Virus record (IMG/VR): IMGVR_UViG_3300045988_160394 | Span: 32,001 to 96,000 of that record | Strand: one strand, 5' to 3' | Length of the DNA stretch: 64,000 bases | From: a virus | In this document: piece by piece, positions 1 to 64,000 of the stretch | How the letters are laid out: each line of letters opens with the position of its first letter | Position numbering within the stretch: position 1 is the first letter of the stretch | The notes under the pieces: generated by a model | What the model was told of the DNA's origin: nothing | The model's database searches: none | Seen by the model: only the letters and a program-made list of their open reading frames with translations | Position numbers and translations under genes: made by a program

Positions 1-2
1 GA

Positions 3-1976
3 ACTTTTGAAACTAAAGCTTGTGAACATGGCTATGTAGTATTAGCAAATTCAGGTTTAACTAACAATTTTGAATATGAAGAGAAACAAGGCAAAGTTCA
101 AATCTATGGAGTAGATGTTGAATACGGCCCAAATAAATTAGCTAACTATACTACTGATTTAATAAGTGTAGACTTTGGTAAAGGTAAAGATAATATAGCT
201 AAAACTATTAACTATGTAAAGAAATCAGGATTATATGTTAATTTAGAAACTAAAGAATGTTATTTCGTAGTTAACTCAGATGTTATAACTGATGGAATGA
301 ATCTTATAGAAGGAGAAGAAGCTAAAAAAGTTTTATCTGATTGTACATTATATAAAGGATATAGTTGGTCAAACTCAGAGGAGAGAAATTTAAGAGCAAC
401 TCTAGTTAATGCTTCTAAATATGGAGCTAAAGAAAGAATAGAAAAACTTAATAAACAATTAGGTGGTTCTTTAGATTACTGGATGCATAAATCATTAGAT
501 TTTAAAGCTATTCAAAAATTAGCTGCTAGAAATGGATTACAAAATCCAGGTGCATTATTCTTAGGAGAGTTCGGAAATGAAGAATGGGGAGCTTTATTTT
601 TAAAGAAGAAGATAAGTGGTAATGCAGATGCTACTGAAAAGTATGGTAAATACTTAGAAGAAAGAGGAATAGAATTAGATGATTATATAATAGATGGTCA
701 GCATATTAAAAATGCTGCTTGGTTAGTAGATGTATTATATAAACATCATAATATACAAACTACAGAAAAGGCTGTTGCAGGTATAATGGAACAAGAAAGA
801 GCAGCTGGAGCTGGTAATAAATCAGCTGGATGTTATGAATATGAAGATATATTTAATACTATATTAGAATATTTAAAAGCTACTTATCAATATGTTATAA
901 TAGGCAATCCTAATAAAATAGCTGTTATACATGATACTAATAGTTCTAAAATACCTAATTATAATGGTAGTCATTTTAGAAGCATGGTATTAGATATAGC
1001 TAGTGCTAGTTCTTGTGCATATACATCAGGACAATTGTTATCTAAATTAATGTTTATAGATCAAATAGCTACTAGTAAATTCTTATATAAAAGAATGTAT
1101 GATAATATGATAGATATGGCTGATACAACTGTAGAAGAAAGTGAATTCAGTTTAACAGGAAGTTTATCTCAAGTATTATTTGGATTAAATAAAGATATGG
1201 CTAGTACAGATATATATGCATTATCATCATTAGGACAAGATTTGATGAAATTTGCTAAAGGAGCTATAACTAAAACTAGAGTCAAAATAAAAGGTTCTAA
1301 CTATAGAGCTCAATTTGAAAATACTTTTATGATTTCTGGAGATAAATATCAAAGATTATTAAAGACTACTCCAGAAGGATATGTTGAATGTTATAATTCT
1401 GATGTTATAGCAAAAAACAGAAAAGAAATAAGAAGAGTTGAGAAAGAATATAAAGCTAATTTAAAAATAATGAGTATAGCAGAAGCTAGAGAAATAAGAA
1501 GATTAGCTTTAAATGAATTTATGGTAGGTATGGCATTAAAATATCCTTGCCCTGGTAACTCAGAATTTGAATTATTCAGATTCTTAACTAATCAAGAAAT
1601 AGAAGAAAGAGCTTATGAACAATTAAACAAAGTAACTGCTGATAAAATATATAGATACTTTACTTCAAAAGCTGGCGGTTGTATTGTTATAGCTAATGAA
1701 AACATATTAAAACATAAACTAGCTGGTATGGATACAGATTTTGATGGCTTAACTGTTGTATTAGAAAAAGAATTAGTAGACATAGCTAAAACAGCTTATA
1801 TTTCTGGTTCTATCACTGGATTAAATAACATACCATCATATACTGTAATCTTAAACAAGATAAAGAATACTAGCTCTAATTTTAATATAGTTGAAAATTG
1901 TGTGGATTTAAAATTTAAACAAGAACTTAATCAAGAATTAAACAATATAAAATTATTGAATGGAGTTGATATCTAA
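3..1976 (+). CDS. large protein, 5'-truncated by window edge; acidic DxDxD-type motif (AGMDTDFDG) near C-terminus
   Basis: Frame of ORF 297..1976 stays open back to base 3, so the gene starts upstream of the window; motif seen in translation. Confidence 0.6.
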   Translation, partial: TFETKACEHGYVVLANSGLTNNFEYEEKQGKVQIYGVDVEYGPNKLANYTTDLISVDFGKGKDNIAKTINYVKKSGLYVNLETKECYFVVNSDVITDGMNLIEGEEAKKVLSDCTLYKGYSWSNSEERNLRATLVNASKYGAKERIEKLNKQLGGSLDYWMHKSLDFKAIQKLAARNGLQNPGALFLGEFGNEEWGALFLKKKISGNADATEKYGKYLEERGIELDDYIIDGQHIKNAAWLVDVLYKHHNIQTTEKAVAGIMEQERAAGAGNKSAGCYEYEDIFNTILEYLKATYQYVIIGNPNKIAVIHDTNSSKIPNYNGSHFRSMVLDIASASSCAYTSGQLLSKLMFIDQIATSKFLYKRMYDNMIDMADTTVEESEFSLTGSLSQVLFGLNKDMASTDIYALSSLGQDLMKFAKGAITKTRVKIKGSNYRAQFENTFMISGDKYQRLLKTTPEGYVECYNSDVIAKNRKEIRRVEKEYKANLKIMSIAEAREIRRLALNEFMVGMALKYPCPGNSEFELFRFLTNQEIEERAYEQLNKVTADKIYRYFTSKAGGCIVIANENILKHKLAGMDTDFDGLTVVLEKELVDIAKTAYISGSITGLNNIPSYTVILNKIKNTSSNFNIVENCVDLKFKQELNQELNNIKLLNGVDI

Positions 1977-2208
1977 TATGGTAAAGACTATAACTAAGAA
2001 TAATTACTATAAAGAATGTGAAAAAGGAGACGTATTAATAGTAGATTATAAAAATAGTGGAAAATATTTATTTCTTATAGAAAGAATAGATAAAGAAAAT
2101 AAAACATTAGTTTTAAGAGATAGATTTCATCCTAATTATAGAGCAGAAAGCTTTTTTAATTTTGATAATCTAGAAAACGTAAATAAAATAATAAGAGTTC
2201 GTTTATAA
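1960..2208 (+). CDS. hypothetical protein (start may be ATG 1978)
   Basis: ORF track; co-oriented, abuts previous gene. Confidence 0.5.
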   Translation: MELISNMVKTITKNNYYKECEKGDVLIVDYKNSGKYLFLIERIDKENKTLVLRDRFHPNYRAESFFNFDNLENVNKIIRVRL

Positions 2209-2235
2209 AAAAATAGTTTTTTAGGAGTGTAGAAT

Positions 2236-4113
2236 ATGTTTAATATAGATACTTTAAAACAAGGAATTAACTTAAAGGAATCTAAAAGTTTAATTAGAAT
2301 AGCCAATAATGGGCAAGAACTGATGTATAAGTATTTATCAGGAGCAGACGATAATAGTACATACACTGCTCAAAATGTTAAATACATTATGGAAATGCAC
2401 GGTAATATAGATTGGAATAAAGTAGAAGATAAATCAAATGCTTTATTTAGTATAGGATATTCAGATCAAGGTAATATAATAGGTTTATTGACTAATACAA
2501 ATGCATTATTACAAGATATGCTTATATATTCAGATTTAGCAACAGCTAAAAAGAATTTATCAACAGTATTAAGCATTGAAGTAGGAGTTAATAAAATACC
2601 AGGTAAAAGATATGCAGTTAATGGGGCCTCTCCATTAACTTTTTCTTTGCCTGTAATAACTAAAGGTGGATACAAAACTTTAGCTACAGTTATTCATAAA
2701 GCTCATGCTGATAAGTTTGTAGAAATATTAAAAACTATAGATATAAACGCATTAACAAAAGAAGATATGATTTTAATAGCTAAAGATTTCGGGTTTATAT
2801 CAAGAACTCAAGAATTAGCTATAGACGTAGCAAAAGATAAGACAATAGAAATTGTAGATACTTCTGAATGGTTAAATCCAGGAGTTAAGGCAAATAATTT
2901 CTGGTTAGCTAAACAAGATAATGTAGAAGGATGGTATGCTAAAGATAATCTTAATGAAATTATTAAATCATTTAAAGAATGCAAGCCAATGCCTGATTTT
3001 ATAATAGAACCAAATGTTCCTGAAGAAGTATTAGATAAGATTTATACTACAGTAAATACTTCTGAATCTTTAGCAAGAGAAGCATTAATGCAAGCTACTA
3101 AAGATTATTTTAATAATACTTATAAAGATATGATTAGATACTCTCAAGAAACTCATTTAAATAAAGTAGCTAAATCTAAAGCTTTAGAATATAAACTATT
3201 ATCAGAAGCTATTAGAAATGTATTATTTGCTTATAGAAGTTTTGTTATAGATAACATACCAAAAGAAATGCCAACAGATATAGAAACATCTATGTTATTA
3301 AATAAAGAAATAAAAGCTAAAACAAATGCTTTTGCTAAAATATGTAGAAACACTATATATAAATTAGGTGAGACAGCAGGATTGGATGCATGTCTTATAT
3401 CATTAATAGCTTATGGTACAGATTTAATAGAAGTATCTAAAGATGAAGGGAAATATTTCAGAGCTATAATGCCAGAAGAGTTCAAAAAATTATATGCTAA
3501 AGATAAAACTGTTGAAAAGAAAGAAAAATTATTCTTCGTAGATGATTTCGTTAAAGATATGATAGACGAAGGAGAAGAATATGTAGTTAACTTTGTTGAT
3601 GGACAAGCTTTTGATAAAGATGGCATATTAATAGCTAAAGCAAGTTACAAATATAATGCTACTAATGCTAAAATAGTAGAAGATGAGTTTTCAGGAAGAT
3701 ATTATGCTGTTATAGAAGAAAATATAGAATTATCTCCTGTAGGAAACGAAGTATTAATAAGAATAGAAAATGCTGATAAACAATTCGTAGAAAAAACTAA
3801 ATTAATATATATACCTAAAACAAATATGAATAACAACGTAATTGTTGAAAATTCATGTGGAGAAACTTTTGCTAGAGGTAATTTTGGTTATAGATCAGTT
3901 CTACCAATAAGTTATAAATTAATGCTTTTAAACAATCAGAATTTAAATGAATATTATAAAAATAATAAAGAATTTGTTGTAGAGCAATTAATCAATAATG
4001 TAGAACAAATTAAGCAATATAATTTATTAAATGAAATTTATATAGATAAAATTATTACTGTAAATCAAGATAATGAAGATTATAAAACAGATTACGCTGT
4101 TATAATATTATAA
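2236..4113 (+). CDS. hypothetical large protein (625 aa)
   Basis: Long ORF, RBS-like aggag upstream of ATG 2236. Confidence 0.65.
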   Translation: MFNIDTLKQGINLKESKSLIRIANNGQELMYKYLSGADDNSTYTAQNVKYIMEMHGNIDWNKVEDKSNALFSIGYSDQGNIIGLLTNTNALLQDMLIYSDLATAKKNLSTVLSIEVGVNKIPGKRYAVNGASPLTFSLPVITKGGYKTLATVIHKAHADKFVEILKTIDINALTKEDMILIAKDFGFISRTQELAIDVAKDKTIEIVDTSEWLNPGVKANNFWLAKQDNVEGWYAKDNLNEIIKSFKECKPMPDFIIEPNVPEEVLDKIYTTVNTSESLAREALMQATKDYFNNTYKDMIRYSQETHLNKVAKSKALEYKLLSEAIRNVLFAYRSFVIDNIPKEMPTDIETSMLLNKEIKAKTNAFAKICRNTIYKLGETAGLDACLISLIAYGTDLIEVSKDEGKYFRAIMPEEFKKLYAKDKTVEKKEKLFFVDDFVKDMIDEGEEYVVNFVDGQAFDKDGILIAKASYKYNATNAKIVEDEFSGRYYAVIEENIELSPVGNEVLIRIENADKQFVEKTKLIYIPKTNMNNNVIVENSCGETFARGNFGYRSVLPISYKLMLLNNQNLNEYYKNNKEFVVEQLINNVEQIKQYNLLNEIYIDKIITVNQDNEDYKTDYAVIIL

Positions 4114-4141
4114 TAATATTTTTTAGGGGGAAGAAAAAATA

Positions 4142-4774
4142 ATGAAAAAAGACAATTTTGAAATTAAGATTGAGGGATTGAAATACGGTAGTTATAGTAA
4201 AGAATTAAATGATATAGATTACCGTACAGCAGTAAAAATTTATTGTGAAACGCAGCAAAAGTTTAAAGGGATTGATTGTGATGTAATACTCTATAGAGTA
4301 TCTATAGATAGTGAAACTGGTAAAAAGACTAGGAAGTTGGAATATAAGAATCATATAGGTCAAAACACTATTATAGATAATAAGTTGAGACAAGTATTAA
4401 AAATATTTAAAGAAATAGAGGATATAAAACAGTTTCATAGAGAAACATCTTATACTGGAACAAATGAGTTTAATGATGTTAGGCATGTTATAGAATTAGG
4501 GCATACTAATGACTTATCTCCAGAAGAATGTAAAAAGATTTTTAATAGTATTAGGGATAAGGCTTTAGTAAGAAGACATTCTAAATCTGAATATGAATTA
4601 ATAAAAGAAATAAATGATGAATTTGGTCATATTCAAATAAAAACAAAGAATGTATTAGATAAATGTAGAAAAATAAGACACAATTCTAAGACAGCTAAAG
4701 CTATTAACAATGCAGCTGTAGCTGATGAAAAGTATAAAAATACATTACAATTATTATTGAAAGAATACATATAG
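4142..4774 (+). CDS. hypothetical protein
   Basis: ORF track; ggggg RBS-like upstream. Confidence 0.6.
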   Translation: MKKDNFEIKIEGLKYGSYSKELNDIDYRTAVKIYCETQQKFKGIDCDVILYRVSIDSETGKKTRKLEYKNHIGQNTIIDNKLRQVLKIFKEIEDIKQFHRETSYTGTNEFNDVRHVIELGHTNDLSPEECKKIFNSIRDKALVRRHSKSEYELIKEINDEFGHIQIKTKNVLDKCRKIRHNSKTAKAINNAAVADEKYKNTLQLLLKEYI

Positions 4775-4789
4775 CAAGGAGAGATTGAT

Positions 4790-6229
4790 ATGGAATTATT
4801 ATTAAAAGAAGAATTAGATGAAGTTATAGAAGAAGTAGAACAAAAAGAATTTATAGAAAAGAAATATGATTTTCCTTATAAGCAATATGTTGCTGTTATG
4901 AGAGATAGAGGAAGAAGTGCCAATTATGTAGTATGTTTAGGATGTGGCGAGAAAAAACGTTCAGAAGGATATTTTTCAGATTACAATTTAAAAGGATTAC
5001 CTGATTGTGATTGTGCTAGAAGCAATACTTTGTTCTGTTCTTTTGTTAACTATGACCAACAAGTAGCTAGTGCTATTCATGTTTCGAAAGTTAAATACAA
5101 TAAAAAATACTTTGAAACCACTATTCAAAATATACGATTTACTTTTGATTATAATGAAAAAATAATGTTTTATGAAAAAACTTCTGAAAGAGTTGTTTCA
5201 GAAGTTACTGTTAAATTTGAAATATTAGAATATAGAGCTAAACAAAACAAAATGGGTGGTTTTATAGAAACTAAAAATTATAATTCAGATGGAACATTTT
5301 ATACTGATAGATATACTTTAACTAAAAATAATTTTAATGAAGCATTCAATTATTATTATAATAATGATTTGGTAGATTTTAAAGAAAACATTATTAAATT
5401 AGGGTTAGCTCCATATAGAAAAACATCTGCCATGGTTAGTGATAATTTATGGTTAATATATACAAACTATAGAAGATTTAATTTTTTAATAGAAAATAAT
5501 ATTGGAGTATTAGAAGCTGATAATTTAGAAGAAAAAGCTAGGAATATAGAATTTATAAAAAATAAACCATTTTATTTTAAAATAGTTTCTGAAAAAATAG
5601 AAAAAAGAAGAAAAGATATATTAGAAGAAGAATTTGATTCACTTGGATATGATGGATATCATGTATATATGAGTTGGATACTTAATGAATATCCAACTGA
5701 AGATCCAAGATATTATGAAGTTTATAAATTAATATGTGAAATTGAAGATGATGATAAATACTATTTTGGATATCAAAAAAAAGATTTAGCTTTATTATTT
5801 GTAAAATGTGGCTATACAGATGAAGAAATAGATGCATATATTGAAGCATGTTTAAGGCAGTCATATAAAATACAAAATACTCATCTTAAAGATACTAAAA
5901 AAGTATTAGATATAGCAAATATTCCAATTGTAAAAATACCTAAAGAAATGCATGTGTTTTATAACAAAATGGATTTCCTTGAGAGGTTTGCTGGTAGAGG
6001 CGATCAATATAAAGAAATAATTAAAAAAGCTTTTAATATGAAAAATGGACAAGATATATTAGATAAATTTATATATTTAATTCATAAAAAAGGATGTGCT
6101 CCTAGAATTACTAAAAGGAATAAAGTATTGATTTTTCAGAATTATGATTTTGTTACTTACTATAATAAAGAATTAAAAGAGATATCAGTAGAAGAAGCAA
6201 AAAAATTAGCTGGAAAGGAGTTAAAATAA
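4790..6229 (+). CDS. hypothetical protein with Cys cluster (CLGCG...CDC)
   Basis: ORF track; aaggagag RBS upstream. Confidence 0.6.
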   Translation: MELLLKEELDEVIEEVEQKEFIEKKYDFPYKQYVAVMRDRGRSANYVVCLGCGEKKRSEGYFSDYNLKGLPDCDCARSNTLFCSFVNYDQQVASAIHVSKVKYNKKYFETTIQNIRFTFDYNEKIMFYEKTSERVVSEVTVKFEILEYRAKQNKMGGFIETKNYNSDGTFYTDRYTLTKNNFNEAFNYYYNNDLVDFKENIIKLGLAPYRKTSAMVSDNLWLIYTNYRRFNFLIENNIGVLEADNLEEKARNIEFIKNKPFYFKIVSEKIEKRRKDILEEEFDSLGYDGYHVYMSWILNEYPTEDPRYYEVYKLICEIEDDDKYYFGYQKKDLALLFVKCGYTDEEIDAYIEACLRQSYKIQNTHLKDTKKVLDIANIPIVKIPKEMHVFYNKMDFLERFAGRGDQYKEIIKKAFNMKNGQDILDKFIYLIHKKGCAPRITKRNKVLIFQNYDFVTYYNKELKEISVEEAKKLAGKELK

Positions 6230-6230
6230 G

Positions 6231-7718
6231 ATGATTGAATCAAAAGATATAATAAATTCATTTAAAAATTATACTAATACAGCTATATCACATGCAATGC
6301 CAGGGTATAAATATAGATATGTCGAATGCACTTGTGGTTATAAATCACATGTAGATAAGAAAACTTATCTTTCTCATTGTCCAAATTGCGGATGTAAAGT
6401 TTATATAAAAGATGATATGTTTTTTGGAGAAGCAACTCATCAACATAACATATCAGAATCATTTCCATTAAATGATAAAGATTATTATAGATTCGGCATT
6501 CTTATCTCTTCAAAGAATATTAAATATAAAATAAATTTTTCAAAAAAAATATTAAAAGATTTTAGATGTGAAAATGATTCACTGTTAGTATTTTTCGATG
6601 GATATGAAAAAGAAGAAGATAAAATCATGAGATTTATTGATATGAATACTGAAAAAGAAATAACTAAAGAAGAGTTTTTATCATTATCATCTACTAAAGA
6701 AATAGTTAATCTTTGTTATAGAAATGAATCTAGATATAAAAGATTTGCAAATAATAGTTATAGTTATATGAGCATATATACTTTTATGAATATTCTTAAA
6801 TCAATGATGATTGATTTTATATCAAATCCATATTATGAAATATTAGTTAAGGCTGGTATAGACCCTTATGAAATTTCTTCAGGTTTTAATTTAACAGTTA
6901 ATAAAGAAGGTAAATCTCCTTCAGAAATATTAGGTATAAAGAAATATTCATTAAATAAACTTAAAAAATATAAAACTAAATATATACCAATTAGAGAGGT
7001 TGAAGAACGATTAGGCTCAAAAATGGTTCAATATTATGATATATTTGTTGATGATTCTAATTGGAGTAGTGATGCTTTATGCTCAGATAATGTTGAAAAA
7101 ATTTCTTATATAATAAAAAATACTGGTATATCATTAAGCAAATTACATGAATATATAGATAGTTGCTATTCAAAACAATATATGTATCACTATGGCGAAT
7201 CATATATTTTAAATCTATATTATGATAGCTTAATAATGGCAGAGCAATTAGAGATACCTTTTGATAAGACTCCTAGATCTTTACAAAGATATCATGATGT
7301 TTTAACAAAAGAATGTAAACTTGTTGAAGATGAAATTAAATCAAGACAAATAGCAGAACAAATGGATAAATATAATTCTTTAGAATTAATTTCTGAAAAA
7401 GATGAAGACGGTAAATTTAAGAATAAATATTCTATAATATTACCTAGAAGTACTGGAGATGTTATCAACGAGGGAAAAACAATGCATCATTGTGTAGGAA
7501 GTTATGTTGATAGAATAATAAGAGGTCAATCTATTATACTGTTCTTAAGAAAATCTGATGATATTAATGGAAGAAGTATAGCTACATTTGAAGTTAATCC
7601 TAAGAATAAAAGAATAGTTCAAATACAAGCTTCTTATAACCAAAGACCTGAACAATCAGCTATTGATTTTATAAAGAAATGGTGTAAAAAACACGAAATA
7701 GATTGCAGCAGATATTAA
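6231..7718 (+). CDS. protein with PcfJ-like C-terminal domain (GKTMHHCVGSYVDRII...ILFLR)
   Basis: N-terminal CxxC..CxxC ribbon; C-terminal HCVGSY motif recalled from PcfJ-like family. Confidence 0.55.
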   Translation: MIESKDIINSFKNYTNTAISHAMPGYKYRYVECTCGYKSHVDKKTYLSHCPNCGCKVYIKDDMFFGEATHQHNISESFPLNDKDYYRFGILISSKNIKYKINFSKKILKDFRCENDSLLVFFDGYEKEEDKIMRFIDMNTEKEITKEEFLSLSSTKEIVNLCYRNESRYKRFANNSYSYMSIYTFMNILKSMMIDFISNPYYEILVKAGIDPYEISSGFNLTVNKEGKSPSEILGIKKYSLNKLKKYKTKYIPIREVEERLGSKMVQYYDIFVDDSNWSSDALCSDNVEKISYIIKNTGISLSKLHEYIDSCYSKQYMYHYGESYILNLYYDSLIMAEQLEIPFDKTPRSLQRYHDVLTKECKLVEDEIKSRQIAEQMDKYNSLELISEKDEDGKFKNKYSIILPRSTGDVINEGKTMHHCVGSYVDRIIRGQSIILFLRKSDDINGRSIATFEVNPKNKRIVQIQASYNQRPEQSAIDFIKKWCKKHEIDCSRY

Positions 7719-7737
7719 AATTAGGAGGAATAAAACA

Positions 7738-8703
7738 ATGATAAAAGAAAGAATTAGAATATTTACTCATACAGATTTAGATGGAGTAGGGAGTGTAGTG
7801 CTAATGAATGCACTCTCTACTAAAACAGAATGTATTAATTATACATCTCATAATTATCAAAATATAGATAAATCTATTATAGATTTTTATGAATCCGATG
7901 AGTATTTAGAATATGATAAAGTTTATATAACAGATATTAGCGTAAGAGAAGAAAAAGCTATTAAAGCTATAATAGAGATGAGAAAATCAATAGAAGTGTT
8001 ATTATTTGATCATCATGAAACAGCTGAAGAATTGAATAAATATGATTGGGCTACTGTTATCCCTAATAATACTCAAGAAAAAGATACATGTGGTACAGAA
8101 CTATTTTATAGATATTTATTAGAACTTTATAAAAATGATGATTATATATCAGGGATATTAAATAACATGGCTACTATAAAATATGTAGAATTAACTAGAT
8201 CTTATGATACATGGGATTGGGCCGCAACTAATAATGAAGAAGCTAATGATTTAAATAAATTATTTAGCATAAATAAAAAATATGAATTTATAGATGAGAT
8301 GTCATCAATTATAAAGTATAATAAAGATATATTTTCAGTTGAAAGTGAAAGCATGTTAAAAGCTTATGAAAATATATATCAAAAATATGCTTATAGAAAA
8401 CTAAAAGAAGTTAAACATTGTCATATAAATGGAGAAGTAGCAGGAGTAGTTTTTGCAGAAGATTATCAATCTGCATTAGCTCATGATATGTTAGATAAAA
8501 TTCAAATAATAGACGTAGCTGTTTTAGTTAATCCATCTACAGGACAAGTATCTTTTAGATCAAGAGAAGGCGGCCCAAATGTAAGAGTAATAGCAGAAGA
8601 AAGAAATGGTGGAGGACATACTAATGCTTCTGGTTGCTATTTAGGAGACAAATTTGTTGAAAAATTAGAATTATTATTATGTGAAGAATTAGGATGTGAA
8701 TAA
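7738..8703 (+). CDS. DHH/DHHA1 family phosphoesterase (NrnA/RecJ-like)
   Basis: Motifs HTDLDGVGS, DHH (LLFDHHET), GGGHTNASG. Confidence 0.8.
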   Translation: MIKERIRIFTHTDLDGVGSVVLMNALSTKTECINYTSHNYQNIDKSIIDFYESDEYLEYDKVYITDISVREEKAIKAIIEMRKSIEVLLFDHHETAEELNKYDWATVIPNNTQEKDTCGTELFYRYLLELYKNDDYISGILNNMATIKYVELTRSYDTWDWAATNNEEANDLNKLFSINKKYEFIDEMSSIIKYNKDIFSVESESMLKAYENIYQKYAYRKLKEVKHCHINGEVAGVVFAEDYQSALAHDMLDKIQIIDVAVLVNPSTGQVSFRSREGGPNVRVIAEERNGGGHTNASGCYLGDKFVEKLELLLCEELGCE

Positions 8704-9097
8704 ATTGAGTTTATTTAAAAGAATCGTAAAAAGATTTGAGAATAAAACAAAAGAATCAGAAAGATTTATTAGCAAAAGTAAAATAATAGCAAGAAATGAA
8801 GCTATAGAGAAATATTATGAATTAGAAAAAACTAATAGTTTAAAAAGTTGTTTAGCTTGTAAAAATAGAGCATCAACTATTGATTATGATTTTGGATTAA
8901 TGCATTATTGCGAACTTAAAAGCCCTTTTTACTCATCTGATAAAGGAATAGATTGTTCAAAACAATGTAGATATTTTAATCAAAGAGATATTCTTGCATT
9001 AGGAAAAGAATATCTAGAAGAAGATAAGAAATTTTTAGAAGAAAAACAATCACAAGAGGAGTTAATAGATCCTCCTCTTGAACATCACACTTATTAG
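8696..9097 (+). CDS. hypothetical Cys-rich protein
   Basis: ORF track, overlaps previous stop. Confidence 0.5.
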   Translation: MNKLSLFKRIVKRFENKTKESERFISKSKIIARNEAIEKYYELEKTNSLKSCLACKNRASTIDYDFGLMHYCELKSPFYSSDKGIDCSKQCRYFNQRDILALGKEYLEEDKKFLEEKQSQEELIDPPLEHHTY

Positions 9098-9201
9098 AGG
9101 TGTTATATGAAATATGTTAATTATATTTTAAACATAATAGTTATTTTTTTACTTATACTTATATTTGATAGGTTAGAATTTATTACTGAGGTGATTGTAA
9201 A

Positions 9202-11238
9202 ATGAGTTTAGGAAAAGAAGCTCTAAGAGGCATATTAAAAGCATATGAAGAAGCTTATTATTCTGGTGAAAGTGTTGTATCAGATGAAGAATATGATGGA
9301 TTAAAAGACTTGTACGTAGAAATGTATGGGGAATACGACTTTGTTCCAGGAGAAGGAAATACAGAGTTTGAAAAAGTAAAGCATTTATATCCATTAAAAT
9401 CTTTAGAAAAAGTTCAATTAAATGATCCAGATTTAAAAGAGAAAGTTAGAAAAATGTTACCATTAGTTATTCAACCTAAATTTGATGGATTATCAATAGA
9501 AATAACTAAGGTTAATGGTAAACTTAAATTTGTTACTAGAGGTAACGGAGAAGAAGGAGACGATGTAACTGCTCAATGTATGCAAATAGAAGGAATAGAA
9601 GAGCTATTAAATTTATTTGACAATGAAGAACAATCATTTAGAGCAGAAATTTTAATGTTTCATTCCGATTTTGAAAAGCTAAATAAACAAAGAGCTGAAG
9701 ACGGTTTAGAATTATTTAAGAACTGTAGAAATGCTGCTGCTGGAATGCTTAGAAATACAAACGATTTATCTAAGATAAATGGATTAACAATAATGTTATA
9801 TGAAGATTTATCTTCAATAGATACTCAAACAAATGTAATATGTTATATGCAAAATAAATTAAAAAACCCTGAATCAAATATATTAATATCTCCAACATTT
9901 TTATATATAGATGATGAAGAATATTTAGAAAAAGCTATTAAAAAACTACATTCATTAGAAGAGTTTAGAACAGAAATCGATTATGATATAGATGGATGGG
10001 TTATTAAATCTAATAAGTATAACAGTTTAGAATTGTTTGGAGGATATACAGGGCATCATCCTAAAAACGCTTTTGCTGTTAAAGGAGAAGCTAAAGGAGA
10101 ATGGACTAAAATAAAATCTATTACATGGCAAGTAGGTAAAGAAAATATAACTCCTGTAGCAGAATTAGAACCAGTTGAAATAACAGGATCAACTATAGAA
10201 AGAGCTACACTTCATAATGTATCTTTCTTAAAAGCTATTGGATTAACATCTTTAGAGTACAAAGATAAATATGGAACACAACCTTTAACAATGGTTAGAG
10301 TAGTAAAAGCTAATGATGTTATACCTAGAATAATAGAAGTAAAAAATCCTGAAAATGAAGACAATGCTCATAGTTATTCTAATATAATTCATCCACCAAG
10401 TAAATGTCCAGTATGTGGAGCACCTACAGCTATTAAAGATACTGAATCAGATAGTGAAATACTTATATGTACAGGGAATAATTGTCCTGCTAAAATGCAA
10501 AGAAAAATGGAGCTTATGTCTTCAAGAGAAGCTTTTAATATAACAGGACTATCAGAAGGAACTATAGCTAAAATAATAGATACATTTGATTTAGAAAGCT
10601 ATAGAGATGTATTATTAATGAATAAAGAAGATATTTTAAAATTGGATGGTTTTGCTGAAAAATCAGCTGATAAATTAGAAAAGGCAATTTATAAAGCTAG
10701 AGAAACTCAACCAATAGATAAAGTATTGTATGCTTCATGTATTCCGTTAATAGGAAGAGATGCTTGTAAGAAAATATTTGAATATTATACTATAAAAGAG
10801 TTTGAAGAAATATTAGAGAAAGATGAAGAAGATGCATTAAAAGATTTAACAGCTATACCTACAATAGGAGAAAAAATGGCTAAATCTTTATATGATAATA
10901 AGATAGAATATTATTATACTTCAGAATATATTTATCGTATGACAGATATAAAGAAAGAAGATAAAAAAGAAGTAAAGAATCAAAAAACTTTTTGTATCAC
11001 AGGACAAAGAGAGCCATTTAAGACTATAATAGAAGAAGCTGGTCATAAAGTAACAGGTTCTGTTTCTAAGAAAACAGATGCTTTAGTATGCTATATACCA
11101 GACGAAGAAGACACTCCTGATAGAAAGAAATCATCTAAAGAAAAGAATGCAGAAAAATTAGGAATAAAGATACTAAGAACTGAACCAGCTTTAAGAAACT
11201 ATATCAATGGTATAGATTGTGGTTTTATGTTTAAATAA
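9202..11238 (+). CDS. ligA: NAD-dependent DNA ligase
   Basis: KxDG adenylation motif (IQPKFDGLSIE), Cys4 zinc finger (CPVCG...CTGNNCPAK), HhH region, C-terminal BRCT-like (FCITGQ...). Confidence 0.9.
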   Translation: MSLGKEALRGILKAYEEAYYSGESVVSDEEYDGLKDLYVEMYGEYDFVPGEGNTEFEKVKHLYPLKSLEKVQLNDPDLKEKVRKMLPLVIQPKFDGLSIEITKVNGKLKFVTRGNGEEGDDVTAQCMQIEGIEELLNLFDNEEQSFRAEILMFHSDFEKLNKQRAEDGLELFKNCRNAAAGMLRNTNDLSKINGLTIMLYEDLSSIDTQTNVICYMQNKLKNPESNILISPTFLYIDDEEYLEKAIKKLHSLEEFRTEIDYDIDGWVIKSNKYNSLELFGGYTGHHPKNAFAVKGEAKGEWTKIKSITWQVGKENITPVAELEPVEITGSTIERATLHNVSFLKAIGLTSLEYKDKYGTQPLTMVRVVKANDVIPRIIEVKNPENEDNAHSYSNIIHPPSKCPVCGAPTAIKDTESDSEILICTGNNCPAKMQRKMELMSSREAFNITGLSEGTIAKIIDTFDLESYRDVLLMNKEDILKLDGFAEKSADKLEKAIYKARETQPIDKVLYASCIPLIGRDACKKIFEYYTIKEFEEILEKDEEDALKDLTAIPTIGEKMAKSLYDNKIEYYYTSEYIYRMTDIKKEDKKEVKNQKTFCITGQREPFKTIIEEAGHKVTGSVSKKTDALVCYIPDEEDTPDRKKSSKEKNAEKLGIKILRTEPALRNYINGIDCGFMFK

Positions 11239-11264
11239 GAGGGGTTATCCCTCTTATTCTTTTT
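11237..11264 (+). terminator. intrinsic terminator after ligA
   Basis: agaggg-gttat-ccctct hairpin followed by T-rich tract. Confidence 0.6.
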
Positions 11265-11293
11265 ACATAATATATAGTAATGGGGGAGTAAAA

Positions 11294-20383: not shown

Positions 20384-20407
20384 ACTCTTCCCAATTGAGG
20401 GAAGAGT
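20384..20407 (+). terminator. strong 9-bp stem-loop closing the CRISPR locus (no clear T-tract)
   Basis: actcttccc-aattga-gggaagagt. Confidence 0.4.
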
Positions 20408-20426
20408 AAAGTTAAAGGAGATTTTT

Positions 20427-20993
20427 ATGATATTGTATCATGTAAGTGAAAATTTGAACAATTATATTGATGTTTTCTATCCAAGAATACCATCTGAAGA
20501 TAGAATGTGTCTAGGAGAAAATATTTCCATAAAAAGAGTATGCGTATCATCAAATATAGCTGGAGCTTTTTCTGCTATGCCAAGAGAAGATGATATAGCT
20601 AATAAGAAGTTTAGAGTATATGAATTTGAATTAGACGAAAAAGATAAAGATTTATTAGATTATAAAACAATATATAATAGAAATTATGTTCAAGATAGTT
20701 TATGTACTAAAGAACATTGGATATTAAAAAATATTAAGCCATCAAGGCATTATGATATAATAGTAAAAAGTTATGATAATGAATTGATACCTGTTTTACG
20801 TAAAGATTTATGGAAAACTTATTTTAATACATACGCAGATGATCAAGATGCTTTCTTAGAGAAAAACGGTGGCTTTTTAATGTCAGCTTTTAAAAAAGTA
20901 TTTTATATAAAAGATAATGTCGAATTTATATCTGAAAATGATATATATGAATATTTAAATTATGATAGGAGTGATATTAATGGTTTATATTAA
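20427..20993 (+). CDS. hypothetical protein
   Basis: ORF track; aaaggag RBS. Confidence 0.6.
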   Translation: MILYHVSENLNNYIDVFYPRIPSEDRMCLGENISIKRVCVSSNIAGAFSAMPREDDIANKKFRVYEFELDEKDKDLLDYKTIYNRNYVQDSLCTKEHWILKNIKPSRHYDIIVKSYDNELIPVLRKDLWKTYFNTYADDQDAFLEKNGGFLMSAFKKVFYIKDNVEFISENDIYEYLNYDRSDINGLY

Positions 20994-21207
20994 AGTTTAT
21001 GATAGATATATAAACAAGCCAATAGATCAATTTAAATTAAATATAAATGCAGAAAAGCTTTCAGTTGGAGATCGTATTATTTGTAATAAAAAGAATGGTA
21101 CATCAGAAGAGTATAGGATTAAATCAATACGCCATGAAATAGCATTTGAAGGCGGATATGAAGAAGATGTAGCTGCATATAAAAAAACAATAATAGAAGT
21201 AAATTAA
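20980..21207 (+). CDS. hypothetical protein
   Basis: ATG 20980 in frame with track ORF 20962. Confidence 0.5.
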   Translation: MVYIKVYDRYINKPIDQFKLNINAEKLSVGDRIICNKKNGTSEEYRIKSIRHEIAFEGGYEEDVAAYKKTIIEVN

Positions 21208-21233
21208 TACTTATAAATAAGGGGAGATATTAT

Positions 21234-22466
21234 ATGAGCCGTAAATATTGTACAAGAAACGCTTGTGAAAACGAAAAATTAATAGATAAATGTACATGTT
21301 GTTTCGATTGTGATCTTATTGGAGAATGTGAAGCAGAAGTTAAATGTATCATAAGAACAAAGGACAATTATATGGATTGTCCTTTTATAGGAAAAAGAAT
21401 TAATGAAGGGGAGACTACTATGAATAAAATAAATGATTTACCTAAGGTTGGAGTATTCTTTGGTAAGATGATACCACCTCACAGAGGACATTTAACAGCT
21501 ATTATTAATGCAGCTACTAGATGTCAAAAACTTTATGTTGTAGTAAGTGATAATAAACATACAACAGAAGAAATATGCAGAGAATCAGGTATAAAAAATA
21601 TACCTGTAGAATTAAGAATTCAATGGCTATGTCAAGAGCTTCAAGACTTAGATCATATTAAAGTTGTTGCTCTTGATGAAACACATATACCTGCATATCC
21701 TAATGGATGGGATGAATGGTGTGATTTAATGAGAAAGGCTGTTAAAGAAGATATTGATACTTTCTTTTGTGGAGAAGAAGAATATTGTAAGCAATTAAAA
21801 GAGCATTTCCCAGGTTCAGATGTAATTCTATTTGATCCACAAAGAAATACTTATAATATAAGTGCTACTACAATAAGAACTAATCCTCAAAAACATTGGG
21901 ATCATATATTAGGACCTGCTAGACCATTCTTTGCTAAGAGAGTATTAATAGCAGGGACTGAAAGTACAGGGAAGACTACAATGGTTAAGTACTTAGCTAA
22001 ATTATATAATACTTCATGGTCAGAAGAAGTAGGAAGATATTATGCTTCTAAATTCCTAGGAGGAAATGAAGAAATTTTTACTGATGAAGATTTTACTAGA
22101 ATAGCATATCAACAAATAGAACAAGATTACGCAGCTCTTAGAAGTTGTAATAGAGTTTGTTTCTTTGATACTGATCCAACAGTTACTCAATACTATTCTA
22201 CTTTATATATGGGGCATAAAAACCTTGAAGTAGAATCAGCTATTAATCCAACTAAATATGATATTGTTATATTATTAAAACCAGATGTTGAATGGGTTGA
22301 TGATGGACAAAGATTAAATGGTGATCAAGAAAAAAGAGAAGAATTACACAATAGATTAAAATATATGTATCTTGAAAGAGGTTTTAAGAACGTTGTTGAA
22401 GTATCTGGAGATTATAATGAAAGATTAACAGCTATTATAAATATTGTTGATGATTTATTAAAGTAA
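21234..22466 (+). CDS. nadR: NadR-type bifunctional NMN adenylyltransferase / ribosylnicotinamide kinase with Cys-rich N-terminal extension
   Basis: GKMIPPHRGH (HxGH nucleotidyltransferase), ISATTIR, then Walker A GTESTGKTT kinase domain. Confidence 0.8.
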   Translation: MSRKYCTRNACENEKLIDKCTCCFDCDLIGECEAEVKCIIRTKDNYMDCPFIGKRINEGETTMNKINDLPKVGVFFGKMIPPHRGHLTAIINAATRCQKLYVVVSDNKHTTEEICRESGIKNIPVELRIQWLCQELQDLDHIKVVALDETHIPAYPNGWDEWCDLMRKAVKEDIDTFFCGEEEYCKQLKEHFPGSDVILFDPQRNTYNISATTIRTNPQKHWDHILGPARPFFAKRVLIAGTESTGKTTMVKYLAKLYNTSWSEEVGRYYASKFLGGNEEIFTDEDFTRIAYQQIEQDYAALRSCNRVCFFDTDPTVTQYYSTLYMGHKNLEVESAINPTKYDIVILLKPDVEWVDDGQRLNGDQEKREELHNRLKYMYLERGFKNVVEVSGDYNERLTAIINIVDDLLK

Positions 22467-22518
22467 TCAACATAATCTTATTGATATATAATTATTGAAA
22501 TTGAAAGGATGATTTGAA

Positions 22519-23124
22519 ATGAGAAAGAATAAATACGGAGAGATAACAGAAATAAATAGTGGTAAAACATATACATCTATCAATGAAGTTTGTAATACTT
22601 TAAAAGTAAATAGAAATAGACTTTATAAATTATTTAGAGAAGTAGATATTAATAAACCATATTTAATAGAAATAGATGGATTTAAATTCTCTAAAGCTAT
22701 GAATGTTGATACAACGTTAGCTTATAATAAAGCTAGCAATGTTCAAGTCGTAAAAGATGAAGAAGGTACTTTAGCTCAGCCAGCTAAAGAGGTTGTAGAA
22801 ATGTATTCTGGTAAAACTTTTTCTAGTATTAGAAAGTGTTGTGAATATTATGGTATGTCTATTAATGTTGCGTATAAAAAGCTTTCAAAGACAGGCGTTT
22901 ATGAAGATGAAGATAAAACATTGTTTTTATGTTTAAAAGACTGTATTACTGTTGAAATAACAGATTTAGTAAACAAAAGAATTAAAGAGAAAGAAAATGA
23001 ATATGAAATATTAACAAGTAATAATGGCTCTGTATTTATACTAAAAGAAGATCAAATAGTAAAGAAATGTGTTTCTGCTAAAGATCTATTAGAGAGTGTA
23101 AAGATAAAAGAAGTGATTATTTAA
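22519..23124 (+). CDS. hypothetical protein with two repeated HTH-like modules
   Basis: Internal repeat GKTYTSINEVCNTL... / GKTFSSIRKCCEYY... Confidence 0.55.
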   Translation: MRKNKYGEITEINSGKTYTSINEVCNTLKVNRNRLYKLFREVDINKPYLIEIDGFKFSKAMNVDTTLAYNKASNVQVVKDEEGTLAQPAKEVVEMYSGKTFSSIRKCCEYYGMSINVAYKKLSKTGVYEDEDKTLFLCLKDCITVEITDLVNKRIKEKENEYEILTSNNGSVFILKEDQIVKKCVSAKDLLESVKIKEVII

Positions 23125-23196
23125 TATATTATAGTATTTGATTGTTAATATAATAATTATTAAAGAATTATTATTAGCAAGAGAGGATTATGGTAT

Positions 23197-23685
23197 ATGA
23201 TAAATAAAGAAATTGGAAAACAAATATTAAATCAAGTTCATTTTGAATTTCAAAGTGAAAGACAATATATAGCTATGGAATATTATTTTAGAAAATTAGA
23301 TCTTAATGGATACGCAGATTTATTTCATGAATATGCATTAGAAGAAAGAAGACATGGATATGATATGTTAGCTTTCCTTGATGATTGGAATTATCCTATT
23401 ATAATTAATATGGACCAAAGAGAAATTATTAATACATTCCAATCACCATTAGATGTATTTGAAAAAGCTTTAGAACATGAAAAAGAAATAACAGCTGCTA
23501 TCGTAAAGATATGCAACAATGCTGTTAAATGTGGAGACGTTATATCTAAAGAATTCTTAAATAAGTATTTAACAGAACAAAGAGAAGAAGAAGATAAGAT
23601 GCAAACTAGATTAATGAGATTGAAATTAGCTGGTTCAGATAGCTCAGCAATTTTATTGTTAGATCATGAAGATGGTAAGCATTAA
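23197..23685 (+). CDS. ferritin-like protein
   Basis: Ferritin di-iron helices (EFQSERQYIAMEYYF, ALEERRHG, EHEKEIT). Confidence 0.75.
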   Translation: MINKEIGKQILNQVHFEFQSERQYIAMEYYFRKLDLNGYADLFHEYALEERRHGYDMLAFLDDWNYPIIINMDQREIINTFQSPLDVFEKALEHEKEITAAIVKICNNAVKCGDVISKEFLNKYLTEQREEEDKMQTRLMRLKLAGSDSSAILLLDHEDGKH

Positions 23686-23692
23686 TATTTAT

Positions 23693-23725
23693 AGGCTATT
23701 ATTAATTTAATAGCCTTATTTTTTT
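23693..23725 (+). terminator. intrinsic terminator
   Basis: aggctatt...aatagcct hairpin plus T7. Confidence 0.7.
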
Positions 23726-23739
23726 AGGAGGGAAAATAT

Positions 23740-24111
23740 ATGTATGATTTACTGTACTACTATGATAGATTAGAATTAGATGAAGTCCTAGAAATCTTTT
23801 TAAAAGATAATGTTAGTAAAGATCATGTAATATCTATATCAAAAAATGATAGTATAAACATTACATCTGCTGTTATTAATGGTAAAATATTTTATGGTAC
23901 AAAGCATTTATCATTTAGTAAAGATAAAACAGGTAACTATCATATTAAAAATAGAAGATATTCACTTAGAGGTAACTGTACTGATAATGAATTAGTTACA
24001 GAAGCAGTTTCTGACAATATGGAATACATTATTAATCCTAACAATATTAGTTTTATAAGAAAATCAAATATAAAAGGAGTTAGTTTTTTTGATGAACAAT
24101 ATCGTCAATAA
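23740..24111 (+). CDS. hypothetical protein
   Basis: ORF track; aggaggg RBS. Confidence 0.55.
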   Translation: MYDLLYYYDRLELDEVLEIFLKDNVSKDHVISISKNDSINITSAVINGKIFYGTKHLSFSKDKTGNYHIKNRRYSLRGNCTDNELVTEAVSDNMEYIINPNNISFIRKSNIKGVSFFDEQYRQ

Positions 24112-24177
24112 AATATAGACAAGTTGTAATGCTTATGGTAAAATTAAACAAGTTAAAGTTGAAAGGTTGTGTTTTAT

Positions 24178-24792
24178 ATGAAAATGACAGTACATGCTGC
24201 ATTAGCAGAATTAAAAAAATTAGATCAAAGAATAAATAGAGCGATTAGGACTGGTAGATTTGTAGGAACTATAAAAGGGGAAAAATCTACTGAAAAAGTT
24301 CAAAATACTACAGAAACCAGAGAAGAATTCAAAGTTAGTGCAAAAGCAGATTTCGATTCAGCTACTGATTTAATAAATAGAAGAAATGAAATTAAGAAAG
24401 CTATTACATTATCTAATGCTACTACTAAAGCACAAGTCGGAACATTAGAAATGACAGTAGCAGAAGCGATCGAAATGAAATCTTCTATAGAGTATAAAAA
24501 AGATTTCAAAAGAGCTTTAGAAATACAATATAGTTCAGCTATTTCTAATATAGAAAGAGCTAATGAAAAAGTTGAAGCTAATATGGATAAAATATTAGAA
24601 TCAATGGGTAAGGATGCTAATAAAGAGTTTATAGATAACTATAGAGCTACTTATAGTTTTTCAATAATAGATCCAATATCTATTAAAGAAAAGATAGAAT
24701 CATTAGCTAAAGAAATAGAAGATTTCGAAAGTAATGTAGATATAGCTTTATCTGTATCTAATGCTACTACTTTTATAGAAATAGAAGATTAA
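24178..24792 (+). CDS. hypothetical coiled-coil protein
   Basis: ATG 24178 in frame with track ORF. Confidence 0.6.
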   Translation: MKMTVHAALAELKKLDQRINRAIRTGRFVGTIKGEKSTEKVQNTTETREEFKVSAKADFDSATDLINRRNEIKKAITLSNATTKAQVGTLEMTVAEAIEMKSSIEYKKDFKRALEIQYSSAISNIERANEKVEANMDKILESMGKDANKEFIDNYRATYSFSIIDPISIKEKIESLAKEIEDFESNVDIALSVSNATTFIEIED

Positions 24793-25244
24793 TATATAAA
24801 TGGAGATGAGGCTCTTGCCAAAACTCTCCTTTTATGTTAATATATATATAAATTAAATAACACACAATATCTGACTTATTGTGGGCATAGCGAAAAGACA
24901 AACTATAAGATCCTTTAAAAGATAGGTTAATTCTTTTGCTAACAAGTGATATTTTGGGATATATCAAATAATAGATTTTATTGTTTTTAAAGATGAAAAA
25001 CAAGCTATAACATCTTTTCTGAATGAGAAAACATGTTTACCTTAGTGTTTTTTAAATATGTATTAAAAGCTTAAATCTTAAAGATTAAATCTCATAAGTT
25101 CAAGCATTAAAGTTCTTTATTTTATTTAAAGGTTAAGAGTTAAAAGATAAAGATTGATAAAATCCTGGGTTAAAGGTTATGAGGTAATCTTATATTGCTC
25201 TGTTTAATCCTCCAGGCAGCTATGTTCACAATATATATACATAA

Positions 25245-25275
25245 GGAGAGCCATTGTGGTTCTCTTTTTTATTTT
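25245..25275 (+). terminator. intrinsic terminator at the end of a roughly 450-nt ORF-free island
   Basis: ggagagcc-attgt-ggttctct hairpin plus ttttttatttt. Confidence 0.6.
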
Positions 25276-25289
25276 AAGGAGGAGATAAA

Positions 25290-25577
25290 GTGGGTAGAAT
25301 TATTTATTGCAGACAACCTAAATATCCTAAACCGCCTATTCCAGGTAGTAGGAAAGATACTTATAATGAAATAGTTAAAAAAGAACATTATGGAGTAGAA
25401 GTTTGAGAAAATGTAATTACAGACAAAGTAAGAAAAACTAAATGCTTATGTTTTAATTGCAGAAAACTAGGTAAATGTGATATAGCAAATCATTTATATC
25501 AATTTTGCAAAAAGAATAATATCGCACTAATGATGACAAGATGTAAGGAATTTGATTTTGAAGGAGAGTGTAATTAA
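25290..25577 (+). CDS. hypothetical Cys-rich protein, in-frame TGA at 25404
   Basis: GTG 25290 behind aaggagg RBS; open to TAA 25575 if TGA is sense. Confidence 0.5.
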
Positions 25578-25578
25578 A

Positions 25579-25824
25579 ATGAACGTTAGAATAGGTATAG
25601 ATGAACAACCATGTCTTGAAGTTGGAGATGCTGTTGTAGCAAAAGACAAGTTTTATATAGTACGTGTTGAGAGTGGACAATATATAGCAAGATGTATTAA
25701 TGATGGCTATGGACTTACTGGATTACATGGAACATTAAGAAGATTACAAGAATCTTTAGAAAAAGAAAATGCAAAAATATATCCTAAGAGTAAATACGAA
25801 TTAGTCTTAAGAGAAAAAAGATAA
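25579..25824 (+). CDS. hypothetical protein
   Basis: ATG 25579 with gaaggagag RBS, in frame with track ORF 25552. Confidence 0.55.
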   Translation: MNVRIGIDEQPCLEVGDAVVAKDKFYIVRVESGQYIARCINDGYGLTGLHGTLRRLQESLEKENAKIYPKSKYELVLREKR

Positions 25825-25838
25825 AGGGAGATAAACTA

Positions 25839-26420
25839 ATGAATAAATTAAAGTCTTTAGAACAGCAAACTAATAATAGATATTTAAACGTTTATAAAGC
25901 TAAATATGAAAATAAAGAAAAGAAAACTGAATATGAATATTATATAGCTACTAGAAGAAAAAGAGAAGATATGGCTTGTGTAGCTAAAGATAAAAATAAA
26001 ACAGATGCTGTTATGATAGTTCCAACTGATCCAGTTACTGACAACATGTATTTAATAAAACAGTTTAGACCTGCTGTTAATGATTATGTAATAGAATTCC
26101 CTGCTGGTTTAGTTGATCCTGGTGAAACAGAAGAGCAAACAGTAGCGAGAGAATTATATGAAGAAACTGGATTAATAGCTGAAATGATAAACTTAACCGT
26201 ACCTTCATCATATACTTCTGTTGGAATGACAGATGAAAAAGTAGCAGTATATACAGCTATTGTTTCAGGTAAACCTAATACAAATAATCTTATGGATAAT
26301 GAAGACATAGAAATATTAACTATTAAATCTTCTGATTTAAATGATGTTATTAATGGAGTATATGGTGAAGTATCTATAAAGACAAGAATAATATTAACGT
26401 TTTTAAATCTAACATGTTAA
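25839..26420 (+). CDS. Nudix hydrolase, ADP-ribose pyrophosphatase-like
   Basis: Nudix box GLVDPGETEEQTVARELYEETGL. Confidence 0.8.
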   Translation: MNKLKSLEQQTNNRYLNVYKAKYENKEKKTEYEYYIATRRKREDMACVAKDKNKTDAVMIVPTDPVTDNMYLIKQFRPAVNDYVIEFPAGLVDPGETEEQTVARELYEETGLIAEMINLTVPSSYTSVGMTDEKVAVYTAIVSGKPNTNNLMDNEDIEILTIKSSDLNDVINGVYGEVSIKTRIILTFLNLTC

Positions 26421-26432
26421 GGAGGTTATTAT

Positions 26433-27299
26433 ATGCTATTAAAATGTAATCAACATAGAGATGATTTAGCGAAAAATCTAAAGAGTTATTGTAAAATTGA
26501 TGGCATAAGCATGTTTATTCAAGTAGGAGATAATCCTGCTAGTACCACTTATATTAATCAAAAAAAGAAAGCATGTGATAAAGCAGGAATACAATATGAT
26601 CATGTTGTATTAAATAAAGATATAACAGAAGAACAATTAATAGCTAAAATAAAAGAATATAACGATTGTACAGATGTTATAGGAATAATGGTTCAACTTC
26701 CTTTACCAGTTCATATTAATGAAGAAGCTATTATTAATGCTATCAAACCAGAAAAAGACATAGATGGATTCACTCATGTTAACAAAGGTAAACTAATGGT
26801 TGCAGATGAATCTGTTGTAGTTCCTTGTACTCCATACGGAATTGACGTTTTACTTGATACAATAGGCTTTGGTTATGAAGGAAAAAATGTTGTAGTGGTA
26901 GGTAGAAGTAATATAGTAGGAAAACCTATGACTCAGCTATTAATAAACAGAGGAGCTACTGTTACTTGTTGTAATAGCAAAACTTCTAAAGAAACATTAA
27001 CAAACTTAATATTAAATTCAGATTTATTTATATCTGCTATAGACAAGCCTAACTATTTTGATATACAATATTTTGGAAAGGATAATTTAGCCAAGTTATC
27101 AAATGTAATAGCTATAGATGTAGGAATATTTAGAATAGAAGATAAACTCCATGGGAATATAAACAAGGAATTATATGATTATTTTAAAGCTATTACGCCT
27201 GTTCCAGGTGGAGTAGGACCTATGACTATAGTAGGTGTATTATCTAATATTACAAAATGTGCTTCATTACAAAATAAAATAGAATTTATAGAGAAATAA
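26433..27299 (+). CDS. folD: methylene-THF dehydrogenase / methenyl-THF cyclohydrolase
   Basis: GIMVQLPLP, VVVVGRSNIVGKPM, TPVPGGVGPMT. Confidence 0.85.
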   Translation: MLLKCNQHRDDLAKNLKSYCKIDGISMFIQVGDNPASTTYINQKKKACDKAGIQYDHVVLNKDITEEQLIAKIKEYNDCTDVIGIMVQLPLPVHINEEAIINAIKPEKDIDGFTHVNKGKLMVADESVVVPCTPYGIDVLLDTIGFGYEGKNVVVVGRSNIVGKPMTQLLINRGATVTCCNSKTSKETLTNLILNSDLFISAIDKPNYFDIQYFGKDNLAKLSNVIAIDVGIFRIEDKLHGNINKELYDYFKAITPVPGGVGPMTIVGVLSNITKCASLQNKIEFIEK

Positions 27300-27508
27300 T
27301 GATAGACATTATAACTAATACTAGAGAAGCACAGGCTAATTATTTTGCATTATGTTTGTTAATGCCTAAGAAAGAATTTAAAGATGAAATGTATAAAGCT
27401 TTTAATAAAAAAGATTATACTTATGATATGCAATTAGTAGCTAATCATTTTAATGTTCCATTAGAAGCTGCTATTGTACGAGCTAGAGATTTAAGGATTA
27501 TAAAATAG
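27299..27508 (+). CDS. ImmA/IrrE-like C-terminal fragment (no HEXXH part)
   Basis: EAQANYFALCLLMP motif only; 69 aa. Confidence 0.4.
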   Translation: MIDIITNTREAQANYFALCLLMPKKEFKDEMYKAFNKKDYTYDMQLVANHFNVPLEAAIVRARDLRIIK

Positions 27509-27526
27509 GAGGTTGTTTTTAAGACA

Positions 27527-28258
27527 ATGGATAAGTTTCAGATTAAGATATTAAACCCAGAAGAAGTAAAGACATTATTTAAACGTTGAGGGACGTTCGC
27601 ATGTAAATGTTATGACACTCCTGCTAAATATGCAGAAAGAGTTGGTAAATCATGCTTACAATCAGGACACTTTTCAGGATCAAGAAGTATATATATAGAA
27701 ATAGATGTTAGTAATGTACCTAGAGCTCTTGTAGATCAAATAATAAGAAGAGAACAAGGATGCGTTAAAAACGTTGAATCTGGTAGATATGTAGATTTCT
27801 CAGATTTTGATTATTATACTTCACCATTAATAGCTAATGATCCAATAGCTAAAGAGATATATGATGAACACATGAAAGCTACTAGAGAAGTTTATTCTTT
27901 ATTAGTTAAAAGATTAAATGAAAAAGGGATAACTGGTGAAAGAGCCTTTGAAGCAGCTAGAGGAGTTGCTCCTATGAACTATAGAACAGGTATGGTTCTA
28001 GGATTAACATTAGAAGCTTTAATAGGCTTATGTCATGAAAGATTATGTAGTAGAACTCAAGAACATTCTAGACATTTAATCAAGATGATAAGAGATGAGG
28101 TTCTAAAGCTTATACCTGAGTTAGAGCCATATTTAGTAGTGAAATGTGATTATCTACAATGGTGTCCAGAAGGAAGTAAATGTTGTGGTAGAAAACCAAC
28201 TAGAAAAGAATTCTTAGAATTTATTGATTCTAATAAAGTTAAAGGGAGTGTTAAGTAA
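27527..28258 (+). CDS. thyX: flavin-dependent thymidylate synthase, in-frame TGA at 27587
   Basis: ATG 27527 behind aggagg; RREQGCVKNVESGRY resembles ThyX RHRxxSxxxxSxRY; in frame with track ORF 27872..28258. Confidence 0.75.
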
Positions 28259-30888
28259 TGGCAAAGAATATAGTATTTAATTCAGATGCAAGAGAAAAGA
28301 TAAGACAAGGTGTCAATGTATTAGGAGATGCTGTTAGAGCAACTATGGGACCTAAAGGTAGAAATGCTATCTTAGAAAGAACACCTGGTTCTCCATTAAT
28401 AACTAACGATGGAGTTACTATAGCTAAAGAAATAGAATTAATAGACAATATAGAAAATATGGGAGCTCAAATAGTAAAAGAAGCAGCTATTAAGACTAAT
28501 GATGAGGCAGGAGATGGGCCACAACCTTTATATTCTAAAATATTAACACCTAATGGTTGGACTACTATGGGTGAAATAAAAAAAGGTGATGTTATATGTG
28601 GTACAAATAATACTCATCAAACAGTATTAGAAGTTTATCCTAAAGGGAAAAAAGAATTGGTTATAATTACATTCTCTAATGGCAAACAAGTTCATTGCTG
28701 TCAAGATCATTTATGGACTATAAATACAAGCTATGGAAAAAGAAAAACCATGACAACAAGAGAAATGATAAACAAAGGCGTATACAAACTTAATAGCCAA
28801 GGTGATAAAAGATATAATTTCTATACACCTTCTAACACAGTAGAGTTTCAAGAAAAAGAATTACCGATACATCCATACCTTTTAGGTGCTCTATTAGGAG
28901 ATGGCTCATTAACTGGGACAGGGAATATAGAATTAAGCTTAGGATATAATAAAGAGCACATAATAGAAAAAATATATCCGATATTACCTGACAATATACA
29001 AATATCAATACAGGATTGTTTAGACAAGAATTGTTATAGAGTCAAATTTTCAAAAATAGATAAAACTAATCCTATTTCTATGGAAAGTTTACTTAATGAA
29101 TTAAATCTATTAGGAACTAATAGTAAAAATAAATTTATACCTGAAATTTATTTATATAATTCAGTTGAAAATAGAACACAATTGTTAAATGGTTTAATAG
29201 ATACAGATGGATATAACAATAATAGAGGATTGTTTGAATTTTCTACTGTTAGCGATAAACTTAATGAATCCTTCACAGAATTAGTTAATAGCTTAGGAAT
29301 TCAAACATCATATACTTTACACAAAAGAGATAATGACTTATTATCTTATTCTTTCAATCCTATTCATAGACATACTCAATTAAAAGGTTATAAATATGGA
29401 ATAAAAATAGTAGATATTGAAGTTGTTAATAAACTAGAAGAAATGAAATGTATAAAAGTATCAAATCAAGATAATTTATATATAACAGATGGATATATAG
29501 TAACACACAACACTACTACAGCTACAGTTTTAGCACAAGCAATCATAAATGAAGGTTATAATGCTCTTTCTACAACTGAAGATGTTTCAGAAGAAGAAAA
29601 GAATCAATCTATATACAAAGGTGCCAATCCTGTTTTATTAAAGAAAGGTATAGAAATAGCTACTAAAATAGCAATAGATGAATTAAAAGCTATAGCTAAG
29701 CCTATAGAAACAGATGAAGAAATAAAACAAATAGCAACTATATCTTCTGCTAGTGATGATATAGGAGAATTAATATCTCAAGCTATTAAAAGAGTAGGTA
29801 AAGACGGTATAATTACTACTACTGAATCACATACTATAGAAACTACTTTAGAAGTTAAAGAAGGTTTTGAATTTGACAGAGGTTTTTATTCACCTTACTT
29901 TGCTGATGATCAAGAAAAAATAGAATCTGTTTTTTATAATCCATTAATACTTGTAAGTGATCAAAAGATGAGAACTCAACAAGAAATAGTACCTTTATTA
30001 GAACAAGTGTTAAAAGTTCAAAGACCTATAGTGTTTATAGTTGATGAAATAGAACAAATCGTATTCTCTTCTTTATTAAGAAATAAAATGAATGGGAATA
30101 TGGATGTAGCAGTAATAAAAGCACCTGGATTTGGGGCAAAAAGAAAAGAGCTATTACAAGATATAGCTATTTTAACAGGAGCAACTTTTATATCTGAAGA
30201 ATACGCTTTAACTATGTCAGAAGCTAGAATAAACTTATTAGGTTCATGCGAGTCTATAAAGATAACTAAAAATAATACTATTATATTTAATGGTTCTGGA
30301 GATAAAGAAGAAATAAATAAAAGAGCAGAACACATTAAGAATAGTATTAATGCTGATAATATATCAGAATACGATAAAGAAAAACTAGAAGAAAGATTAG
30401 CTAAAATAACAGGTGGTATAGCTACTATAAAAATAGGAGCTGCTACAGAGCCTGAATTAAAAGAGAAAAAGTTAAGAATAGAAGATGCTATTAATGCCAC
30501 TAAAGCAGCTATAGAAGAAGGAATAGTTGCAGGTGGTGGAACAGCTTTATTTAATCTTTCACCAGTAATATTAGAAAAGACTAAAAACTTAGTAGGAGAT
30601 GTATATCAAGGAGCATTATGTGTAGCATTAGCTGTTAATTCTCCAATAATACAAATAGCTATGAATGCAGGTGTAAATGCTACTAAGGTTATGGAAAATG
30701 TTTTAAAGACAGCTAAAGAAAAAAGCAATCCTAATATAGGATATGATGCTTATAATGATGCTTATGTTGATATGTTAGAAGTAGGAATAATAGATCCTGT
30801 AAAAGTTACTAGAAATGCATTACAAAATGCAGCTTCAGTAGCTGCTATACTGTTAACAACAGATGTAACTATAAGCAACTTTCAATAA
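28258..30888 (+). CDS. groL: GroEL chaperonin interrupted by an intein (545-aa extein)
   Basis: N-terminal AKNIVFN...GPKGRN...AGDG | intein | TTTATVLAQAI...; C-terminal GroEL equatorial domain. Confidence 0.9.
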   Translation: MAKNIVFNSDAREKIRQGVNVLGDAVRATMGPKGRNAILERTPGSPLITNDGVTIAKEIELIDNIENMGAQIVKEAAIKTNDEAGDGPQPLYSKILTPNGWTTMGEIKKGDVICGTNNTHQTVLEVYPKGKKELVIITFSNGKQVHCCQDHLWTINTSYGKRKTMTTREMINKGVYKLNSQGDKRYNFYTPSNTVEFQEKELPIHPYLLGALLGDGSLTGTGNIELSLGYNKEHIIEKIYPILPDNIQISIQDCLDKNCYRVKFSKIDKTNPISMESLLNELNLLGTNSKNKFIPEIYLYNSVENRTQLLNGLIDTDGYNNNRGLFEFSTVSDKLNESFTELVNSLGIQTSYTLHKRDNDLLSYSFNPIHRHTQLKGYKYGIKIVDIEVVNKLEEMKCIKVSNQDNLYITDGYIVTHNTTTATVLAQAIINEGYNALSTTEDVSEEEKNQSIYKGANPVLLKKGIEIATKIAIDELKAIAKPIETDEEIKQIATISSASDDIGELISQAIKRVGKDGIITTTESHTIETTLEVKEGFEFDRGFYSPYFADDQEKIESVFYNPLILVSDQKMRTQQEIVPLLEQVLKVQRPIVFIVDEIEQIVFSSLLRNKMNGNMDVAVIKAPGFGAKRKELLQDIAILTGATFISEEYALTMSEARINLLGSCESIKITKNNTIIFNGSGDKEEINKRAEHIKNSINADNISEYDKEKLEERLAKITGGIATIKIGAATEPELKEKKLRIEDAINATKAAIEEGIVAGGGTALFNLSPVILEKTKNLVGDVYQGALCVALAVNSPIIQIAMNAGVNATKVMENVLKTAKEKSNPNIGYDAYNDAYVDMLEVGIIDPVKVTRNALQNAASVAAILLTTDVTISNFQ
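28519..29511 (+). mobile_element. 331-aa LAGLIDADG intein in GroEL GDG/TTT ATP-binding motif, class-3-like (WCT)
   Basis: Starts Pro (PQPLYSKILTPNGW), block B CQDHLW, LLGALLGDGS and LLNGLIDTDGY, block F KCIKV, ends IVTHN followed by Thr. Confidence 0.85.
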
Positions 30889-30900
30889 ATAAAATATTAA

Positions 30901-30933
30901 GTGGGCAACTAGTTAAGGGGGCCCACTTTTTTT
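30901..30933 (+). terminator. intrinsic terminator after groL
   Basis: gtgggc...gcccac hairpin plus T7. Confidence 0.7.
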
Positions 30934-30965
30934 GTGCTTCGCACTTATTTAAGGAGGTGAATTGT

Positions 30966-31859
30966 ATGTGAGAAAGAAAGCTAACGAATAAACAGAAGAA
31001 AAAAGAAAAACAATTGAAGAAACAAAAAGAAAAAGCTGAAAGAGAACAATTTATTAATAGCTGTATGAAAGAGATTAATGATGAATTAGACAGAAGTTAT
31101 ATTGTAATTGACGATATGCTAGAAAAAATAAGTAAAGATTTTGTTGATTCTGCTATTAAAATAGAAGAATATAAACAGTCACTAATTCATATTGCATACA
31201 GAGATGATTTGGATAAAGAAAGTTATTCAGATTATAAAGAAGTTAAAGATATTATTACTAATATAGAAGAGATTAGAAAAAATATGAATTCTAAATATAT
31301 AGATATGTTTTCTGATAGTACAGAGAATTCTATACTCCAATTAGCAGAAGAATCTATAAATAAAATTGCTGATATTATTAAAAGCATTCAAGCAGATATA
31401 AAAGGCCAAAAGAATGACTTTTTAATACTTTCTATATTATTGGATAGGTCTAAGAGAATATTAGAAGAATATAACACATACATAGTAGAATCTGTCTTAG
31501 AATCTAATCCTTATATTGATGCGTATATAGAAACAGAAGAATCTTATTATAATTTCTTATTAGAAATAGTAGGAGATAAAGAAGATAATCCTGAAGATAT
31601 TACACAAGAAGAAATAAGAAAATACAATGATAGATTAAGAGTAGAATATTCTGATTTATCAAGATTTCTTACTTTAAAGGGATATGTATGCGTTAGACAA
31701 AATAGTACGACTCATGCAATATGGAGAAACGAAGAATTAGGAATATCTGTTCCATTACCTAATAAATCTGGTACAGTTCCACAAGGAACAGTTTCTAAGC
31801 TATTAAGAATAATAAATAGTAATAGATATGAATTAGCAGAATTTATAATGGAGGAATAG
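30966..31859 (+). CDS. coiled-coil protein with C-terminal HicA-like domain; TGA as codon 2
   Basis: ATG 30966 behind aaggagg; C-terminal FLTLKGYVCVRQNSTTHAIW...VPLPNKSGTVPQGTVSKLLR. Confidence 0.55.
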
Positions 31860-31861
31860 TT

Positions 31862-32125
31862 ATGGTTGTATTTGTTATAATAGAAGAAACATTGTTTGAA
31901 AATGAAAATCCATTAAATGAAATTGTATATATAACTTCAAGTAAAGAAGATTGTTTAAGTACTCTTAATAGACAATATCGTTTAGCAATAGCTGATATGT
32001 GCAATAAAGCAGAAGGCGAACTTGACTTAAATAATATGACTTTTATAGTGAAAAGTATTGAAAATAATGATATTATTCGTGGCAGAATAGAACAGCATTA
32101 TGTTTATATGCAAGAGGAGGAATAA
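31862..32125 (+). CDS. small protein, paralogue of next gene
   Basis: Shared C-terminal RGRIEQHYV / TGRIERHVV. Confidence 0.5.
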   Translation: MVVFVIIEETLFENENPLNEIVYITSSKEDCLSTLNRQYRLAIADMCNKAEGELDLNNMTFIVKSIENNDIIRGRIEQHYVYMQEEE

Positions 32126-32127
32126 TC

Positions 32128-32379
32128 ATGGGAAAAGAATATGTATATGTATTAATAGAAGAAAATGATTTAGAAAGTGAAAATTATAGTGAAGTAATAG
32201 CTGTAATGAAAGATAAAAAAAAGATAAGAAAAGAATTAAAAGCTAGAGTAGAAGTAGCTAAAAATGATTTAAATTATAAAGAAGATAGAGATGAAATAGA
32301 TGTTCAAGAAGATAAATTCTATGTAGAGAATAAAACATCTACTATAACAGGAAGAATAGAGAGACACGTTGTTGAATAG
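32128..32379 (+). CDS. small protein, paralogue of previous gene
   Basis: See previous. Confidence 0.5.
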   Translation: MGKEYVYVLIEENDLESENYSEVIAVMKDKKKIRKELKARVEVAKNDLNYKEDRDEIDVQEDKFYVENKTSTITGRIERHVVE

Positions 32380-32394
32380 AAAGGAAGAGATAAT

Positions 32395-32934
32395 ATGATA
32401 ATTAATGAAGTATTTAAAAATGAACAAGAACAATTATTAAATTCTATTGAAAATTTAGCCACTTATAAATGTATAGATAACTTTTTTGATTATATAAGAA
32501 AAGATCCAGAAGAAGATGAAGAAGGATATCTTACATTAGAAGGAACTTTTATAACAAAATTAAATAAAGATGTTAATGGCTTTATAAAAGAAATAGCTAA
32601 AGATTATTATGACAAATTATCTAAAGAGAAAGTTATTGAAGATTTAATAAAACTTTTAGATGAAGGTTCATCTTCTATAGACTATTGTATTGATTGTGGT
32701 GATGGTTCTTATCTAATAGATGATTATTGTACAGAACAAGAAGCCTATCCACTAATAAAGCAATTTATGCTTAAAACATTAAATTCTATTATAAAAGAAA
32801 GAAATGAAAAAGATAAGGAAAGAAGAATTAAGGCACTTATCAATACTATTGATTATACTTCAAATAGTATTGAAGACAACAAGAAAAGGTTAAAAGAAGC
32901 TCAAGAAGAATTAGAAAAATTAAGAGCTGAATAA
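32395..32934 (+). CDS. hypothetical protein
   Basis: ORF track. Confidence 0.55.
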   Translation: MIINEVFKNEQEQLLNSIENLATYKCIDNFFDYIRKDPEEDEEGYLTLEGTFITKLNKDVNGFIKEIAKDYYDKLSKEKVIEDLIKLLDEGSSSIDYCIDCGDGSYLIDDYCTEQEAYPLIKQFMLKTLNSIIKERNEKDKERRIKALINTIDYTSNSIEDNKKRLKEAQEELEKLRAE

Positions 32935-32962
32935 AATAATAATTAAAAAGGAGACGATTGAT

Positions 32963-33514
32963 ATGAAGAATATTTATAGAAACTCAATAGTATTAGGTGA
33001 TTTAGACTATGTTTTATTAAGTTATTTTGATAATATAGATGATAAGATAAGTACTTTAGCTTATAATGATAAATTATTGCCTTTAAGTCAAAGCGATAAT
33101 GGAGCAACAACTATTAATAGCTTACATGTAGTTAATGACTTAATGAAAAGAATACTTAAATTAAAAATAGCTAACAATGGACATTTAGAAAATACTTGTT
33201 TTATAACTATACCTGATAAGTTATGCAAAGCTATACAAAAAGGTTCATATAAAACATGGATAAAGAATAATGGAGTGGCTGGTAATGGTAATAAATTATC
33301 AGAAGTAGAAGTAAAAGAATGGACAGTATTTGCTAATTTATATTCAGAGTTATTTATGGATATAAACTTTAGAAATATAGCACATTATTCTATAAAAGCT
33401 CCTAGATATAATGTTACTTATGTTAATAAACATAAAGAGCTAATAAAGAAGATGAAAGCACATATAAATGCACATAAAGAGCAAGTAATTCATAATTTAA
33501 TAGCTGGAATTTAG
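32963..33514 (+). CDS. hypothetical protein
   Basis: ORF track; aaggagacg RBS. Confidence 0.55.
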   Translation: MKNIYRNSIVLGDLDYVLLSYFDNIDDKISTLAYNDKLLPLSQSDNGATTINSLHVVNDLMKRILKLKIANNGHLENTCFITIPDKLCKAIQKGSYKTWIKNNGVAGNGNKLSEVEVKEWTVFANLYSELFMDINFRNIAHYSIKAPRYNVTYVNKHKELIKKMKAHINAHKEQVIHNLIAGI

Positions 33515-33524
33515 AGGTGGTATT

Positions 33525-33911
33525 ATGATTAAGAATATAGAAAGTCTTCAAAAGATCTTAGAAGAAAGATGGTGCGTACGTAGCATAGAAGAATGTGAAA
33601 AGATATGGCTGAAATATTCTGAAATATATTTAAATGAAAAATGTGGCTATATAAGATCTGATAGAGAATGCTTTGAAGAATCTTTAAATATGGAAGTCAT
33701 TTTAGCTTTAGCAGAAAATTTAGATTTCTTATCTGAATATGCTAAAAACAAAATAAGTCTTCTTAAACAGTTTTCAAATCTTTATGATGATGTAGCAAAA
33801 GATGAAAAAACAAATGAAGATAAAGTAATAAGGTATAAAGAAATAAGCATACTATATTCAGCATTCATAAAAGATATAATAGCCTTAGATGCTTATCATT
33901 ATATACAGTAA
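33525..33911 (+). CDS. hypothetical protein
   Basis: ORF track. Confidence 0.55.
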   Translation: MIKNIESLQKILEERWCVRSIEECEKIWLKYSEIYLNEKCGYIRSDRECFEESLNMEVILALAENLDFLSEYAKNKISLLKQFSNLYDDVAKDEKTNEDKVIRYKEISILYSAFIKDIIALDAYHYIQ

Positions 33912-34044
33912 TGAGAAGAGATTTATATGTATGGTATAAGTCGGTATTAGAGAAGCATATATTAAAAATATGTAAAGATATATAAACATTAAATTCTAAG
34001 GGAGGTACTAAATTCCTCCTTTAGAAAAAAATATAAAAAAAGTA

Positions 34045-34073
34045 TTTACAAACATAAATAAATTTGATATATT
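34045..34073 (+). promoter_or_regulatory. sigma-70-like promoter candidate for the tRNA/ribozyme cluster
   Basis: TTTACA - 17 nt - TATATT, about 55 nt upstream of first tRNA; such matches are frequent in AT-rich DNA. Confidence 0.3.
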
Positions 34074-34128
34074 ATTTGTGGGACAAGTTTTAACAAATAA
34101 TATCGTAAATAAATATCAAATTTAAATT

Positions 34129-34247
34129 GCGGGTTTCACGTAGTTTGGTTAGCGTTCTGGTCTTCAAAACCAGTGACAGGCACCATGTTCGACATGCTTT
34201 AATGTTTTGGTTATAAGTCTGCGGGGGTTCGAATCCCTCAACCCGTG
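34129..34247 (+). tRNA. tRNA with anticodon UCA (UGA-decoding, Trp-like anticodon arm), 49-nt insertion in variable region, no encoded CCA
   Basis: Acceptor gcgggtt/aacccgt, D arm acgt/gcgt, anticodon arm ctggt-cttcaaa-accag (anticodon 34164..34166), T arm ggggg-ttcgaat-ccctc. Confidence 0.6.
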
Positions 34248-34317
34248 GTCTCTCATTTAGTAAGCCTCCACGTTGGCGAGAGACGGAAACAAAATTACTA
34301 TTTTGGCTAATTACTAA
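34248..34317 (+). ncRNA. HDV-like (theta-type) self-cleaving ribozyme abutting the tRNA 3' end
   Basis: P1 gtctctc/gagagac, P2 ttagtaa/ttactaa, P3 gcc/ggc with L3 tccacgtt, GG for P1.1, short P4 caaaa/ttttg, J4/2 gCtaa. Confidence 0.8.
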
Positions 34318-34339
34318 GAAATCTTTATGGAGGGTTTAT

Positions 34340-34966
34340 ATGGAAGGTTATATTTATAAAATAACTAATAGCTTAAATAATAAATGTTATATAGGCAAAA
34401 CATATAAATCTATCCAACAAAGATGGAAAGAACATTTAAAATCCTGTAAAAAAGGAGAATGTTCTAATAGACCTTTATACAAGGCTATTAATAAATACGG
34501 TGTTGGCAACTTTTCTATAGAAGAATTAGGAAAGTTTGAAGAAGGTATTTTAGAAGAAAAAGAAATATATTATATAGATAAATATGATTCATATAATAAT
34601 GGCTATAACGCTACATTAGGTGGAGATGGGAAAAGATATTTCCAATATACCGATAAAGAAGTTATAGATGAATACCTTAAAACTAAAAACTTAAATATAA
34701 CATCAAAATACTTCAATTGTGATGTAGATACTATAAAAAGAATATTAGAATCTAATAGTATCGAAACATTAACAGCTAAAGAATCTATAAAAAATACTTA
34801 TGGAAGAACAGTATTAAAATATTCTTTAGATGAAGAGTTAATAGCTAAATATGAAACAGTTTCTGACGCAGCTAAAGAATTTGATAAAGGCTCTCCTGGT
34901 TCAATATCAAGATGTTGCAGAGGATTAAGAAAGACATATAAAGGTTTCATATGGAGATATTCTTAG
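34340..34966 (+). CDS. GIY-YIG homing endonuclease (I-TevI-like)
   Basis: GYIYKITN...CYIGKT...RWKEH...YNATLGGDG. Confidence 0.85.
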   Translation: MEGYIYKITNSLNNKCYIGKTYKSIQQRWKEHLKSCKKGECSNRPLYKAINKYGVGNFSIEELGKFEEGILEEKEIYYIDKYDSYNNGYNATLGGDGKRYFQYTDKEVIDEYLKTKNLNITSKYFNCDVDTIKRILESNSIETLTAKESIKNTYGRTVLKYSLDEELIAKYETVSDAAKEFDKGSPGSISRCCRGLRKTYKGFIWRYS

Positions 34967-35044
34967 TAATAAAGACTTTTTCATACATACATTTCTCATA
35001 ATTGAGTAATATAGGTCACAAGTTGAAATATATTTGTGACTAGC

Positions 35045-35122
35045 GTCTTTCAACTAACAAGCCTCCTCGTGGCGAAAGATGGAAACAGATAGAAGTAAAA
35101 TAATTATCTGGCTAATTGTTAG
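35045..35122 (+). ncRNA. second HDV-like ribozyme copy, just upstream of tRNA-Gln
   Basis: P1 gtctttc/gaaagat (G.U at cleavage site), P2 ctaacaa/ttgttag, P3 gcc/ggc, L3 tcctcgt, P4 agata/tatct, J4/2 ggCtaa; stems co-vary with copy 1. Confidence 0.75.
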
Positions 35123-35129
35123 AAAATAT

Positions 35130-35204
35130 TGCGGTATAGCCAAGTGGAAAGGCAGCTGACTTTGACTCAGCTATGCGTAGGTTCAATTCCTACTACCGCT
35201 GCCA
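35130..35204 (+). tRNA. tRNA-Gln (UUG), CCA encoded
   Basis: Cloverleaf folded by hand; anticodon loop cttTTGac; U1.U72 mismatch. Confidence 0.8.
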
Positions 35205-35208
35205 ATAA

Positions 35209-35285
35209 TGTGGTGTAGCTCAATCGGTTAGAGCATACGTCTGATAAGCGTAAGGTTACAAGTTCAATTCTTGTCACCACAACCA
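35209..35285 (+). tRNA. tRNA-Ile (GAU), CCA encoded
   Basis: Acceptor tgtggtg/caccaca, loop ctGATaa. Confidence 0.9.
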
Positions 35286-35341
35286 CAACTAGATTAAAAT
35301 ATTCTAGTAAAAATATATGGTGTATATATTTGCGATGTAAA

Positions 35342-35434
35342 TAAGATAAAGCTCAGCCAGGTTAGAGCACATGGGTTATTATGAGGCATTGTAATAATAC
35401 TTTGGAGTCGTGGGTTCAAATCCCACTATCTTAT
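35342..35434 (+). tRNA. tRNA-like element with canonical acceptor, D and T arms but 18 extra nt in the anticodon region
   Basis: Acceptor taagata/tatctta, D gctc/gagc, T gtggg/cccac; anticodon not assignable. Confidence 0.4.
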
Positions 35435-35443
35435 TTATATTAA

Positions 35444-35520
35444 TGCGGTATAGCTTAGTTGGTAAAAGCCCTCGATTCATAACCGAGAGATCACAAGTTC
35501 GAATCTTGTTACCGCAACCA
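35444..35520 (+). tRNA. tRNA (CAU): elongator Met or Ile2, CCA encoded
   Basis: Acceptor tgcggta/taccgca, loop ttCATaa; no initiator features. Confidence 0.85.
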
Positions 35521-35530
35521 TTATATTAAA

Positions 35531-35625
35531 GGTTGATTCTCCAGCCTGGAGGTGAGAAGTTGATAAAACACTCACTAAACGCCATAAAAGGTAATCACGA
35601 ATGTGAGCGTGTGATTAACTATTTT
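35531..35625 (+). ncRNA. orphan third copy of the tracrRNA-like scaffold, between two tRNAs
   Basis: ggttgattctccagcct..gtgag..ctcactaaacgcc..gcgtgt collinear with 19721 and 20085 copies. Confidence 0.45.
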
Positions 35626-35663
35626 ATATAGTAGAAGAGTCCCTTATCTTCCTCTATTGTTAT

Positions 35664-35738
35664 GGGAATATAGTACAAAGGTTAGTACAATCGGCTGTTA
35701 ACCGATAGATCCTGGTTCGATTCCATGTATTCCCGCCA
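35664..35738 (+). tRNA. tRNA-Asn (GUU), CCA encoded
   Basis: Acceptor gggaata/tattccc, loop ctGTTaa; one T-stem mismatch. Confidence 0.8.
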
Positions 35739-35840
35739 TTTACTTACTCTCACATATATCATAAATATATAATTAAATTTTTATTCAACAAAAAGTGTGC
35801 ACTTTATTTAACACAATGACATACTTAAACCCCTGTAATG

Positions 35841-35866
35841 AGAAGTCTCGAAAGAGGCTTCTTTTT
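35841..35866 (+). terminator. intrinsic terminator closing the tRNA cluster
   Basis: agaagtctc-gaaa-gaggcttct plus T5. Confidence 0.75.
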
Positions 35867-35909
35867 ATATAGATGGTCTTTTCAAATTAATATAAGGAGA
35901 ATGATTGAT

Positions 35910-36383
35910 ATGAATAATGTTATTGAAATTGATTTAGATAATCTTAATTCAAATGAAAACCAATCATTATTAGAAGTTATTAATAAGCTTAATGATAATG
36001 TTAAGGTTAGATTTAATTTTGATTATGAAGAAATTCTAGACATGTTTTATTTTTATGTTAAAATAAATAATGAGCATGTCCAAGATATAGAATCCTATTC
36101 ATGTATAGATCCAGAGATTACTTTAAAAGAAGATGGTAATATTTATTTTGATTTAGGATTTATAGATGATGAAGAAGATATTTCAGATATTAAGTTTTTA
36201 ATAGCTGAATTTAAACAAATGTTTGGAATAAACTTAAAAAGGCAAGTAAGATTAAAACAGTTATTACAAGTAATGTTTATGAATTGTAATGAATGCATCT
36301 TACAAAATAATTTTGTTTCTGTCAGTTACTATTATGAAAATTATAATAATAGCTGGTTAAAAAAATATATAGAAAATAATTAA
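35910..36383 (+). CDS. hypothetical protein
   Basis: ATG 35910 behind aaggaga; track start 35838 overlaps the terminator. Confidence 0.55.
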   Translation: MNNVIEIDLDNLNSNENQSLLEVINKLNDNVKVRFNFDYEEILDMFYFYVKINNEHVQDIESYSCIDPEITLKEDGNIYFDLGFIDDEEDISDIKFLIAEFKQMFGINLKRQVRLKQLLQVMFMNCNECILQNNFVSVSYYYENYNNSWLKKYIENN

Positions 36384-36406
36384 GATATGATTAGGAGGAA
36401 TTAGAT

Positions 36407-37231
36407 ATGAAAAATGTATGTATCAAATGTGGAAATGAAAACGAAAGAGCTTTCGTAGAAGGAAAATCAGAAGTATTACATGGAGTAACTTATGTTGCTT
36501 GCAAGGCTTGTGGTAACGTAATGCTTAAAATAGAAGGTAGAAAAGGATTATTACCTACACCTGAATATGATTCAATAATAACTAGATTAATGATGGCTGA
36601 CGCAGCTAAAGCTTGTGGATTACCATCTAATGTTGTAGCTATTAATGAAGAAGAATTAGTTAACAAATTCAATGAATATCTTGATTCATTAAAAGAAGAA
36701 AACTTAGAAGATGAATATGAAGATCCATGTGAAGATTGTGATGGTTATGGCGAAGATTGCTATGAGTGTGTATATGGAGATTATGAAGAAGAGGATGAAG
36801 AAGATTCAGATGAAACTATAGATGTAGAAGAAGCTATTTGTGGAGTTATCAACGGAATGATTAAAGCAATAAGATCTTCTTGTGAAGAGAATGAAGAAAA
36901 GACAACTTTAAAAATTAATAAAGACGGCTTTAATGTACAATTTAACGAAGGTAAGCTTAATGCTCCAATAGTATTTGGACCAGTTACAACTCCTGTAATA
37001 GAACCATTTACTTTTGCTAAAAAGCAACAAGCTCAACCAAATACTGTACACAGCACTAAAGAATCTTCTTCTGTATGCTACATGGCTATAACAACTAGTG
37101 GAGAAACTATTGTTAAACATGTAGTTAGTAGAGAATCTTTCTTAGATTACTTAAACAGAAATAGAATTGATGTTAAAGAAATCTATAGATGTGAAAAAGA
37201 AATAGTTAACAAAGAAACTAGATACGTTTAA
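36407..37231 (+). CDS. acidic protein with N-terminal zinc ribbon
   Basis: CIKCG...CKACG; D/E-rich centre. Confidence 0.6.
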   Translation: MKNVCIKCGNENERAFVEGKSEVLHGVTYVACKACGNVMLKIEGRKGLLPTPEYDSIITRLMMADAAKACGLPSNVVAINEEELVNKFNEYLDSLKEENLEDEYEDPCEDCDGYGEDCYECVYGDYEEEDEEDSDETIDVEEAICGVINGMIKAIRSSCEENEEKTTLKINKDGFNVQFNEGKLNAPIVFGPVTTPVIEPFTFAKKQQAQPNTVHSTKESSSVCYMAITTSGETIVKHVVSRESFLDYLNRNRIDVKEIYRCEKEIVNKETRYV

Positions 37232-37252
37232 TAGCTAATTCAATATAATAAT

Positions 37253-37286
37253 ATACACGGGGATTTTAATCTCCGTGTATTATTTT
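37253..37286 (+). terminator. intrinsic terminator
   Basis: atacacgg...ccgtgtat plus T-tract. Confidence 0.75.
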
Positions 37287-37395
37287 ATTTAAATTTTAAT
37301 AAAAAACAAAACTACTTATTCCCATATATGAAAATATATAGTATACTTAGTTTATAAGTTTTAAAAAAATTAAAAAATAAAAAGGTGAGTGTATT

Positions 37396-38172
37396 ATGGA
37401 TAGTGGAAAAATGTTTTTATGCTATGTACCTAAAAAGCATATTACAGATGCTTTAATAGATCAGGTAGACTGATTAATTGAAAACGAATATAGCAATTAT
37501 AATGATTGCGTTATTATAGATAATATAAGTAAGGGATATAGAATATATCCTAATGATTTAAAAGCTATGATGTCTAGATGTAGTTATAGTGAATTATTAG
37601 ATAATATATATGATAATATAAATAAAAATAAAACATCAATTATTTTAAATGATTTTGATATAGATATAGATGATTTAAAAGATGTTTATTCAGAAATTAT
37701 AAAAGAAAAGAATATAACCATTATTATTTTTAATAGCATTAGAACTGATAATGAAGATAAACTTATGATTAAAATTAAAAAAGATTTAAAAGAATTAAAA
37801 GAAGATAAGTGATCTGAATTAAAATCAGAAATCCTTGAACATATTGATGAATATATGGATAGATTTGATTCAAATAATGAAATTTTTGATCCAGAAGAGG
37901 ATAGTGACGATGAAGGGTTACAAGAATTATTAGATTTAATTAGCAAAGAATTATCAGAAGAATGTGAAGAAGATGAAGAATCTTATAATAGATTTGCTTT
38001 AAAAAGTATTAAAGAAAGTTATACTTATCAAAAGAAACAGGATGTATTATCAGTTTCTTTAACTACTGGTAACGACTTAATATTATCTGATGGAGAAGAA
38101 CAAATATTAATAAAAAATAATATGATTAATCATTTGTTAGAAACAATAGAACATATTAGAGGGAAAAAATAA
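37396..38172 (+). CDS. hypothetical acidic protein, two in-frame TGA (37471, 37810)
   Basis: ATG 37396 in frame with track ORFs 37567 and 37855. Confidence 0.55.
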
Positions 38173-38196
38173 AGTTCAAGGGGAGAATGCAAAAAT

Positions 38197-38877
38197 ATGA
38201 TTAAAGAAGAATATGGTTATTATGAAGATTTAAAAGAATACAGTAATGAGGCAATAGTAAAAAGAATACAGGAAACAGATGATCCTAGACTATGAGATGA
38301 ATTAGATAAAAGAACTAAAAGAGTATTTAGCTCAGTAATGAGAGATGAAGTTCATCCTTATTATAAAGAAAATATGAGAGATGATATCTTAAGCGTATTA
38401 AGAATAGGGTGAGTAAAAGCTGTTAAGACATATGATGAGTCAAAAGCTACAGCTGAATTTGTTCCTTATTGTAGTTTTATTATGTGACAAAATTATAGAA
38501 TGTTTGCTAGAAGAATTACTAAAGAAAAAGTAGGTAATTCAGTTAGAGACGAACCATTATCATGTGTATCAGCAGATGGTTATTCAGATAATGAAAAGAT
38601 GTCACAAGGTTGTATAGACATAATCATGAAACATGATTGTGAAGAATATAAAGCTATAGAATCAAAAGACTTTGTTAATAGCTTATTAGAAAAACTTAAA
38701 GAACATGATGAAGTTCAATATTTGATTATTAAGAAACATTGTATTGAAGGAATAACTCAAAAAGAGTTAGGACAAACATTACAAATGTCGCAATCATATA
38801 TATCAAGAAATATAAAAAAGGGAATGGCATTCTTAAAACAAGAGTTAATACTTGAAGGACAGAAATTAAAGATGTAA
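38197..38877 (+). CDS. sigma-70 family RNA polymerase sigma factor, three in-frame TGA (38293, 38410, 38485)
   Basis: Region 2-like DDILSVLRIG-W-VKAVKTYD, region 4 HTH GITQKELGQTLQMSQSYISRNIKKG. Confidence 0.8.
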
Positions 38878-38899
38878 AATTAAATTAGATAAAATAAAG

Positions 38900-38927
38900 G
38901 AACCAGATTTTATTGCTGGTTCTTTTT
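38900..38927 (+). terminator. intrinsic terminator
   Basis: gaaccag-loop-ctggttc plus T5. Confidence 0.75.
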
Positions 38928-38973
38928 ATTGTTTAATTTAAAAGAATATTATTATTTAGGAGGATGATTGAAA

Positions 38974-39600
38974 ATGGGAGTTATGCCAATGATAGTAGAA
39001 AAAGAAGGAAATATAGAAAGAACTTATGATCCTTACTCAAGATTATTAAAAGAAAGAATAATAATGGTGGAAGGAGCAATAAATACTCAAATGGCAAATA
39101 TAATAGTAGCTCAATTACTATTATTAGAAATGCAAGATCCAGATGCTGATATTACTATGTATATAAACTCACCAGGTGGAGAAGTTATGGCTGGATTAGC
39201 AATAGCTGATACAATGGAATTTATATCTTGTGATGTAGTAACATTAGGAATAGGAATGCAAGCTAGTATGGGTTCATTCTTATTAGCATCAGGAACTCAA
39301 GGAAAAAGATATGCTTTAAAAAGAAGTTCAATAATGATTCATAGATTATCAAGTGGAACTAATGGTGATTATCATAGCATAGAAGCTAATTTTGAACACA
39401 TAAAGAAATTACATGAGGATTTAACTAAAGATTATGTTAGATTATCAGGAGGAAAAACTTCATACGAAAAATTCCAAGAATTAATGAGATATGATAATTG
39501 GTTATCTCTTGAAGACGCTATTAAATATGGAATAATAGATCATATTATCTCAGATAGAAAATCTTTTAAAAAGGCTCTAGATGGTGACAAAGATGAATAA
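38974..39600 (+). CDS. clpP: ClpP protease subunit
   Basis: YINSPGGEV, GMQASMGSFLL (Ser), MIHRLS (His), EDAIKYGIID. Confidence 0.85.
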   Translation: MGVMPMIVEKEGNIERTYDPYSRLLKERIIMVEGAINTQMANIIVAQLLLLEMQDPDADITMYINSPGGEVMAGLAIADTMEFISCDVVTLGIGMQASMGSFLLASGTQGKRYALKRSSIMIHRLSSGTNGDYHSIEANFEHIKKLHEDLTKDYVRLSGGKTSYEKFQELMRYDNWLSLEDAIKYGIIDHIISDRKSFKKALDGDKDE

Positions 39601-40408
39601 AGATATATTAATAGCTAAGAATGATTTTGAAGGGGTAGCTTCTGCTATCATTCTTCATCATTTATTCAATGGACAAGTAGAAATAAAGTTTTATCCTTAT
39701 AATGAACCAATAGATAAAATAGAAACAGAAAGTTGTGATATGATTTATTTATTAGGTTTAAATAAAAACAATTTAACAGGAGAGTATGATAATATAACAT
39801 GTTTAGGTTCACCAGAAGAAGTTATTGATTTAGCTAAAGCAACTAATCCTAAACTATTTAAGAATAGTAAGTTACAAGAATTCTGTAGACATACTATTGC
39901 TTATTTAGATTGGTCATGGAAAGATAAAGAATTATATTACGGAAAGAATATAGATGAATTAAGTAAATATTACAATAAAGCAAAATTAGTAGAAACTATT
40001 TCTAAAAGGATAGCTAATAAACAAGAATTAGTTACTGATGTTGAAAGACAATTAATAGTTTTCTCTAAAAAGCTTATAAGTGATTATATAGATAAAAAGA
40101 ATTATAATGTTACTTTCTTAAATGGGAAGAAAATAATATATACTTTTAGTGAAATAAATGAAATAGAATTAGCTAATAAATTAATAGAAAAAGAAGATGC
40201 AGATATGATTATAATAGCTAATTTAAACAATGGTATTGCTAGAATAAAAGCTAAAAAAGCTAAAGAATTTGAATCAGTGATATTAAATCAAGATGGAAGA
40301 GTTCATAGTAATGGTGGTACTATAAAAATAAAATCAGAGGTTATTGACGAAATAAATAATATAGTCTTTACAGATTATTTATTAAAGATATTGACAGGAG
40401 GAAATTAA
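39593..40408 (+). CDS. hypothetical protein, weak DHH-like N-terminus (NDFEGVAS)
   Basis: ATG 39593 in frame with track ORF. Confidence 0.5.
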   Translation: MNKDILIAKNDFEGVASAIILHHLFNGQVEIKFYPYNEPIDKIETESCDMIYLLGLNKNNLTGEYDNITCLGSPEEVIDLAKATNPKLFKNSKLQEFCRHTIAYLDWSWKDKELYYGKNIDELSKYYNKAKLVETISKRIANKQELVTDVERQLIVFSKKLISDYIDKKNYNVTFLNGKKIIYTFSEINEIELANKLIEKEDADMIIIANLNNGIARIKAKKAKEFESVILNQDGRVHSNGGTIKIKSEVIDEINNIVFTDYLLKILTGGN

Positions 40409-40410
40409 AT

Positions 40411-41637
40411 ATGAGAGTATGCTGTTTTTGTGGAAAGAAAATAGAAACAAAAGAAAATGAAGACGTAAAAATAGATGATATAATGATGATATCTCAAGAC
40501 GAAGACTATGCTATTTGTGGTCAATGTTTAAAAGAAGGATATTCAACATTATTAGAAGCTATGAAAGAAGAGGAAATAGAAATAGATGAGGATTTAACTC
40601 CTAAAAATCTTAAAGACAGATTAGATCAATGGATAATAGGTCAAGATTTAGCTAAGAAAAGATTAGCAATAGCTATTTATGACCATTATAAAAGAATACA
40701 TCAACCTGTTAATATTGATGATGATGTAGTAATAGAAAAATCTAATATTATATTAATTGGTTCTACTGGTAGTGGTAAAACAGCTTTATTAAAAGCTTTA
40801 TCTAAAGAATTAGATTTACCTTTATTAATAGAAGATGTTACTACTATAACTACTACTGGATATCAAGGTAGAAACATAGAAGATGTATTAAGTGGATTAC
40901 TTTCTGAAACTAATGGAGACGTAGATCTTGCTCAACAAGGTATAGTTTTATTAGATGAAGGTGATAAATTAAGAAAACAACCTGACGCTTCTGGTAATAG
41001 AGATGTAAAAGGAGAAGGAGTTCAACAAGGATTATTAAAAGTTGTTGAAGGTGGTGTATTTGATGTTAAATACAAAGGTATGCCAATTAAATTTGATACA
41101 TCTAATGTTTTATTTATATTAGCAGGTGCTTTTGAAGGTATAGAAAAGATAATAGCTAAAAGACAAAAAGAAAAAGCAAACATTAAAACAAATGGAGGAT
41201 TTTTAGCTCCTATAGCATCAGCAAAAGATGAAAAAGGTTTTAATGATTATATTCTTGATGTTAAGCATATAGATTTAAAAAATTATGGAATGATGCCAGA
41301 ATTATTAGGTAGATTCCCAGTTATAACTCCATTACAAGAATTATCAGTAGAAGCTTTAGTTGAAATACTAACTGAACCTAAGAATGCTATAGTTAGTCAA
41401 ATTAAAAAAAGCTTTGGATTTGATAATGTAGAAATAGAGTTTACTAAAGGTGCTTTACAAGCTATAGCTAAAAAAGCAAAAGAAAGACAAATAGGAGCTA
41501 GAGCGTTAAGAAGTATTATAGAAGAAATAATCGAAGATGCTAAGTTCGAATGTCCAGGATCAGATATTAAAAAAGTAATAATCAATGATTATTTACAATT
41601 AAAATATATAAAAAATGAAGAAGAAAAAGAAATTTAA
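40411..41637 (+). CDS. clpX: ClpX ATPase/unfoldase
   Basis: N-terminal CCFCG...CGQC zinc module, Walker A GSTGSGKT, Walker B VLLDEGDK, sensor region. Confidence 0.85.
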
Positions 41638-41663
41638 ATTTTAGAATATTGGAGGTAACAATA

Positions 41664-42380
41664 ATGGAAAATTTCATTAACGAACAAATCGAAATCTTAA
41701 AAAAGGAAATGGAATCTTTAAGTGATCCATATCAAAAAGCACATATAAGAGTGCTATTAATAACTGCTTTAAGTGGTTTATCAGCTATAGGGGATGTTTC
41801 TGAATTACCTATCGAAACTGGTAAAGAAACTATAAAAGAAGATAAGGTTAAGAAAACTTCTAAGGCTAAGAAGGAAGAAAAGAAAGAAACAAAATCAACT
41901 AAGACTTCTAAAAAAGAAACTAAAGAAGAAGTTAAGGAAGAAGTAGTTGAAGAAACTCCAGTTGAATCAGCTGAAGAAAAGATAGATGAACCTATTCCAG
42001 TAGATTTAGATGCTAGTGCAGAAGAAGAAGCTGTTGAACCTATCATAATCGAAACTGAAGAAGGAGATCTAGATATTACAGAAGCTTATATGAAGTTAAA
42101 ATCTATAGAAGATGAAGACTTAAGAGCTGAAATCGCTATGAACTTAACATACTATAACTTACTACCAACTTATGAAACTTTAAATAAGTTAGCTGATGGA
42201 GAAATGAAGATGAGATTAGCTTCATATATCCAAGATTATGGTTTAGAAGAAATAAATGCTGCTATAAATGACTTAACAGATGGTCAATTCTCAGACATTT
42301 ATGAATTCGTTAACGATGATAATGTAGAAGGAATAGTTTCTCAACTAGATGAAATGGCTAGTGATGGAGAAGAAGAGTAA
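41664..42380 (+). CDS. acidic K/E-rich protein
   Basis: ATG 41664 behind ggaggt. Confidence 0.55.
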   Translation: MENFINEQIEILKKEMESLSDPYQKAHIRVLLITALSGLSAIGDVSELPIETGKETIKEDKVKKTSKAKKEEKKETKSTKTSKKETKEEVKEEVVEETPVESAEEKIDEPIPVDLDASAEEEAVEPIIIETEEGDLDITEAYMKLKSIEDEDLRAEIAMNLTYYNLLPTYETLNKLADGEMKMRLASYIQDYGLEEINAAINDLTDGQFSDIYEFVNDDNVEGIVSQLDEMASDGEEE

Positions 42381-42450
42381 AAATACTTGCAAATAGGACA
42401 AGTTAAATATAAAATATAATAGAGGATTACTTCTCTATAATCATAGTATT

Positions 42451-42482
42451 GCCCCCAACAATAAATAACGGGGGCTTTTTTA
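42451..42482 (+). terminator. intrinsic terminator
   Basis: gccccc...gggggc plus T7. Confidence 0.8.
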
Positions 42483-42536
42483 ATGTACAAAATGAATTAT
42501 AAAAAAAATAAATTGAAAAATCAGGAGGATTTAATT

Positions 42537-43331
42537 ATGAATATCGTATTATTACAAGGAAGAATACCATTTGAACCAAACTTTTTCGAGGCTAAAGATG
42601 ACAAGAAGGCATTTGCTACTTTTACACTTGCTGTTAATACAGGAGTAAAAGATGATGACACAGGTTATTATAAAGAAGATTTATTCAGATGTACAACATC
42701 AGGTGGATGGGCTGAAAACTTACACAAGAATTGGAACAACAAAATGATTGTTGATGTTTATGGAAAATTAGTAATGGGTAAGGATTACGAAAAAGATGGA
42801 GAGATCGTTAAAGGACAACCAGAATTAAGAGTATTATCTATTCATAGCTACAATACATTAGATGTTACTGTTGTAAGAGCTAAAATTCCTAACTTTGAAA
42901 ATGCTATATACTTCAAAGAAGCTGAAGGAGATAAAAAAGCATTTGCTAATGTTAAATTAGCAATATCAACAGGAGTTAAAGAAGGAGATTACTATAAAGA
43001 AAGAATAGTAACTGCTAAAGCTTTTGGTGGTACAGCAGAATTCTTAAATAAATACTATCAAAATGGAGACTTCATAACAGTTGAAGGGAAGTATGTTGAT
43101 GGTCAAGATTATGAAAAAGATGGTGAAATGGTTAAAGCTATGCCTGAATTAATAATCAATAACATTCACGGATTCCCAAGAAGAAAAGAAGGAGAAGACG
43201 AAGGAAAGAGTAAGAGCCCTGCTAAGAAAGCACCTGGAATAGCAAAAGGAGCAGGATCTAAAACACCTGGCGTAGGCACAAAGAAAATAGGTGGAGGTCT
43301 TAAAAAACTAGGTGGCTTAAAGAAGAAATAA
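42537..43331 (+). CDS. ssb: single-stranded DNA-binding protein with two tandem OB folds and Gly/Lys-rich tail
   Basis: Internal repeat (KKAFATFTLAVNTGVKD... / KKAFANVKLAISTGVKE...); aggagga RBS before ATG 42537. Confidence 0.7.
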   Translation: MNIVLLQGRIPFEPNFFEAKDDKKAFATFTLAVNTGVKDDDTGYYKEDLFRCTTSGGWAENLHKNWNNKMIVDVYGKLVMGKDYEKDGEIVKGQPELRVLSIHSYNTLDVTVVRAKIPNFENAIYFKEAEGDKKAFANVKLAISTGVKEGDYYKERIVTAKAFGGTAEFLNKYYQNGDFITVEGKYVDGQDYEKDGEMVKAMPELIINNIHGFPRRKEGEDEGKSKSPAKKAPGIAKGAGSKTPGVGTKKIGGGLKKLGGLKKK

Positions 43332-43351
43332 TATTATAGGAGTGATACTTA

Positions 43352-43783
43352 GTGAGTATGGATAAAATAGACCAATTAATTGAAGATGGTATCAAAGAAA
43401 TAGATGCCGAAATAAAAAAAGATGATGATATAAGAGAGTTTGCTGAGTATCTTGCTAGAAACTTAGCTCAAACTCCAGTTTTAAGAGTTAACATTGCAAA
43501 TAAAGTTTTCATTCTATCAATGAGAATGGTTAAATTAACAGATGGAAGTGGTAGAACAGAAATTTTATTAGCTGCTGCTGATGAAGTAAAACAAAAATTG
43601 TATGGTAACACATATACACCTGCTTTATATACTGCTGAATTCAATGATATGTATACACTAGAAGAAAACTGTCAAACTTTATTATCAGCTTTTATTGGTC
43701 ATGTTACTGGCAATATGAAAATAGAAACTCTTGAAGAAGATGACGGAGTAGCTAAGGTTGCTAGAGAAAAAGACATGGAATAA
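43352..43783 (+). CDS. hypothetical protein
   Basis: ORF track. Confidence 0.55.
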   Translation: MSMDKIDQLIEDGIKEIDAEIKKDDDIREFAEYLARNLAQTPVLRVNIANKVFILSMRMVKLTDGSGRTEILLAAADEVKQKLYGNTYTPALYTAEFNDMYTLEENCQTLLSAFIGHVTGNMKIETLEEDDGVAKVAREKDME

Positions 43784-43851
43784 TTATATAAGAGAGTTAT
43801 TGCTTTTAATAGCTCTCTTGTATTAACATTTTTGTTATGGAGGAGATTTGT

Positions 43852-45804
43852 ATGGAAAAGAAAAAATTGACTTTAAAATCTAAAAAAACACAAGTAGAGA
43901 AAAGTCAAATACCTGATGTTCCTGTATCAGATGTAACAATAGATACACTTTCTGATAGAGATCATGTTAGATTAAGAAGAGGAATGTACCTTCCTAATAT
44001 GAATTATTGTGCATATGAAATTATGGATAACTCAGTTGATGAATTTATGGCTGGTGTTTGTAAAAACATATTATTACAAATAGAACCAGATAAGAAAATG
44101 ATTATTCAAGATGACGGTAGAGGAGTTCCTTTACAACCATCTAAACAAGATCCTAATAAGCCAATGGTTCAAGTTGCATTAGGAGAATTAAAATCAGGTG
44201 GTAAATTCAATCAAAAGAAAGATAATGCTGTTAAGACAGGTGGTTTACATGGAACAGGAGCTTCAGCAGTTAACTTTACTTGTGATGAGTTCAAAGCTGT
44301 TGTTACTCAAAATGGAGAACAATATGAAATAGCATGGACTAAAGGATTATTAACTGAACCACTTAAACATATAGGTTCTGCTCCAGAAGGATTAGAACAT
44401 GGTACATTAATCGAACTTAAACCTGATATGGGAATATGGGGCGAAAGTGATTATGATTTAAAAGCTATCGAAAAGAGAGCTGAACAATTAACATTTTTAA
44501 ATGCAGGATTAAATATTATTTTAGACATAGATTATAACAATGTCAAAATAGAAAAAGAAATATGTAATCCAGAAGGATTACCAGCTTATATATTAAAACT
44601 TTCTGAAAAGAAAGAATCTATTGTAGATCCAATTAGTATAAGTGGTAAATTTAATCATCCTAAATTAGGTGATGTAGATGTAGAAATAGCTTTATCTTAT
44701 AACACTGGTTATAATGAAGAAATATATGCATTTACTAATAATATCCCTAATCCATTAGGAGGACATCATTTAACAGGCTTTAAAGAAGGATTATATAAAT
44801 CAATAAACAATTATTATATAGATAATACAAAAGGTAAAACTGTTGATTTAGAATCATCTGATTGTAGAGAAGGATTAATAGCAGTAATATCTGTTAAACT
44901 AGCCGATCCAGTTTTCGATGGACAAGGTAAAGCTAAATTAGATATGCCAGCTATAAGATCTATAGTTAAAGATTCTGTAATTGAAATGATGGATGATTAT
45001 TTAGATAAGAATCCTAATCAAGCTAAATTAATAGTTGCTAAAGCATTACAAGCTCAATTAACTAGAGAATCTGTAAGAAAAGCTAGAGAGACAACTAGAG
45101 CAGGTAAAAACGCTTTTACAGGAAAACCTCCTAAATTAGCAGGATGTACTAGTAAAAATCCAGAAGAATGTGAATTATGGATAGTTGAAGGAGATTCAGC
45201 TGCTGGTACTGCAAAGAAAGCTAGAGATAAGAAAACTCAAGCTATTTTACCTATATTCGGTAAGATAAATAATCCTTATAATATAACATTAGAAGAGTGT
45301 TATAAATCTCCTAAGCTAAAAGATGCTATAACAGCATTTGGTACAGATATAGGAGAGAACTTTAATATAGAAAACTTAAATTATCATAAAATAATAATAA
45401 TGTCAGATGCCGATGTCGATGGACTTCATATTCAAACATTATGGATGGCATTTATGTATAAATTCTTTAGACCAATCGTAGAAGCTGGTCATTTATATCT
45501 ATCTTGTCCACCTTTATTTAAAGTTACTAAAGGTAAGAAAGAAAAATTCTGTTATACTGTAGAAGAAAAAGATCAAGCTATAGCTGAATTTGGTGGTGGA
45601 GAAGCACAAAGATATAAAGGATTAGGAGAAATGAATGAAAAAGAATTAGGCCCATCTACTATGGATATTGATACTAGAGTACTAATTCAAGTTACTTGTG
45701 AAGATGCAGAATCTGCTGAATCAATATTAGATATATGTATGGGTAATGACGCATCATTAAGAAAAGACTTATTATTAAGTGATGTCGATATGGATTTAGT
45801 ATAG
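43852..45804 (+). CDS. gyrB: type IIA topoisomerase subunit B (GyrB/ParE-like)
   Basis: EIMDNSVDE, GGLHGTGASAVN, TOPRIM EGDSAAG, IMSDADVDGLHI, PPLFKV. Confidence 0.85.
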   Translation: MEKKKLTLKSKKTQVEKSQIPDVPVSDVTIDTLSDRDHVRLRRGMYLPNMNYCAYEIMDNSVDEFMAGVCKNILLQIEPDKKMIIQDDGRGVPLQPSKQDPNKPMVQVALGELKSGGKFNQKKDNAVKTGGLHGTGASAVNFTCDEFKAVVTQNGEQYEIAWTKGLLTEPLKHIGSAPEGLEHGTLIELKPDMGIWGESDYDLKAIEKRAEQLTFLNAGLNIILDIDYNNVKIEKEICNPEGLPAYILKLSEKKESIVDPISISGKFNHPKLGDVDVEIALSYNTGYNEEIYAFTNNIPNPLGGHHLTGFKEGLYKSINNYYIDNTKGKTVDLESSDCREGLIAVISVKLADPVFDGQGKAKLDMPAIRSIVKDSVIEMMDDYLDKNPNQAKLIVAKALQAQLTRESVRKARETTRAGKNAFTGKPPKLAGCTSKNPEECELWIVEGDSAAGTAKKARDKKTQAILPIFGKINNPYNITLEECYKSPKLKDAITAFGTDIGENFNIENLNYHKIIIMSDADVDGLHIQTLWMAFMYKFFRPIVEAGHLYLSCPPLFKVTKGKKEKFCYTVEEKDQAIAEFGGGEAQRYKGLGEMNEKELGPSTMDIDTRVLIQVTCEDAESAESILDICMGNDASLRKDLLLSDVDMDLV

Positions 45805-45816
45805 GAGGTAATTGAT

Positions 45817-46050
45817 ATGGCAGAAAGAATTATACAAAAAGAATTAGCAGAAGCTATGGCTCCAAGATATAAATCTTATGGTTTATATGTTGTTAAAGAT
45901 AGAGCTTTACCTAGCTTATATTCTGGTTGTAAACCCGTTCTTCAAAGATCATTGTACTCAATGTTTGAAATGGGATTAAAAAGTACAGCTAAGATAAAAA
46001 AATCTGCTAGAGTTGTTGGAGATGTAATAGGTAAATATCATCCACACGGT
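45817..46050 (+). CDS. gyrA: type IIA topoisomerase subunit A, exon 1
   Basis: Ends ...VIGKYHPHG; conserved continuation D.SVYDTIVR resumes at 47313. Confidence 0.8.
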
Positions 46051-47312
46051 TGTTGAAAAATAGTATATATTTTGCAATAATTTATTTTTCATTCATATAG
46101 TAAATATATAAACAGAATTTATTATAAGAATGGAGAAATAATTTTATGAAAAAAACAGAATTTAATGAAACACAAATAAAAGATATAGTTGAAAGATATA
46201 AAAATGGAGAAGCTATTATGAACATTAGAAAAGATTATAATGTTAGTCATAGTACTATTAATAGAGTATTAAAAGAAAATAACGTTGCAATTAGAGGTAA
46301 TAGGAAACATTTTTATAACGAAGATATTTTAAAAAAAATAAATACAGCTGAAAAAGCTTATTGAATAGGATTTATTACAGCAGATGGTTATATTAATGAA
46401 GATAGAAATTTTATGAGAATAAAGCTTCAAGAAAAAGATAAAGATCATTTATATAAATTTATGAAATTTATCGGAGGAGATGAAGGTATGATAAAATATG
46501 AATTTCATAATATAACTGGTAATAAACAATGATATATAGAAGTTAGTGGTAAGACTTTTATTAAGTCGTTAGTAGAATTAGGAATAAGACAGAAAAAAAG
46601 TTCTAATGAGCAATGGTGTAATAAGATTCCAGAAAAATATATAAAAGATTATATAAGAGGAATAATAGATGGAGATGGGCATATATCTTTGGAAAATAAA
46701 AGATTTGACATATGTAATTCAGAATCGTTATTAATACAATTGCAAAATTTCCTAATAAAAGAATATAATACTTCAAAAACAAAAATATATGATCATTGTA
46801 ATACAAAAAGATTGTTTGTAACAGTTAATGCTACAGATATATTGTTTGATTTATATTATAAAAAGTGTGTATCATTAGATAGAAAATATAAAACTGTTAA
46901 AATATTAAAGCAATTAATAGAACTATAATTGCCGTGTATAAATAGGGTAAAATCGGTTCCGACAGCTTAAACAAAAAGATGGATGGTTTAAGTATGGTGG
47001 TATATAAAGAAGAGAGGCTTAATTGCTAATACCGAGGTAAAGATAAGTTTAAAACCTTATGCTCACCGTAACGCATAGACATTGAAACTTTATTAAATTA
47101 AAGAATATAATATGTCCAAGAGTGCCCTACACAGAATTGAAAAATATTCTCCTAGGTCAAGTAATAGCTTGATGTGAAAATGTATGCTAGGCTGGACTAG
47201 AATTAACTAGTCGATGAGGTTAGTTATTAACCAAATGAGTGAAAACTCCAGAGTCAGGTGTAGGAATAGACCTACTATTAATAGATAAAAAGCCCTGAGA
47301 TAATAACATTCG
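46051..47312 (+). mobile_element. group I-type intron in gyrA carrying a LAGLIDADG gene
   Basis: Exon 1 ends in U, insert ends in G, joining restores HPHG|DVSVYDTIVR in frame; about 385 nt ORF-free structured 3' part. Confidence 0.65.
46146..46928 (+). CDS. LAGLIDADG homing endonuclease with N-terminal HTH; two in-frame TGA (46362, 46530)
   Basis: AY-W-IGFITADGY and IRGIIDGDGH motifs. Confidence 0.8.
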
Positions 47313-49550
47313 GATGTATCTGTATATGATACTATAGTTAGAGCTTCTCAAAAGTGGAATATGAGATATCCAATCGTAGATATGCCATCAAATAATGGTT
47401 CTATAGATGGAGATGGAGCAGCTGCTATGAGATATACAGAATGTAGACTAACAGCTTATGGCGAAAAGTTATTAGAAGGTATAAATAAAGAAACAGTTGA
47501 TTTTAAACCTAACTATGATAACTCAGAAACAGAACCTGTTGAACTACCATGTATGCTACCTAACTTATTAGCTAATGGAGTAGAAGGTATAGCAGTTGGT
47601 ATGGCTGCGAATATACCTCCTCATAATTTAACAGAGCTATTAACAGCTGCTAGAAGAATAATAAGTGATGCTAAAGAAGAAAAAGAAACTTCTTTAGAAG
47701 ATTTAATGACTATAATAAAAGGACCAGATTTCCCTGGCGGTGGTATTATAGTTAACAAGAAAAATCTTAAAACAGCTTTTGCTACTGGTAAAGGTAGAAT
47801 AACTTTAAGAGGTAAAACTGATATAGTAGAAGATAAAAAAGGACATAAAACAATAAATATAACTGAAGTCCCTTATCAAGTTAAACCTATTGAATTAGTT
47901 AATAAAATATATACTCTTGCTAGAGATGGGAAAATAGAAGGTATTAAAGAAGTTGAAGATGAATCAGATAAGAACGGTATGTGTTTATCTGTAAAACTTA
48001 AAAAATCAGCTAATCCAACTTTAGTATTAAATAATTTATACAAGTTAACAGATTTACAAAAGAATATAAACTATAATATGAATGCATTAATAGGTGATAC
48101 TCCTGTTGATGTAACATTATTAGATTATTTAAATGAGTATTTATCTAACTCATTAAATATCTTATTAAGAAGAACTAACTTTGATCGTGATAAAGATATG
48201 AAAAGAATATCAAACTTAGAGGTTATATTCTTATATCTTGAAAACAAAGAAGATATAGTTGCAATAATTGCTTCATCAGATAATCCAGAAGAAGAATTAA
48301 AAGAAAAATATGAATTAGCTGATGAACAAATTAGCTTTTTATTAAATACTAGATTAGGTTCTTTAAAGAAAGCTAGTATTTCTAAATATCAAGAAGAATA
48401 TGACCAGTTAAATGAAAATGTAACTGAATATACAAAGATATTAGAAGATGAAGGATATGCTTTAGATGTTCTTTCTAAAGAATTATCTGAATTACAAGAA
48501 CAATTTGGAGATGAAAGAAGAACTCAAATTGAATTAGACGTTAATGGAGATATTGCAGAGGAAGATTTAATTCCAGATGAACCATTAGTTGTTACAATTA
48601 CATCTGATGGCTTAATAAAAGCTGTTGATGAAAAAGAATATAGTACTCAAAAGAGAGGTGGAAAAGGAACTAAAGCAGCATCTACTAAAGATGATGAAAT
48701 AGTAACTGATCTATTCTCTATTAATAGCAAAGATGATATCTTATTTATGACTGATAAAGGAAGATGTCATAAGTTAAAAGGATATTCTATACCTAAAGTA
48801 GGTAAGAATGCTAAAGGAAGACATATTAATAACTTTATTAAGTTAGAAGAAGGCGAAAATATAGTATCTGTTATGCCCGTAAAAATTAAAGATGAAGCAG
48901 AACATTCTATACTATTTGTAACAGCTTTAGGACAAATTAAGAGATTATCTATAAGCGAATTAGGTTCTAGATATACAGCTATTAAAGTTCTAAAGATAAA
49001 AGATGGAGATGGTCTTCAAACTTGTTTAAAAGTTAATGAAGGTCAAGATGTTATGCTTTGTACAGCAAAAGGTCAATCAATAAGATTTACTGTATCAACA
49101 GAAACTAAAAAGCCAATTAGACCTCAAGGAAGAACTGCTTCTGGAGTTATAGGTATAAAAGTAGCTGAAGATGACTATGTTATCGGAGCAACTATCATAG
49201 ATGATGAATCTAATATCTTAACTTTAACTAGCAATGGTTTAAGTAAGCAAACAAAAGGTGCTGCTTGGGAAGCTAAGCAAAGAGGTGGAAAAGGAATACT
49301 TTGTCATAAAATAACAGAGAAAACAGGAGACTTAGTTTCAGTATTATCTGTTAAAGAAGATGATGAATTATTTGTTGGAACTGAATCTGGTAAAATAATC
49401 AGATTAAAAGCTAATTCTATAGCAACTTCAGGAAGATCTGCTATAGGAAGTAAAGCTATTAAGTTAGATGAAGGTGATTATGCATTTACAGCATCTTTAG
49501 CTCCAGCTAACAATGAAGAAGTTGAATTAGAAACTACAGAAGAGGCGTAA
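47313..49550 (+). CDS. gyrA: type IIA topoisomerase subunit A, exon 2
   Basis: DVSVYDTIVRASQ..., GDGAAAMRYTE (catalytic Tyr), C-terminal beta-pinwheel repeats. Confidence 0.85.
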   Translation, partial: DVSVYDTIVRASQKWNMRYPIVDMPSNNGSIDGDGAAAMRYTECRLTAYGEKLLEGINKETVDFKPNYDNSETEPVELPCMLPNLLANGVEGIAVGMAANIPPHNLTELLTAARRIISDAKEEKETSLEDLMTIIKGPDFPGGGIIVNKKNLKTAFATGKGRITLRGKTDIVEDKKGHKTINITEVPYQVKPIELVNKIYTLARDGKIEGIKEVEDESDKNGMCLSVKLKKSANPTLVLNNLYKLTDLQKNINYNMNALIGDTPVDVTLLDYLNEYLSNSLNILLRRTNFDRDKDMKRISNLEVIFLYLENKEDIVAIIASSDNPEEELKEKYELADEQISFLLNTRLGSLKKASISKYQEEYDQLNENVTEYTKILEDEGYALDVLSKELSELQEQFGDERRTQIELDVNGDIAEEDLIPDEPLVVTITSDGLIKAVDEKEYSTQKRGGKGTKAASTKDDEIVTDLFSINSKDDILFMTDKGRCHKLKGYSIPKVGKNAKGRHINNFIKLEEGENIVSVMPVKIKDEAEHSILFVTALGQIKRLSISELGSRYTAIKVLKIKDGDGLQTCLKVNEGQDVMLCTAKGQSIRFTVSTETKKPIRPQGRTASGVIGIKVAEDDYVIGATIIDDESNILTLTSNGLSKQTKGAAWEAKQRGGKGILCHKITEKTGDLVSVLSVKEDDELFVGTESGKIIRLKANSIATSGRSAIGSKAIKLDEGDYAFTASLAPANNEEVELETTEEA

Positions 49551-49591
49551 AACCCTCTTCTTAATATATACACATGGGGGAGTGATATTAA

Positions 49592-50692
49592 GTGGTTAAG
49601 ATTAATAAGATGAGTCTAGAAATAGGAGACGTATTAGAAAAAATAATACCATTCTATGAAACTGATTTCGGCAATATGATTAATGCTAGAGAACTTCATG
49701 AAGCTTTAGGTGTTAAGAAGAAATATACTGATTGGATTAAATATTATACCAAAACATATAGTGGTTACAATTTTGGTACAAGTTCTGATTTACCTGAAAT
49801 AGTAGAAGAATATGATTATTTCTTATATGAAATACCTGCTGCTCAAAAGAAAGGTAAGAAAATAGAATACATGATTAGTATAGACATGGGTAAAGAATTA
49901 GCTATGATGTCTAGATGTGAAATGGGATCTGAAATAAGAAAATATTTTATTAATGCAGAAAAAGCATTAAGAAAAATGACTAATACTTTAGTAGATTCAG
50001 ATTTATCAGCAGAACAAAAGATAGCAGAAGCGTTAATACTTTCTCAACAAATACTAAATAAAACAACTCTTGATATTAAAAAAGCTAATAGAAATAGAGA
50101 TTATAACAAAAAAGTGAATGTTAAATTAAGAAGAGAAATTAAATCTCTTAAGAGAGAAATTAATGAACTTCTTGAAAATAAAGAAAATAATAATGGAACA
50201 ACTGTTGACAATTCTGATATAATAGAAGAAATGAATTATATGGAAGGTAATTTAGAAAGATTAGAAGAAGAAAATCTAAGATTAAAAACAAGATTAAACA
50301 ATATAATCAGTTTCAAAATTACTGGAAAGGCATTACTAGATTCTTTAGCTAATGCTGATATAACAAGAAGACAGAAGTTTGCATTTAATGAAGAAGGCAA
50401 AAAGAAAGCTAAAATAAAAGCATATGTATTTAGAAAAGATAGCATATTAAAATCAGGAATAGTAATTGGTGAAAATTCTAAAAAGAAATTCATTGATAAT
50501 ATTCATGTTAATGATATTCATATTGCTCTAAATAAATATGTAGAAGAATTAAAGAAGCTTGTTAGTGAAGAAGCTTTTGAAGAATATTTTGAAGCTATAG
50601 CTGACAGAGTTGCTGAGTATTCAAGAAGTGTAAGCATGGAAAAAGAAAATGATACAGAAACTTCTGATGAAAAAGAAGAAGTATTATTTTAA
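49592..50692 (+). CDS. AntA/Bro-type antirepressor-like N-terminal domain protein with coiled coil
   Basis: NARELHEALGVKKKYTDWIK resembles AntA domain. Confidence 0.5.
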   Translation: MVKINKMSLEIGDVLEKIIPFYETDFGNMINARELHEALGVKKKYTDWIKYYTKTYSGYNFGTSSDLPEIVEEYDYFLYEIPAAQKKGKKIEYMISIDMGKELAMMSRCEMGSEIRKYFINAEKALRKMTNTLVDSDLSAEQKIAEALILSQQILNKTTLDIKKANRNRDYNKKVNVKLRREIKSLKREINELLENKENNNGTTVDNSDIIEEMNYMEGNLERLEEENLRLKTRLNNIISFKITGKALLDSLANADITRRQKFAFNEEGKKKAKIKAYVFRKDSILKSGIVIGENSKKKFIDNIHVNDIHIALNKYVEELKKLVSEEAFEEYFEAIADRVAEYSRSVSMEKENDTETSDEKEEVLF

Positions 50693-50704
50693 AAGTTATT
50701 AACG

Positions 50705-50727
50705 AAGTAGGAAGAAACCTACTTTTT
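50705..50727 (+). terminator. intrinsic terminator
   Basis: aagtagg-loop-cctactt plus T-tract. Confidence 0.7.
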
Positions 50728-50766
50728 GTTTCTTCTTACTTTTTATATATATAAAGAGGTGAAAAA

Positions 50767-51093
50767 ATGTATACAGATACTCAACAGGCTATAAGAAATT
50801 CTCTATGGAACTTTATGGGCTCGTTATTAACTGCATCAATGTATGAAGATAAAAGAAATAAGGAAAGTGTAACAGCTGTCTTTTCTGAAGAGCTATGTAA
50901 GTTTTGTAAAGATGAGAATGACAAAATAGACATATTAGCAGCTAAACCTATTTTAAAATCATCTATATGGGTGTTGCAAAATAGAAAGGCAGAAATAGAA
51001 TCTCTACCTGTAAAATCAGAAGCTATTAATAAGACAATAGAAGAACTGGATAATTTAATAGCCTCTTTAGATATGTATGTTAATAAAATATAA
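50767..51093 (+). CDS. hypothetical protein
   Basis: ORF track; gaggtg RBS. Confidence 0.5.
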   Translation: MYTDTQQAIRNSLWNFMGSLLTASMYEDKRNKESVTAVFSEELCKFCKDENDKIDILAAKPILKSSIWVLQNRKAEIESLPVKSEAINKTIEELDNLIASLDMYVNKI

Positions 51094-51128
51094 CATGGAT
51101 ATTATAAGATTATAGGAGGAGTAATTGT

Positions 51129-51773
51129 ATGACAATGAGTTTAGCAGAGAAAAGAAAGAAAATGTCCCAAATGATGGGGAAAATAAATGATAAGGTAGGT
51201 AAACAAGTAATAGGATTTGCATCAGATCCTGTTATGAAAGATAGATTAACTATCCAATGGATACCTATGCCATCATTAAGAGTTAATGAAGTAACTGGTG
51301 GTGGAATACCTAAAGGTAAGATAAGTGTTGTAGCTGGTGATTCAGATTCAGGTAAAACATCTTTAATGTTAGAAACTATAGGGTTAAACATGAAGAATAA
51401 TCCTGACTTTATGGCTTTATGGTTAGAATCAGAAGAATCTCTAGAGTTAGAAGCTTTAGAAAATGTTTTTGGTATTGATTTAGATAGATTCGTAGTAATA
51501 TATCTAGATAGAGATGGAGCAGCAGAAGTAGCTTTAGATAGATTAGAAGCTGCTTTAGGTATGGGTGTATTCGATATGTGTGTAATAAACTCATTAAAAT
51601 GTTTAACACCATCTACTGAATTTGAAAAAGCTATGGGTGAAGCTACTATAGGTATACAAGCTAGAATGAATGGTAAACTTATGAGAAAGATGACTACGTT
51701 AATAGCAGAACACGGTTGTGCTTTTGTATTAATAAACCATCTTACTACTGAGATAGGTAAAATGCATGGAGAT
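51129..51773 (+). CDS. recA: RecA-family recombinase, exon 1
   Basis: Walker A GDSDSGKTS, LINHLTTEIGKMHGD then interruption. Confidence 0.75.
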
Positions 51774-52928
51774 TTTGCGTTAGCTGGATAATTAGTGATA
51801 TCTCATATAATAAGATATGAGGTGATAAAATTGAGATATAAATGGACTCAAAAAAAAGTAGATTTATTAAAAAAATATTATGAAGAAGGTTTAAGTAATA
51901 AAGAAATAGCTAATAAAATGGGTACTACTGTTCATAGTGTTTCTGGGAAAGCTAAAGAACTTAAATTGAGAAAAAATTTATCAAAAGTATATAATTTATT
52001 AACTGATAAAGAAAAAGAATATATAAAAGCCAATAGTTTAAAAAAATCTATCACTCAGATAGCAAAAGATCTGAATAGAGATAAAGAAACAATAAATAAG
52101 TATATTAAACAAAATAATTTAGTTACAAAATTTAATTTATTTGATCATTTAATGACTAATGAGGAATTTGTTAAAGATTTTAAAAATCCTTCATTATCAC
52201 ATGCTTTTTTAGGTAGAAAATATAATGTTACTGATTGAGTTATAAGAAAATGAAGGTTAGCAAACATAGGTAATTACAAACAAATGACAGATACTTATTT
52301 ATGTAAGTCAACTTCTGAATTAGAGGTTGAAAAAATATTAGAAGAATTAGATTTGGCTTATATTTATGAAAAGAAAATTCTTGATTGAAAAGTAGATTAT
52401 TACTTAGGCTTTAAAACTATAATAGAAGTTCAAGGTGATTACTGGCATAATCTTGATAAGGTAAAAGAAAAAGATAAACGTAAATTTAAAGAACTTCGAG
52501 ATAATGGATTTACTATTATAGAAATATGAGAAAGTGAATTATCAAATATAGATTTAATAAAAACTAAGATATTATCCAATTTTAGGGTCTCCCTTAAGGA
52601 GTAATTCTTAAGTAAAAAACTTGGTGAACTGTTTGCTTAACAGGTGTGCAATTAACGTTAAAGTAGCTATAGTAAATGATAGTTAATAATTGTGCTAACA
52701 GGGAACATTGCTAACGGCAATCCTGTGCCAAGACTTATTATCATGATAAGTAAGGTCAAGAGACTATCGAAAACAAATAATAAATATAACTCCTATAAGG
52801 AGAATAAGGTATTGTAGGATACACGAAGTGAGTAGAGTACGGTAGAGATAAGCACTACTGGAAGTGCCAAGTCCCTTATTAGTATTAAGGGTAAAGATAT
52901 AGTCCGACATCATAAAATAATTGTGATG
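51774..52928 (+). mobile_element. group I intron in recA carrying a Vsr-like endonuclease gene
   Basis: Exon ends U, intron ends G; 3' core contains aagatatagtccgac, closely resembling the conserved P7/P3 strand of group I introns; splice restores MHGD|LPLVLAGGRAIRY. Confidence 0.7.
51831..52604 (+). CDS. HTH plus Vsr/PD-(D/E)xK-like homing endonuclease; four in-frame TGA (52236, 52251, 52386, 52527)
   Basis: TTG 51831 behind gaggtg (alternative GTG 51795); C-terminal IIEVQGDYWHN...FTIIEI-W-ESEL. Confidence 0.7.
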
Positions 52929-53528
52929 TTGCCATTAGTTTTAGCTGGAGGTAGAGCTATAAGATATTCTTCTATGCTTACTTTAGATATAAGAAAAAGA
53001 TCTATTCAAGAAGCAGATCCTGTATCTAGAGATGAAGGTATGAAGATAGGAGTTACTATAAATAAAAATCACTGTAGACAAGATAGAATGCCTTATTTAA
53101 AAACAGAATATTTCGTTGTTTATGGACAAGGTACAGAACGTTCTATAGAAATAATAGAATTAGCTGAAAAGTGTGGTATTCTAACTAAAAAAGGTTCTTG
53201 GTATAGAGAATATTCAGGAGAAACTGATAGTAAAGGAAATCCTATAGAAAGAATTTTATCAGATGGAACTAAAGCTGCTTGGAATGGTATGAAAAATACT
53301 AGAGCATATATCTTAAGTCATCCAGAATATTTTGATTATCTAGTAAATAAAGTTGAAAACTTTGGTCAAATAGATGTCGAAACTCTATCAGAAGAAGAAA
53401 TTCAAAGATTAGAAGAAGAACATAAGTTAGAAGAAGCTTCAGCTAGTGAACAAGATATAACTCTTGATGATATAATACAAGATCCTGATACAACTGAAAC
53501 AAAAAAATCTACTAAGAAAAAGAAATAA
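52929..53528 (+). CDS. recA: RecA-family recombinase, exon 2
   Basis: LPLVLAGGRAIRYSSMLTLDIRKR... matches RecA L2 / following region. Confidence 0.75.
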   Translation: MPLVLAGGRAIRYSSMLTLDIRKRSIQEADPVSRDEGMKIGVTINKNHCRQDRMPYLKTEYFVVYGQGTERSIEIIELAEKCGILTKKGSWYREYSGETDSKGNPIERILSDGTKAAWNGMKNTRAYILSHPEYFDYLVNKVENFGQIDVETLSEEEIQRLEEEHKLEEASASEQDITLDDIIQDPDTTETKKSTKKKK

Positions 53529-53582
53529 TATATAGGTGGTTTAATAGCCACCTATTATAATTACTTTTAAGGAGGAGATAGT

Positions 53583-54233
53583 ATGAGTTGTGAATTTGGG
53601 TATACAGATTGTAAAAATGAAGGAAAAAGATGTGATTTGTGTTTTGATGCATCAAATTATGTCCCTGCTAAACCTAAAACTCAAGGACTAAGAAAGAGAA
53701 ATACAGAAAAAGCAACTGGTAGAATGGGAGAATATTTCGAAAGAAATAATAATAAGGCTGTTAAAAATAATATTCAATCAGTTGTAACTAGTATGACACC
53801 TAACTCAGGAGCGGGTAAGGTTAAAGGTGATCAACAGATCACTGGTATGATTAGGATAATGGAAGAATTAAAGACTCAAGATCCTCACCGTGCAAGAGGT
53901 CATAATCAATTTACTATTCAACGTAAATGGTTAGATAAATTAGATAGAGAAGCTCCTGTTGAAAATATGGAATTCTGGTATCTAAAGTTTGCTTTTTGTG
54001 ATACAGATAGTAATCATTATATAGTCTTTGACGCAGATCAAATGAGAGATATGGTTGCTACTTTAATACACGACAGAAAGAAAGTAAATGATGCTGATGC
54101 TAAAGTAAAAGTAGCAGATACTAGAAGAGTATTAGCAGAAGCAGAATCAACAAAACTATTTGCAGAAGTTGAATACTTAAAAGCTATTTTAAACAAAGAA
54201 GGAATTGAGTACGATGATTATTCAGGACACTAA
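53583..54233 (+). CDS. putative PD-(D/E)xK nuclease (Holliday-junction-resolvase-like)
   Basis: SGAGKVKGD...IMEELK arrangement; weak. Confidence 0.4.
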   Translation: MSCEFGYTDCKNEGKRCDLCFDASNYVPAKPKTQGLRKRNTEKATGRMGEYFERNNNKAVKNNIQSVVTSMTPNSGAGKVKGDQQITGMIRIMEELKTQDPHRARGHNQFTIQRKWLDKLDREAPVENMEFWYLKFAFCDTDSNHYIVFDADQMRDMVATLIHDRKKVNDADAKVKVADTRRVLAEAESTKLFAEVEYLKAILNKEGIEYDDYSGH

Positions 54234-54933
54234 TTTACAAGAAAAAATATCTAAATCTATTTTAAAATATGAAGAGGTTTTTGGAGGCAAATATAAGATG
54301 GAACAAAAATATTTGTTGACTGGGAATAGCGTTTTAAATGAAATGCTACATGGTGGTTATAAAAAAGGTACTAGCACTGAAATAAGTGGTATGAGTGATA
54401 CAGGTAAAACTTTTTTAGCTATTAAAGCTATATTAGAAGCTCAAAAAGAAAATAAGATGACTATTTATATAGATACTACTTTAAAATTAACAAATGATGT
54501 TCTAACTGATAATAATATAGATCCAGATGGTGTAATTATTATTAGATCAAATAAAGCTGATAGTTTAGGACCTACACTTAAATCTATAATTGAACCTTAT
54601 TCTGATGAAATAGGCTTAATAATTATAGATGATTTAGCAGGCTTAACAACTTCTTATGAACAAGAATCTTCTATTAAAAAGAATACTGATATTCATAGAA
54701 GCAAAGTTGTAAAATCTTTATTGATGAGAATAAGCAATCTTATTAGAAATACTGAAATAACTTGTTTAGTAATTAATCAAGAAAGAAGCAATTTTGATAA
54801 CGAAGATATAGAAGTAGTATCTTCTTTTGAAAAATGAATTCAAATGTGTTGTGACACTAGAATCAAGCTTGTTATTGATGAAGATGGAGATGCTTGTGTA
54901 GATGTTAAATTTAAAGAAAAGAGGTTAAAGTAA
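54214..54933 (+). CDS. RecA/RadA/KaiC-like ATPase paralogue; in-frame TGA at 54835
   Basis: Walker A GMSDTGKTF, Walker B LIIIDDL; continues past TGA to TAA 54931. Confidence 0.6.
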
Positions 54934-55145
54934 TGCCAGAAAAATATAGAGGTAGAAAATCTATAACCTTTGAAGTTTTAAGAAATATTTTAAGAATATC
55001 AGAAAATGACAACATAGAAATAATAGATGTAATTAGAACTGATGAAGATAGAACAAGAGATACTTTTTCAGTTCTTTTATCATCTAATGGGGAAACAGAA
55101 TACACTAAAAGAGTTAGAGAAGGTTGTAGGTTTCCTGAAGTTTAA
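54933..55145 (+). CDS. hypothetical protein
   Basis: ORF track, ATG overlaps previous stop. Confidence 0.45.
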   Translation: MPEKYRGRKSITFEVLRNILRISENDNIEIIDVIRTDEDRTRDTFSVLLSSNGETEYTKRVREGCRFPEV

Positions 55146-55163
55146 TAAAAAGGGGGATTTTAT

Positions 55164-55760
55164 ATGTATCACAAAATATACTTTAAACATGGTACTATGT
55201 TCAGTGGTAAAAGCCTTAATTTAATTTCAACTGCTAAAACATATGAATATAACAAAAATAATGTTCTTATAATTAAACCTGTTAAAGACACTAGAGATCC
55301 TGGAGTAATTAAATCAAGAATGTCTAATGAAGAATTAGATTGTATAACTATAAAAGAATCTGATTGCAAGAATATTGTATCTATTATAGAATCTTATCCA
55401 AAGAAAATAGATGTTATTTTAATAGATGAAGTTCAATTCTTTCCTGTAGAAGGAATAGATGAACTTGTAAATGTATCTAAAATAGCACCAGTAATTTGTT
55501 ATGGATTAAAGACAAGCTATACAGGAGAATTATTCCCTTCAGTTGCAAAATTATTAGCTATTGCAGAAGACGTTCAAGAGATAAAAACTGTATGTAGACA
55601 TTGTAGCAAGAAAGCTACGCATAATCTTTTACTACGAAATTGTAAGCCAATTTATAATGGCGATATGATTAACGTAGAAGGAGAAAATGTTAATGAAGAA
55701 TATCAACAGGTTTGTAGATATCATTTCTATAATCCAGTGTTAGGAGCTAATAATGATTAA
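55164..55760 (+). CDS. tdk: thymidine kinase
   Basis: GTMFSGKS P-loop, LIDEVQFF, CxxC...C zinc site. Confidence 0.85.
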   Translation: MYHKIYFKHGTMFSGKSLNLISTAKTYEYNKNNVLIIKPVKDTRDPGVIKSRMSNEELDCITIKESDCKNIVSIIESYPKKIDVILIDEVQFFPVEGIDELVNVSKIAPVICYGLKTSYTGELFPSVAKLLAIAEDVQEIKTVCRHCSKKATHNLLLRNCKPIYNGDMINVEGENVNEEYQQVCRYHFYNPVLGANND

Positions 55761-56013
55761 GATATATATAAGATATTTTGTTGATAAGAAATGTGTAGTA
55801 GATAAAATTACTCTAGAAGATAAAATATTGACAGAGTATGATATTAAAAAAGGTTGTATAGATTTTTCTCCATTTGAACCTTATTCAGGAGAAGAATGTC
55901 TTGTTATTAAAACATTTATGAAAGAAGACGGTTATATGGAAGTAAAAGAAGAAACTTTAAAGACAATTTACAAACAGAAAAATGGTATAAATTATTTATA
56001 TTTTAATAAATAG
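55753..56013 (+). CDS. hypothetical protein
   Basis: ORF track. Confidence 0.5.
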   Translation: MIKIYIRYFVDKKCVVDKITLEDKILTEYDIKKGCIDFSPFEPYSGEECLVIKTFMKEDGYMEVKEETLKTIYKQKNGINYLYFNK

Positions 56014-56021
56014 GAGGAATT

Positions 56022-56327
56022 ATGATGGAAATAGGAATGGATTTTAGCGAAGCTTTATTATGTTTAAAACAAGAAAAGAAAATGGCAAGATACAGTTGGA
56101 ATGGTAAAGGACAATGGGTTGTCATGATGCCAGGACTATATTTAGAAGCAGGATTATGTAATGGTAGGACTAGAAAACATTTAGGAGATAATGTGCCATT
56201 AGATTCTCAACCATACTTTGTTCTAAAAAATGCACAAGATAAATGGCAACCAGGATGGGTACCAAGTACTGGTGATTTGTTAGCAAATGATTGGTACGAA
56301 GTTAAAGGAGAGAATAATAATGATTAA
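56022..56327 (+). CDS. DUF2829 (Tad2-like) protein
   Basis: FSEALLCLKQEKKMARYSWNGKG...DLLANDWYEV. Confidence 0.7.
   Translation: MMEIGMDFSEALLCLKQEKKMARYSWNGKGQWVVMMPGLYLEAGLCNGRTRKHLGDNVPLDSQPYFVLKNAQDKWQPGWVPSTGDLLANDWYEVKGENNND

Positions 56328-64000: not shown

Follow-up and report, generated by a model that had tools for sequence, protein, structure and literature searches.

ATPases of replication, recombination and repair predominate among the known intein hosts. Class 3 inteins are defined by a non-nucleophilic residue at position 1 together with Trp at B12, Cys at F4, Thr at G5 (the WCT triplet) and Thr or Ser at +1 (PMC2807308, PMC5050341), and in 2010 inteins without a nucleophile at the N terminus, those of the KlbA type aside, came only from helicase-like proteins and terminases, mostly from P-loops (PMC2807308). 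The experimentally defined and biochemically characterised prototype is the DnaB intein of mycobacteriophage Bethlehem (MP-Be DnaB; Tori et al. 2010, PMC2807308), whose host is Bethlehem gp11; gp52 of the same phage, annotated as 'phosphoesterase', was considered as the host and rejected because it is without the published junction. DnaBi1 of M. smegmatis and DnaB-1 of M. chimaera (6BS8, 6RIX; PMC6195587, PMC7664689) combine the WCT triplet with a THN end and are mini-inteins for which conditional (redox or zinc) splicing was shown; in DnaBi1, a disulfide to another Cys is able to trap the catalytic Cys of block F (PMC6195587, PMC7664689). The bifunctional inteins of the PI-SceI/VMA type (PDB 1VDE, 7QSS), hosted by eukaryotic or archaeal V-ATPases, belong instead to class 1, with a Cys1 nucleophile and Asp at F4.

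In the window, the 64,000-nucleotide stretch of viral DNA analysed here, the GDG/TTT loop of a GroEL gene (a slash marks a junction throughout) is interrupted by what is very probably a functional, mobile class 3 intein, consisting of a Hint domain and a LAGLIDADG endonuclease, in an uncultured jumbo phage of ~263 kb. The gene and the parts of the intein are as follows.

28258..30888, + strand: GroEL precursor gene from the ORF call, 876 codons followed by TAA, containing the in-frame intein
28258..28518, + strand: N-extein, 87 aa, ending ...NDEAGDG (phosphate-binding loop), from the ORF and alignment to GroEL structures
28519..29511, + strand: intein of 331 aa, in which a LAGLIDADG homing-endonuclease domain is set into a Hint splicing domain
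28519..28560, + strand: block A, PQPLYSKILTPNGW, with a non-nucleophilic Pro1
28690..28722, + strand: block B, VHCCQDHLWTI, in register with the MP-Be DnaB intein
28819..29388, + strand: LAGLIDADG homing-endonuclease domain, approximately intein residues 101-290, from Hom_end, LAGLIDADG_3 and fold matches
28873-28908, + strand: first LAGLIDADG motif, PYLLGALLGDGS (LLGALLGDGS), acidic residue Asp128
29179-29214, + strand: second LAGLIDADG motif, QLLNGLIDTDGY (LLNGLIDTDGY), acidic residue Asp230
29437..29484, + strand: block F, EEMKCIKVSNQDNLYI (EEMKCIKV...), in register with the MP-Be DnaB intein
29491..29514, + strand: block G, GYIVTHN plus Thr+1, in register with the MP-Be DnaB intein
29512..30888, + strand: C-extein, 458 aa plus the stop, starting TTTATVLAQAI, from the ORF and alignment to GroEL structures

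The translation of the precursor, ...KTNDEAGDG/PQPLYSKILTPNGW...GYIVTHN/TTTATVLAQAI, reproduced exactly the original prediction of an 876-aa GroEL reading frame with a 331-aa insert between AGDG and TTTATVLAQ, the insert being precursor residues 88-418 (993 nt). The precursor matched Pfam Cpn60_TCP1 (7.9e-57) and scored 609.7 bits, in two stretches, against the NCBIfam GroEL equivalog model TIGR02348, above its cut-off of 582.1 bits. Alignment to GroEL structures equated the GDG of the N-extein with G86-D87-G88 of E. coli GroEL, and by alignment offset the insertion site is G88/T89 in E. coli numbering. Minus the insert, the sequence is a full-length group I chaperonin of 545 aa with a GDGTTT nucleotide-binding motif, and this predicted product aligned with E. 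coli GroEL over residues 2-542 (E about 1e-136) and with the GroEL structures as a set over the same residues (E 1e-136 to 1e-154). That a canonical 545-aa chaperonin remains once the insert is removed, as had been proposed, agrees with these alignments as well as with natural 545-aa alleles that have an empty site. A metagenomic contig of 263,172 bp carries an identical gene. When the locus was compared by megablast with 50,697 GenBank phage records, no match was obtained, so these include no close relative of the phage. General TGA recoding was considered for the stop in the upstream thyX and rejected, as in-frame TGAs occur only in isolation.

Because the residues flanking each junction differ, the boundaries of the insert are unambiguous, and an empty allele without exactly those 993 nt fixes them to the nucleotide; alternative boundaries giving a Cys or Ser start were rejected on the same two grounds. 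Intein codon 1 is CCA (Pro1, 28519-28521), leaving position 1 without a Cys, Ser or Thr nucleophile. In block B, Cys61 occupies B7, His64 B10 and Trp66 B12 (the W of WCT), while Cys311 at F4 (the C of WCT, 29449-29451) is the predicted initiating nucleophile. In block G, Thr329 at G5 (the T of WCT) is followed by His330 and Asn331, and the C-extein begins with Thr+1 (29512-29514). Blocks A, B, F and G and the two LAGLIDADG motifs named in the original prediction were all located in the translation, while the alignment to Pfam profiles that it had suggested as a check gave a divided outcome, with Hom_end matching above its cut-off (1.9e-7) but Intein_splicing and LAGLIDADG_3 staying below their gathering thresholds. 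An AlphaFold (AF2) model of the intein had a pLDDT of 93.8 and a pTM of 0.90, and the top Foldseek matches to it in the PDB were PI-SceI (TM 0.72), TliVMA and PI-PfuI, with further matches to the class 3 mini-inteins 6bs8 and 6rix, I-DmoI and the Hedgehog autoprocessing domain. The Hom_end match, the prototype alignment, the model and the fold matches are in agreement with the proposed intein with a LAGLIDADG endonuclease. The two LAGLIDADG helices, each with its catalytic acidic residue, and the matches to I-DmoI and PI-SceI fit the alpha-beta-beta-alpha-beta-beta-alpha repeat fold of a monomeric, two-motif enzyme of this kind. A group I intron or a separate endonuclease ORF was rejected, since the frame is continuous, Hint blocks flank the endonuclease and an Rfam search found no intron at the insert locus.

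The insert aligned end to end with the MP-Be DnaB intein (BLASTP E 4e-33, 28% identity), with P1/P1, H64-W66/H65-W67, C311/C320 and T329-H330-N331/T339-H340-N341 in register (GroEL intein/MP-Be) and Thr+1 in both. All class 3 signature residues are present in register with this Pro1 prototype, in line with the Pro start and W-C-T signature noted earlier, since Trp66, Cys311 and Thr329 pair with its Trp67, Cys320 and Thr339. By its sequence, the insert is a class 3 intein, a known kind of element in a new host protein and at a new site. Both inteins start with Pro1, end in Thr-His-Asn before Thr+1, carry Trp B12, Cys F4 and Thr G5, have two domains with two LAGLIDADG motifs (341 aa in MP-Be DnaB, 331 aa here) and are phage-borne in a nucleotide-binding protein. 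They differ in host, a helicase/terminase-type ATPase for MP-Be DnaB and a chaperonin here, and in site, a Walker A P-loop as opposed to the GDG/TTT loop. Block B differs as well, reading CCxDHLW in the GroEL inteins, with Cys60 invariant and B7 mostly Cys, and ASASHGW in MP-Be DnaB, where Ser62 aligns with Cys61 (B7). The class 3 chemistry of MP-Be DnaB is proven biochemically, whereas the GroEL intein is known from sequence and predicted structure. DnaBi1 and DnaB-1 match the GroEL intein in sequence and fold, with the same WCT triplet and THN end, but unlike it they are without an endonuclease and reside in bacterial chromosomal genes. Structurally, the model resembled PI-SceI/VMA-type inteins most overall (TM 0.72); they share with it the Hint plus LAGLIDADG architecture and, presumably, a homing lifestyle, at 13-14% identity.

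Among isolate genomes, the nearest relatives were class-3-type inteins beginning with Ala1 at the Walker A GK/T site of phage helicases and terminases, at 34-39% identity; tblastn returned 681 phage records with inteins related to the insert. These relatives, 344-365 aa long, read GK/AQPLYSKVLTP...C.CI.V...IVTHN/T, and examples are the helicase of Escherichia phage ph0011, gp42 of Clostridium phage phi8074-B1, TerL of Bacteroides phage BS-TP3 and the helicase of Eggerthella phage LE2-3. They share with the GroEL intein the motifs (A/P)QPLYSKVLTP.G, ECC..HLW, C.CI.V and LYITD.YIVTHN/T, as well as the LAGLIDADG domain, and both kinds interrupt a glycine-rich loop that binds phosphate, immediately ahead of a Thr. 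The differences lie in residue 1, which is Ala in the P-loop relatives and Pro in the GroEL intein, and in the host fold, a P-loop NTPase for the former and the GroEL equatorial domain for the latter. The GroEL intein lineage would derive from such Ala1/Pro1 class 3 inteins at the Walker A GK/T site of phage helicases and terminases.

The GroEL intein is not rare in nature and is common in the chaperonins of uncultured phages, with an insert at the same site in no fewer than 90 protein clusters and 51 IMG/VR viral contigs. Among the 120 best database matches, all 90 clusters of long GroELs had the insert at GDG/TTT, and all 90 read GDG/P...THN/T, Thr+1 included. Counted over 73 aligned GroEL inteins, Pro1, His64, Cys311, Thr329, His330 and Asn331 were invariant (73/73), as were Gln2, Thr10, Pro11 and Gly13 of block A in addition to Pro1; Trp66 (B12) was found in 70/73 (96%), with Phe in the remaining 3/73. 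A literature search found no description of a GroEL intein, and in a tblastn search with the whole precursor none of the 50,697 GenBank phage records reached 80% coverage, all GroEL matches being uninterrupted. Both results fit the earlier remark that no intein was known at this site in GroEL. A pattern scan over GTDB genomes (596 Gb) produced 58 matches, 55 of them by chance, so that in species representatives the cellular GroEL genes are essentially free of the intein.

The survey for empty sites that accompanied the original prediction as a check found natural 545-aa alleles. One, from another metagenome (L001), is 98.5% identical in DNA and is without exactly the 993 nt, and one 90%-identity cluster contains 876-aa and 545-aa members alike. 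A scan of IMG/VR for GroEL genes with an empty site gave at least 120 matches. The junction of the empty allele is ...GCAGGAGACGGA/ACTACTACAGCTACAGTT..., and the ligated-extein junction of the window itself is ...GGAGATGGG/ACTACT.... Of 25 synonymous differences between the filled and empty alleles, 4 lie within +/-30 nt of the insertion site (binomial P 0.012), with differences at -13, -4, -1 and +23, a clustering so modest that co-conversion is at most suggested. Mean identity was 52% among the GroEL inteins and 37% among their host exteins, with an intein-extein correlation of r = 0.32, and in one pair the exteins were 47% and the inteins 91% identical. The greater likeness of the inteins indicates horizontal spread, as judged from sequence comparison. 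For the whole intein dN/dS was 0.12-0.19, and for the endonuclease domain 0.09-0.16; both are under purifying selection. In a co-infection, the endonuclease would cut intein-less GroEL alleles, and repair would copy the intein in (homing); indirect evidence for such cleavage comes from the presence/absence polymorphism, the decoupling of inteins from exteins and the dN/dS of the endonuclease domain.

It is very unlikely that the intein splices but that this copy is immobile, its endonuclease being inactive or repurposed, and that it persists by vertical descent and a precise-loss polymorphism. The presence/absence polymorphism could in principle represent precise loss and not gain, and one LAGLIDADG Asp is lost in about 7-8% of GroEL inteins (Asp128 is kept in 68/73 and Asp230 in 67/73). 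However, this copy has both catalytic Asp residues, purifying selection is strongest in the endonuclease domain, and the similarity of the inteins is for the most part uncoupled from that of their exteins, for which horizontal transfer is needed. In archaeal thermosomes (group II chaperonins), the same intein type is found at the homologous site, too. These thermosome copies are three independent fragments on truncated contigs, from DPANN-type MAGs or metagenomes, the MAGs being of Nanoarchaeia and Woesearchaeota (JBAZFG010000015.1, CAZBAB010000077.1); a metagenome scan with the thermosome-type junction pattern gave 14 matches, all by chance. It is conceivable from these sequences that one class 3 lineage moved from ancestral Walker A sites to the GDG/TTT phosphate loop, universally conserved in chaperonins, in two domains of life, with phage GroEL as its main host.

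By homology to the prototype, splicing by the class 3 route would begin with folding of the intein within the 876-aa precursor. Cys311, aided by His64 and Trp66, would then attack the Gly87-Pro1 bond and form a thioester-branched intermediate; at a later step, cyclisation of Asn331 would free the intein, and a last O-to-N shift would leave a native GDGTTT loop in a 545-aa chaperonin. This chemistry, the cleavage specificity of the endonuclease and the inactivity of the unspliced precursor are what we infer for this system. Splicing could instead resemble that of class 2, with Thr+1 attacking the N-terminal junction directly, as in the KlbA Ala1 inteins, and the block F Cys playing a structural or activating part with no thioester branch. 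Pro1 excludes class 1 but alone cannot separate class 2 from class 3, and in the model of the prototype Thr+1 and the block F Cys are about equidistant from the scissile bond (PMC2807308). We nevertheless consider this route highly improbable, given that class 2 inteins are without the WCT triplet (PMC2807308), whose residues are 96-100% conserved here, that the homologous Cys of the prototype is absolutely required for N-cleavage and splicing alike (PMC2807308), and that the full-length homology of the insert is to class 3 inteins and not to KlbA. A decayed or domesticated insert that does not splice, whether a stable extra domain of the mature chaperonin or an insertion that inactivates a dispensable gene, is hardly credible even though phage GroELs are accessory genes that have strongly diverged (mean extein identity 37%), because the catalytic residues are all invariant over 73-90 diverged copies, dN/dS is 0.1-0.2, the ORF is intact in all long matches, the exteins continue to score above the cut-off of the GroEL equivalog model, and a 331-aa domain in the GDGTTT loop, adjoining the catalytic Asp, is incompatible with ATP binding according to established GroEL structure.

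With a class 3 intein in GroEL as the preferred reading, a chaperonin is added to the intein hosts and a non-P-loop nucleotide-binding motif, GDG/TTT, to the sites of class 3 inteins. The element is of no new kind, and its chemistry is predicted. Protein engineering gains many new class 3 inteins that pair Pro1 with Thr+1. The size of the family, together with matched filled and empty alleles that differ by about 1.5% in DNA, makes this a natural system for studying homing and ectopic jumps from GK/T to GDG/T. Like DnaBi1, the GroEL intein family keeps extra conserved cysteines (Cys27, Cys60 and Cys61), and it is possible, though unlikely, that these and Cys311 act as a redox or zinc trap that makes splicing conditional; if so, the phage would gate the maturation of its own chaperonin post-translationally. 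Because the intein occupies the same motif in group I and group II chaperonins, it would exemplify how a single endonuclease lineage can exploit a motif that is conserved across domains.

The insert in the phage GroEL gene was re-translated from the window, giving the same limits in residues and nucleotides as the original prediction, and every motif listed there was found at the expected codons.

28258..30888, + strand: GroEL precursor ORF, 876 aa, the sole ORF there in the ORF listing
28519-29511, + strand: intein insert, precursor residues 88-418, by translation
28714-28716, + strand: Trp66 codon, by translation
29449-29451, + strand: Cys311 codon, by translation
29512-29514, + strand: Thr+1 codon, by translation

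The precursor reads ...IKTNDEAGDG, then PQPLYSKILTPNGW ... GYIVTHN, then TTTATVLAQAI.... When 28258-28518 is joined to 29512-30885, the translation is a 545-aa protein whose residues 2-542 match GroEL structures (best E 1e-154, E. coli GroEL about 1e-136), in agreement with the claim that removing the insert leaves a canonical chaperonin. Even the unedited precursor exceeds the NCBIfam GroEL equivalog cut-off, in two stretches. By alignment offset, the insertion point corresponds to the G88/T89 junction of E. coli GroEL. This junction falls in the GDGTTT loop, where nucleotide phosphates bind and the catalytic Asp87 sits. The G+C content of the intein (26.5%) is below that of the flanking GroEL parts, or exteins (34% and 29.5%).

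A Pfam comparison of the insert put Hom_end (1.9e-7) above its cut-off and LAGLIDADG_3 and Intein_splicing both below threshold. Besides the gp41-1 intein, a PDB sequence search returned two class 3 DnaB mini-inteins, from M. smegmatis and M. chimaera, the aligned segments being block B (...H.W), block F (..C..) and THN. The sequence of the class 3 prototype known from experiment, the mycobacteriophage Bethlehem 'DnaB' intein (MP-Be DnaB), was taken from gp11 of AY500153 via the published junction VSQDQ/TKNTF (PMC2807308). BLASTP aligned it with the GroEL intein from first to last residue (28% identity, E 4e-33), placing Pro1/Pro1, Cys61/Ser62 (B7), His64/His65 (B10), Trp66/Trp67 (B12) and Cys311/Cys320 (F4) in register (GroEL intein/Bethlehem), along with both LAGLIDADG motifs and Thr329-His330-Asn331 with Thr339-His340-Asn341, followed in both by Thr+1. 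An AlphaFold2 model with 25 family members as input was confident (pLDDT 93.8, pTM 0.90), and Foldseek ranked bifunctional inteins at the top: TliVMA (lowest E-value), PI-SceI (highest TM, 0.72) and PI-PfuI. These were followed by the class 3 mini-inteins 6BS8 and 6RIX, gp41-1, I-DmoI-type LAGLIDADG enzymes and the Hedgehog autoprocessing domain. The bifunctional inteins, the Hom_end match and the full-length prototype alignment together uphold the identification as a LAGLIDADG intein.

Class 3 inteins lack a nucleophile at position 1, carry Trp(B12)-Cys(F4)-Thr(G5) (WCT) and have Thr or Ser at +1; they use an obligate block F Cys nucleophile and form a thiol-labile branched intermediate (PMC2807308, PMC5050341). 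All three sequence features were present in the window copy and across the family; the WCT triplet had earlier been read as a class 3 signature. Among the best 120 matches to the precursor protein were 90 distinct clusters (90% identity) of 800-925-aa chaperonins, and all 90 had GDG/P...THN/T junctions. Pro1, Gln2, His64, Cys311, Thr329, His330 and Asn331 are invariant in 73 aligned GroEL inteins, with Trp66 kept in 70 and the LAGLIDADG Asp residues in 68 and 67. A class 2-type route, in which Thr+1 attacks directly, is disfavoured by the invariance of the WCT triplet (with the Trp66 count just given) and by the absolute need for the homologous Cys in the prototype. The class 3 mechanism is predicted by homology to the prototype, with which even the unusual Pro1 is shared.

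The family also carries extra cysteines: Cys60 is invariant (window 28696-28701, together with Cys61) and Cys27 nearly so (28597-28599), while residue 61, at block B position 7, is Cys in 56/73 and Ser in most others. Conceivably, by analogy with the class 3 DnaBi1 intein, they could act as a redox or metal trap.

The earlier suggestion to survey relatives for empty sites was productive. The cluster holding the window's protein also includes 545-aa members, and L001, an intein-less allele from another metagenome, lacks exactly the 993 nt of the intein. Compared with the ligated exteins of the window, it is 98.5% identical in nucleotides, 22 of the 25 differences being synonymous. Four of the 25 fall within +/-30 nt of the site, all synonymous (binomial P 0.012); this is weak evidence, though a co-conversion tract or resistance of the site to cleavage could produce it. 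By Nei-Gojobori comparison of the window with two relatives, dN/dS was 0.12-0.19 for the intein and 0.09-0.16 for its endonuclease domain, indicating that the intein, endonuclease domain included, is under purifying selection. Across 4,095 pairs, mean identity was 52% for inteins vs 37% for exteins, with a weak correlation (r = 0.32); one pair had exteins at 47% and inteins at 91%, and the window and another database protein, P0004, share 48% and 73%, respectively. This contrast indicates horizontal spread. Together with the empty alleles, the purifying selection and the lower G+C of the insert, it points to an intein that is probably functional and mobile. Two results contradict an intein that splices but is immobile: selection acts on the endonuclease domain, and intein similarity is decoupled from extein similarity. 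The idea of a non-splicing domain kept in the protein, or of a pseudogene, conflicts with the invariant residues across the family, the low dN/dS, the ORFs being intact and the place of the insert within the ATP-binding loop. The analysis thus supports the insert as real, and the original prediction holds wherever computation can test it: this is a LAGLIDADG intein of class 3 whose host protein and insertion site are both new.

An identical GroEL-plus-intein gene occurs on a 263,172-bp metagenomic contig and near-identical proteins on 257-265-kb contigs from several samples, indicating that the window is part of an uncultured jumbo phage (about 27% G+C), of which no near relative was found among 50,697 GenBank phage records. 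The window's long ORFs all share one strand, and its genes include T4-type topoisomerase II subunits, NAD-dependent ligase, RNA ligase/kinase, NadR-like, NUDIX, FolD and ThyX, with five tRNA matches (ARAGORN four, the fifth from Rfam only). That fifth match (34129-34247, + strand) lies upstream of the other four, which cluster at 35130-35738. It covers the Rfam tRNA model end to end (47.9 bits) but, at 119 nt, exceeds tRNA length by about 45 nt; an insertion or an intron in a tRNA may account for the excess.

Other features of the window were noted. Directly upstream of GroEL, thyX (27527-28258, + strand) is one 243-codon frame with a single in-frame TGA at 27587-27589 (..LFKR*GTFACKCY..). L001, L002 and L003, relatives of which two have clearly diverged GroELs, share the TGA at this codon; in a more distant relative, L125, the gene call is uninterrupted (249 aa). 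Since TGA is elsewhere in the window an ordinary, rare stop, the frame appears to be read through or recoded locally, unless the gene is split and the split tolerated. A small Peptidase_M78-like ORF between folD and thyX (27299-27508) is called in L002, L003 and L014, not in L001 or L013. Downstream of GroEL, the ORF at 31014-31859 has a weak, sub-threshold HicA_toxin match (2.6e-5) and a gene-call length of 246 to 292 aa across relatives. A 446-aa TnpB/Cas12f-like ORF (18296-19636, + strand; Pfam Cas12f1-like_TNB 1.1e-21, OrfB_IS605) is followed at 19767-20307 by 29-33-nt repeats scored as Rfam CRISPR-DR3 at 19889, 19955 (66 nt apart) and 20278; a duplicated unit of about 390 bp is also present (19767-19860 and 20156-20250). 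These repeats may be a phage-borne mini-array or an IS605-type guide-RNA region.

Databases were scanned with a degenerate DNA pattern encoding GDGPQPLY. In IMG/VR it found 51 viral contigs, reaching 390 kb in length, and on inspection every match was a chaperonin-intein junction; one contig has T4-type portal, prohead protease and terminase near the intein-bearing gene; the intein is widespread in uncultured large phages. The 390,884-bp IMG contig of a T4-like phage that also has the GroEL intein (L006, Ga0310364_1051794) has its terminase large subunit, at 12790-15530, called as two adjacent genes. They encode 209 aa and 698 aa and each has a Terminase_6N match, which points to a further intervening element or to a gene that is split. 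Among species-representative genomes of GTDB (596 Gb), only three of 58 matches were real, indicating that the intein belongs essentially to viral chaperonins rather than to cellular GroEL. Two of these three and one ENA fragment are group II chaperonins (thermosomes) rather than GroEL, reading ...ITNDGATILREM.LEHPAA.MMVE.A..QE..VGDG/PQPLYSKVLTP.... In L087 (JBAZFG010000015.1, a Ca. Nanoarchaeia MAG), the N-extein stops exactly at GDG and is matched by thermosomes of archaea (E about 1e-26); L094 (CAZBAB010000077.1, a Ca. Woesearchaeota MAG) and the ENA fragment P0140 are assigned from the conserved motif alone. All three break off at contig ends and could be chromosomal or viral. The PQPLY... 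type occurs at the homologous GDG/TTT site of group II chaperonins as well as of phage GroEL; a dedicated metagenome scan found no further thermosome inteins.

No GroEL with an intein was found among the 50,697 GenBank phage records, and no intein-containing GroEL model was among the precursor's NCBIfam matches. Full-text search, with incomplete literature coverage, turned up no account of an intein in GroEL, Cpn60, Hsp60 or thermosome, and a large survey of intein hosts among bacteria and archaea mentions no chaperonin intein in its main text. The original prediction was aware of no intein at this site, and the GroEL intein is provisionally undescribed.

The nearest isolate-phage relatives (34-39% identity) are inteins starting AQPLYSKVLTP.G, inserted after the Lys of Walker A GK/T in helicases and a terminase of Escherichia, Clostridium, Bacteroides and Eggerthella phages. 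They have ECC..HLW, C.CI.V and LYITD.YIVTHN/T in common with the GroEL intein, the first block recurring in these Ala1 inteins with its cysteines. From these shared blocks, the GroEL intein is best read as a Pro1 offshoot of the phage class 3 lineage, which would have moved between glycine-rich phosphate loops with Thr next in each, from GK/T to GDG/T. The mechanism itself is not new, but the finding widens the range of hosts and of sites known for class 3 inteins, and the GroEL inteins, with sites that are filled, empty or in another chaperonin family, offer rich natural material for comparison.

Follow-up and report, generated by a model that had tools for sequence, protein, structure and literature searches.

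The best explanation of the gene at positions 34129–34247 (+ strand) of the window, by which we mean the whole 64,000-nt stretch analysed here, is a working opal-suppressor tRNA with Trp identity, encoded by a jumbo phage and carrying a folded 49-nt variable arm. We consider this reading, taken as a whole, to be likely. The phage is a gut phage with a genome of ~263 kb and a GC content of 27%.

Cloverleaf structure of the tRNA(UCA) gene

The 119-nt Trp-like gene folds as a 7/5 cloverleaf, and every arm described in an earlier sequence-only reading stands at its position. The acceptor stem (34129–34135/34240–34246) opens with a G1–U72 wobble pair, and the 4-bp D stem (34138–34141/34152–34155) closes a D loop of 10 nt. 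The anticodon arm (34157–34173) presents the anticodon TCA (34164–34166), which reads UGA, within a normal 7-nt loop, CTTCAAA, so that the UCA does sit in an anticodon context. The variable region spans 49 nt (34174–34222) and is followed by the T arm (34223–34239) and the discriminator G at 34247. The Rfam tRNA model RF00005 matches 34129–34247 end to end with 47.9 bits (gathering score 29, E=3.8e-07). Its alignment covers model positions 1–71 and assigns the surplus bases to the variable region, which together with the sequence confirms where the 49-nt insertion had been placed. The same model gives 63–74 bits for the neighbouring tRNAs and 42.6–56.4 bits for the homologues of the long tRNA. 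ARAGORN made no call for 34129–34247 and missed the gene, whereas the covariance search with RF00005 accepted the cloverleaf. The core tRNA nucleotides are all intact, namely U8, A14, the D-loop GG, U33, the T loop TTCGAAT and G15/C48.

The acceptor, the anticodon arm and the 3' half of the long tRNA resemble the tRNA-Trp(CCA) of related phages and, weakly, the tRNA-Trp of GenBank phages. The CCA anticodon of bacterial tRNA-Trp is absent; UCA stands in its place, as in opal-suppressor or Mycoplasma-type tRNA-Trp. The class I variable loop of 4–5 nt, another feature of tRNA-Trp, is replaced by the 49-nt region. G73 is an identity element for TrpRS, and we know of no TrpRS substrate with a long variable arm. 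A sigma-70-type promoter-like site (34045–34073, +; TTTACA-17 nt-TATATT, with TG before the -10 box) lies ~55 nt upstream of the tRNA. With 10 of 12 consensus matches and an extended -10 it is a putative promoter, identified as a consensus match only, and identical hexamers can be read upstream of the tRNA copy in lineage L061.

Distribution of the gene

Eight other contigs of this phage (L050–54, L056, L059 and L060) carry the 119-nt gene without a single change, and diverged copies of the long tRNA(UCA) occur in four further lineages (L061, L067, L072 and L077). The long tRNA is therefore beyond chance. In all five lineages the variable region measures 49 nt, and the anticodon UCA and the discriminator G73 are invariant. 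Conservation is of the decoding type, covering the anticodon loop, U33, the T loop, G18G19 and the G15–C48 pair. Only synteny with the sigma-factor gene led to the diverged homologues. Scans of IMG/VR, JGI metagenomes and GTDB genomes with exact and gapped DNA patterns yielded nothing but selC, coding matches, adjacent tRNAs paired by chance or once more this phage (L056), and BLAST against GenBank phages found generic tRNA similarity and no relatives. Relatives retrieved by the adjacent 128-aa protein, which is only 91–95% identical among them, are uninformative for the tRNA because their tRNA is identical.

L067 has a second, short tRNA(UCA) as well. The long tRNA was not found in the L073/75 stretch at hand, which runs into the contig end, yet TGA is used there. 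The arrays of these phages also hold other odd tRNA-like genes and structured RNAs, including drum, skipping-rope and tRNAs with oversized anticodon loops. Variable arms of 20–28 nt are found on the tRNA(UCA) genes of unrelated TGA-recoded phages, which suggests that enlarged variable arms may be a recurrent solution for opal suppressors.

The 49-nt variable arm

Centroid and MFE folds of the variable region (+ strand) both give an arm of three helices. The outer stem (34177–34181/34217–34221) is separated by a 3' bulge (34212–34216) from a 4-bp middle stem (34182–34185/34208–34211), and a 5' internal loop (34186–34190) leads to the inner stem (34191–34195/34202–34206), which is capped by a hexaloop (34196–34201). 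The arm sequence occurs once in the window. Only 12 of 49 positions are identical between the window and L067 arms, whereas 14 of 14 base pairs are canonical in both and 10 of the 14 are changed on both sides. Independent folds of the two arms agree at 41 of 49 positions, a level matched by 0 of 2000 shuffles. Arm pairs were taken from independent MFE folds because a covariance model on the MAFFT alignment misaligned the L067 arm; they were counted also on the plain MAFFT alignment, and the two outermost pairs of the L067 arm were placed by eye.

Across the lineages, 98.3% of cells in the whole cloverleaf are paired, and every helix, the arm included, contains compensatory changes. Both-side changes number 15 pairs in the whole structure compared with 3.7 +/- 1.6 in shuffles (0/500), with the covariation representing about three independent sequence types, as the arms of the window, L077 and L072 hardly differ. 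When the 3' partners are slid, whole-structure pairing falls to 34–45%. The mini-hairpin catg-ttcga-catg, previously noted as T-arm-like, is present in the window and not conserved in L067. It is thus ruled out as the fold of the arm, and the conserved fold is the three-helix arm. An Rfam search of the insert matched no ribozyme or intron family at E<=1. A decoy Trp anticodon loop (U-CCA-A), which is seen in the shorter tRNA arms of L011, L016 and L001, was looked for in the 49-nt arm and is absent.

As judged from these sequence comparisons, the insert is not an arbitrary segment with a T-arm mimic and is instead a length-conserved, covarying three-helix arm. The 49-nt region thereby appears to be a selected, folded domain that leaves the tRNA core where class II arms do. 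The arm is about twice the length of any natural tRNA arm known to us. Our best guess is that the arm remains part of the mature tRNA and works at the D/anticodon/variable hinge as an anti-determinant or as a module for docking or tuning. The stronger proposal, that the arm is retained in the mature translating tRNA as a functional module gating the phage UGA-to-Trp code switch, is tentative, and we would not expect it to be right as it stands. If it were true, no natural variable arm of greater size would be known, and the molecule would in effect represent a new structural class of elongator tRNA. The arm could then be a docking site for a factor of the phage or the host, keep off unwanted enzymes (GlnRS mischarging, nucleases, T-box sensing) or adjust tRNA bending at the hinge during competition with release factor 2.

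In-frame TGA codons at tryptophan positions

The clearest client of the suppressor is a sigma-70-like factor gene (38197–38877, +), whose product matches Pfam Sigma70_r4 below Pfam's own cutoff and which contains in-frame TGA at 38293, 38410 and 38485. When the protein is compared with 18 homologues, two of the TGAs are at columns where Trp is invariant; at the third, the two closest homologues have Trp. The codon at the two invariant positions is TGG in L067, L069, L070, L078 and L064, and TGA in the window, L077, L072, L061 and L073/75. These data bear out the claim that the tRNA is Trp-like and decodes UGA. Alignments to PDB entries had been tried for the residue at TGA; the homologues were too distant and the result ambiguous, and closer homologues replaced them.

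All five lineages that carry the long tRNA have deep in-frame TGA, at 0.5–2.6 per 10 kb, and none occurs in three lineages (L070, L078 and L064/66) in which only tRNA-Trp(CCA) was found. The window contains ~12 deep TGA against 132 TGG in 64 kb, i.e., roughly 8% of Trp codons are TGA. Five of its 75 ORFs end in TGA, most of them reading through, and at least one TGA, at 16028, looks like a real stop. Stop-to-stop ORF coverage rises from 0.85 under code 11 to 0.89 under code 4. A phage is called recoded when coding density rises by 5–10% under an alternative code (criterion in PMC10879173), and the rise here stays below that range. Standard pipelines would probably assign code 11 to this phage. 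That TGG far outnumbers TGA speaks against a host using code 4, without proving it. The presence of in-frame TGA in real genes, including the sigma TGAs at Trp sites, indicates that the phage needs a UGA decoder. Another decoder could exist elsewhere in the genome, since 64 kb of ~263 kb was seen. Neither TrpRS nor RF1 was found among the annotated ORFs of the window.

A candidate ribozyme and a mobile cassette at the 3' end

The tRNA gene is followed by GTC, and each of the four canonical tRNAs downstream (Gln-TTG, Ile-GAT, Met-CAT and Asn-GTT; 35130–35738, +; ARAGORN and RF00005) is followed by an encoded CCA, which agrees with the earlier description. A candidate HDV-like (theta-type) self-cleaving ribozyme lies directly downstream (34248–34317, +; RF02682, 31.4 bits, E=1e-3). 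A second HDV-like copy is located 6 nt upstream of tRNA-Gln (35045–35123, +; RF02682, 36 bits, E=9.8e-05). Both scores are below the RF02682 gathering score of 44; the model of this family derives from the F. prausnitzii type, and the theta-type label rests on RF02682, a hand fold and our own descriptor scan.

By hand fold, the first copy fits a nested double pseudoknot with a 7-bp P1 (34248–34254/34278–34284), a 7-bp P2 (34257–34263/34311–34317), a 3-bp P3 (34264–34266/34275–34277) closed by L3 (34267–34274), a 2-bp P1.1 (34285–34286 with 34268–34269) and a 5-bp P4 (34291–34295/34300–34304), and with a candidate catalytic C (34307) at the start of J4/2. The descriptor scan found P1, P3 and L3 independently; it chose a different P2 segment, so the P2 given here rests on the hand reading. 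The second copy has P1 GTCTTTC/GAAAGAT, P2 CTAACAA/TTGTTAG and P3 GCC/GGC. Its P1 and P2 show compensating changes relative to the first copy, and the copy in L077 also keeps P1 and P2 through such changes. Position G1 of the ribozyme (34248) is directly 3' of the discriminator (34247), within +/-1 nt of the tRNA 3' end, and the predicted cut would therefore fall right after the discriminator base. In L077 the ribozyme abuts the tRNA one base later (G1 after G73 plus one C), and the endonuclease gene is absent.

In the window, the first ribozyme copy and a GIY-YIG/NUMOD1 homing-endonuclease gene (34340–34966, +; Pfam PF01541, E=3.2e-09) form a cassette of ~735 bp (34248 to about 34982). The cassette is missing from L051, L052, L054, L056 and L060; there, CCA-TACATAC comes directly after the tRNA. 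The tRNA in the window probably lacks CCA because the ribozyme cut site at 34248 replaces the encoded end. The CCA loss thus appears to be secondary, the ribozyme having come with the GIY-YIG cassette, as cassette-free relatives encode CCA. The simpler notion that the endonuclease insertion deleted the CCA was refined accordingly: the cassette brings the ribozyme, and L077 has an abutting ribozyme without the endonuclease gene.

A kinase/metallophosphoesterase/RNA-ligase fusion gene (Pnkp/Rnl-like; 57093–59285, +; Pfam AAA_33 4e-20, Metallophos 1.9e-17, RNA_lig_T4_1 2.8e-40) encodes a candidate for the removal of the 2',3'-cyclic phosphate after ribozyme cleavage of the tRNA, a link that is put forward as a proposal. 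The genome is also rich in introns and homing endonucleases and includes an intein. An Rfam search of the gyrA gap for a group I intron gave nothing at E<=1.

Proposed pathway

The gene would be transcribed from its own sigma-70-type promoter. Its 3' end may be made by the HDV-like (theta-type) ribozyme that begins one base after G73, and the resulting cyclic-phosphate end would be healed, possibly by the phage Pnkp/Rnl-like enzyme. A CCA-adding enzyme would then supply CCA. The host TrpRS presumably charges the tRNA with Trp, for which G73, G5–C68, a weak 1–72 pair and a Trp-type anticodon arm are present. The charged tRNA would read in-frame UGA in the sigma factor, ThyX, RecA-like ATPase and intron-borne endonuclease genes.

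Alternative explanations

The 49 nt may be an intervening sequence. An endonuclease would cut the two bulges flanking the 4-bp middle helix, and an RNA ligase, e.g., the phage Pnkp/Rnl fusion, would rejoin the ends to produce a ~74-nt tRNA-Trp(UCA). Removal of the whole arm would leave a normal 4-nt variable loop, UGA...C. The opposite-strand bulges around the conserved 4-bp helix in the window and L067 are reminiscent of a bulge-helix-bulge, the ligase that the phage encodes carries end-healing domains, and introns, homing endonucleases and an intein are abundant in the genome. The archaeal motif, with 3-nt bulges on the 5' side of a 4-bp helix, is nevertheless a poor fit: the 4-bp helix is conserved, but bulge size and polarity fail, as the bulges here are 4–5 nt and lie 3' of the central-helix strands. 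A group I intron, which has a core of >200 nt and usually sits in the anticodon loop, is excluded by the 49-nt length, the position in the variable region and the lack of an Rfam intron match at E<=1; the insert likewise has no match among known families of ribozymes or introns. A retained domain accounts better than an intron for the constant 49 nt and for covariation that runs along the whole arm and not only near its base, and we know of no bacterial or phage system that splices a tRNA variable region. Excision of the arm is therefore unlikely. It is very unlikely that the tRNA is a serine-accepting or Sec-pathway opal suppressor, in which the long arm and G73 recruit SerRS and UGA means Ser or Sec. 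G73 and a long variable arm do form the main SerRS identity set, with the anticodon ignored (PMC7609411, PMC5389517), and tRNA-Sec shares the UCA anticodon and the long arm. The TGAs, however, occupy invariant Trp columns in which TGA and TGG interchange between relatives, which corresponds to Trp and not to the Ser of a class II SerRS substrate, and the arm is irregular and far longer than in SerRS substrates. The acceptor, anticodon arm and 3' half are like those of the related tRNA-Trp(CCA). The tRNA-Sec architecture (8/5 or 9/4, i.e., a 13-bp acceptor/T domain, with a 6-bp D stem and 4-nt loop) also fails against a 7-bp acceptor, a 5-bp T stem, a 4-bp D stem and a 10-nt D loop.

A tRNA-like RNA acting outside translation, whether as a regulator, as a decoy that engages a host enzyme or defence system, or as a scaffold in the processing of the ribozyme and tRNA array, would be in keeping with the other odd tRNA-like genes and structured RNAs in the same arrays, and the giant arm may hinder use by the ribosome. 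We find this highly unlikely, as the anticodon loop, U33, the T loop, G18G19 and G15–C48 are conserved as in decoding tRNAs, the presence of the long tRNA goes with in-frame TGA, and engineered tRNAs with large V-loop inserts still translate. Decay of the gene, broken by an insertion tied to the surrounding mobile elements, could account for its rejection by ARAGORN, its 47.9 bits against 63–74 for its neighbours, the adjoining homing-endonuclease cassette and the missing CCA. This reading is strongly disfavoured and extremely unlikely to be correct: core positions are all intact, the tRNA is unchanged in relatives that share only 91–95% identity in the neighbouring protein, each helix shows compensatory changes, those of the arm included, cassette-free variants encode CCA, and the phage needs a UGA decoder. 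The gene is thus almost certainly undamaged, and an opal-suppressor tRNA with Trp identity remains the preferred reading.

Significance

Phage code switching by suppressor tRNAs and tRNA-flanking theta ribozymes are already known; a tRNA that reaches ~120 nt in nature, with clear structural selection on its extra arm, is a new form. The variable region can evidently hold a large domain in nature, and the arm provides a concrete RNA element to test in a code switch. Suppressors and partial recoding of this type are probably under-counted, because ARAGORN misses the gene and coding-density tests would not pick up recoding this light. For synthetic biology, the tRNA offers a natural scaffold for orthogonal or tagged suppressor tRNAs. 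The homing-endonuclease cassette, with its own predicted tRNA-end-processing ribozyme, landed exactly at the discriminator/CCA junction and, if the ribozyme acts as predicted, would be an example of a mobile element that fits tRNA maturation without breaking it.

Comparison with known systems

TGA-to-Trp phages and TGA-rich intron endonuclease genes have been described, and some non-canonical suppressors were predicted to escape detection (Borges et al., bioRxiv 10.1101/2021.08.26.457843; Nat Microbiol 2022). The code 4 gut phages of that work share with the present phage a tRNA with a stop-matching anticodon, in-frame TGA aligned with Trp, TGA-rich intron homing-endonuclease genes and presumed charging by the host TrpRS. 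In contrast to those phages, the recoding here is light (~12 deep TGA vs 132 TGG, with a 4-point rise in ORF coverage), TGA is found in early-type genes (sigma factor, ThyX, RecA-like) and not in lysis genes, and the tRNA has a 49-nt structured arm that is undescribed in that work.

Theta ribozymes cleave at the 3' ends of phage tRNAs; CCA is encoded in only 4.5% of these tRNAs, and roughly a fifth are suppressors (Kienbeck et al. 2024, PMC10879173). The HDV-like fold, the G1 within +/-1 nt of the tRNA 3' end, the suppressor tRNA without CCA and the RNA-ligase or nucleotidyltransferase-type genes are shared with those phages. The published cases are mostly UAG suppressors in Bacteroidota phages, whereas a UGA/Trp suppressor of a low-GC jumbo phage is found here; the ribozyme makes up the 5' portion of a mobile GIY-YIG cassette, in place of which CCA and a spacer stand in sister genomes.

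A base-paired arm between the anticodon and T arms is shared with class II tRNAs (Ser, Leu and bacterial Tyr), tRNA-Sec and allo-tRNAs, and the UCA anticodon with G73 is shared with tRNA-Sec and some allo-tRNAs. Natural class II arms are single hairpins of about 10–24 nt, whereas the phage arm has 49 nt, three helices, a bulge and an internal loop. The phage tRNA body is of the 7/5 Trp type, not 8/5, 9/4, 8/4 or 9/3, and the residue is Trp, not Ser or Sec. An artificial fusion of Spinach to the V-loop of a tRNA was charged (2.7-fold loss), bound EF-Tu and acted as a suppressor in E. coli in vivo, with an 18-fold slower A-site accommodation, and its authors rate its mass as greatly above that of any natural tRNA (PMC5397188). 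The phage tRNA, which likewise has a large structured RNA in the variable loop, would be a natural counterpart of that construct. The tRNA-Trp(UCA) of Mycoplasma and Spiroplasma and the opal-suppressor tRNA-Trp variants of E. coli have a Trp-type body, G73 and UCA, and read UGA and, probably by wobble, UGG. They are class I tRNAs of cellular genomes with variable loops of 4–5 nt, in contrast to the 49-nt arm carried by the phage tRNA.

The tRNA(UCA) gene and its array

The tRNA(UCA) at 34129-34247 is a real feature, encoded by an intact gene. Its cloverleaf comprises the acceptor stem GCGGGTT/AACCCGT with a G1-U72 wobble pair, the D stem ACGT/GCGT, the anticodon arm CTGGT-CTTCAAA-ACCAG with the anticodon TCA at 34164-34166, the T arm GGGGG-TTCGAAT-CCCTC and a discriminator G at 34247. 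A variable region of 49 nt (34174-34222), here called the arm, lies between the anticodon and T arms. The sequence-only reading, which had proposed a UGA-decoding Trp-like tRNA with these arms, this anticodon and this insertion, was borne out in all three respects. The tRNA covariance model of Rfam (RF00005) accepted the cloverleaf at exactly 34129-34247 over its full length with 47.9 bits (gathering score 29), and its alignment assigned the 49-nt surplus to the variable region. ARAGORN, proposed as a further check, called all four downstream tRNAs and missed tRNA(UCA) in the same run. The claimed lack of an encoded CCA also held: GTC follows tRNA(UCA), unlike the four downstream tRNAs (Gln, Ile, Met, Asn), each of which is directly followed by CCA.

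A 96-nt tRNA-like gene at 35342-35437 is devoid of a normal anticodon loop; an 85-nt version in another contig of the same phage (L053:5817-5901) scores 43 bits as a tRNA, the window copy having 11 nt more in the variable region. Aberrant tRNAs whose anticodon loops measure 13-18 nt lie in the same arrays of relatives (L067:2780-2865; L073:1492-1570 and 2297-2385; L-numbers denote comparison phage contigs). Drum RNA (RF02958) and skipping-rope RNA (RF02924), both above the gathering score, were found in or near relatives' tRNA arrays (L051:5562-5689; L059:2632-2762; L072:6335-6463 and 15660-15776; L070:1275-1374), and array content varies among close relatives, with Ser, Tyr and Pro tRNAs gained or lost.

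Genomic context

Exact-protein look-ups placed window proteins in metagenomic contigs of ~262-265 kb, and the source is therefore an uncultivated jumbo phage; none of the GenBank phages searched was closely related to it. The window has a GC content of 27%, carries essentially all genes on the plus strand and is covered to 85% by standard-code ORFs of at least 100 codons. Its gene content is that of phage-type replication and nucleotide metabolism, with GroEL with an intein, FolD, ThyX, ClpP and a ClpX-like ATPase, SSB, GyrB, GyrA, RecA-like proteins, NAD-dependent DNA ligase, Rad52 and thymidylate kinase annotated.

The intein of the GroEL (Cpn60) gene (28258-30888) contains a LAGLIDADG/Hom_end endonuclease domain, and GroEL of L061 and L072 is uninterrupted (534-543 aa). 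The gyrA gene (45817-49550) is split, with exon 1 running to ...KYHPHG (~46050) and the remainder starting at 47361; an endonuclease ORF of the LAGLIDADG/HTH type (46146-46928), itself containing two in-frame TGA, lies in the ~1.3-kb gap, which gave no match to Rfam group I or group II introns at E<=1. The gyrA gene is likewise split in L061, L069 and L077 and intact in L067, L072 and L075. In the recA locus (51129-53528), an ORF at 51795-52604 with GcrA/HTH domains, a Vsr/DUF559-like endonuclease tail and four in-frame TGA separates the N-terminal part (51129-51791) from the C-terminal part (52923-53528), and is probably another intron-borne homing endonuclease. The region 18296-20310 encodes a TnpB/Cas12f-like protein of 446 aa (OrfB_IS605 and a Cas12f1-like TNB domain), adjoined by CRISPR-DR3-like repeats of 29-30 nt at 19889, 19955 and 20278 (Rfam RF01316, 42-43 bits) and a duplication of ~390 nt (19767-19860 and 20156-20250); one possibility is a miniature CRISPR array of the phage, another is guide-RNA regions of TnpB.

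UGA as a tryptophan codon

Codon comparison among homologues shows that TGA encodes Trp in the window phage. Several real genes run on across in-frame TGA, never across TAA or TAG: those for the sigma-70-like factor (38197-38877, three TGA), ThyX (one) and a RecA-like ATPase (one), and the endonuclease ORFs inside the split gyrA (two) and recA (four). When the sigma protein, its TGAs masked as X, was aligned to 18 homologues that are 46-98% identical to it, two of the three fell on Trp columns invariant in 18/18 homologues, and the third aligned with Trp in the two closest. Because some database proteins could be code 4 calls, the codons were checked in DNA. The two invariant Trp sites are TGG in L067, L069, L070, L078 and L064 and TGA in the window, L077, L072, L061 and L073/75, so TGA and TGG alternate at fixed Trp sites.

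The recoding is light: the window contains 132 TGG and 12 "deep" in-frame TGAs, and code 4 raises ORF coverage only from 0.85 to 0.89, short of the density criterion for calling phages recoded. A terminal TGA is found in only 5 of 75 ORFs, the majority of which read through. The TGA at 16028 overlaps the start codon of the next gene (ATGA), and read-through would add 63 codons across that gene; it looks like a genuine stop, and thus TGA may be both stop and sense in this phage, depending on the suppressor level. In the TGA preference of its intron endonuclease genes, the phage resembles the TGA-recoded Agate phages (Borges et al., bioRxiv 10.1101/2021.08.26.457843).

Among syntenic relatives, found via the sigma gene, tRNA(UCA) co-occurs with in-frame TGA. 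Long homologues are present in L061 and L077 (119 nt each), L072 (118 nt) and L067/L068 (117 nt), and all five long-tRNA lineages, the window included, have deep in-frame TGA at 0.5-2.6 per 10 kb. The fetched regions of L070, L078 and L064/66 contain an ordinary tRNA-Trp(CCA) of 73-76 nt and lack both a long tRNA and deep in-frame TGA. L073/75 uses TGA and is uninformative on the long tRNA because the contig ends before the expected gene site. The long tRNAs resemble the relatives' tRNA-Trp(CCA) genes in the acceptor and the 3' half; TGCCCCTG-CCA, for example, occurs in the L067 long tRNA as well as in tRNA-Trp(CCA) of L070 and L078. L067 also encodes a second tRNA with a UCA anticodon (2869-2941), of normal length and labelled SeC by ARAGORN, with a poor anticodon stem and discriminator U; the sigma gene of that lineage uses TGG.

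Structure of the 49-nt arm

In 5/5 lineages the variable region has a length of exactly 49 nt, and comparative evidence identifies it as a selected, covarying structure. The window and L067 arms, each folded alone, share one layout, in which the outer stem is followed by a 3' bulge of 4-5 nt with AUA, a middle stem of 4 bp, a 5' internal loop of 5 nt and the inner stem with its terminal loop, at a positional identity of 12/49, the chance level. Their dot-bracket strings match at 41/49 positions, which 0/2000 dinucleotide shuffles of the L067 arm reached. Counted over about three independent sequence types, with the two outermost L067 pairs placed by eye, architecture-matched arm pairs are canonical at 14/14 in every type and differ on both sides at 10/14. 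L061 contributes further changes in the outer stem, from C-G to U-A and from G.U to G-C. In a plain MAFFT alignment covering the five tRNAs, 98.3% of cells across the whole tRNA are paired and 15 pairs are changed on both sides (3.7 +/- 1.6 in shuffles, 0/500), while sliding the 3' partners by 1-3 columns lowers pairing to 34-45%; five compensatory pairs fall within the arm even without structure-aware alignment. The catg-ttcga-catg hairpin, singled out in the sequence-only reading, is not kept in L067. An Rfam scan of the insert matched no other family, and the window holds no second copy of its sequence.

The cassette and the candidate HDV-like ribozyme

The identical 119-nt tRNA(UCA) gene occurs in eight other contigs of the window phage, including two in which the neighbouring protein has diverged to 91-95% identity. 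Five of the eight (L051, L052, L054, L056 and L060) have no GIY-YIG gene, and their divergence from the window begins exactly at 34248, where they read ...AACCCGTG-CCA-TACATACATTT. Between the discriminator and the same TACATAC, the window has a block of ~735 bp (34248 to ~34982) with a GIY-YIG/NUMOD1 endonuclease gene (34340-34966). The missing CCA is secondary: relatives without this cassette encode it.

A permissive Rfam scan matched the first 70 nt of the block (34248-34317) to RF02682 with 31.4 bits (E=1e-3) and a second copy, just before tRNA-Gln (35045-35123), with 36 bits, both below the gathering score of 44. A complete HDV-like fold begins at the base directly after the tRNA discriminator. 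In the hand fold of copy 1, P1 (34248-54/34278-84, GUCUCUC/GAGAGAC), P2 (34257-63/34311-17, UUAGUAA/UUACUAA) and P3 (34264-66/34275-77, GCC/GGC) are accompanied by an 8-nt L3 (34267-74), P1.1 (GG at 34285-86 with CC at 34268-69), the P4 hairpin (34291-95/34300-04) and J4/2 from 34307 (C-UAA), with C 34307 as the candidate catalytic residue. A descriptor scan independently recovered P1, P3 and L3 and picked another segment for P2, which therefore rests on the hand reading; in copy 2, the scan found P1 and P2 maintained by compensating substitutions. HDV-like ribozymes cleave directly 5' of their own first nucleotide, so the predicted cut at 34247/34248 is exactly the tRNA 3' end. In L077, a ribozyme adjoins the tRNA one base later (GTG-C|GTCTTTC), without an endonuclease gene.

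This layout is that published for the "theta" ribozymes of gut phages, which cut at tRNA 3' ends to within +/-1 nt; an encoded CCA is present in only 4.5% of the linked tRNAs, suppressors make up about one in five of them, and the genomes are enriched in RNA-ligase or nucleotidyltransferase genes (PMC10879173). The 730-aa product of 57093-59285 combines AAA_33 (polynucleotide-kinase-like), metallophosphoesterase and T4-Rnl1-type ligase domains, which identify it as a Pnkp/Rnl-like RNA repair enzyme. Such an enzyme could take the 2',3'-cyclic phosphate off tRNA(UCA) ahead of CCA addition; alternatively, it could repair tRNAs cut by host anticodon nucleases. A PolyA_pol-family protein of the CCA-adding type, its HD domain faint, is encoded directly after the sigma gene in the distant, non-recoded relatives L064 and L066 (10711-12060 in both); no such gene was seen among the annotated window ORFs.

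Proposed working of the tRNA

We propose that tRNA(UCA) is transcribed from the near-consensus promoter at 34045-34073, that RNase P would form its 5' end and the HDV-like ribozyme release its 3' end, and that the cleaved end would be healed before CCA is added. G73, G5-C68, a weak 1-72 pair and a Trp-type anticodon arm are identity features for TrpRS, and through them the host enzyme would charge the tRNA, which would then decode UGA. By analogy, a 49-nt arm can be compatible with translation: when E. coli tRNA-Tyr was engineered to carry a Spinach aptamer in its V-loop, charging efficiency fell only 2.7-fold and A-site accommodation slowed 18-fold, with normal EF-Tu binding and amber suppression in vivo (PMC5397188). 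The arm exits the core at the D/anticodon/variable hinge, where the mutations A9C and G24A alter UGA reading by tRNA-Trp (PMC13092985), which makes a tuning, docking or anti-determinant role plausible.

A Ser or Sec suppressor is contradicted both by the reading of TGA as Trp and by the 7/5 fold, and the conservation and covariation of the gene contradict a pseudogene. A non-translational tRNA-like RNA fits poorly with the co-occurrence with in-frame TGA. The arm might instead be excised from the RNA, given two bulges on opposite strands beside a conserved 4-bp helix and an RNA ligase encoded by the phage. This reading is disfavoured: the helix between the bulges is conserved, but their polarity and sizes differ from those of archaeal BHB motifs, and the conserved length and whole-arm conservation favour retention. 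We know of no bacterial precedent for excision of a tRNA variable region.

Comparison with known suppressors and enlarged arms

Class II variable arms reach up to roughly 20-24 nt. Reviews of non-canonical tRNAs put them at "10 or more" nt, and a search of these reviews, the recoding papers and the theta-ribozyme paper found none describing a 7/5 tRNA of Trp type whose variable arm spans ~49 nt and forms three helices. Suppressor tRNAs in recoded phages and tRNA-adjacent theta ribozymes are already published, and suppressors of non-canonical structure evading detection were explicitly foreseen (Borges et al., bioRxiv 10.1101/2021.08.26.457843).

Unrelated TGA-recoded IMG/VR phages have 7/5 tRNA(UCA) genes with G73, CCA and variable arms of 20-28 nt (L013:2905-2999 and L022:534-625; on the minus strand, L016:5402-5493, L011:2954-3045 and L001:7263-7354). 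Their loci are strongly recoded; code 4 raises the ORF coverage of L013, for example, from 0.56 to 0.86. In L016, L011/L022 and L001, the arm hairpin loop U(G/C)UCCA(U/A)AG resembles the tRNA-Trp anticodon loop CUCCAAA and might present TrpRS with a decoy CCA anticodon; a loop of this kind is absent from the 49-nt arm of the window. Given these 20-28-nt arms in unrelated phages, opal suppressors may more widely carry enlarged arms, the window arm being the extreme case.

What the first reader, a model, noticed from the sequence alone, without database searches (positions are those of the whole stretch)
34248..34317. HDV-like self-cleaving ribozyme fused to the 3' end of the suppressor tRNA
Directly after the discriminator base (g34247) the sequence folds into the nested double pseudoknot of HDV-family ribozymes:
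- P1 gtctctc (34248-54) with gagagac (34278-84)
- P2 ttagtaa (34257-63) with ttactaa (34311-17)
- P3 gcc/ggc around L3 tccacgtt
- GG (34285-86) able to form P1.1 with the CC of L3
- a short P4, caaaa/ttttg
- J4/2 gCtaa with the putative catalytic C at 34307

The core string GCCUCCACGUUGGCGAGAGACGGAAAC parallels the HDV genomic core GCCUCCUCGCUGGCGCCGGCUGGGCAAC. HDV-type ribozymes cleave at their own 5' edge. Cleavage here would therefore release the tRNA exactly at position 73, ready for CCA addition.

From memory, small HDV-like ('theta') ribozymes next to tRNAs have been reported in recoded gut phages. This looks like a member of that group, attached to the recoding tRNA itself.
Basis: partly seen in the sequence, partly recalled or inferred. 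Interest (0 to 1): 0.85.

Follow-up and report, generated by a model that had tools for sequence, protein, structure and literature searches.

The report
Self-cleaving ribozyme between tRNA and homing gene
A jumbo phage carries a real HDV-type self-cleaving RNA directly after its UGA-reading tRNA; comparison with relatives suggests this RNA arrived with a selfish homing-endonuclease gene and cuts the tRNA free of it.

Summary
Bases 34248-34317 form a complete HDV-like double pseudoknot that starts one base after discriminator G34247 of a UCA-anticodon tRNA.

- **Model scores.** A covariance model built only from unrelated viral sequences scores it at 43.6 bits (E 2.7e-6 for the whole window). 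The next non-ribozyme hit scores 12 bits.
- **Second copy.** A paralog (rz2) lies at 35045-35122. Its P1 and P2 differ from rz1 only by compensatory changes, and a hand comparison of P4 gives the same result.
- **Not a strict theta ribozyme.** It works like the published theta ribozymes but does not fit their descriptor. It has a 6-bp P4 and an 8-nt L3, and it follows an opal rather than an amber suppressor.
- **Not "ready for CCA".** Cleavage would leave a 2',3'-cyclic phosphate. The phage encodes a kinase-phosphoesterase-RNA ligase that could heal it.
- **New context.** In two relatives the same tRNA is joined, via one C, to the rz2 type. In this phage rz1 plus a GIY-YIG homing endonuclease gene sit between the tRNA and rz2.
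- **Independent lineages.** In two unrelated gut-phage lineages a theta ribozyme plus a related endonuclease gene is a presence/absence insertion at a tRNA 3' end (14 and 9 empty sites).

Best reading: a ribozyme plus homing-gene cassette. Self-cleavage itself is untested.

The parts
34045..34073 (+). Sigma-70-like promoter TTTACA-17-TATATT with TG before the -10. It is the likely start of the transcription unit that holds the tRNA, both ribozymes, the homing gene and the tRNA cluster.
   Evidence: Consensus scan, 10 of 12 matches. This is a pattern match only.
34129..34247 (+). tRNA with anticodon UCA (loop CUUCAAA), a 7-bp acceptor stem, discriminator G73 and no encoded CCA. It is 119 nt long because of a 46-nt extra arm.
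   Evidence: Rfam tRNA 47.9 bits; ARAGORN misses it. It differs at no more than 3 of 119 positions in five related contigs (L271, L272, L273, L275, L276), whose neighbouring protein is 52-99% identical.
34175..34220 (+). 46-nt insertion in the variable region, predicted to form a long branched extra arm.
   Evidence: Insert in the Rfam alignment and centroid fold. The only changes in relatives fall in its hairpin loop.
34248..34317 (+). HDV-like ribozyme rz1 (the finding). Predicted cleavage is between G34247 and G34248. Putative catalytic C at 34307.
   Evidence: It is 70/70 identical in L271, whose flanking ORFs are 87-89% identical in DNA.
34329..34334 (+). GGAGGG ribosome-binding site of the homing endonuclease gene, 11 nt after the ribozyme ends.
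   Evidence: Read from the sequence.
34340..34966 (+). Free-standing GIY-YIG homing endonuclease gene (208 aa).
   Evidence: Pfam GIY-YIG 37.4 bits against a cut-off of 22.6, plus a weak NUMOD1 match. It is absent from relatives L271, L272 and L273.
35015..35040 (+). Hairpin gtcacaa/ttgtgac, 4 nt before the rz2 cleavage site. It would be the 3' end structure of the released endonuclease mRNA.
   Evidence: Read from the sequence. No tRNA model hit here at E up to 10. Conserved in L271.
35045..35122 (+). Second HDV-like ribozyme rz2. P4 is cagata/tatctg, putative catalytic C at 35112. It ends 7 nt before tRNA-Gln.
   Evidence: Descriptor scan; RF02682 36.0 bits; R1 42.2 bits, E 4.9e-6. In L272 and L273 this type follows the UCA tRNA directly after a single C.
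35130..35738 (+). tRNA cluster Gln(UUG), Ile(GAU), Met(CAU), Asn(GUU). All four encode CCA and none has a 3' ribozyme.
   Evidence: ARAGORN and Rfam. The CCA ends were read.
46146..46928 (+). LAGLIDADG endonuclease ORF with in-frame TGA at 46362 and 46530. It is the evidence that UGA is read as Trp.
   Evidence: The first TGA falls in a column that is W in all 17 homologs; the second is W in the 4 closest.
57093..59285 (+). Kinase (AAA_33) + metallophosphoesterase + Rnl1-type RNA ligase. It is a candidate enzyme for healing the 2',3'-cyclic phosphate and 5'-OH ends that the ribozymes make.
   Evidence: Pfam. The ligase domain matches tRNA ligase and T4 RNA ligase 1 structures. The link to the ribozymes is an inference.

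Best explanation
rz1 is a functional HDV-family self-cleaving ribozyme, transcribed with the UCA tRNA from the promoter at about 34045.

**Proposed mechanism**
- It cuts between G34247 and G34248.
- This frees the tRNA at position 73 with a 2',3'-cyclic phosphate.
- It also creates the 5'-OH end of an mRNA that begins with the folded ribozyme and encodes the GIY-YIG homing endonuclease.
- rz2 cuts at 35044/35045. That trims the 3' end of this mRNA just after a hairpin and separates it from the downstream tRNAs.
- The tRNA must then be dephosphorylated, possibly by the phage kinase-phosphoesterase-ligase protein, and receive CCA. After that it can read UGA as Trp.

**Proposed origin**
rz1 and the endonuclease gene lie in one inserted segment, between the tRNA and the rz2-type ribozyme that abuts it in relatives. 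The ribozyme makes the insertion harmless to the tRNA and lets the selfish gene use the tRNA promoter.

**Status of each step**
- Shown here: the fold, its statistical significance, its conservation, its position, the indel states, and the presence/absence insertions in other lineages.
- Inferred: cleavage itself, end healing, co-transcription and the benefit to the cassette.
For: **Fold and significance**
- establish the fold and exclude chance.
- rz1, rz2 and the L273 copy pair in 100% of the cells counted across all five helices (only 2 pairs of P4 could be counted). P1 and P2 hold 4 double (compensatory) changes. Slid controls pair at 31-57%.
- Across 53 distinct relatives, 92.6% of cells pair. 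The P2 pseudoknot, which the model does not fit, pairs at 85% and shows double changes in all 7 pairs.

**Conservation**
- tRNA + rz1 + rz2 are 266/267 identical between the window and L271.
- The upstream intergenic region is 84% identical and the flanking ORFs 87-89%.

**Locus states**
- L272 and L273: tRNA-C-rz2.
- L271: tRNA-rz1-137 nt-rz2.
- Window, L269, L275, L276: tRNA-rz1-endonuclease gene-rz2.

**Same layout elsewhere: tRNA | ribozyme | about 20-65 nt | endonuclease gene**
- L280, L281, L282.
- L022.
- L041 and L162.

**Empty sites**
- 14 of 15 contigs of the L280 lineage have the same tRNA-Met with no ribozyme and no endonuclease gene.
- 9 metagenome contigs have the L282 tRNA-Leu with neither.
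- The occupied alleles carry 16-nt and 12-nt repeats of the tRNA 3' end after the endonuclease gene.
- The L282 ribozyme matches the reverse primer of the published theta-9 construct, which the authors showed to cleave in vitro.

**tRNA-specific support**
- Only the UCA tRNA of the cluster lacks an encoded CCA.
- An end-healing enzyme is encoded at 57093-59285.
Against: - No cleavage assay exists for this sequence.
- Both Rfam hits are below the family's gathering score (31.4 and 36.0 against 44).
- State A has a ribozyme next to the tRNA with no endonuclease gene, so a ribozyme can be resident without one.
- L271 has rz1 without the gene. I could not tell whether that is a deletion or the state before insertion: its filler sequence shows no significant similarity to the ORF.
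- Four other close GIY-YIG homologs (43-49% identity) sit in tRNA clusters with no HDV-like ribozyme. The ribozyme is therefore not obligatory for this endonuclease subfamily.
- Several tRNA-adjacent ribozymes (L123, L133, L203) are followed by no ORF longer than 55 aa. In L203 further tRNA genes lie nearby.
- No clear target-site repeat flanks the window insertion.
Confidence: 0.68

Rival explanations
1. The ribozyme is an intrinsic maturation or timing device of the suppressor tRNA (the published theta-ribozyme model), and the homing endonuclease gene is an incidental later arrival. Cleavage, followed by phosphate removal and CCA addition, would control when UGA starts to be read as Trp.
For: - In relatives without the endonuclease gene the tRNA still abuts a ribozyme (L272, L273).
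- It is the only tRNA of the cluster without an encoded CCA and the only one with a 3' ribozyme.
- After the insertion the tRNA again abuts a ribozyme, which suggests selection for adjacency.
- The published correlation of theta ribozymes with suppressor tRNAs.
Against: - rz1 lies inside the inserted segment.
- In two other lineages the tRNA has no ribozyme at all unless the endonuclease gene is present.
- Recoding in this window is minimal: 2 well-supported in-frame TGA, both in one homing endonuclease ORF.
- This rival is not exclusive of the best explanation.
Confidence: 0.3
2. The endonuclease targets conserved tRNA or ribozyme DNA. rz1 would then have reached this locus by co-conversion of flanking sequence during homing from another tRNA-ribozyme locus, rather than as functional cargo of the cassette.
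For: - The closest GIY-YIG relatives all sit in tRNA clusters, with or without ribozymes.
- rz1 and rz2 are diverged paralogs rather than a recent duplication.
Against: The empty sites of the L280 and L282 lineages have no ribozyme that could serve as a target. The ribozyme always lies on the 5' side, next to the tRNA. That position is what a function in separating tRNA from mRNA predicts.
Confidence: 0.2
3. The two ribozymes excise the segment 34248-35044 as an RNA with a 5'-OH and a 2',3'-cyclic phosphate, which the phage RNA ligase system joins into a circle or to another RNA.
For: Two same-strand HDV-like ribozymes flank the segment. A kinase-phosphoesterase-Rnl1-type ligase is encoded in the window. 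In L271 the two ribozymes flank only 137 nt of non-coding RNA.
Against: No complementarity was seen that would bring the two ends together. There is no evidence for circles. The ligase has the more ordinary reading of tRNA repair.
Confidence: 0.07
4. The element is an inactive relic or a chance resemblance.
For: Both Rfam scores are below the gathering threshold, and no assay exists.
Against: - All helices are perfect and the catalytic C and P1.1 are present.
- There were 0 hits in 300 shuffles.
- The independent model gives E 2.7e-6.
- The sequence is 100% conserved where flanks have diverged by 11-16%.
- Changes relative to rz2 are compensatory.
Confidence: 0.05

Closest known systems
Theta ribozymes: minimal HDV-like ribozymes at the 3' ends of gut-phage tRNAs (Kienbeck et al. 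2024, PMC10879173)
   Same: - HDV-like core with the same conserved letters: GCC-UCC-NCG-GGC, GG, CUAA.
- The cleavage site abuts a tRNA that lacks an encoded CCA.
- The host is a tailed-phage-type genome.
- Association with a stop-codon suppressor tRNA.
- Genomes with RNA ligase genes, an enrichment the paper reports.
   Different: - A real 6-bp P4 inside a 20-nt segment, where about 120 published theta sequences have 5-8 nt.
- L3 is 8 nt instead of 7.
- The tRNA is an opal (UCA) suppressor, whereas 99.7% of published cases are amber and none lay in code-4 genomes.
- The paper and its supplements do not mention homing endonucleases.
Rfam RF02682, HDV ribozyme from Faecalibacterium prausnitzii (a P4-bearing bacterial HDV-like ribozyme)
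   Same: The P1-P3-P4 layout and the GGCUAA J4/2 are the same.
   Different: Scores are 31.4 and 36.0 bits, below the gathering score of 44. J1/2 is shorter, and the context is different (tRNA 3' end).
Phage T4 SegB, a GIY-YIG homing endonuclease within the T4 tRNA gene region (recalled from memory, not retrieved here)
   Same: A free-standing GIY-YIG homing endonuclease gene sitting inside a phage tRNA cluster. One INPHARED relative of the window endonuclease is annotated 'putative SegB homing endonuclease'.
   Different: To my knowledge no ribozyme is associated with segB. Here the gene is preceded by a self-cleaving ribozyme that abuts the tRNA.
HDV-like ribozymes at the 5' ends of R2 and L1Tc retrotransposon RNAs
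   Same: An HDV-like ribozyme releases the 5' end of a selfish element's RNA from a host co-transcript and stays at the front of that RNA (abstracts listed: PMC3414825, PMC3185411).
   Different: Those are eukaryotic RNA-mediated retroelements. This is a DNA-level homing endonuclease cassette in a phage, and the upstream product (a tRNA) is itself functional.
Group I introns and inteins that carry homing endonuclease genes
   Same: The logic is the same: a self-processing element makes the insertion of an endonuclease gene into an important gene harmless. The window itself holds an intein in GroEL and a LAGLIDADG gene between gyrase ORFs.
   Different: Nothing is spliced or religated. A single cut separates the two products.

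Membership tests
HDV-like self-cleaving ribozymes | Nested double pseudoknot: P1, P1.1, P2, P3 and P4 in the canonical order | tested here: met
   All helices are present with no mismatch. Pairing is 100% across rz1, rz2 and L273, against 31-57% when partners are slid.
HDV-like self-cleaving ribozymes | Catalytic cytosine at the first position of J4/2 | tested here: met
   C34307 in G-CUAA aligns to the consensus GGCUAA in both models. rz2 has C35112.
HDV-like self-cleaving ribozymes | Covariance-model score at or above Rfam's curated threshold | tested here: not met
   RF02682 gives 31.4 bits (rz1) and 36.0 bits (rz2) against a gathering score of 44. No other Rfam HDV family scored better.
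HDV-like self-cleaving ribozymes | Mg-dependent self-cleavage at the 5' edge of P1, abolished by C-to-U in J4/2 | not testable with these tools
   This needs in vitro transcription of 34100-34330 and of the C34307U mutant.
Theta ribozymes (Kienbeck 2024 descriptor) | Minimal P4: the segment between P1.1 and J4/2 is only 5-8 nt | tested here: not met
   rz1 has 20 nt with a 6-bp helix and rz2 has 30 nt. About 120 published sequences all have 5-8 nt, and the paper says L4 was shortened when the motif was defined. The descriptor figure itself could not be read.
Theta ribozymes (Kienbeck 2024 descriptor) | L3 of 7 nt (U, NC, NCGN) | tested here: not met
   rz1 L3 is UCCACGUU, 8 nt. rz2 has 7 nt and meets this feature. 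An 8-nt L3 appears only in the authors' first, looser motif list.
Theta ribozymes (Kienbeck 2024 descriptor) | P1 of 6-7 bp starting with G, J1/2 of 1-3 nt, 7-bp P2, 3-bp P3, J4/2 of 4-5 nt starting with C | tested here: met
   GTCTCTC | AT | TTAGTAA | GCC ... CTAA | TTACTAA.
Theta ribozymes (Kienbeck 2024 descriptor) | Cleavage site within 5 nt of a tRNA 3' end | tested here: met
   The distance to the discriminator is 0 nt for rz1 and 1 nt for the rz2 type in L272 and L273. In the window, rz2 is not next to any tRNA 3' end.
Trp-type opal suppressor tRNA (UGA read as Trp) | tRNA fold with anticodon UCA | tested here: met
   Rfam tRNA 47.9 bits with anticodon loop CUUCAAA.
Trp-type opal suppressor tRNA (UGA read as Trp) | In-frame UGA at positions where homologs have Trp | tested here: met
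   TGA at 46362 falls in a column that is W in 17 of 17 homologs. TGA at 46530 is W in the 4 closest homologs. Caveat: TGG to TGA is also the commonest nonsense change, and only one ORF in this window shows it.
Trp-type opal suppressor tRNA (UGA read as Trp) | Short (class I) variable loop, as in known tRNA-Trp | tested here: not met
   A 46-nt extra arm (34175-34220) is present and conserved in relatives. Charging identity cannot be tested here.
tRNA-Sec (considered because of the UCA anticodon and long extra arm) | 13 bp in acceptor plus T stems (8+5 in bacteria) | tested here: not met
   The acceptor stem is 7 bp and the T stem 5 bp. The D-stem was not compared. Viral tRNAs with the same anticodon arm that do look Sec-like have a different acceptor and encode CCA.
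Free-standing GIY-YIG homing endonuclease genes | GIY-YIG catalytic domain plus a DNA-binding module | tested here: met
   Pfam GIY-YIG 37.4 bits (cut-off 22.6). NUMOD1 scores 17.2 bits, below its cut-off.
Free-standing GIY-YIG homing endonuclease genes | Presence/absence polymorphism among close relatives at one site | tested here: met
   Present in the window, L269, L275 and L276; absent in L271, L272 and L273. Endonuclease activity and homing were not tested.

The most novel reading that the evidence does not exclude
HDV-like (including theta) ribozymes next to phage tRNAs are, at least in part, cargo of mobile homing-endonuclease cassettes.

- A ribozyme plus a GIY-YIG (or possibly HNH-like) gene inserts exactly at a tRNA 3' end.
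- The ribozyme restores a clean tRNA end and launches the endonuclease mRNA from the tRNA promoter.
- This would be a third way, beside introns and inteins, for a homing gene to invade an essential gene harmlessly.
- It would explain why one theta ribozyme sequence is found next to tRNAs of many isotypes.
- Solo ribozymes such as rz2 in state A would be what remains after the endonuclease gene decays.
Probability: 0.45. Interest if true: 0.85.

Novelty: new variant of a known kind. Interest (0 to 1): 0.68.

Why it matters
- **Family range.** tRNA-adjacent HDV-like ribozymes were described only recently, only in minimal form, and almost only with amber suppressors. This case extends them to a P4-bearing form, to a jumbo phage, and to an opal (UGA to Trp) suppressor with an unusual 46-nt extra arm.
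- **Function.** The comparative data suggest that such ribozymes can travel with homing endonuclease genes. In two lineages the same tRNA has no ribozyme unless the endonuclease gene is present, and one of those ribozymes is a published, in-vitro-active theta ribozyme. If this is general, the question of what theta ribozymes are for shifts from tRNA regulation towards selfish-element biology.
- **Testability.** The idea gives a simple prediction that can be checked on existing genome collections.
- **Practical use.** It offers compact natural tRNA-ribozyme-ORF units that process themselves.

Tried and rejected
- **Exact long patterns.** Searching viral contigs with the rz1 core found nothing. 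The 14-mer core alone gave mostly chance hits.
- **Relatives via the neighbour protein.** IMG/VR yielded none. Relatives had to be fetched through the protein database.
- **MAFFT alignments.** Alignments of mixed ribozymes were out of register in P1 and J1/2 (A1 and A3) and were not used for counting.
- **tRNA or tRNA remnant upstream of rz2.** No tRNA model hit at E up to 10. The resemblance of the hairpin to the T arms of the neighbouring tRNAs is by eye only.
- **Pervasive code 4 in the window.** Rejected. Code-11 ORFs already tile the window. Stops are TAA 51, TAG 11, TGA 3. Only two candidate ORFs have in-frame TGA, and the second (37381-38172) is low-complexity and undecidable.
- **tRNA-Sec.** Rejected on stem lengths.
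- **Ribozyme obligatory for this endonuclease subfamily.** Rejected. Four homologs in tRNA clusters have no HDV-like or other Rfam ribozyme. Eight more distant homologs sit between protein genes and have none.
- **L271 as a decayed endonuclease gene.** Not supported. The local alignment score is 13, against a shuffle mean of 13.25.
- **HNH ORF after the third L041 ribozyme.** Pfam gave no hit at E 0.001. The HNH motif there is by eye only.
- **CCA-adding enzyme.** None was found among the 40 ORFs scanned, which include all of 200 aa or longer except 60344-60997 and 63109-63831. The genome is at least 263 kb, so this says little.
Full report
**1.

- P1: 34248-54 with 34278-84.
- P2: 34257-63 with 34311-17.
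- P3: 34264-66 with 34275-77, around an 8-nt L3.
- P1.1: GG 34285-86 facing CC 34268-69.
- P4: actually 6 bp, 34290-95 with 34300-05.
- J4/2: CTAA, with C at 34307.

The Rfam tRNA model ends at G34247 (47.9 bits), so the first ribozyme base directly follows the discriminator.

Chance does not explain this:
- The conserved core alone occurs 0.01 times per dinucleotide-preserving shuffle of the window, against two real copies.
- The full descriptor never matched in 300 shuffles.
- Rfam's HDV-F-prausnitzii model matches end to end at exactly these coordinates. The score of 31.4 bits is below the curated 44.
- A covariance model built from 16 P4-bearing HDV-like sequences of unrelated viral contigs, with no window sequence, scores the element at 43.6 bits. 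That is E 2.7e-6 for the whole window on both strands with filters off.
- The only other strong hit is a second ribozyme. Everything else scores 12 bits or less.

**2. A second ribozyme and the family around it**

My descriptor scan found a paralog, rz2, at 35045-35122. It scores 36.0 bits with RF02682 and 42.2 bits with my model.

- rz1, rz2 and the rz2 copy of relative L273 pair in 100% of the cells of all five helices. Only 2 pairs of P4 could be counted.
- P1 and P2 show four double (compensatory) changes.
- With partners slid by 1-3 columns only 31-57% pair.
- By hand, P4 also differs by three compensatory pairs: caaaat/attttg against cagata/tatctg.

A pattern that demanded no base pairing recovered more than 100 viral loci. 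Over 53 distinct sequences, 92.6% of cells pair. The P2 pseudoknot, which the model does not fit, pairs at 85% and shows double changes in all seven pairs. P4-bearing HDV-like ribozymes are therefore common in viral contigs, including several of 200-390 kb. Some abut tRNAs exactly: L041 three times, L123, L133 twice, and L162.

**3. Relation to theta ribozymes**

The published theta ribozymes (PMC10879173) are minimal HDV-like ribozymes whose cleavage site lies within 5 nt of a phage tRNA 3' end. Four were shown to cleave in vitro.

In about 120 published sequences the segment between P1.1 and J4/2 is 5-8 nt and L3 is 7 nt. The authors say they shortened L4 when refining the motif.

- rz1 has 20 nt with a real helix there, and an 8-nt L3.
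- rz2 has 30 nt there.

The element works like a theta ribozyme but fails two features of that descriptor and would not have been found by it.

The tRNA partner is also unusual. Of suppressor tRNAs next to theta ribozymes, 99.7% are amber, and none lay in a code-4 genome.

**4. The tRNA**

Structure and conservation:
- It has a UCA anticodon in a CUUCAAA loop, a 7-bp acceptor stem and G73.
- In relatives position 1 is A, giving an A1-U72 pair.
- A 46-nt extra arm occupies 34175-34220. ARAGORN misses the tRNA.
- The 119-nt sequence differs at no more than three positions in five related contigs, whose neighbouring protein is 52-99% identical. The two internal changes fall in a hairpin loop of the extra arm.

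Evidence on recoding:
- UGA is not broadly recoded in this window.
- A LAGLIDADG endonuclease ORF (46146-46928) has two in-frame TGA. The first falls in a column that is W in all 17 homologs; the second is W in the four closest.
- TGA ends only 3 of 65 ORFs.
- I read this as a Trp-type opal suppressor. The caveat is that TGG to TGA is also the commonest nonsense change.

The four ordinary tRNAs of the cluster all encode CCA and have no ribozyme. The UCA tRNA alone lacks CCA.

**5. Context**

- The window is part of a phage contig of at least 263 kb with 27% G+C. All genes are on one strand.
- It encodes GroEL with an intein, ClpP and ClpX, gyrase, RecA and an NAD module.
- A promoter-like site (34045-73) precedes the tRNA and a terminator-like site follows the cluster at 35840.
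- Between rz1 and rz2 lies a GIY-YIG homing endonuclease gene (34340-34966). Its ribosome-binding site starts 11 nt after rz1.
- A hairpin lies 4 nt before the rz2 cut site.
- ORF 57093-59285 joins a polynucleotide-kinase-type P-loop, a metallophosphoesterase and an Rnl1-type RNA ligase. Those activities can heal the 2',3'-cyclic phosphate and 5'-OH ends that HDV-type cleavage makes.

**6. Relatives show that rz1 sits in an insertion**

Contigs fetched through a neighbouring protein show three states:

| State | Contigs | Layout |
|---|---|---|
| A | L272, L273 | the same tRNA, one C, then the rz2-type ribozyme |
| B | L271 | tRNA, rz1, 137 nt, rz2 |
| C | window, L269, L275, L276 | tRNA, rz1, endonuclease gene, about 80 nt, rz2 |

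So rz1, with or without the gene, separates the tRNA from the ribozyme it abuts in state A. After the insertion the tRNA again abuts a ribozyme.

Between the window and L271, tRNA + rz1 + rz2 are 266/267 identical. The upstream intergenic region is 84% identical and the flanking ORFs 87-89%.

I could not decide whether state B is a deletion of the gene or a precursor.

**7. The same module occurs elsewhere, as a presence/absence insertion**

The three closest relatives of the endonuclease in the phage collection are human faecal scaffolds at 34-38% identity. All show tRNA | HDV-like ribozyme | about 25 nt | GIY-YIG gene.
- These ribozymes are minimal theta types.
- The L280 ribozyme appears in the published lists.
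- The L282 ribozyme matches the reverse primer of the theta-9 construct, which the authors found active in vitro.

Other loci with this layout:
- L022: tRNA-Met | minimal ribozyme | GIY-YIG gene.
- L041 and L162: a ribozyme after tRNA-Asp is followed at about 65 nt by an ORF. The L041 ORF has weak GIY-YIG and NUMOD3 hits. The L162 ORF resembles it by eye but gave no Pfam hit.
- L041, third ribozyme: followed by an ORF with an HNH-like motif seen by eye only.

In L280 and L282 the last 16 and 12 nt of the tRNA are repeated immediately after the endonuclease gene.

The decisive tests were searches for the junction of tRNA 3' end and downstream flank:
- It found 15 viral contigs of the L280 lineage. 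Fourteen have the same tRNA-Met with no ribozyme and no endonuclease gene.
- A junction specific for the empty site of the L282 lineage found nine gut metagenome contigs with the tRNA-Leu. None has a ribozyme core within 1.5 kb.

In those lineages the ribozyme arrives together with the endonuclease gene.

**8. Limits of that idea**

- Four other close homologs (43-49% identity), picked by rank and contig length, all sit in tRNA clusters about 100-130 nt after a tRNA. None has an HDV-like or other Rfam ribozyme.
- Eight more distant homologs sit between protein genes and have none.
- The endonuclease subfamily is therefore tRNA-cluster resident, and the ribozyme is frequent but not obligatory.
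- State A shows a ribozyme without an endonuclease gene.
- Several tRNA-adjacent ribozymes are followed by no sizeable ORF.
- The theta paper and its supplements do not mention homing endonucleases. Three full-text searches found no paper linking the two. The library is incomplete.

**9. Mechanism proposed**

1. Transcription from about 34045 gives one precursor.
2. rz1 cuts after G34247. This releases the tRNA with a cyclic phosphate and creates an mRNA that starts with the folded ribozyme and a 5'-OH.
3. rz2 cuts after C35044. This ends that mRNA behind a hairpin and leaves rz2 as the leader of tRNA-Gln, which RNase P would remove.
4. The tRNA end is healed, and CCA is added.

Shown here: the folds, their significance, conservation, positions, the indel states, and the presence/absence in other lineages. 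Inferred: cleavage, co-transcription, healing, and the selective logic.

**10. Verdict**

This is a genuine HDV-like ribozyme. It works like a theta ribozyme but is a P4-bearing variant on an opal suppressor tRNA. It most likely forms the 5' part of a ribozyme plus homing-endonuclease insertion. I rate it a new variant of a known kind. The cassette reading, if general, would be of considerably higher interest.

Noticed in passing
window 35341-35436 (+): tRNA-like element with normal acceptor, D and T arms, but with the anticodon arm replaced by an extended hairpin of about 12 bp (fold z-score -3.6). ARAGORN and Rfam at gathering threshold both miss it. By eye it is also present in relative L272.
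   Followed up: partly
window 34175-34220 (+): 46-nt extra arm inside the UCA tRNA, far longer than any class II variable arm I know. It is conserved in all relatives, and its role (identity element, protein binding site) is unknown.
   Followed up: partly
window 35202-35204, 35283-35285, 35518-35520, 35736-35738: The four ordinary tRNAs of the cluster (Gln, Ile, Met, Asn) all encode their CCA ends. Only the suppressor tRNA does not.
   Followed up: yes
window 18296-19636 (+) and 19889-20307 (-): TnpB/Cas12f-like ORF (OrfB_IS605 plus Cas12f1-like TNB domain), followed by at least three CRISPR-DR3-type repeats on the opposite strand, in a phage genome.
   Followed up: no
window 43837-49550 (+): gyrB, then a 79-aa ORF, then the LAGLIDADG gene with two in-frame TGA, then gyrA starting at Pfam profile position 66. 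This looks like an intron with a homing gene inside gyrA. The intron itself was not tested.
   Followed up: partly
window 28258-30888 (+): GroEL interrupted by an intein with a LAGLIDADG/Hom_end domain. Relatives L271 and L272 have a 545-aa GroEL without it, and L273 has one with it.
   Followed up: partly
window 51129-53528 (+): RecA appears split: residues matching RecA at 51129-51791 and a RecA C-terminal domain at 52923-53528, with ORF 51795-52238 between them. This may be another mobile insertion.
   Followed up: no
window 9202-11238, 12767-13465, 21234-22466, 25839-26420: NAD-related gene set: NAD-dependent DNA ligase, NMN transporter, a NadR-like protein and a NUDIX hydrolase. This resembles what has been reported for gut jumbo phages.
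   Followed up: no
window 35521-35663 (+): Non-coding stretch between tRNA-Met and tRNA-Asn that, by eye, is largely conserved in L272 (about 3958-4090). No Rfam match; function unknown.
   Followed up: no
window 37381-38172 (+): Two adjacent ORFs would join into one 263-codon frame if the TGA at 37810 were read through. The sequence is low-complexity, so no homology test was possible.
   Followed up: partly
L282 1501-2132 and L281 1501-2130: The GIY-YIG genes behind the theta ribozymes contain several in-frame TAG codons. These homing genes therefore sit in amber-recoded phages and depend on suppression themselves.
   Followed up: no
L293 2634-2832: Group I intron (Rfam 61 bits, above threshold) inside another phage tRNA cluster, close to a related GIY-YIG gene.
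   Followed up: no
L315 about 2471-2545 and L317 about 2591-2665: In two empty-site contigs of the L282 lineage the 5' half of the tRNA-Leu is replaced by unrelated sequence. This suggests further rearrangement at this tRNA.
   Followed up: no

Follow-up and report, generated by a model that had tools for sequence, protein, structure and literature searches.

We find that positions 34248-34981 of this viral DNA are probably a free-standing GIY-YIG homing cassette, led by a 70-nt HDV-like (theta-type) ribozyme and inserted right behind the discriminator base of a tRNA whose anticodon is UCA, where it displaces the encoded CCA and acts by a mechanism that we infer. Five independent samples supply filled and empty alleles of this phage, and three near-identical phage contigs lack exactly this segment, that is, ribozyme 1 and the endonuclease gene. 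Throughout, the window is the whole stretch of 64,000 nucleotides that was analysed.

The cassette lies in a tRNA operon (Table 1). The promoter-like site ahead of the operon matches consensus at 10 of 12 positions and has an extended -10, but it is weak evidence because such sites are no more numerous in the region than expected from shuffled sequence. In the tRNA(UCA) the variable region spans about 46 nt, the first pair is G1.U72, and the discriminator, G73, is nucleotide 34247; the tRNA sequence is the same in five related contigs, and in the window allele it has no encoded CCA. It was not reported by ARAGORN, although the Rfam model does find a tRNA here. The Shine-Dalgarno-like motif stands 11 nt past the end of ribozyme 1 P2, with the ATG 5 nt further on. 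Within the resident spacer, a 10-bp hairpin (35014-35041) stops 3 nt short of ribozyme 2, and the fold of the whole 78-nt stretch 34967-35044 (minimum free energy -15.2 kcal/mol) contains this hairpin and a smaller one. Rfam returned no group I intron match in the region, and the insertion, which follows the discriminator base, leaves the mature tRNA body uninterrupted. Scanning the window gave no convincing read-through ORFs for TGA or TAG recoding, and the 20 larger ORFs scanned gave no match to a CCA-adding enzyme. That the 57-nt spacer ahead of copy 2 derives from the 3' half of a decayed tRNA is speculation: a T-arm-like hairpin is all that favours it, and Rfam gives no match.

Table 1. 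Features of the tRNA operon and its inserted cassette (positions in the window).
Feature	Position	Strand	Basis or remark
Promoter-like site TTTACA, 17 nt, TG-TATATT	34045..34073	+	~55 nt 5' of tRNA operon
tRNA, anticodon UCA	34129..34247	+	Rfam tRNA, 47.9 bits
Inserted cassette (probable), 734 nt	34248..34981	+	Alignment with empty alleles
Ribozyme copy 1, HDV-like (theta-type), cassette 5' edge	34248..34317	+	Rfam, descriptor, pairing
Shine-Dalgarno-like GGAGGG	34329..34334	+	Read from sequence
GIY-YIG homing endonuclease gene, 208 aa	34340..34966	+	Pfam, PHROG, I-TevI 1MK0
TCA, leftover of the earlier encoded CCA of tRNA(UCA), now 3' of cassette	34981..34983	+	Empty-allele alignment
Resident spacer, common to all alleles	34982..35044	+	Conserved in allele alignment
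Ribozyme copy 2, HDV-like, resident	35045..35122	+	Rfam, descriptor, pairing
tRNA-Gln	35130-35204	+	CCA encoded
tRNA-Ile	35209-35285	+	CCA encoded
tRNA-Met	35444-35520	+	CCA encoded
tRNA-Asn	35664-35738	+	CCA encoded
Terminator-like hairpin and T run, closing the operon	35840..35863	+	Sequence scan

Analysis of the open reading frame within this phage tRNA gene cluster identified it as a GIY-YIG protein (Pfam PF01541, 3.2e-9). A PHROG homing-endonuclease profile matches at 3.7e-32 and spans the full protein length, and the I-TevI catalytic domain (1MK0, residues 2-91) aligns at 2e-12. The residues aligned to that domain are conserved across the family, with Y6, Y17, R28, H32, E75 and N90 invariant in an alignment of 26 homologs. 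For a C-terminal DNA-binding module, the one candidate is a weak NUMOD1 match (E 0.0061; 17.2 bits against a cut-off of 22.8).

The initial annotation had described two ribozymes here, and its coordinates and sequences for both were borne out on re-reading. Both copies fit a nested double pseudoknot consisting of P1 (7 bp), P2, P3 (3 bp) and a two-pair P1.1 formed between the CC of L3 and a GG. In copy 1, P1 joins GTCTCTC (34248-54) to GAGAGAC (34278-84), P2 joins TTAGTAA (34257-63) to TTACTAA (34311-17), P3 is GCC/GGC, L3 is UCCACGUU, and the GG of P1.1 lies at 34285-86; a 20-nt P4 hairpin then leads into J4/2 (CUAA), whose first base, C34307, is the candidate catalytic C. The predicted cut, 34247/34248, falls 0 nt past G73. 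As had been noted, copy 2 starts 78 nt past the stop codon of the GIY-YIG gene (34964-66), and 7 nt separate its end from tRNA-Gln (35130). Its P1 is GTCTTTC/GAAAGAT, giving a G1.U wobble, its P2 is CTAACAA/TTGTTAG and its P4 hairpin is 29 nt long; the first base of its J4/2, C35112, is the candidate catalytic C, and cleavage is predicted at 35044/35045. In both, the segment layout is as in published theta sequences.

Comparison of the copies upheld the earlier reading of their stems and core. Among five related copies, double changes occur at four pairs, one in P1 and three in P2, and cells of P1, P2, P3 and P1.1 are paired in 98.9% of cases versus 33-64% with slid partners. The two P4 sequences are unrelated and both are paired. 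The L3/P3/J4-2 core is common to both copies: the P3, GG and CUAA of copy 2, like its L3 (UCCUCGU), match those of copy 1. Identity across the core is 44 of 56 positions (21% diverged), and the copies form one subfamily, sharing P1 GTCTYTC, P3 GCC/GGC and GGAAAC after P1. In a 2-kb search, the Rfam model HDV-F-prausnitzii (RF02682) covered both full-length, with 36.0 bits (E 1.7e-4) for copy 1 and 31.4 bits (E 1.9e-3) for copy 2, neither of which reaches its gathering score of 44. A structure descriptor run over both strands of the 64-kb window matched these two sites and no others, and ten shuffles of 500 kb gave 0.0 sites per replicate. Explicit descriptors of this kind, controlled by shuffling, on the antisense strand and by position, took the place of a covariance model, which was dropped because minimal and P4-bearing ribozymes were out of register in the MAFFT alignments.

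Presence or absence of the segment in relatives, the check that the initial annotation had proposed, gave a clean answer. Relatives were found by exact-protein look-up in IMG/VR; searches of IMG/VR with flanking proteins (33525-33911 and 35838-36383) yielded none, and a search of GenBank phage DNA gave no window relative, only tRNA-level and short GIY-YIG matches. The window and L005 carry the 734-nt cassette, L003, L004 and L006 have a single C in its place, and tRNA-Gln is shifted by exactly 733 nt between filled and empty alleles. The empty allele reads ...CAACCCGTG-CCA-TACATACATTTC..., and tRNA(UCA) thus ends there in an encoded CCA; the junction of the L003 type is ...CCCGTGCCATACATAC.... 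The variable segment had been placed at 34318..35122, the gene plus copy 2, but the real indel comprises copy 1, the gene and 15 nt. No flanking repeat is present at the window cassette, and its right junction gives no clue to the original mode of insertion. A more distant relative, L011, has the order tRNA, ribozyme, GIY-YIG gene behind the same tRNA (ribozyme 82% identical, 84% in the core; ORF DNA 80%; linker homologous), and L021 is a third lineage with this order behind tRNA(UCA).

The empty alleles might instead be secondary deletions of a vertically inherited cassette that is no longer mobile and whose endonuclease is dead. Loss of the endonuclease gene does happen, as two loci described below (L260 and L231) illustrate, but any deletion would need to restore an exact GCCA end, as found in the four neighbouring tRNAs. 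The two filled alleles, moreover, lie on different flanking backbones: in the left flank (1,500 nt compared), 19-22 positions separate L005 from the empty genomes and 72 separate it from the window. The ORF is intact with all catalytic residues present, and the proteins from two samples are 99% identical. We therefore regard secondary deletion as distinctly improbable.

Having delimited the indel, we turned to copy 2. The initial annotation had described the gene as bracketed by two ribozymes. All three empty alleles contain copy 2 (across L003-L006 its sole change is A-to-G, turning a U-A pair into U.G), which is absent from L011 and from every other cassette examined. The endonuclease thus co-varies with copy 1, independently of copy 2, and the bracketing is, judging from these alleles, incidental and no feature of design. 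With an indel made of copy 1 and the gene, copy 2 in every allele and an L011 unit that has no second ribozyme, the mobile unit would be ribozyme 1 plus the endonuclease. A mobile ribozyme-plus-endonuclease cassette, one of the two histories first suggested, therefore stands, but the proposed target, a ribozyme-terminated tRNA gene, does not: in the empty allele copy 2 begins 57 nt past the CCA, outside the 5 nt used to define tRNA adjacency, within which copy 1 falls. The other suggested history, in which copy 1 is a duplicate of copy 2 made when the endonuclease invaded, finds no support as a recent event. The two do belong to one subfamily with 44 shared core positions, but their P4 sequences are unrelated and their cores have diverged while the operon sequence right beside the indel is almost identical between alleles, which argues against recent duplication. 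Copy 1 is also nearer to the ribozyme that travels with the L011 gene (47/56 core positions) than to copy 2, and no other cassette examined has a second ribozyme. We give duplication at invasion almost no credence.

The same arrangement recurs in many gut phages as the end of a tRNA or tmRNA, a ribozyme, 14-65 nt with a ribosome-binding site and a GIY-YIG gene, and it is found behind many tRNAs. Our survey samples were first-listed matches (80-120 each), dominated by one dataset, IMG 3300045988. The strict descriptor gave 12 matches in 160 listed loci with homologous GIY-YIG genes and 0 in shuffles; all 12 are on the gene strand, end 14-65 nt before the gene and begin at a tRNA 3' end. A thirteenth case, L170, sits behind a tmRNA and was found by a relaxed scan only. 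With a broader descriptor, 18 of 148 listed loci were positive in the 220 nt upstream, against 0 antisense, 0 downstream and 0 far-upstream in these loci; in at least 12% of the 148 homologous GIY-YIG loci listed, an HDV-like ribozyme thus closely precedes the gene and starts right at the end of a tRNA or tmRNA. Conversely, among the IMG/VR matches listed, a GIY-YIG gene of this family comes after 15 of 46 theta ribozymes (11 of 37 when each unique sequence is counted once). Rfam detected no other ribozyme class between tRNA and GIY-YIG gene in 16 loci. The unannotated GenBank record MT837398.1 contains a tRNA-Met cassette. In crAss001, Kolpuevirus 'frurule' and PhiCrAssBcn18 the homologous GIY-YIG genes lie between protein-coding genes, not behind tRNAs, and no isolate carrying the cassette was found among the cultured crAss-like phages inspected.

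These loci also bear on whether ribozyme and gene form a unit at all. The ribozymes could be resident tRNA 3'-processing elements, as theta ribozymes are viewed in the literature, with endonuclease genes merely landing in the transcribed safe space behind them. The GIY-YIG family generally sits behind tRNAs (a same-strand tRNA ends within 200 nt upstream at 73 of 148 listed homolog loci), and most members lie 4-40 nt from a preceding tRNA and have no ribozyme, which is therefore dispensable for such a lifestyle. Behind about two thirds (~67%) of the theta ribozymes in the IMG/VR sample there is no such gene, and L260 and L293 have their tRNA and ribozyme in common but are without and with the gene, respectively, so some cases could indeed be endonucleases landing behind resident ribozymes. 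L293, however, keeps the displaced tRNA end and CCA behind its gene, and L260 is therefore best read as gene loss from a former unit; at L231 a lone ribozyme is followed by a truncated gene start, 'MGYIYQ'. Ribozyme and gene are both missing from the empty site in each of three independent near-isogenic comparisons. Two of these pairs, L295/L342 and L208/L321, contrast tRNA plus trailer without a ribozyme with tRNA, ribozyme, gene, repeat and trailer. The flanks of L208/L321 are asymmetric, at 80% versus 99.8%, from which one-sided co-conversion would be predicted. Exact 12-17-nt repeats of the tRNA 3' end stand right after the gene at 7 of 20 listed ribozyme-GIY-YIG loci (six distinct cassettes) and at 0 of 35 GIY-negative ribozyme loci; they enclose ribozyme and gene jointly, not the gene alone, and the empty sites they predict were found (34 and 15 loci among the matches listed). 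Distances among ribozymes and among endonucleases correlate as well (Mantel r 0.62, p 2e-4). Independent residence of the ribozymes consequently seems unlikely to us.

We propose that the cassette works as follows. Transcription would run from the promoter-like site near 34045 through the tRNA, the cassette and the downstream tRNAs. Ribozyme 1 would cut at its own first nucleotide, leaving a tRNA that ends at G73 with a 2',3'-cyclic phosphate, an end that would have to be healed and then given CCA. The endonuclease mRNA would begin with a 5'-OH and a compact double pseudoknot. By self-cleavage, the insertion would cost the tRNA little, and the selfish gene would gain a discrete message while needing no promoter. 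The enzyme is expected to cut cassette-free alleles near the tRNA 3' end, with repair copying the cassette in. Ribozyme 2, presumably the older resident, would in the window allele incidentally trim the mRNA 3' end just past the hairpin and part the message from tRNA-Gln. Given the intact cores, it is plausible that the two predicted cuts release a 5'-OH mRNA with a cyclic-phosphate 3' end, as originally suggested.

Theta ribozymes are minimal HDV-like ribozymes that immediately follow the 3' ends of phage tRNAs (Kienbeck et al. 2024, PMC10879173). They have been cast as tRNA-maturation or recoding devices, accompany up to 13 tRNA isotypes and occur with tRNAs in which CCA is almost never encoded (PMC10879173). 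The window copies share their fold and conserved letters (P1 of 7 bp, P3 of 3 bp, L3 UCC, P1.1 GG and CUAA with the catalytic C; PMC10879173); copy 1 begins one nucleotide past the discriminator, and its tRNA has no encoded CCA and an anticodon of stop-codon type. They differ in having a real P4 hairpin, where the published examples examined have a 6-nt L4 (PMC10879173), in that copy 2 does not adjoin a tRNA, and in that the ribozyme is here the leading edge of a mobile endonuclease cassette. The words endonuclease, homing and GIY are absent from the main text of PMC10879173, and in the accessible portion of its supplements they occur in generic gene tables only. Literature searches gave no link of these ribozymes to homing endonucleases and no account of the arrangement.

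Several known systems offer partial parallels. T4 SegB is a free-standing GIY-YIG homing endonuclease in the T4 tRNA gene cluster that recognises a T-psi-C stem-loop motif; like the present enzyme, it sits among phage tRNA genes and is missing from close relatives (PMC2330249). Comparable T-psi-C recognition, to which the variety of carriers points, would explain why the family occurs behind many tRNA types and tmRNA. Unlike SegB, the cassette is inserted exactly at the discriminator/CCA boundary and brings a predicted self-cleaving RNA. No description of a ribozyme with segB is known to us. R2 and other non-LTR retrotransposons carry a 5'-junction HDV-like ribozyme that frees the message and, through its fold, is proposed to shield the uncapped 5' end; they too are mobile elements co-transcribed with the structural RNA gene that they occupy (PMC11331408). 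R2 itself, however, is eukaryotic, moves by reverse transcription of its RNA and inactivates the rRNA copy that it enters, whereas this is a phage DNA-level homing cassette whose cut is proposed also to make the functional end of the host tRNA. Group I introns with homing endonuclease genes occur in phage and bacterial tRNA genes, and there, too, a ribozyme renders a selfish endonuclease insertion in or beside an RNA gene nearly neutral (PMC3984707). The cassette differs from such introns in a single predicted cut with no splicing or ligation, in an insertion past the mature tRNA, and in a ribozyme of ~70 nt rather than several hundred. The GIR1 lariat-capping ribozyme of twin-ribozyme introns is likewise a small ribozyme forming the 5' end of a homing-endonuclease mRNA, but its fold and chemistry are different (a 2',5' lariat cap), and it is eukaryotic, nucleolar and nested in a group I intron.

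More tentatively, and short of calling it probable, we suggest that theta ribozymes in origin are the leading edge of an unrecognised selfish class, ribozyme-capped GIY-YIG homing cassettes that invade phage tRNA and tmRNA 3' ends, and that several of their published features are by-products of endonuclease invasion and decay, not a dedicated system of tRNA regulation for recoding. If so, one ribozyme beside up to 13 tRNA isotypes and a CCA that is nearly never encoded would follow from invasion, and many lone tRNA-adjacent theta ribozymes would be remnants left after decay of the endonuclease gene, retained because without them the tRNA would no longer obtain its 3' end. Behind lone theta ribozymes, a decayed endonuclease remnant was seen at 1 of 33 loci only (L231).

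The cassette can be compared with a mobile group I intron, of which it would be a cut-only counterpart, and, at the level of DNA, with the 5' ribozyme of R2. It offers a simple account of how theta ribozymes spread between unrelated tRNA genes, and filled and empty allele pairs with explicit target sites are now available. Such cassettes could be a source of new tRNA-gene-specific nucleases and of compact modules for self-processing expression. For small phage HDV-like ribozymes, we propose a second, specific role, in which they would shield a host tRNA from a selfish insertion and generate the message of a promoter-less endonuclease.

The ribozyme and the GIY-YIG endonuclease gene form a unit that is recognizable by its anatomy, present or absent as a whole, and recurrent. 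In the window this unit lies within a tRNA operon bounded by a promoter-like site and a terminator-like hairpin. The window has a G+C content of 27%, carries essentially all of its genes on the + strand, and recurs unchanged within a 263-kb metagenomic contig (ENA ERZ1756024 NODE_19). Judged from gene content (GroEL with an intein, NAD-dependent DNA ligase, gyrase, ClpP, ThyX and an RNA-repair fusion protein), the phage looks like a jumbo phage. The GroEL intein carries a LAGLIDADG homing-endonuclease domain and is a second selfish element of the window. A TnpB/Cas12f-like ORF adjoins at least three CRISPR-DR3-like repeats, and together they look like a small phage-borne array.

Features of the window and its tRNA operon, with the tRNAs in operon order
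Feature	Position	Remark
tRNA operon	34045-35863	
Promoter-like site	34045-34073	operon start
tRNA(UCA)	34129-34247	
Cassette	34248-34981	mobile segment
Ribozyme 1	34248-34317	candidate catalytic C in J4/2, 34307
GIY-YIG ORF	34340-34966	208 aa
Ribozyme 2	35045-35122	candidate catalytic C in J4/2, 35112
tRNA-Gln		
tRNA-Ile		
tRNA-Met		
Untranslated stretch	35521-35663	separates tRNA-Met and tRNA-Asn
tRNA-Asn		
Terminator-like hairpin	35840-35863	operon end
tRNA-like sequence	35330-35435	over-long anticodon arm
TnpB/Cas12f-like ORF	18296-19636	+ strand
CRISPR-DR3-like repeats	19889-20307	minus strand
Split GroEL gene	28258-30888	intein
Kinase-phosphoesterase-ligase fusion	57093-59285	

The tRNA(UCA) preceding the unit is detected by Rfam (47.9 bits), receives no ARAGORN call, and has a ~46-nt variable region, a G1.U72 pair and a G73 discriminator; all four neighbouring tRNAs encode CCA. 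Two further GIY-YIG loci, L021 and L152, also lie behind UCA tRNAs, which ARAGORN there labels tRNA-SeC. The stop codons of 46 long window ORFs comprise 1 TGA, 36 TAA and 9 TAG, and a search for read-through ORFs found none; the window shows no stop-codon recoding. The tRNA-like sequence has good acceptor, D and T arms and draws neither an ARAGORN call nor an Rfam match above threshold; both it and the untranslated stretch are conserved in relatives. The array is mosaic among close relatives (L003 11270-11870, L006 11268-11355, L011 3796-4420), with extra genes for tRNA-Ser(GCT), tRNA-Ser(TGA), tRNA-Tyr and tRNA-Pro. L011 contains a drum RNA (4191-4319, 51.5 bits), and a stretch of L003 was judged by eye to be homologous to it. 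In the tRNA array region of the relative L014 (1-1906), an RtcB RNA ligase gene is interrupted by a LAGLIDADG-type insertion, a further RNA-repair gene beside tRNAs and homing elements.

The two HDV-like ribozymes proposed in the initial annotation were confirmed in the sequence, in their positions as in their stems. Each begins at nucleotide 1 with a 7-bp P1 and has P2, a 3-bp P3 (GCC/GGC), an L3 starting UCC, GG after P1 (a two-pair P1.1), a P4 hairpin and CUAA in J4/2. The Rfam family HDV-F-prausnitzii aligns with each over its whole length, scoring 31.4 bits (E 1.9e-3) for one and 36.0 bits (E 1.7e-4) for the other; neither reaches the family's gathering score of 44. Scanning both strands of the 64-kb window with a purpose-written structure descriptor gave these two sites and no other, and ten 500-kb shuffles gave no site at all. 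In an alignment of five related copies, 98.9% of the P1/P2/P3/P1.1 cells pair; sliding the 3' partners lowers this to 33-64%. Four pairs (one in P1, three in P2) are changed on both sides, bearing out the compensatory changes noted in the initial annotation. The Rfam match, the specificity of the descriptor and the pairing and covariation place the two predicted ribozymes beyond chance. They share segment order and conserved letters with published theta ribozymes, from which they differ in keeping a true P4 stem. In L011 (4419-4534), tRNA-Ser(GCT)-CCA-TAT is followed by one more HDV-like ribozyme of this subfamily, which has a ~65-nt P4 insertion and no endonuclease behind it.

The ORF encodes a GIY-YIG enzyme (Pfam 3.2e-9; PHROG ‘homing endonuclease’ 3.7e-32) whose N-terminal 90 residues align with the I-TevI catalytic domain (1MK0, E 2e-12), and in which Y6, Y17, R28, H32, E75 and N90 are invariant across homologs. 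Other structured RNAs occur within 1.5 kb of genes of this enzyme family: a ROOL RNA (L108 2628-3203, 295.8 bits) and a group I intron (L175 3101-3352, 87.3 bits).

Relatives were obtained by exact-protein look-up with the upstream gene, as contigs from five independent samples. The distance from tRNA-Gln to the upstream gene is 733 nt shorter in L003, L004 and L006 than in the window and L005. The empty alleles read ...CAACCCGTG-CCA-TACATACATTTC... and the filled alleles ...CAACCCGTG-[34248..34981]-CA-TACATACATTTC..., an unambiguous alignment that defines the indel as ribozyme 1, a 22-nt linker with a Shine-Dalgarno sequence, the GIY-YIG ORF and 15 nt beyond it. The insertion point is immediately 3' of the discriminator G73, and the first C of the encoded CCA is removed or mutated. 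The initial annotation proposed a search of relatives for precise presence or absence, which gave a clear result, and misplaced the borders of the variable segment at 34318..35122: copy 1 is mobile and copy 2 resident. All alleles contain ribozyme 2 together with the preceding 57-nt spacer and the 7 nt that follow it, with a single A to G change in copy 2 of L004 and L006 that turns a P1 U-A pair into U.G. Duplication of the ribozyme during endonuclease invasion had also been suggested; the copies agree at 44 of 56 core positions, with P4 stems that are unrelated, which marks them, as judged from these comparisons, as old paralogs rather than products of a duplication at invasion. In the left flank, L005 has 19-22 differences from the empty genomes across 1,500 nt and 72 from the window, and alleles are likewise re-assorted on the right. 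With two filled alleles on different backbones and their flanks re-assorted, cassette presence is not simply inherited with the genome.

Nor is bracketing by two ribozymes, as first described, a property of the unit. L011, a 195-kb contig, encodes the closest homolog of the enzyme outside the window's population (77% amino-acid identity) in the order tRNA(UCA), ribozyme, 21-nt linker, GIY-YIG, with tRNA-Gln 5 nt past the stop codon and no second ribozyme in between. All three parts, ribozyme, linker and ORF, have their homologs in the window's unit (47 of 56 ribozyme core positions; ORF DNA 80% identical). In a third lineage, L021, a ribozyme and GIY-YIG gene again follow tRNA(UCA), and a distance tree places the L021 enzyme closest to those of the window and L011.

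A protein-led survey covered 160 listed loci encoding GIY-YIG homologs, one dataset (IMG 3300045988) predominating among the listed matches. A strict descriptor matched at least 12 of these, all on the gene's strand, the ribozyme starting at the nucleotide after the tRNA 3' end and ending 14-65 nt before the start codon; it found nothing else in ~1 Mb of scanned strand and nothing in shuffles. The thirteenth case, L170, appeared in a relaxed scan only, its ribozyme lying behind a tmRNA. A broader descriptor, confined to the 220 nt ahead of the gene, was positive in 18 of 148 listed loci, with no matches on the antisense strand, downstream of the gene or in a far-upstream region. Further variants, caught by no descriptor, were recognized by eye at several loci. 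A phage tmRNA (Rfam 64.3 and 56.3 bits) is immediately followed by a theta-type ribozyme and GIY-YIG gene in L170 (1128-1480) and L137 (915-1500), so the cassette is not confined to true tRNAs. About half of the listed loci of the enzyme's GIY-YIG family (73 of 148) lie behind tRNAs; because in the majority of these only 4-40 nt, without a ribozyme, separate tRNA and gene, the ribozyme is an optional accessory rather than a requirement.

Several of the loci between tRNA and GIY-YIG hold other elements. HDV-like variants whose L3 starts UUC or UGC, not UCC, occur in L016, L017, L043, L045, L123, L143, L147 and L172. L017 pairs its UGC with GC after P1, so that P1.1 shows a compensatory change; the UUC type seems to keep one P1.1 pair only, and these variants may fall outside the published theta motif. 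L142 (~1414-1480), L083 and L167 carry, at the position of other cassettes' ribozyme, a conserved ~60-nt element, GGGAAGCGGA..GCTAGCTAC..ACGAGAT.AAGGATGCCCTA.CATCC.GCC, that covaries (GGATG/CATCC versus GAATG/CATTC) and matches no Rfam family.

Conversely, a ribozyme-led survey with the core pattern in IMG/VR gave 52 descriptor-positive theta ribozymes among the matches listed, 46 of them followed by 700 nt or more of sequence. Behind 15 of these 46 (11 of 37 unique sequences), a gene of this GIY-YIG family lay within 1 kb on the same strand, in every case with a tRNA-like T-arm directly upstream of the ribozyme; most theta ribozymes sampled have no gene behind them. In-frame TAG codons mark several of these genes as coming from recoded phages.

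At 7 of 20 listed ribozyme-GIY-YIG loci, representing six distinct cassettes, the last 12-17 nt of the tRNA, up to the discriminator, are exactly repeated right after the gene, so that the repeats enclose ribozyme and gene jointly. After the repeat comes a sequence that looks like the native trailer and, in L293, CCA. No such repeat was present in 35 listed GIY-negative ribozyme loci, and the window cassette has no flanking repeat. Empty sites predicted for two cassettes from repeat and trailer were both found, in 34 loci (tRNA-Leu) and 15 loci (tRNA-Met). Near-isogenic pairs (L295 versus L342, L208 versus L321; upstream flanks 99.6-99.8% identical) comprise an empty allele of tRNA and trailer, with no ribozyme, and a filled allele of tRNA, ribozyme, gene, repeat and trailer. 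At sites without an empty allele, the gene may instead have landed behind a pre-existing ribozyme. Over 21 cassettes, distances between ribozymes and between endonucleases correlate (Mantel r 0.62, p 2e-4); cassette-linked enzymes tend to be mutual nearest neighbours (14 of 21 versus a 15% background). The L208/L321 pair is 99.8% identical upstream and only ~80% downstream, which looks like a one-sided co-conversion tract, since conversion from a diverged donor would give such a downstream flank. Sequence remnants indicate that cassettes also decay: L260 shares its tRNA and ribozyme with L293 and has lost gene, repeat and CCA, and in L231 a lone ribozyme is followed only by ‘MGYIYQ’.

Theta ribozymes, GIY-YIG homing enzymes and homing in tRNA clusters are already known; what appears to be new is their combination, a predicted self-cleaving ribozyme leading a free-standing homing cassette exactly at a tRNA 3' end. 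The terms endonuclease, homing and GIY are absent from the main text of the theta ribozyme paper (PMC10879173), and its supplements use them in generic gene tables only. In the full-text literature searched, which covers only part of the subscription papers, no self-cleaving or HDV-like ribozyme was tied to phage homing endonucleases.

No convincing promoter was found inside the cassette, which is therefore probably read through from the tRNA promoter in one operon transcript. Cleavage by HDV-family ribozymes falls at the 5' end of the ribozyme itself, which then begins with a 5'-OH, and the RNA upstream ends in a 2',3'-cyclic phosphate. Homing by GIY-YIG enzymes starts with a cut in a cassette-free allele, into which repair copies the gene. 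Theta ribozymes cleave in vitro directly after tRNAs (PMC10879173), and the GIY-YIG enzyme SegB of T4 homes within a tRNA cluster, reading the T-psi-C motif (PMC2330249). The predicted ribozyme 1 cut would leave a tRNA ending at G73, from which the cyclic phosphate would have to be removed and to which CCA would have to be added. The window encodes a fusion of polynucleotide kinase, metallophosphoesterase and Rnl1-type RNA ligase, a candidate healer of such ends. The same cut would give an endonuclease mRNA starting with a 5'-OH and a stable pseudoknot, 11 nt ahead of the ribosome-binding site; by analogy, this fold may have the protective role proposed for the 5' ribozyme of the R2 retrotransposon (PMC11331408). 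A 10-bp hairpin ends 3 nt before the predicted ribozyme 2 cut, which in the filled allele would yield an mRNA with a protected 3' end, freed from tRNA-Gln. It is conceivable, if somewhat short of an even chance, that theta ribozymes spread as parts of ribozyme-GIY-YIG cassettes and that the lone ones are cassette remains.

Follow-up and report, generated by a model that had tools for sequence, protein, structure and literature searches.

Why would a phage that carries Cas12f guide units beside its cas12f gene keep one more copy of the guide scaffold inside a tRNA operon? We addressed this question in a stretch of phage DNA of 64,000 nucleotides, hereafter called the window, which is AT-rich and has its ORFs almost all on the plus strand. 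The best PDB match of the window Cas12f was AsCas12f (8j12, E=4.5e-69), and the RuvC D/E/D motifs (GIDLG, QMEDL, and NADINA) are kept in the alignment with AsCas12f. Judging from these sequence features, the enzyme is predicted to be catalytically active, and it is the effector that the RNA from the tRNA locus would load. A second cas12f copy was not detected in the window by tblastn. Proteins 96 to 99% identical to the window Cas12f are encoded on metagenomic contigs of 257 to 265 kb, indicating that the carrier is a jumbo phage (~260 kb; gut phage). The next closest proteins (74 to 77% identity) belong to Clostridium perfringens elements of ~50 kb (phage-plasmids), one of which is a circular 54-kb plasmid with capsid genes. 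GenBank phages contained no relative of the window, and their matches were to tRNA genes only.

Two guide units, copies A and B, lie 3' of cas12f. The copy A scaffold with its anti-repeat spans 19718-19845 and is followed by repeats at 19889 and 19955 and a degenerate repeat at 19989. Copy B spans 20081-20234 with its own anti-repeat, which differs from that of copy A and matches the single repeat of copy B (20278-20307); beyond this repeat lie a spacer of 22 nt and a partial repeat. The layout of copy B recurs in two other loci, L010 and L038. For the array spacers of the window, L010, L038, and L002, neither GenBank phages nor the loci that we fetched contained a protospacer.

An earlier reading of the window from its letters alone (the sequence-only reading) had proposed a third copy at the tRNA locus, and this copy, copy C, is real: positions 35528-35637 repeat the scaffold found 3' of cas12f. 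A repeat search joined positions 19712, 20076, and 35522 in one family (43 nt, 77 to 81% identity), and a gapped motif had exactly three sites in the window versus 0 in shuffles. Using an nhmmer profile built from nine cas12f-adjacent scaffolds only, with the tRNA-locus copies left out, we obtained a match at 35527-35619 (39.9 bits, E=2.2e-11) and nothing further in the window beyond copies A and B. Both ARAGORN and Rfam bore out the proposed placement between tRNA-Met and tRNA-Asn. The unit of scaffold and guide, termed the cassette (~136 nt), is 15.9 kb from cas12f, and its boundaries are those of the RNA itself, ~5 nt before the scaffold.

Table 1. Features of the window bearing on the third scaffold copy.
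Feature	Position	Strand	Description
cas12f	18296..19636	+	446 aa; Pfam Cas12f1-like_TNB (1.1e-21) and OrfB_IS605
Scaffold copy A and mini CRISPR array	19718..20021	+	nhmmer E=1.8e-30; Rfam CRISPR-DR3 matches
Scaffold copy B unit	20081..20339	+	nhmmer E=1.5e-34
Promoter-like site	34045..34073	+	TTTACA-17-TATATT with TG; 10/12 matches; consensus match only
tRNA-Met(CAT)	35444..35520	+	ARAGORN and Rfam; CCA encoded; ends 7 nt before cassette
sgRNA scaffold core (copy C)	35528..35617	+	Profile match, 12-scaffold alignment, allele comparison
P1 stem	35530-35535 with 35542-35547		Loop UUCU at 35537-35540
P2 stem	35552-35556 with 35571-35575		
Long-range stem	35579-35583 with 35607-35610		ACGCC with GCGU
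Fused anti-repeat/repeat hairpin	35618..35632	+	Truncated R:AR-1 duplex; ACTAT, loop TTTAT, ATAGT
Repeat 3' tail AGAAG	35633..35637	+	AGAA can pair with P1 loop UUCU
Guide AGTCCCTTATCTTCCTCTATTGTTAT	35638..35663	+	26 nt; ends exactly at tRNA-Asn +1
tRNA-Asn(GTT)	35664..35738	+	ARAGORN and Rfam
Terminator-like hairpin	35840..35863	+	Closes tRNA/sgRNA operon; consensus match only

Searches for the scaffold in IMG/VR and the JGI/ENA metagenomes found only L004, L005, and L006, the last being a near-identical copy of the window. A match in L003 was rejected as a chance match in a GC-rich ORF, and no scaffold was detectable near the Cas12f relative of L001 (54% identity). The motif was found only in elements encoding this Cas12f clade, which leaves the earlier options of a Cas-independent function or a decoy without support.

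We then compared copy C with its homologues. P1 (AGGUUG/CAGCCU) was paired in 98.6% of cells, with UG, GU, and UA at one pair across 12 scaffolds. P2 (GUGAG/CUCAC) was paired in 100% of cells in the 12 homologues, and one of its pairs covaries from G-C to A-U. The sample is small, so the covarying pairs of these helices represent few independent events. The GTGAG...CTCAC stem and the TAAACGCC...GCGTGT element of the sequence-only reading are both present. The hairpin ctcca-gcc-tggag that it also named does form in this copy, but only 53% of cells are paired across homologues; we therefore rejected ctcca/tggag as a conserved helix, the conserved one being P1. An MFE fold of the single sequence gave no useful information on this pseudoknotted RNA (z = -2.5).

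Copy C had been described as carrying a shortened insert. It is instead a second scaffold type and no shortened form of A or B. Its 3' half (TAAACGCCATAAAA...GCGTGTGATT) matches the tracrRNA 3' of cas12f in the C. perfringens loci L004, L005, and L017, and the scaffold type nearest to it is the tracr of L004, L005, and L020. The Cas12f proteins of C. perfringens elements with this C type are 75% identical to that of the window. L002, whose Cas12f is 45% identical to the window protein, has a tracr resembling copies A and B.

The view that no repeat or anti-repeat follows the scaffold was wrong. Comparison with L004 and L020 resolves 35618-35637 as ACTAT-TTTAT-ATAGT-AGAAG. In L004, the anti-repeat CTATAACCTT and the repeat end AAGGTATAGTAGAAC are separate elements: the tracr runs on into the anti-repeat GGCTATAACCTT..., and ...AAGGTATAGTAGAAC forms the 3' end of the 36-nt repeats, after which comes the spacer. 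The L004 counterpart of ACTAT/ATAGT plus AGAAG is CTATAACCTT/AAGGTATAG plus TAGAAC. The window scaffold runs on as AACTAT-TTTAT-ATAGTAGAAG, in which the first nucleotides of the anti-repeat lead through a 5-nt loop to the final 10 nt of the repeat. Both L011 and L013 keep the stem of this fusion hairpin with indels in the loop. Full direct repeats are absent around the guide, which has ~10 nt of the repeat 3' end before it and tRNA-Asn directly after it, with no second repeat.

The pseudoknot between the P1 loop and the repeat tail was 100% paired in 11 scaffold/repeat sets, and two of its pairs covary (UUCU:AGAA in the C type versus UUUA:UAAA in the A/B type). It corresponds to the R:AR-2 element of the AsCas12f guide RNA. 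The distal part of R:AR-1 is the only one whose removal leaves the AsCas12f sgRNA active (bioRxiv 10.1101/2023.07.03.547593), and this distal part is the one absent from the window copy. The same scaffold and repeat parts are fused by another, shorter deletion in L020-L024 (CTATAACCTTGAT-ATA-ATCAAGGTATAGTAGAAC), in which the longer fusion, a 30-nt spacer, and a B-type tracr with its array lie in this order, all by a single cas12f. From this layout, natural tracr-repeat fusion recurs in the clade, and so does the use of both scaffold types by one effector; by the example of L020, we infer that the window Cas12f accepts the C-type scaffold. Taken together, the scaffold type, the repeat remnant, and the pseudoknot make copy C a complete, internally consistent single-guide RNA with a compact natural scaffold of 110 nt. 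The fused guide that the sequence-only reading had listed among its options is thereby strongly supported, as the relatives share the scaffold and carry different guides.

To trace the guide, relatives of the locus were fetched via homologues of the neighboring ORF at 36407-37231, together with contigs encoding an identical ClpP. Four relatives (L012, L014, L016, and L036) have no scaffold and keep their tRNA-Ser genes intact, and the order of the cassette-less locus is tRNA-Met, tRNA-Ser(TGA), a drum RNA with further unassigned sequence, tRNA-Ser(GCT), and tRNA-Asn. Here L014 reads ...GGGTTCA, then AGTCCCTTATCTTCCTCCATTGTTAT, then GGGAATATAG, and the window guide and tRNA-Asn are colinear with it. 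The window guide matches L014 3124-3149 at 25 of 26 positions, and the L032 allele matches at 26 of 26. Thus, the guide consists of the final 19 nt of tRNA-Ser(GCT), which were retained, and of the 7-nt spacer before tRNA-Asn, and what had been noticed as a GC-richer tail is this tRNA remnant. We rejected an origin as an acquired Cas1-Cas2 spacer, since L014 shows that the ancestral sequence at this locus and the guide are colinear; no cas1 or cas2 was noticed among the ORFs that were screened. An exact scan of IMG/VR with the guide returned none, and IMG/VR matches to the tRNA-Ser 3' end (L028 and L029) were set aside as unrelated phages.

Eleven loci carry the cassette in the same place (the window, L011, L013, L015, L030-L035, and L037), with seven scaffold alleles and four guide types among them. 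Every guide is a sense-strand piece of a neighboring tRNA gene, namely Ser-TGA, Ser-GCT (two regions), or Asn. All four types are adjacent tRNA remnants, the intact alleles of which are present in L012, L014, L016, L034, and L036. Type 1 (L034; AATCCCTCACTTTCCACC...) is the 3' end of tRNA-Ser(TGA), with the remaining array intact downstream. Type 2 (the window, L031-L033, L035, and L037) is the 3' end of tRNA-Ser(GCT) with the 7-nt spacer, while type 3 (L011, L013, and L015; AGTTGGTGAAGAGAACACATT...) covers the D-arm to the anticodon stem of tRNA-Ser(GCT). Type 4 (L030) is a tRNA-Asn-like 3' end. Guides of types 2 and 3 are 26 nt and abut tRNA-Asn +1; the type 4 guide is 30 nt and abuts a second tRNA-Asn.

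Presence of the cassette is therefore polymorphic at one locus in close relatives, and the target is disrupted in the carriers. L016 is the most distant relative and is without the cassette, so the cassette-less state is ancestral. L015 combines a cassette identical to that of L011 with a backbone and flanks identical to those of the window; this mosaic is compatible with cassette transfer, and mosaicism is general in this phage group. Cassette state was tied to cas12f on contigs holding both loci, a set that leaves out L012-L016. L011 is on one contig with the cas12f locus L010, and for L031 and L037 the linkage to cas12f is putative, based on contigs of matching length. L036 shares a 265,399-bp contig with cas12f (L038), and hence a cas12f-positive genome without the cassette exists.

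Every self copy of the guide is preceded by GAAG, the repeat tail. Non-self matches to the first 20 nt were found at 18 to 20 positions with a 5' flank of TTCG or TTCA for type 2, 16 to 19 with CTCA for type 3, 16 to 18 with TTCG for type 4, and 16 to 17 with TTCG for type 1. Targets thus differ from guides at 0 to 4 of the first 20 positions, the type 1 and L013 guides being the poorest (16 to 17 of 20). A 1-nt deletion at the type 3 site of L014 shifts the gap-free comparison by one base, so that the flank comes out as ACTC; the sequence itself reads CTCA followed by AGTGG.

To estimate the PAM, we compared the spacers in arrays of the clade with GenBank phages and found three independent natural protospacers in C. 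perfringens phages, with 5' flanks of TTCA, TTCT, and ACCA/TCCA. These three protospacers suggest a YC-type PAM, with C at -2 and a pyrimidine at -3. The tRNA targets (TTCG, TTCA, and CTCA) fit this motif, whereas the cassette's own copy (GAAG) does not. For comparison, the PAM is TTC for SpCas12f1 and YTTN for AsCas12f1 (PMC8548392), and cleavage by Cas12f1 enzymes falls approximately after position 24 of the protospacer (PMC7229846). Of the four junction types, three are located in the universal T-loop (GGTTCRA), a position that may be forced by homology. Recombination between the T-loops of neighboring tRNAs would place junctions there without selection, so only the CTCA site counts as independent evidence for the motif.

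The cassette lies within a tRNA operon, and the promoter-like site upstream of the first operon tRNA is the putative transcription start of the array (Table 1). The same array includes a GIY-YIG gene (34340-34966). Without a promoter of its own, the sgRNA would be co-transcribed with the tRNAs. Release by RNase P and RNase Z had been suggested for this RNA. The first half of this suggestion is plausible: the junction with tRNA-Asn is exact in 10 of 11 loci (identical in L011, L015, and L031-L037), and an RNase P cut at tRNA-Asn +1 would set the 3' end of the guide. In the L034 allele, no tRNA comes directly after the guide. The second half is doubtful. CCA is an anti-determinant for RNase Z, and because tRNA-Met encodes CCA, RNase Z is an unlikely source of the RNA 5' end.

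We propose that 35528-35663 is a natural sgRNA for the phage's own Cas12f, directed at cassette-less sister phages, and we regard the case for this proposal as evenly balanced. The cassette would have displaced the 5' part of tRNA-Ser(GCT), tRNA-Ser(TGA), the drum RNA, and ~300 nt of other sequence, and the guide would be the flanking DNA, i.e., the tRNA-Ser(GCT) 3' end left behind. Because of this origin, the guide matches the uninterrupted allele, and it would aim Cas12f at sister phages that keep that gene. The sister allele would be recognized by the PAM-like TTCR just upstream, and the cassette's own copy, with GAAG, would be spared. During co-infection, Cas12f loaded with the sgRNA would cut cassette-less relatives inside the tRNA-Ser gene. 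As an outcome of this cleavage, the relatives may be excluded, or the cassette may be copied into them by recombinational repair (homing).

Successive deletions might also retarget the cassette, such that later alleles, no longer containing the earlier targets, would cut earlier alleles. This leads to a bolder version that we offer tentatively, as possible at best: an RNA-only, promoter-less "split gene drive" in co-infecting jumbo phages, with a deletion ratchet that moves from Ser-TGA to Ser-GCT to Asn through the tRNA array. Cas12f would then be supplied from 16 kb away, with the sgRNA sitting at its own target site and converting genomes that lack the cassette. The ratchet would be self-propagating, each newer allele being able to cut all older ones and itself immune.

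A doubtful but serious alternative to targeting is that the cassette is a neutral relic. The scaffold would have entered the array once and been carried passively, the guides would be by-products of T-loop deletion, and the RNA would be inert. Entry could have occurred by recombination of a spacer at the cas12f locus with matching tRNA sequence or by illegitimate recombination. The colinearity of the guides with the ancestral array favors a relic, as does the sense orientation shared by all of them, which speaks against targeting and is what simple deletions predict. Junctions in the repeated GGTTCRA motif are likewise expected from a relic. So are L035, which looks like a crossover product (AATCCCT joined to TATC...), the diverged guide of L013, the most diverged of all, in which the downstream tRNA-Asn is disrupted, and the genome of L036, with cas12f and no cassette. 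The scaffold is also conserved barely above its flanks (90 to 94% identity between alleles versus 82 to 90% for neighboring intergenic DNA).

An inert RNA accounts less well for how the alleles vary. None of the seven has lost a helix, the partner in the pseudoknot, or the R:AR hairpin, and their substitutions are in loops and linkers or preserve pairing (e.g., CUAACCU in P1 of L013 and GGAA in the tail of L030). Two independent guide types were both trimmed to 26 nt abutting tRNA-Asn, and the D-arm junction (CTCA followed by AG) is without T-loop homology, yet it carries the inferred PAM. The CTCA junction and this repeated trimming are the only points that argue for something beyond plain T-loop recombination. 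Further against a relic, the boundaries of the cassette coincide with the RNA, and the cassette is the majority state in the sampled close relatives (7 of 8 distinct places).

The remaining alternatives are improbable. A regulatory or decoy RNA would titrate Cas12f, either the phage's own or that of a resident phage-plasmid, or would repress a promoter like tracr-L, a natural Cas9 sgRNA with a regulatory role; the 3' segment would then be irrelevant or only partly complementary to its target. In favor of this reading, the C-type scaffold is the type used by the C. perfringens phage-plasmid Cas12f. However, the guide had no other match in the 64-kb window at ≤3 mismatches, including the region upstream of cas12f, and for this reason we rejected self-targeting or autoregulation of the tracr-L type. 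The guide is also swapped wholesale between alleles and is always tRNA derived, which a fixed regulatory target would not allow.

Targeting of a bacterial tRNA-Ser gene or related locus, for host shut-off or manipulation, is just as improbable: the tRNA-Ser 3' end TCCCTTATCTTCCTCCA recurs in the tRNA-Ser genes of phages that are unrelated, and it could thus be present in a host gene as well, but the guide includes 7 nt of phage-specific spacer, and scanning 185,579 species genomes (GTDB) for exact 19-mers gave three matches, about the number expected by chance, none extending beyond 20 of 26 positions and none clostridial.

Returning to the proposal of an sgRNA aimed at sister phages, we compared it with known systems. 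The closest in scaffold are the tracrRNA:crRNA and engineered sgRNA of AsCas12f and SpCas12f (PMC8548392; bioRxiv 10.1101/2023.07.03.547593), which belong to the same effector clade and have a long multi-stem scaffold. Like the engineered AsCas12f sgRNA, copy C has a short loop capping the anti-repeat:repeat duplex and a repeat tail next to the guide. In contrast to that sgRNA, the fusion here is natural, the RNA gene lies in a tRNA operon 16 kb off, and the 26-nt guide is bounded by a tRNA. Engineered polycistronic tRNA-gRNA arrays share the flanking of a guide RNA by tRNAs and a guide 3' end at the RNase P site; here, the arrangement is natural, and the tRNA upstream encodes its CCA and is separated from the cassette by 7 nt.

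The TnpB omegaRNA (reRNA) of IS200/IS605 elements is the closest in logic. In both, one RNA comprises scaffold and guide, and the guide is drawn from flanking DNA and matches the uninterrupted allele. In the cassette, a putative target-adjacent motif would likewise be replaced in the occupied allele to give self-immunity, and the predicted outcome is homing or retention. Unlike the omegaRNA, the scaffold here does not overlap the nuclease gene and is a CRISPR tracr-repeat fusion with a recognizable repeat remnant; neither LE/RE ends nor a TnpA were seen, and the cassette replaces DNA rather than being a simple insertion. In S. pyogenes, the Cas9 tracrRNA has a natural single-guide form, tracr-L, which acts on the promoter of its own cas genes by partial complementarity. 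This form resembles copy C as a natural single-molecule guide of a class 2 effector and differs in that no own-promoter match was present here.

Two further systems concern conflict between phages. Virus-borne mini-CRISPR arrays (PMC7099407) also provide phage guides aimed at close relatives, although they are repeat-spacer-repeat units with acquired spacers, as opposed to one fused partial repeat with a flank-derived guide. T4 SegB drives inheritance of the T4 tRNA region, i.e., its marker exclusion (PMC13565253, citing PMC2330249). SegB and other free-standing phage homing endonucleases are like the cassette in having as target the tRNA region of a related co-infecting phage, with preferential inheritance of the donor tRNA region as the predicted result. 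They differ in that recognition here would be by RNA and the mobile unit would be a guide gene of ~136 nt, with the nuclease encoded elsewhere. The parts are thus known, i.e., the Cas12f scaffold, single-guide fusion, flank-derived guides, homing at phage tRNA regions, and tRNA-processed guides; full-text literature searches returned no description of their natural combination.

The cassette would be a natural tracrRNA-crRNA fusion for Cas12f, of a kind that arose at least twice in the clade, once in L020 and once at the tRNA locus of the phages. The fusion at the tRNA locus, with its predicted release by tRNA processing, is a design that genome engineers invented independently, and its 110-nt scaffold is a natural minimal sgRNA for an AsCas12f-like enzyme. 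It also links CRISPR-type guides to the logic of the TnpB omegaRNA, with the evolutionary path visible in living sequences. If the targeting proposal is true, the cassette would be the counterpart, guided by RNA, of T4 SegB and similar homing endonucleases, and an RNA gene of 136 nt could act as a selfish or competitive element.

We examined the guide-RNA loci that lie beside cas12f. In the C. perfringens phage-plasmid locus L020, and likewise in L021 to L024, cas12f is followed by a naturally fused sgRNA with a scaffold of the cassette's own C type and a 30-nt spacer, then half a C-type repeat, a B-type tracr and a three-repeat array. For the L020 sgRNA spacer, C. perfringens phages vB_CpeS-1181 and BG3P carry matches at 27 to 28 of 30 positions. 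When the arrays following scaffold A, one of the two tracr copies downstream of cas12f, were compared between the window and the related jumbo phages L010 and L038, repeat number and spacers varied among these otherwise near-identical genomes. The lone spacer 3' of scaffold B, ATGTGCTCTTTTGGCACTAATG, is conserved across the same phages. No protospacer was found among GenBank phages and the fetched loci for the array spacers of these three, the scaffold-B spacer included.

Comparison with cassette-less relatives (L012, L014 and L016) defined the DNA displaced by the cassette, which includes a drum RNA (RF02958, 44.9 bits) and about 300 nt of conserved but unassigned RNA-like sequence between the two tRNA-Ser genes. 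Upstream of the cassette lies a degenerate tRNA-like sequence, called by no tool, with intact acceptor stem and T arm. Its L014 homologue is a called tRNA-Thr(TGT), and in cassette carriers L011 and L013 the homologue, instead of tRNA-Met, sits directly 5' of the cassette. The tRNA-Asn of L013 is interrupted at the anticodon loop by an insert of ~170 nt with both a short remnant of an HNH-like ORF and another tRNA-Asn(GTT) unlike the first; in L030, this second tRNA-Asn follows the cassette.

The window also carries a 119-nt tRNA-like gene (Rfam tRNA match, 47.9 bits; no ARAGORN call), also kept in L013, L014 and L016. Its anticodon loop CTTCAAA holds the anticodon TCA, which would read UGA, and the extra arm is long. 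The gene is a possible opal-suppressor or Sec-like tRNA. RF02682, an HDV-like ribozyme family, has two matches below threshold: the first begins immediately 3' of this gene, and the second stops 6 nt upstream of tRNA-Gln. These could be self-cleaving elements that aid operon processing.

Features of the tRNA array and cas12f loci
Locus	Positions	Feature
Window	19889-20021	scaffold-A array
L010	11595-11930	scaffold-A array
L038	3090-3300	scaffold-A array
L020	2843-3420	cas12f-adjacent locus
Window	34129-34247	TCA tRNA-like gene
Window	34248-34317	RF02682 match (31 bits, E=0.002)
Window	34340-34966	GIY-YIG/NUMOD1 ORF (Pfam 3.2e-9)
Window	35045-35123	RF02682 match (36 bits, E=1.6e-4)
Window	35340-35430	degenerate tRNA-like sequence
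L014	2340-2428	tRNA-Thr(TGT)
L014	2606-3049	displaced DNA
L014	2632-2762	drum RNA
L012	170-520	displaced DNA
L016	2750-3246	displaced DNA
L013	3090-3333	split tRNA-Asn with insert

The two RF02682 matches flank a free-standing, homing-endonuclease-like GIY-YIG ORF on both sides. This ORF within the tRNA array is variable among relatives, being present in L014, L031 to L033 and L037 and absent from L030, L034 and L035; the tRNA-array region is therefore a hotspot for mobile elements of the protein-based kind as well.
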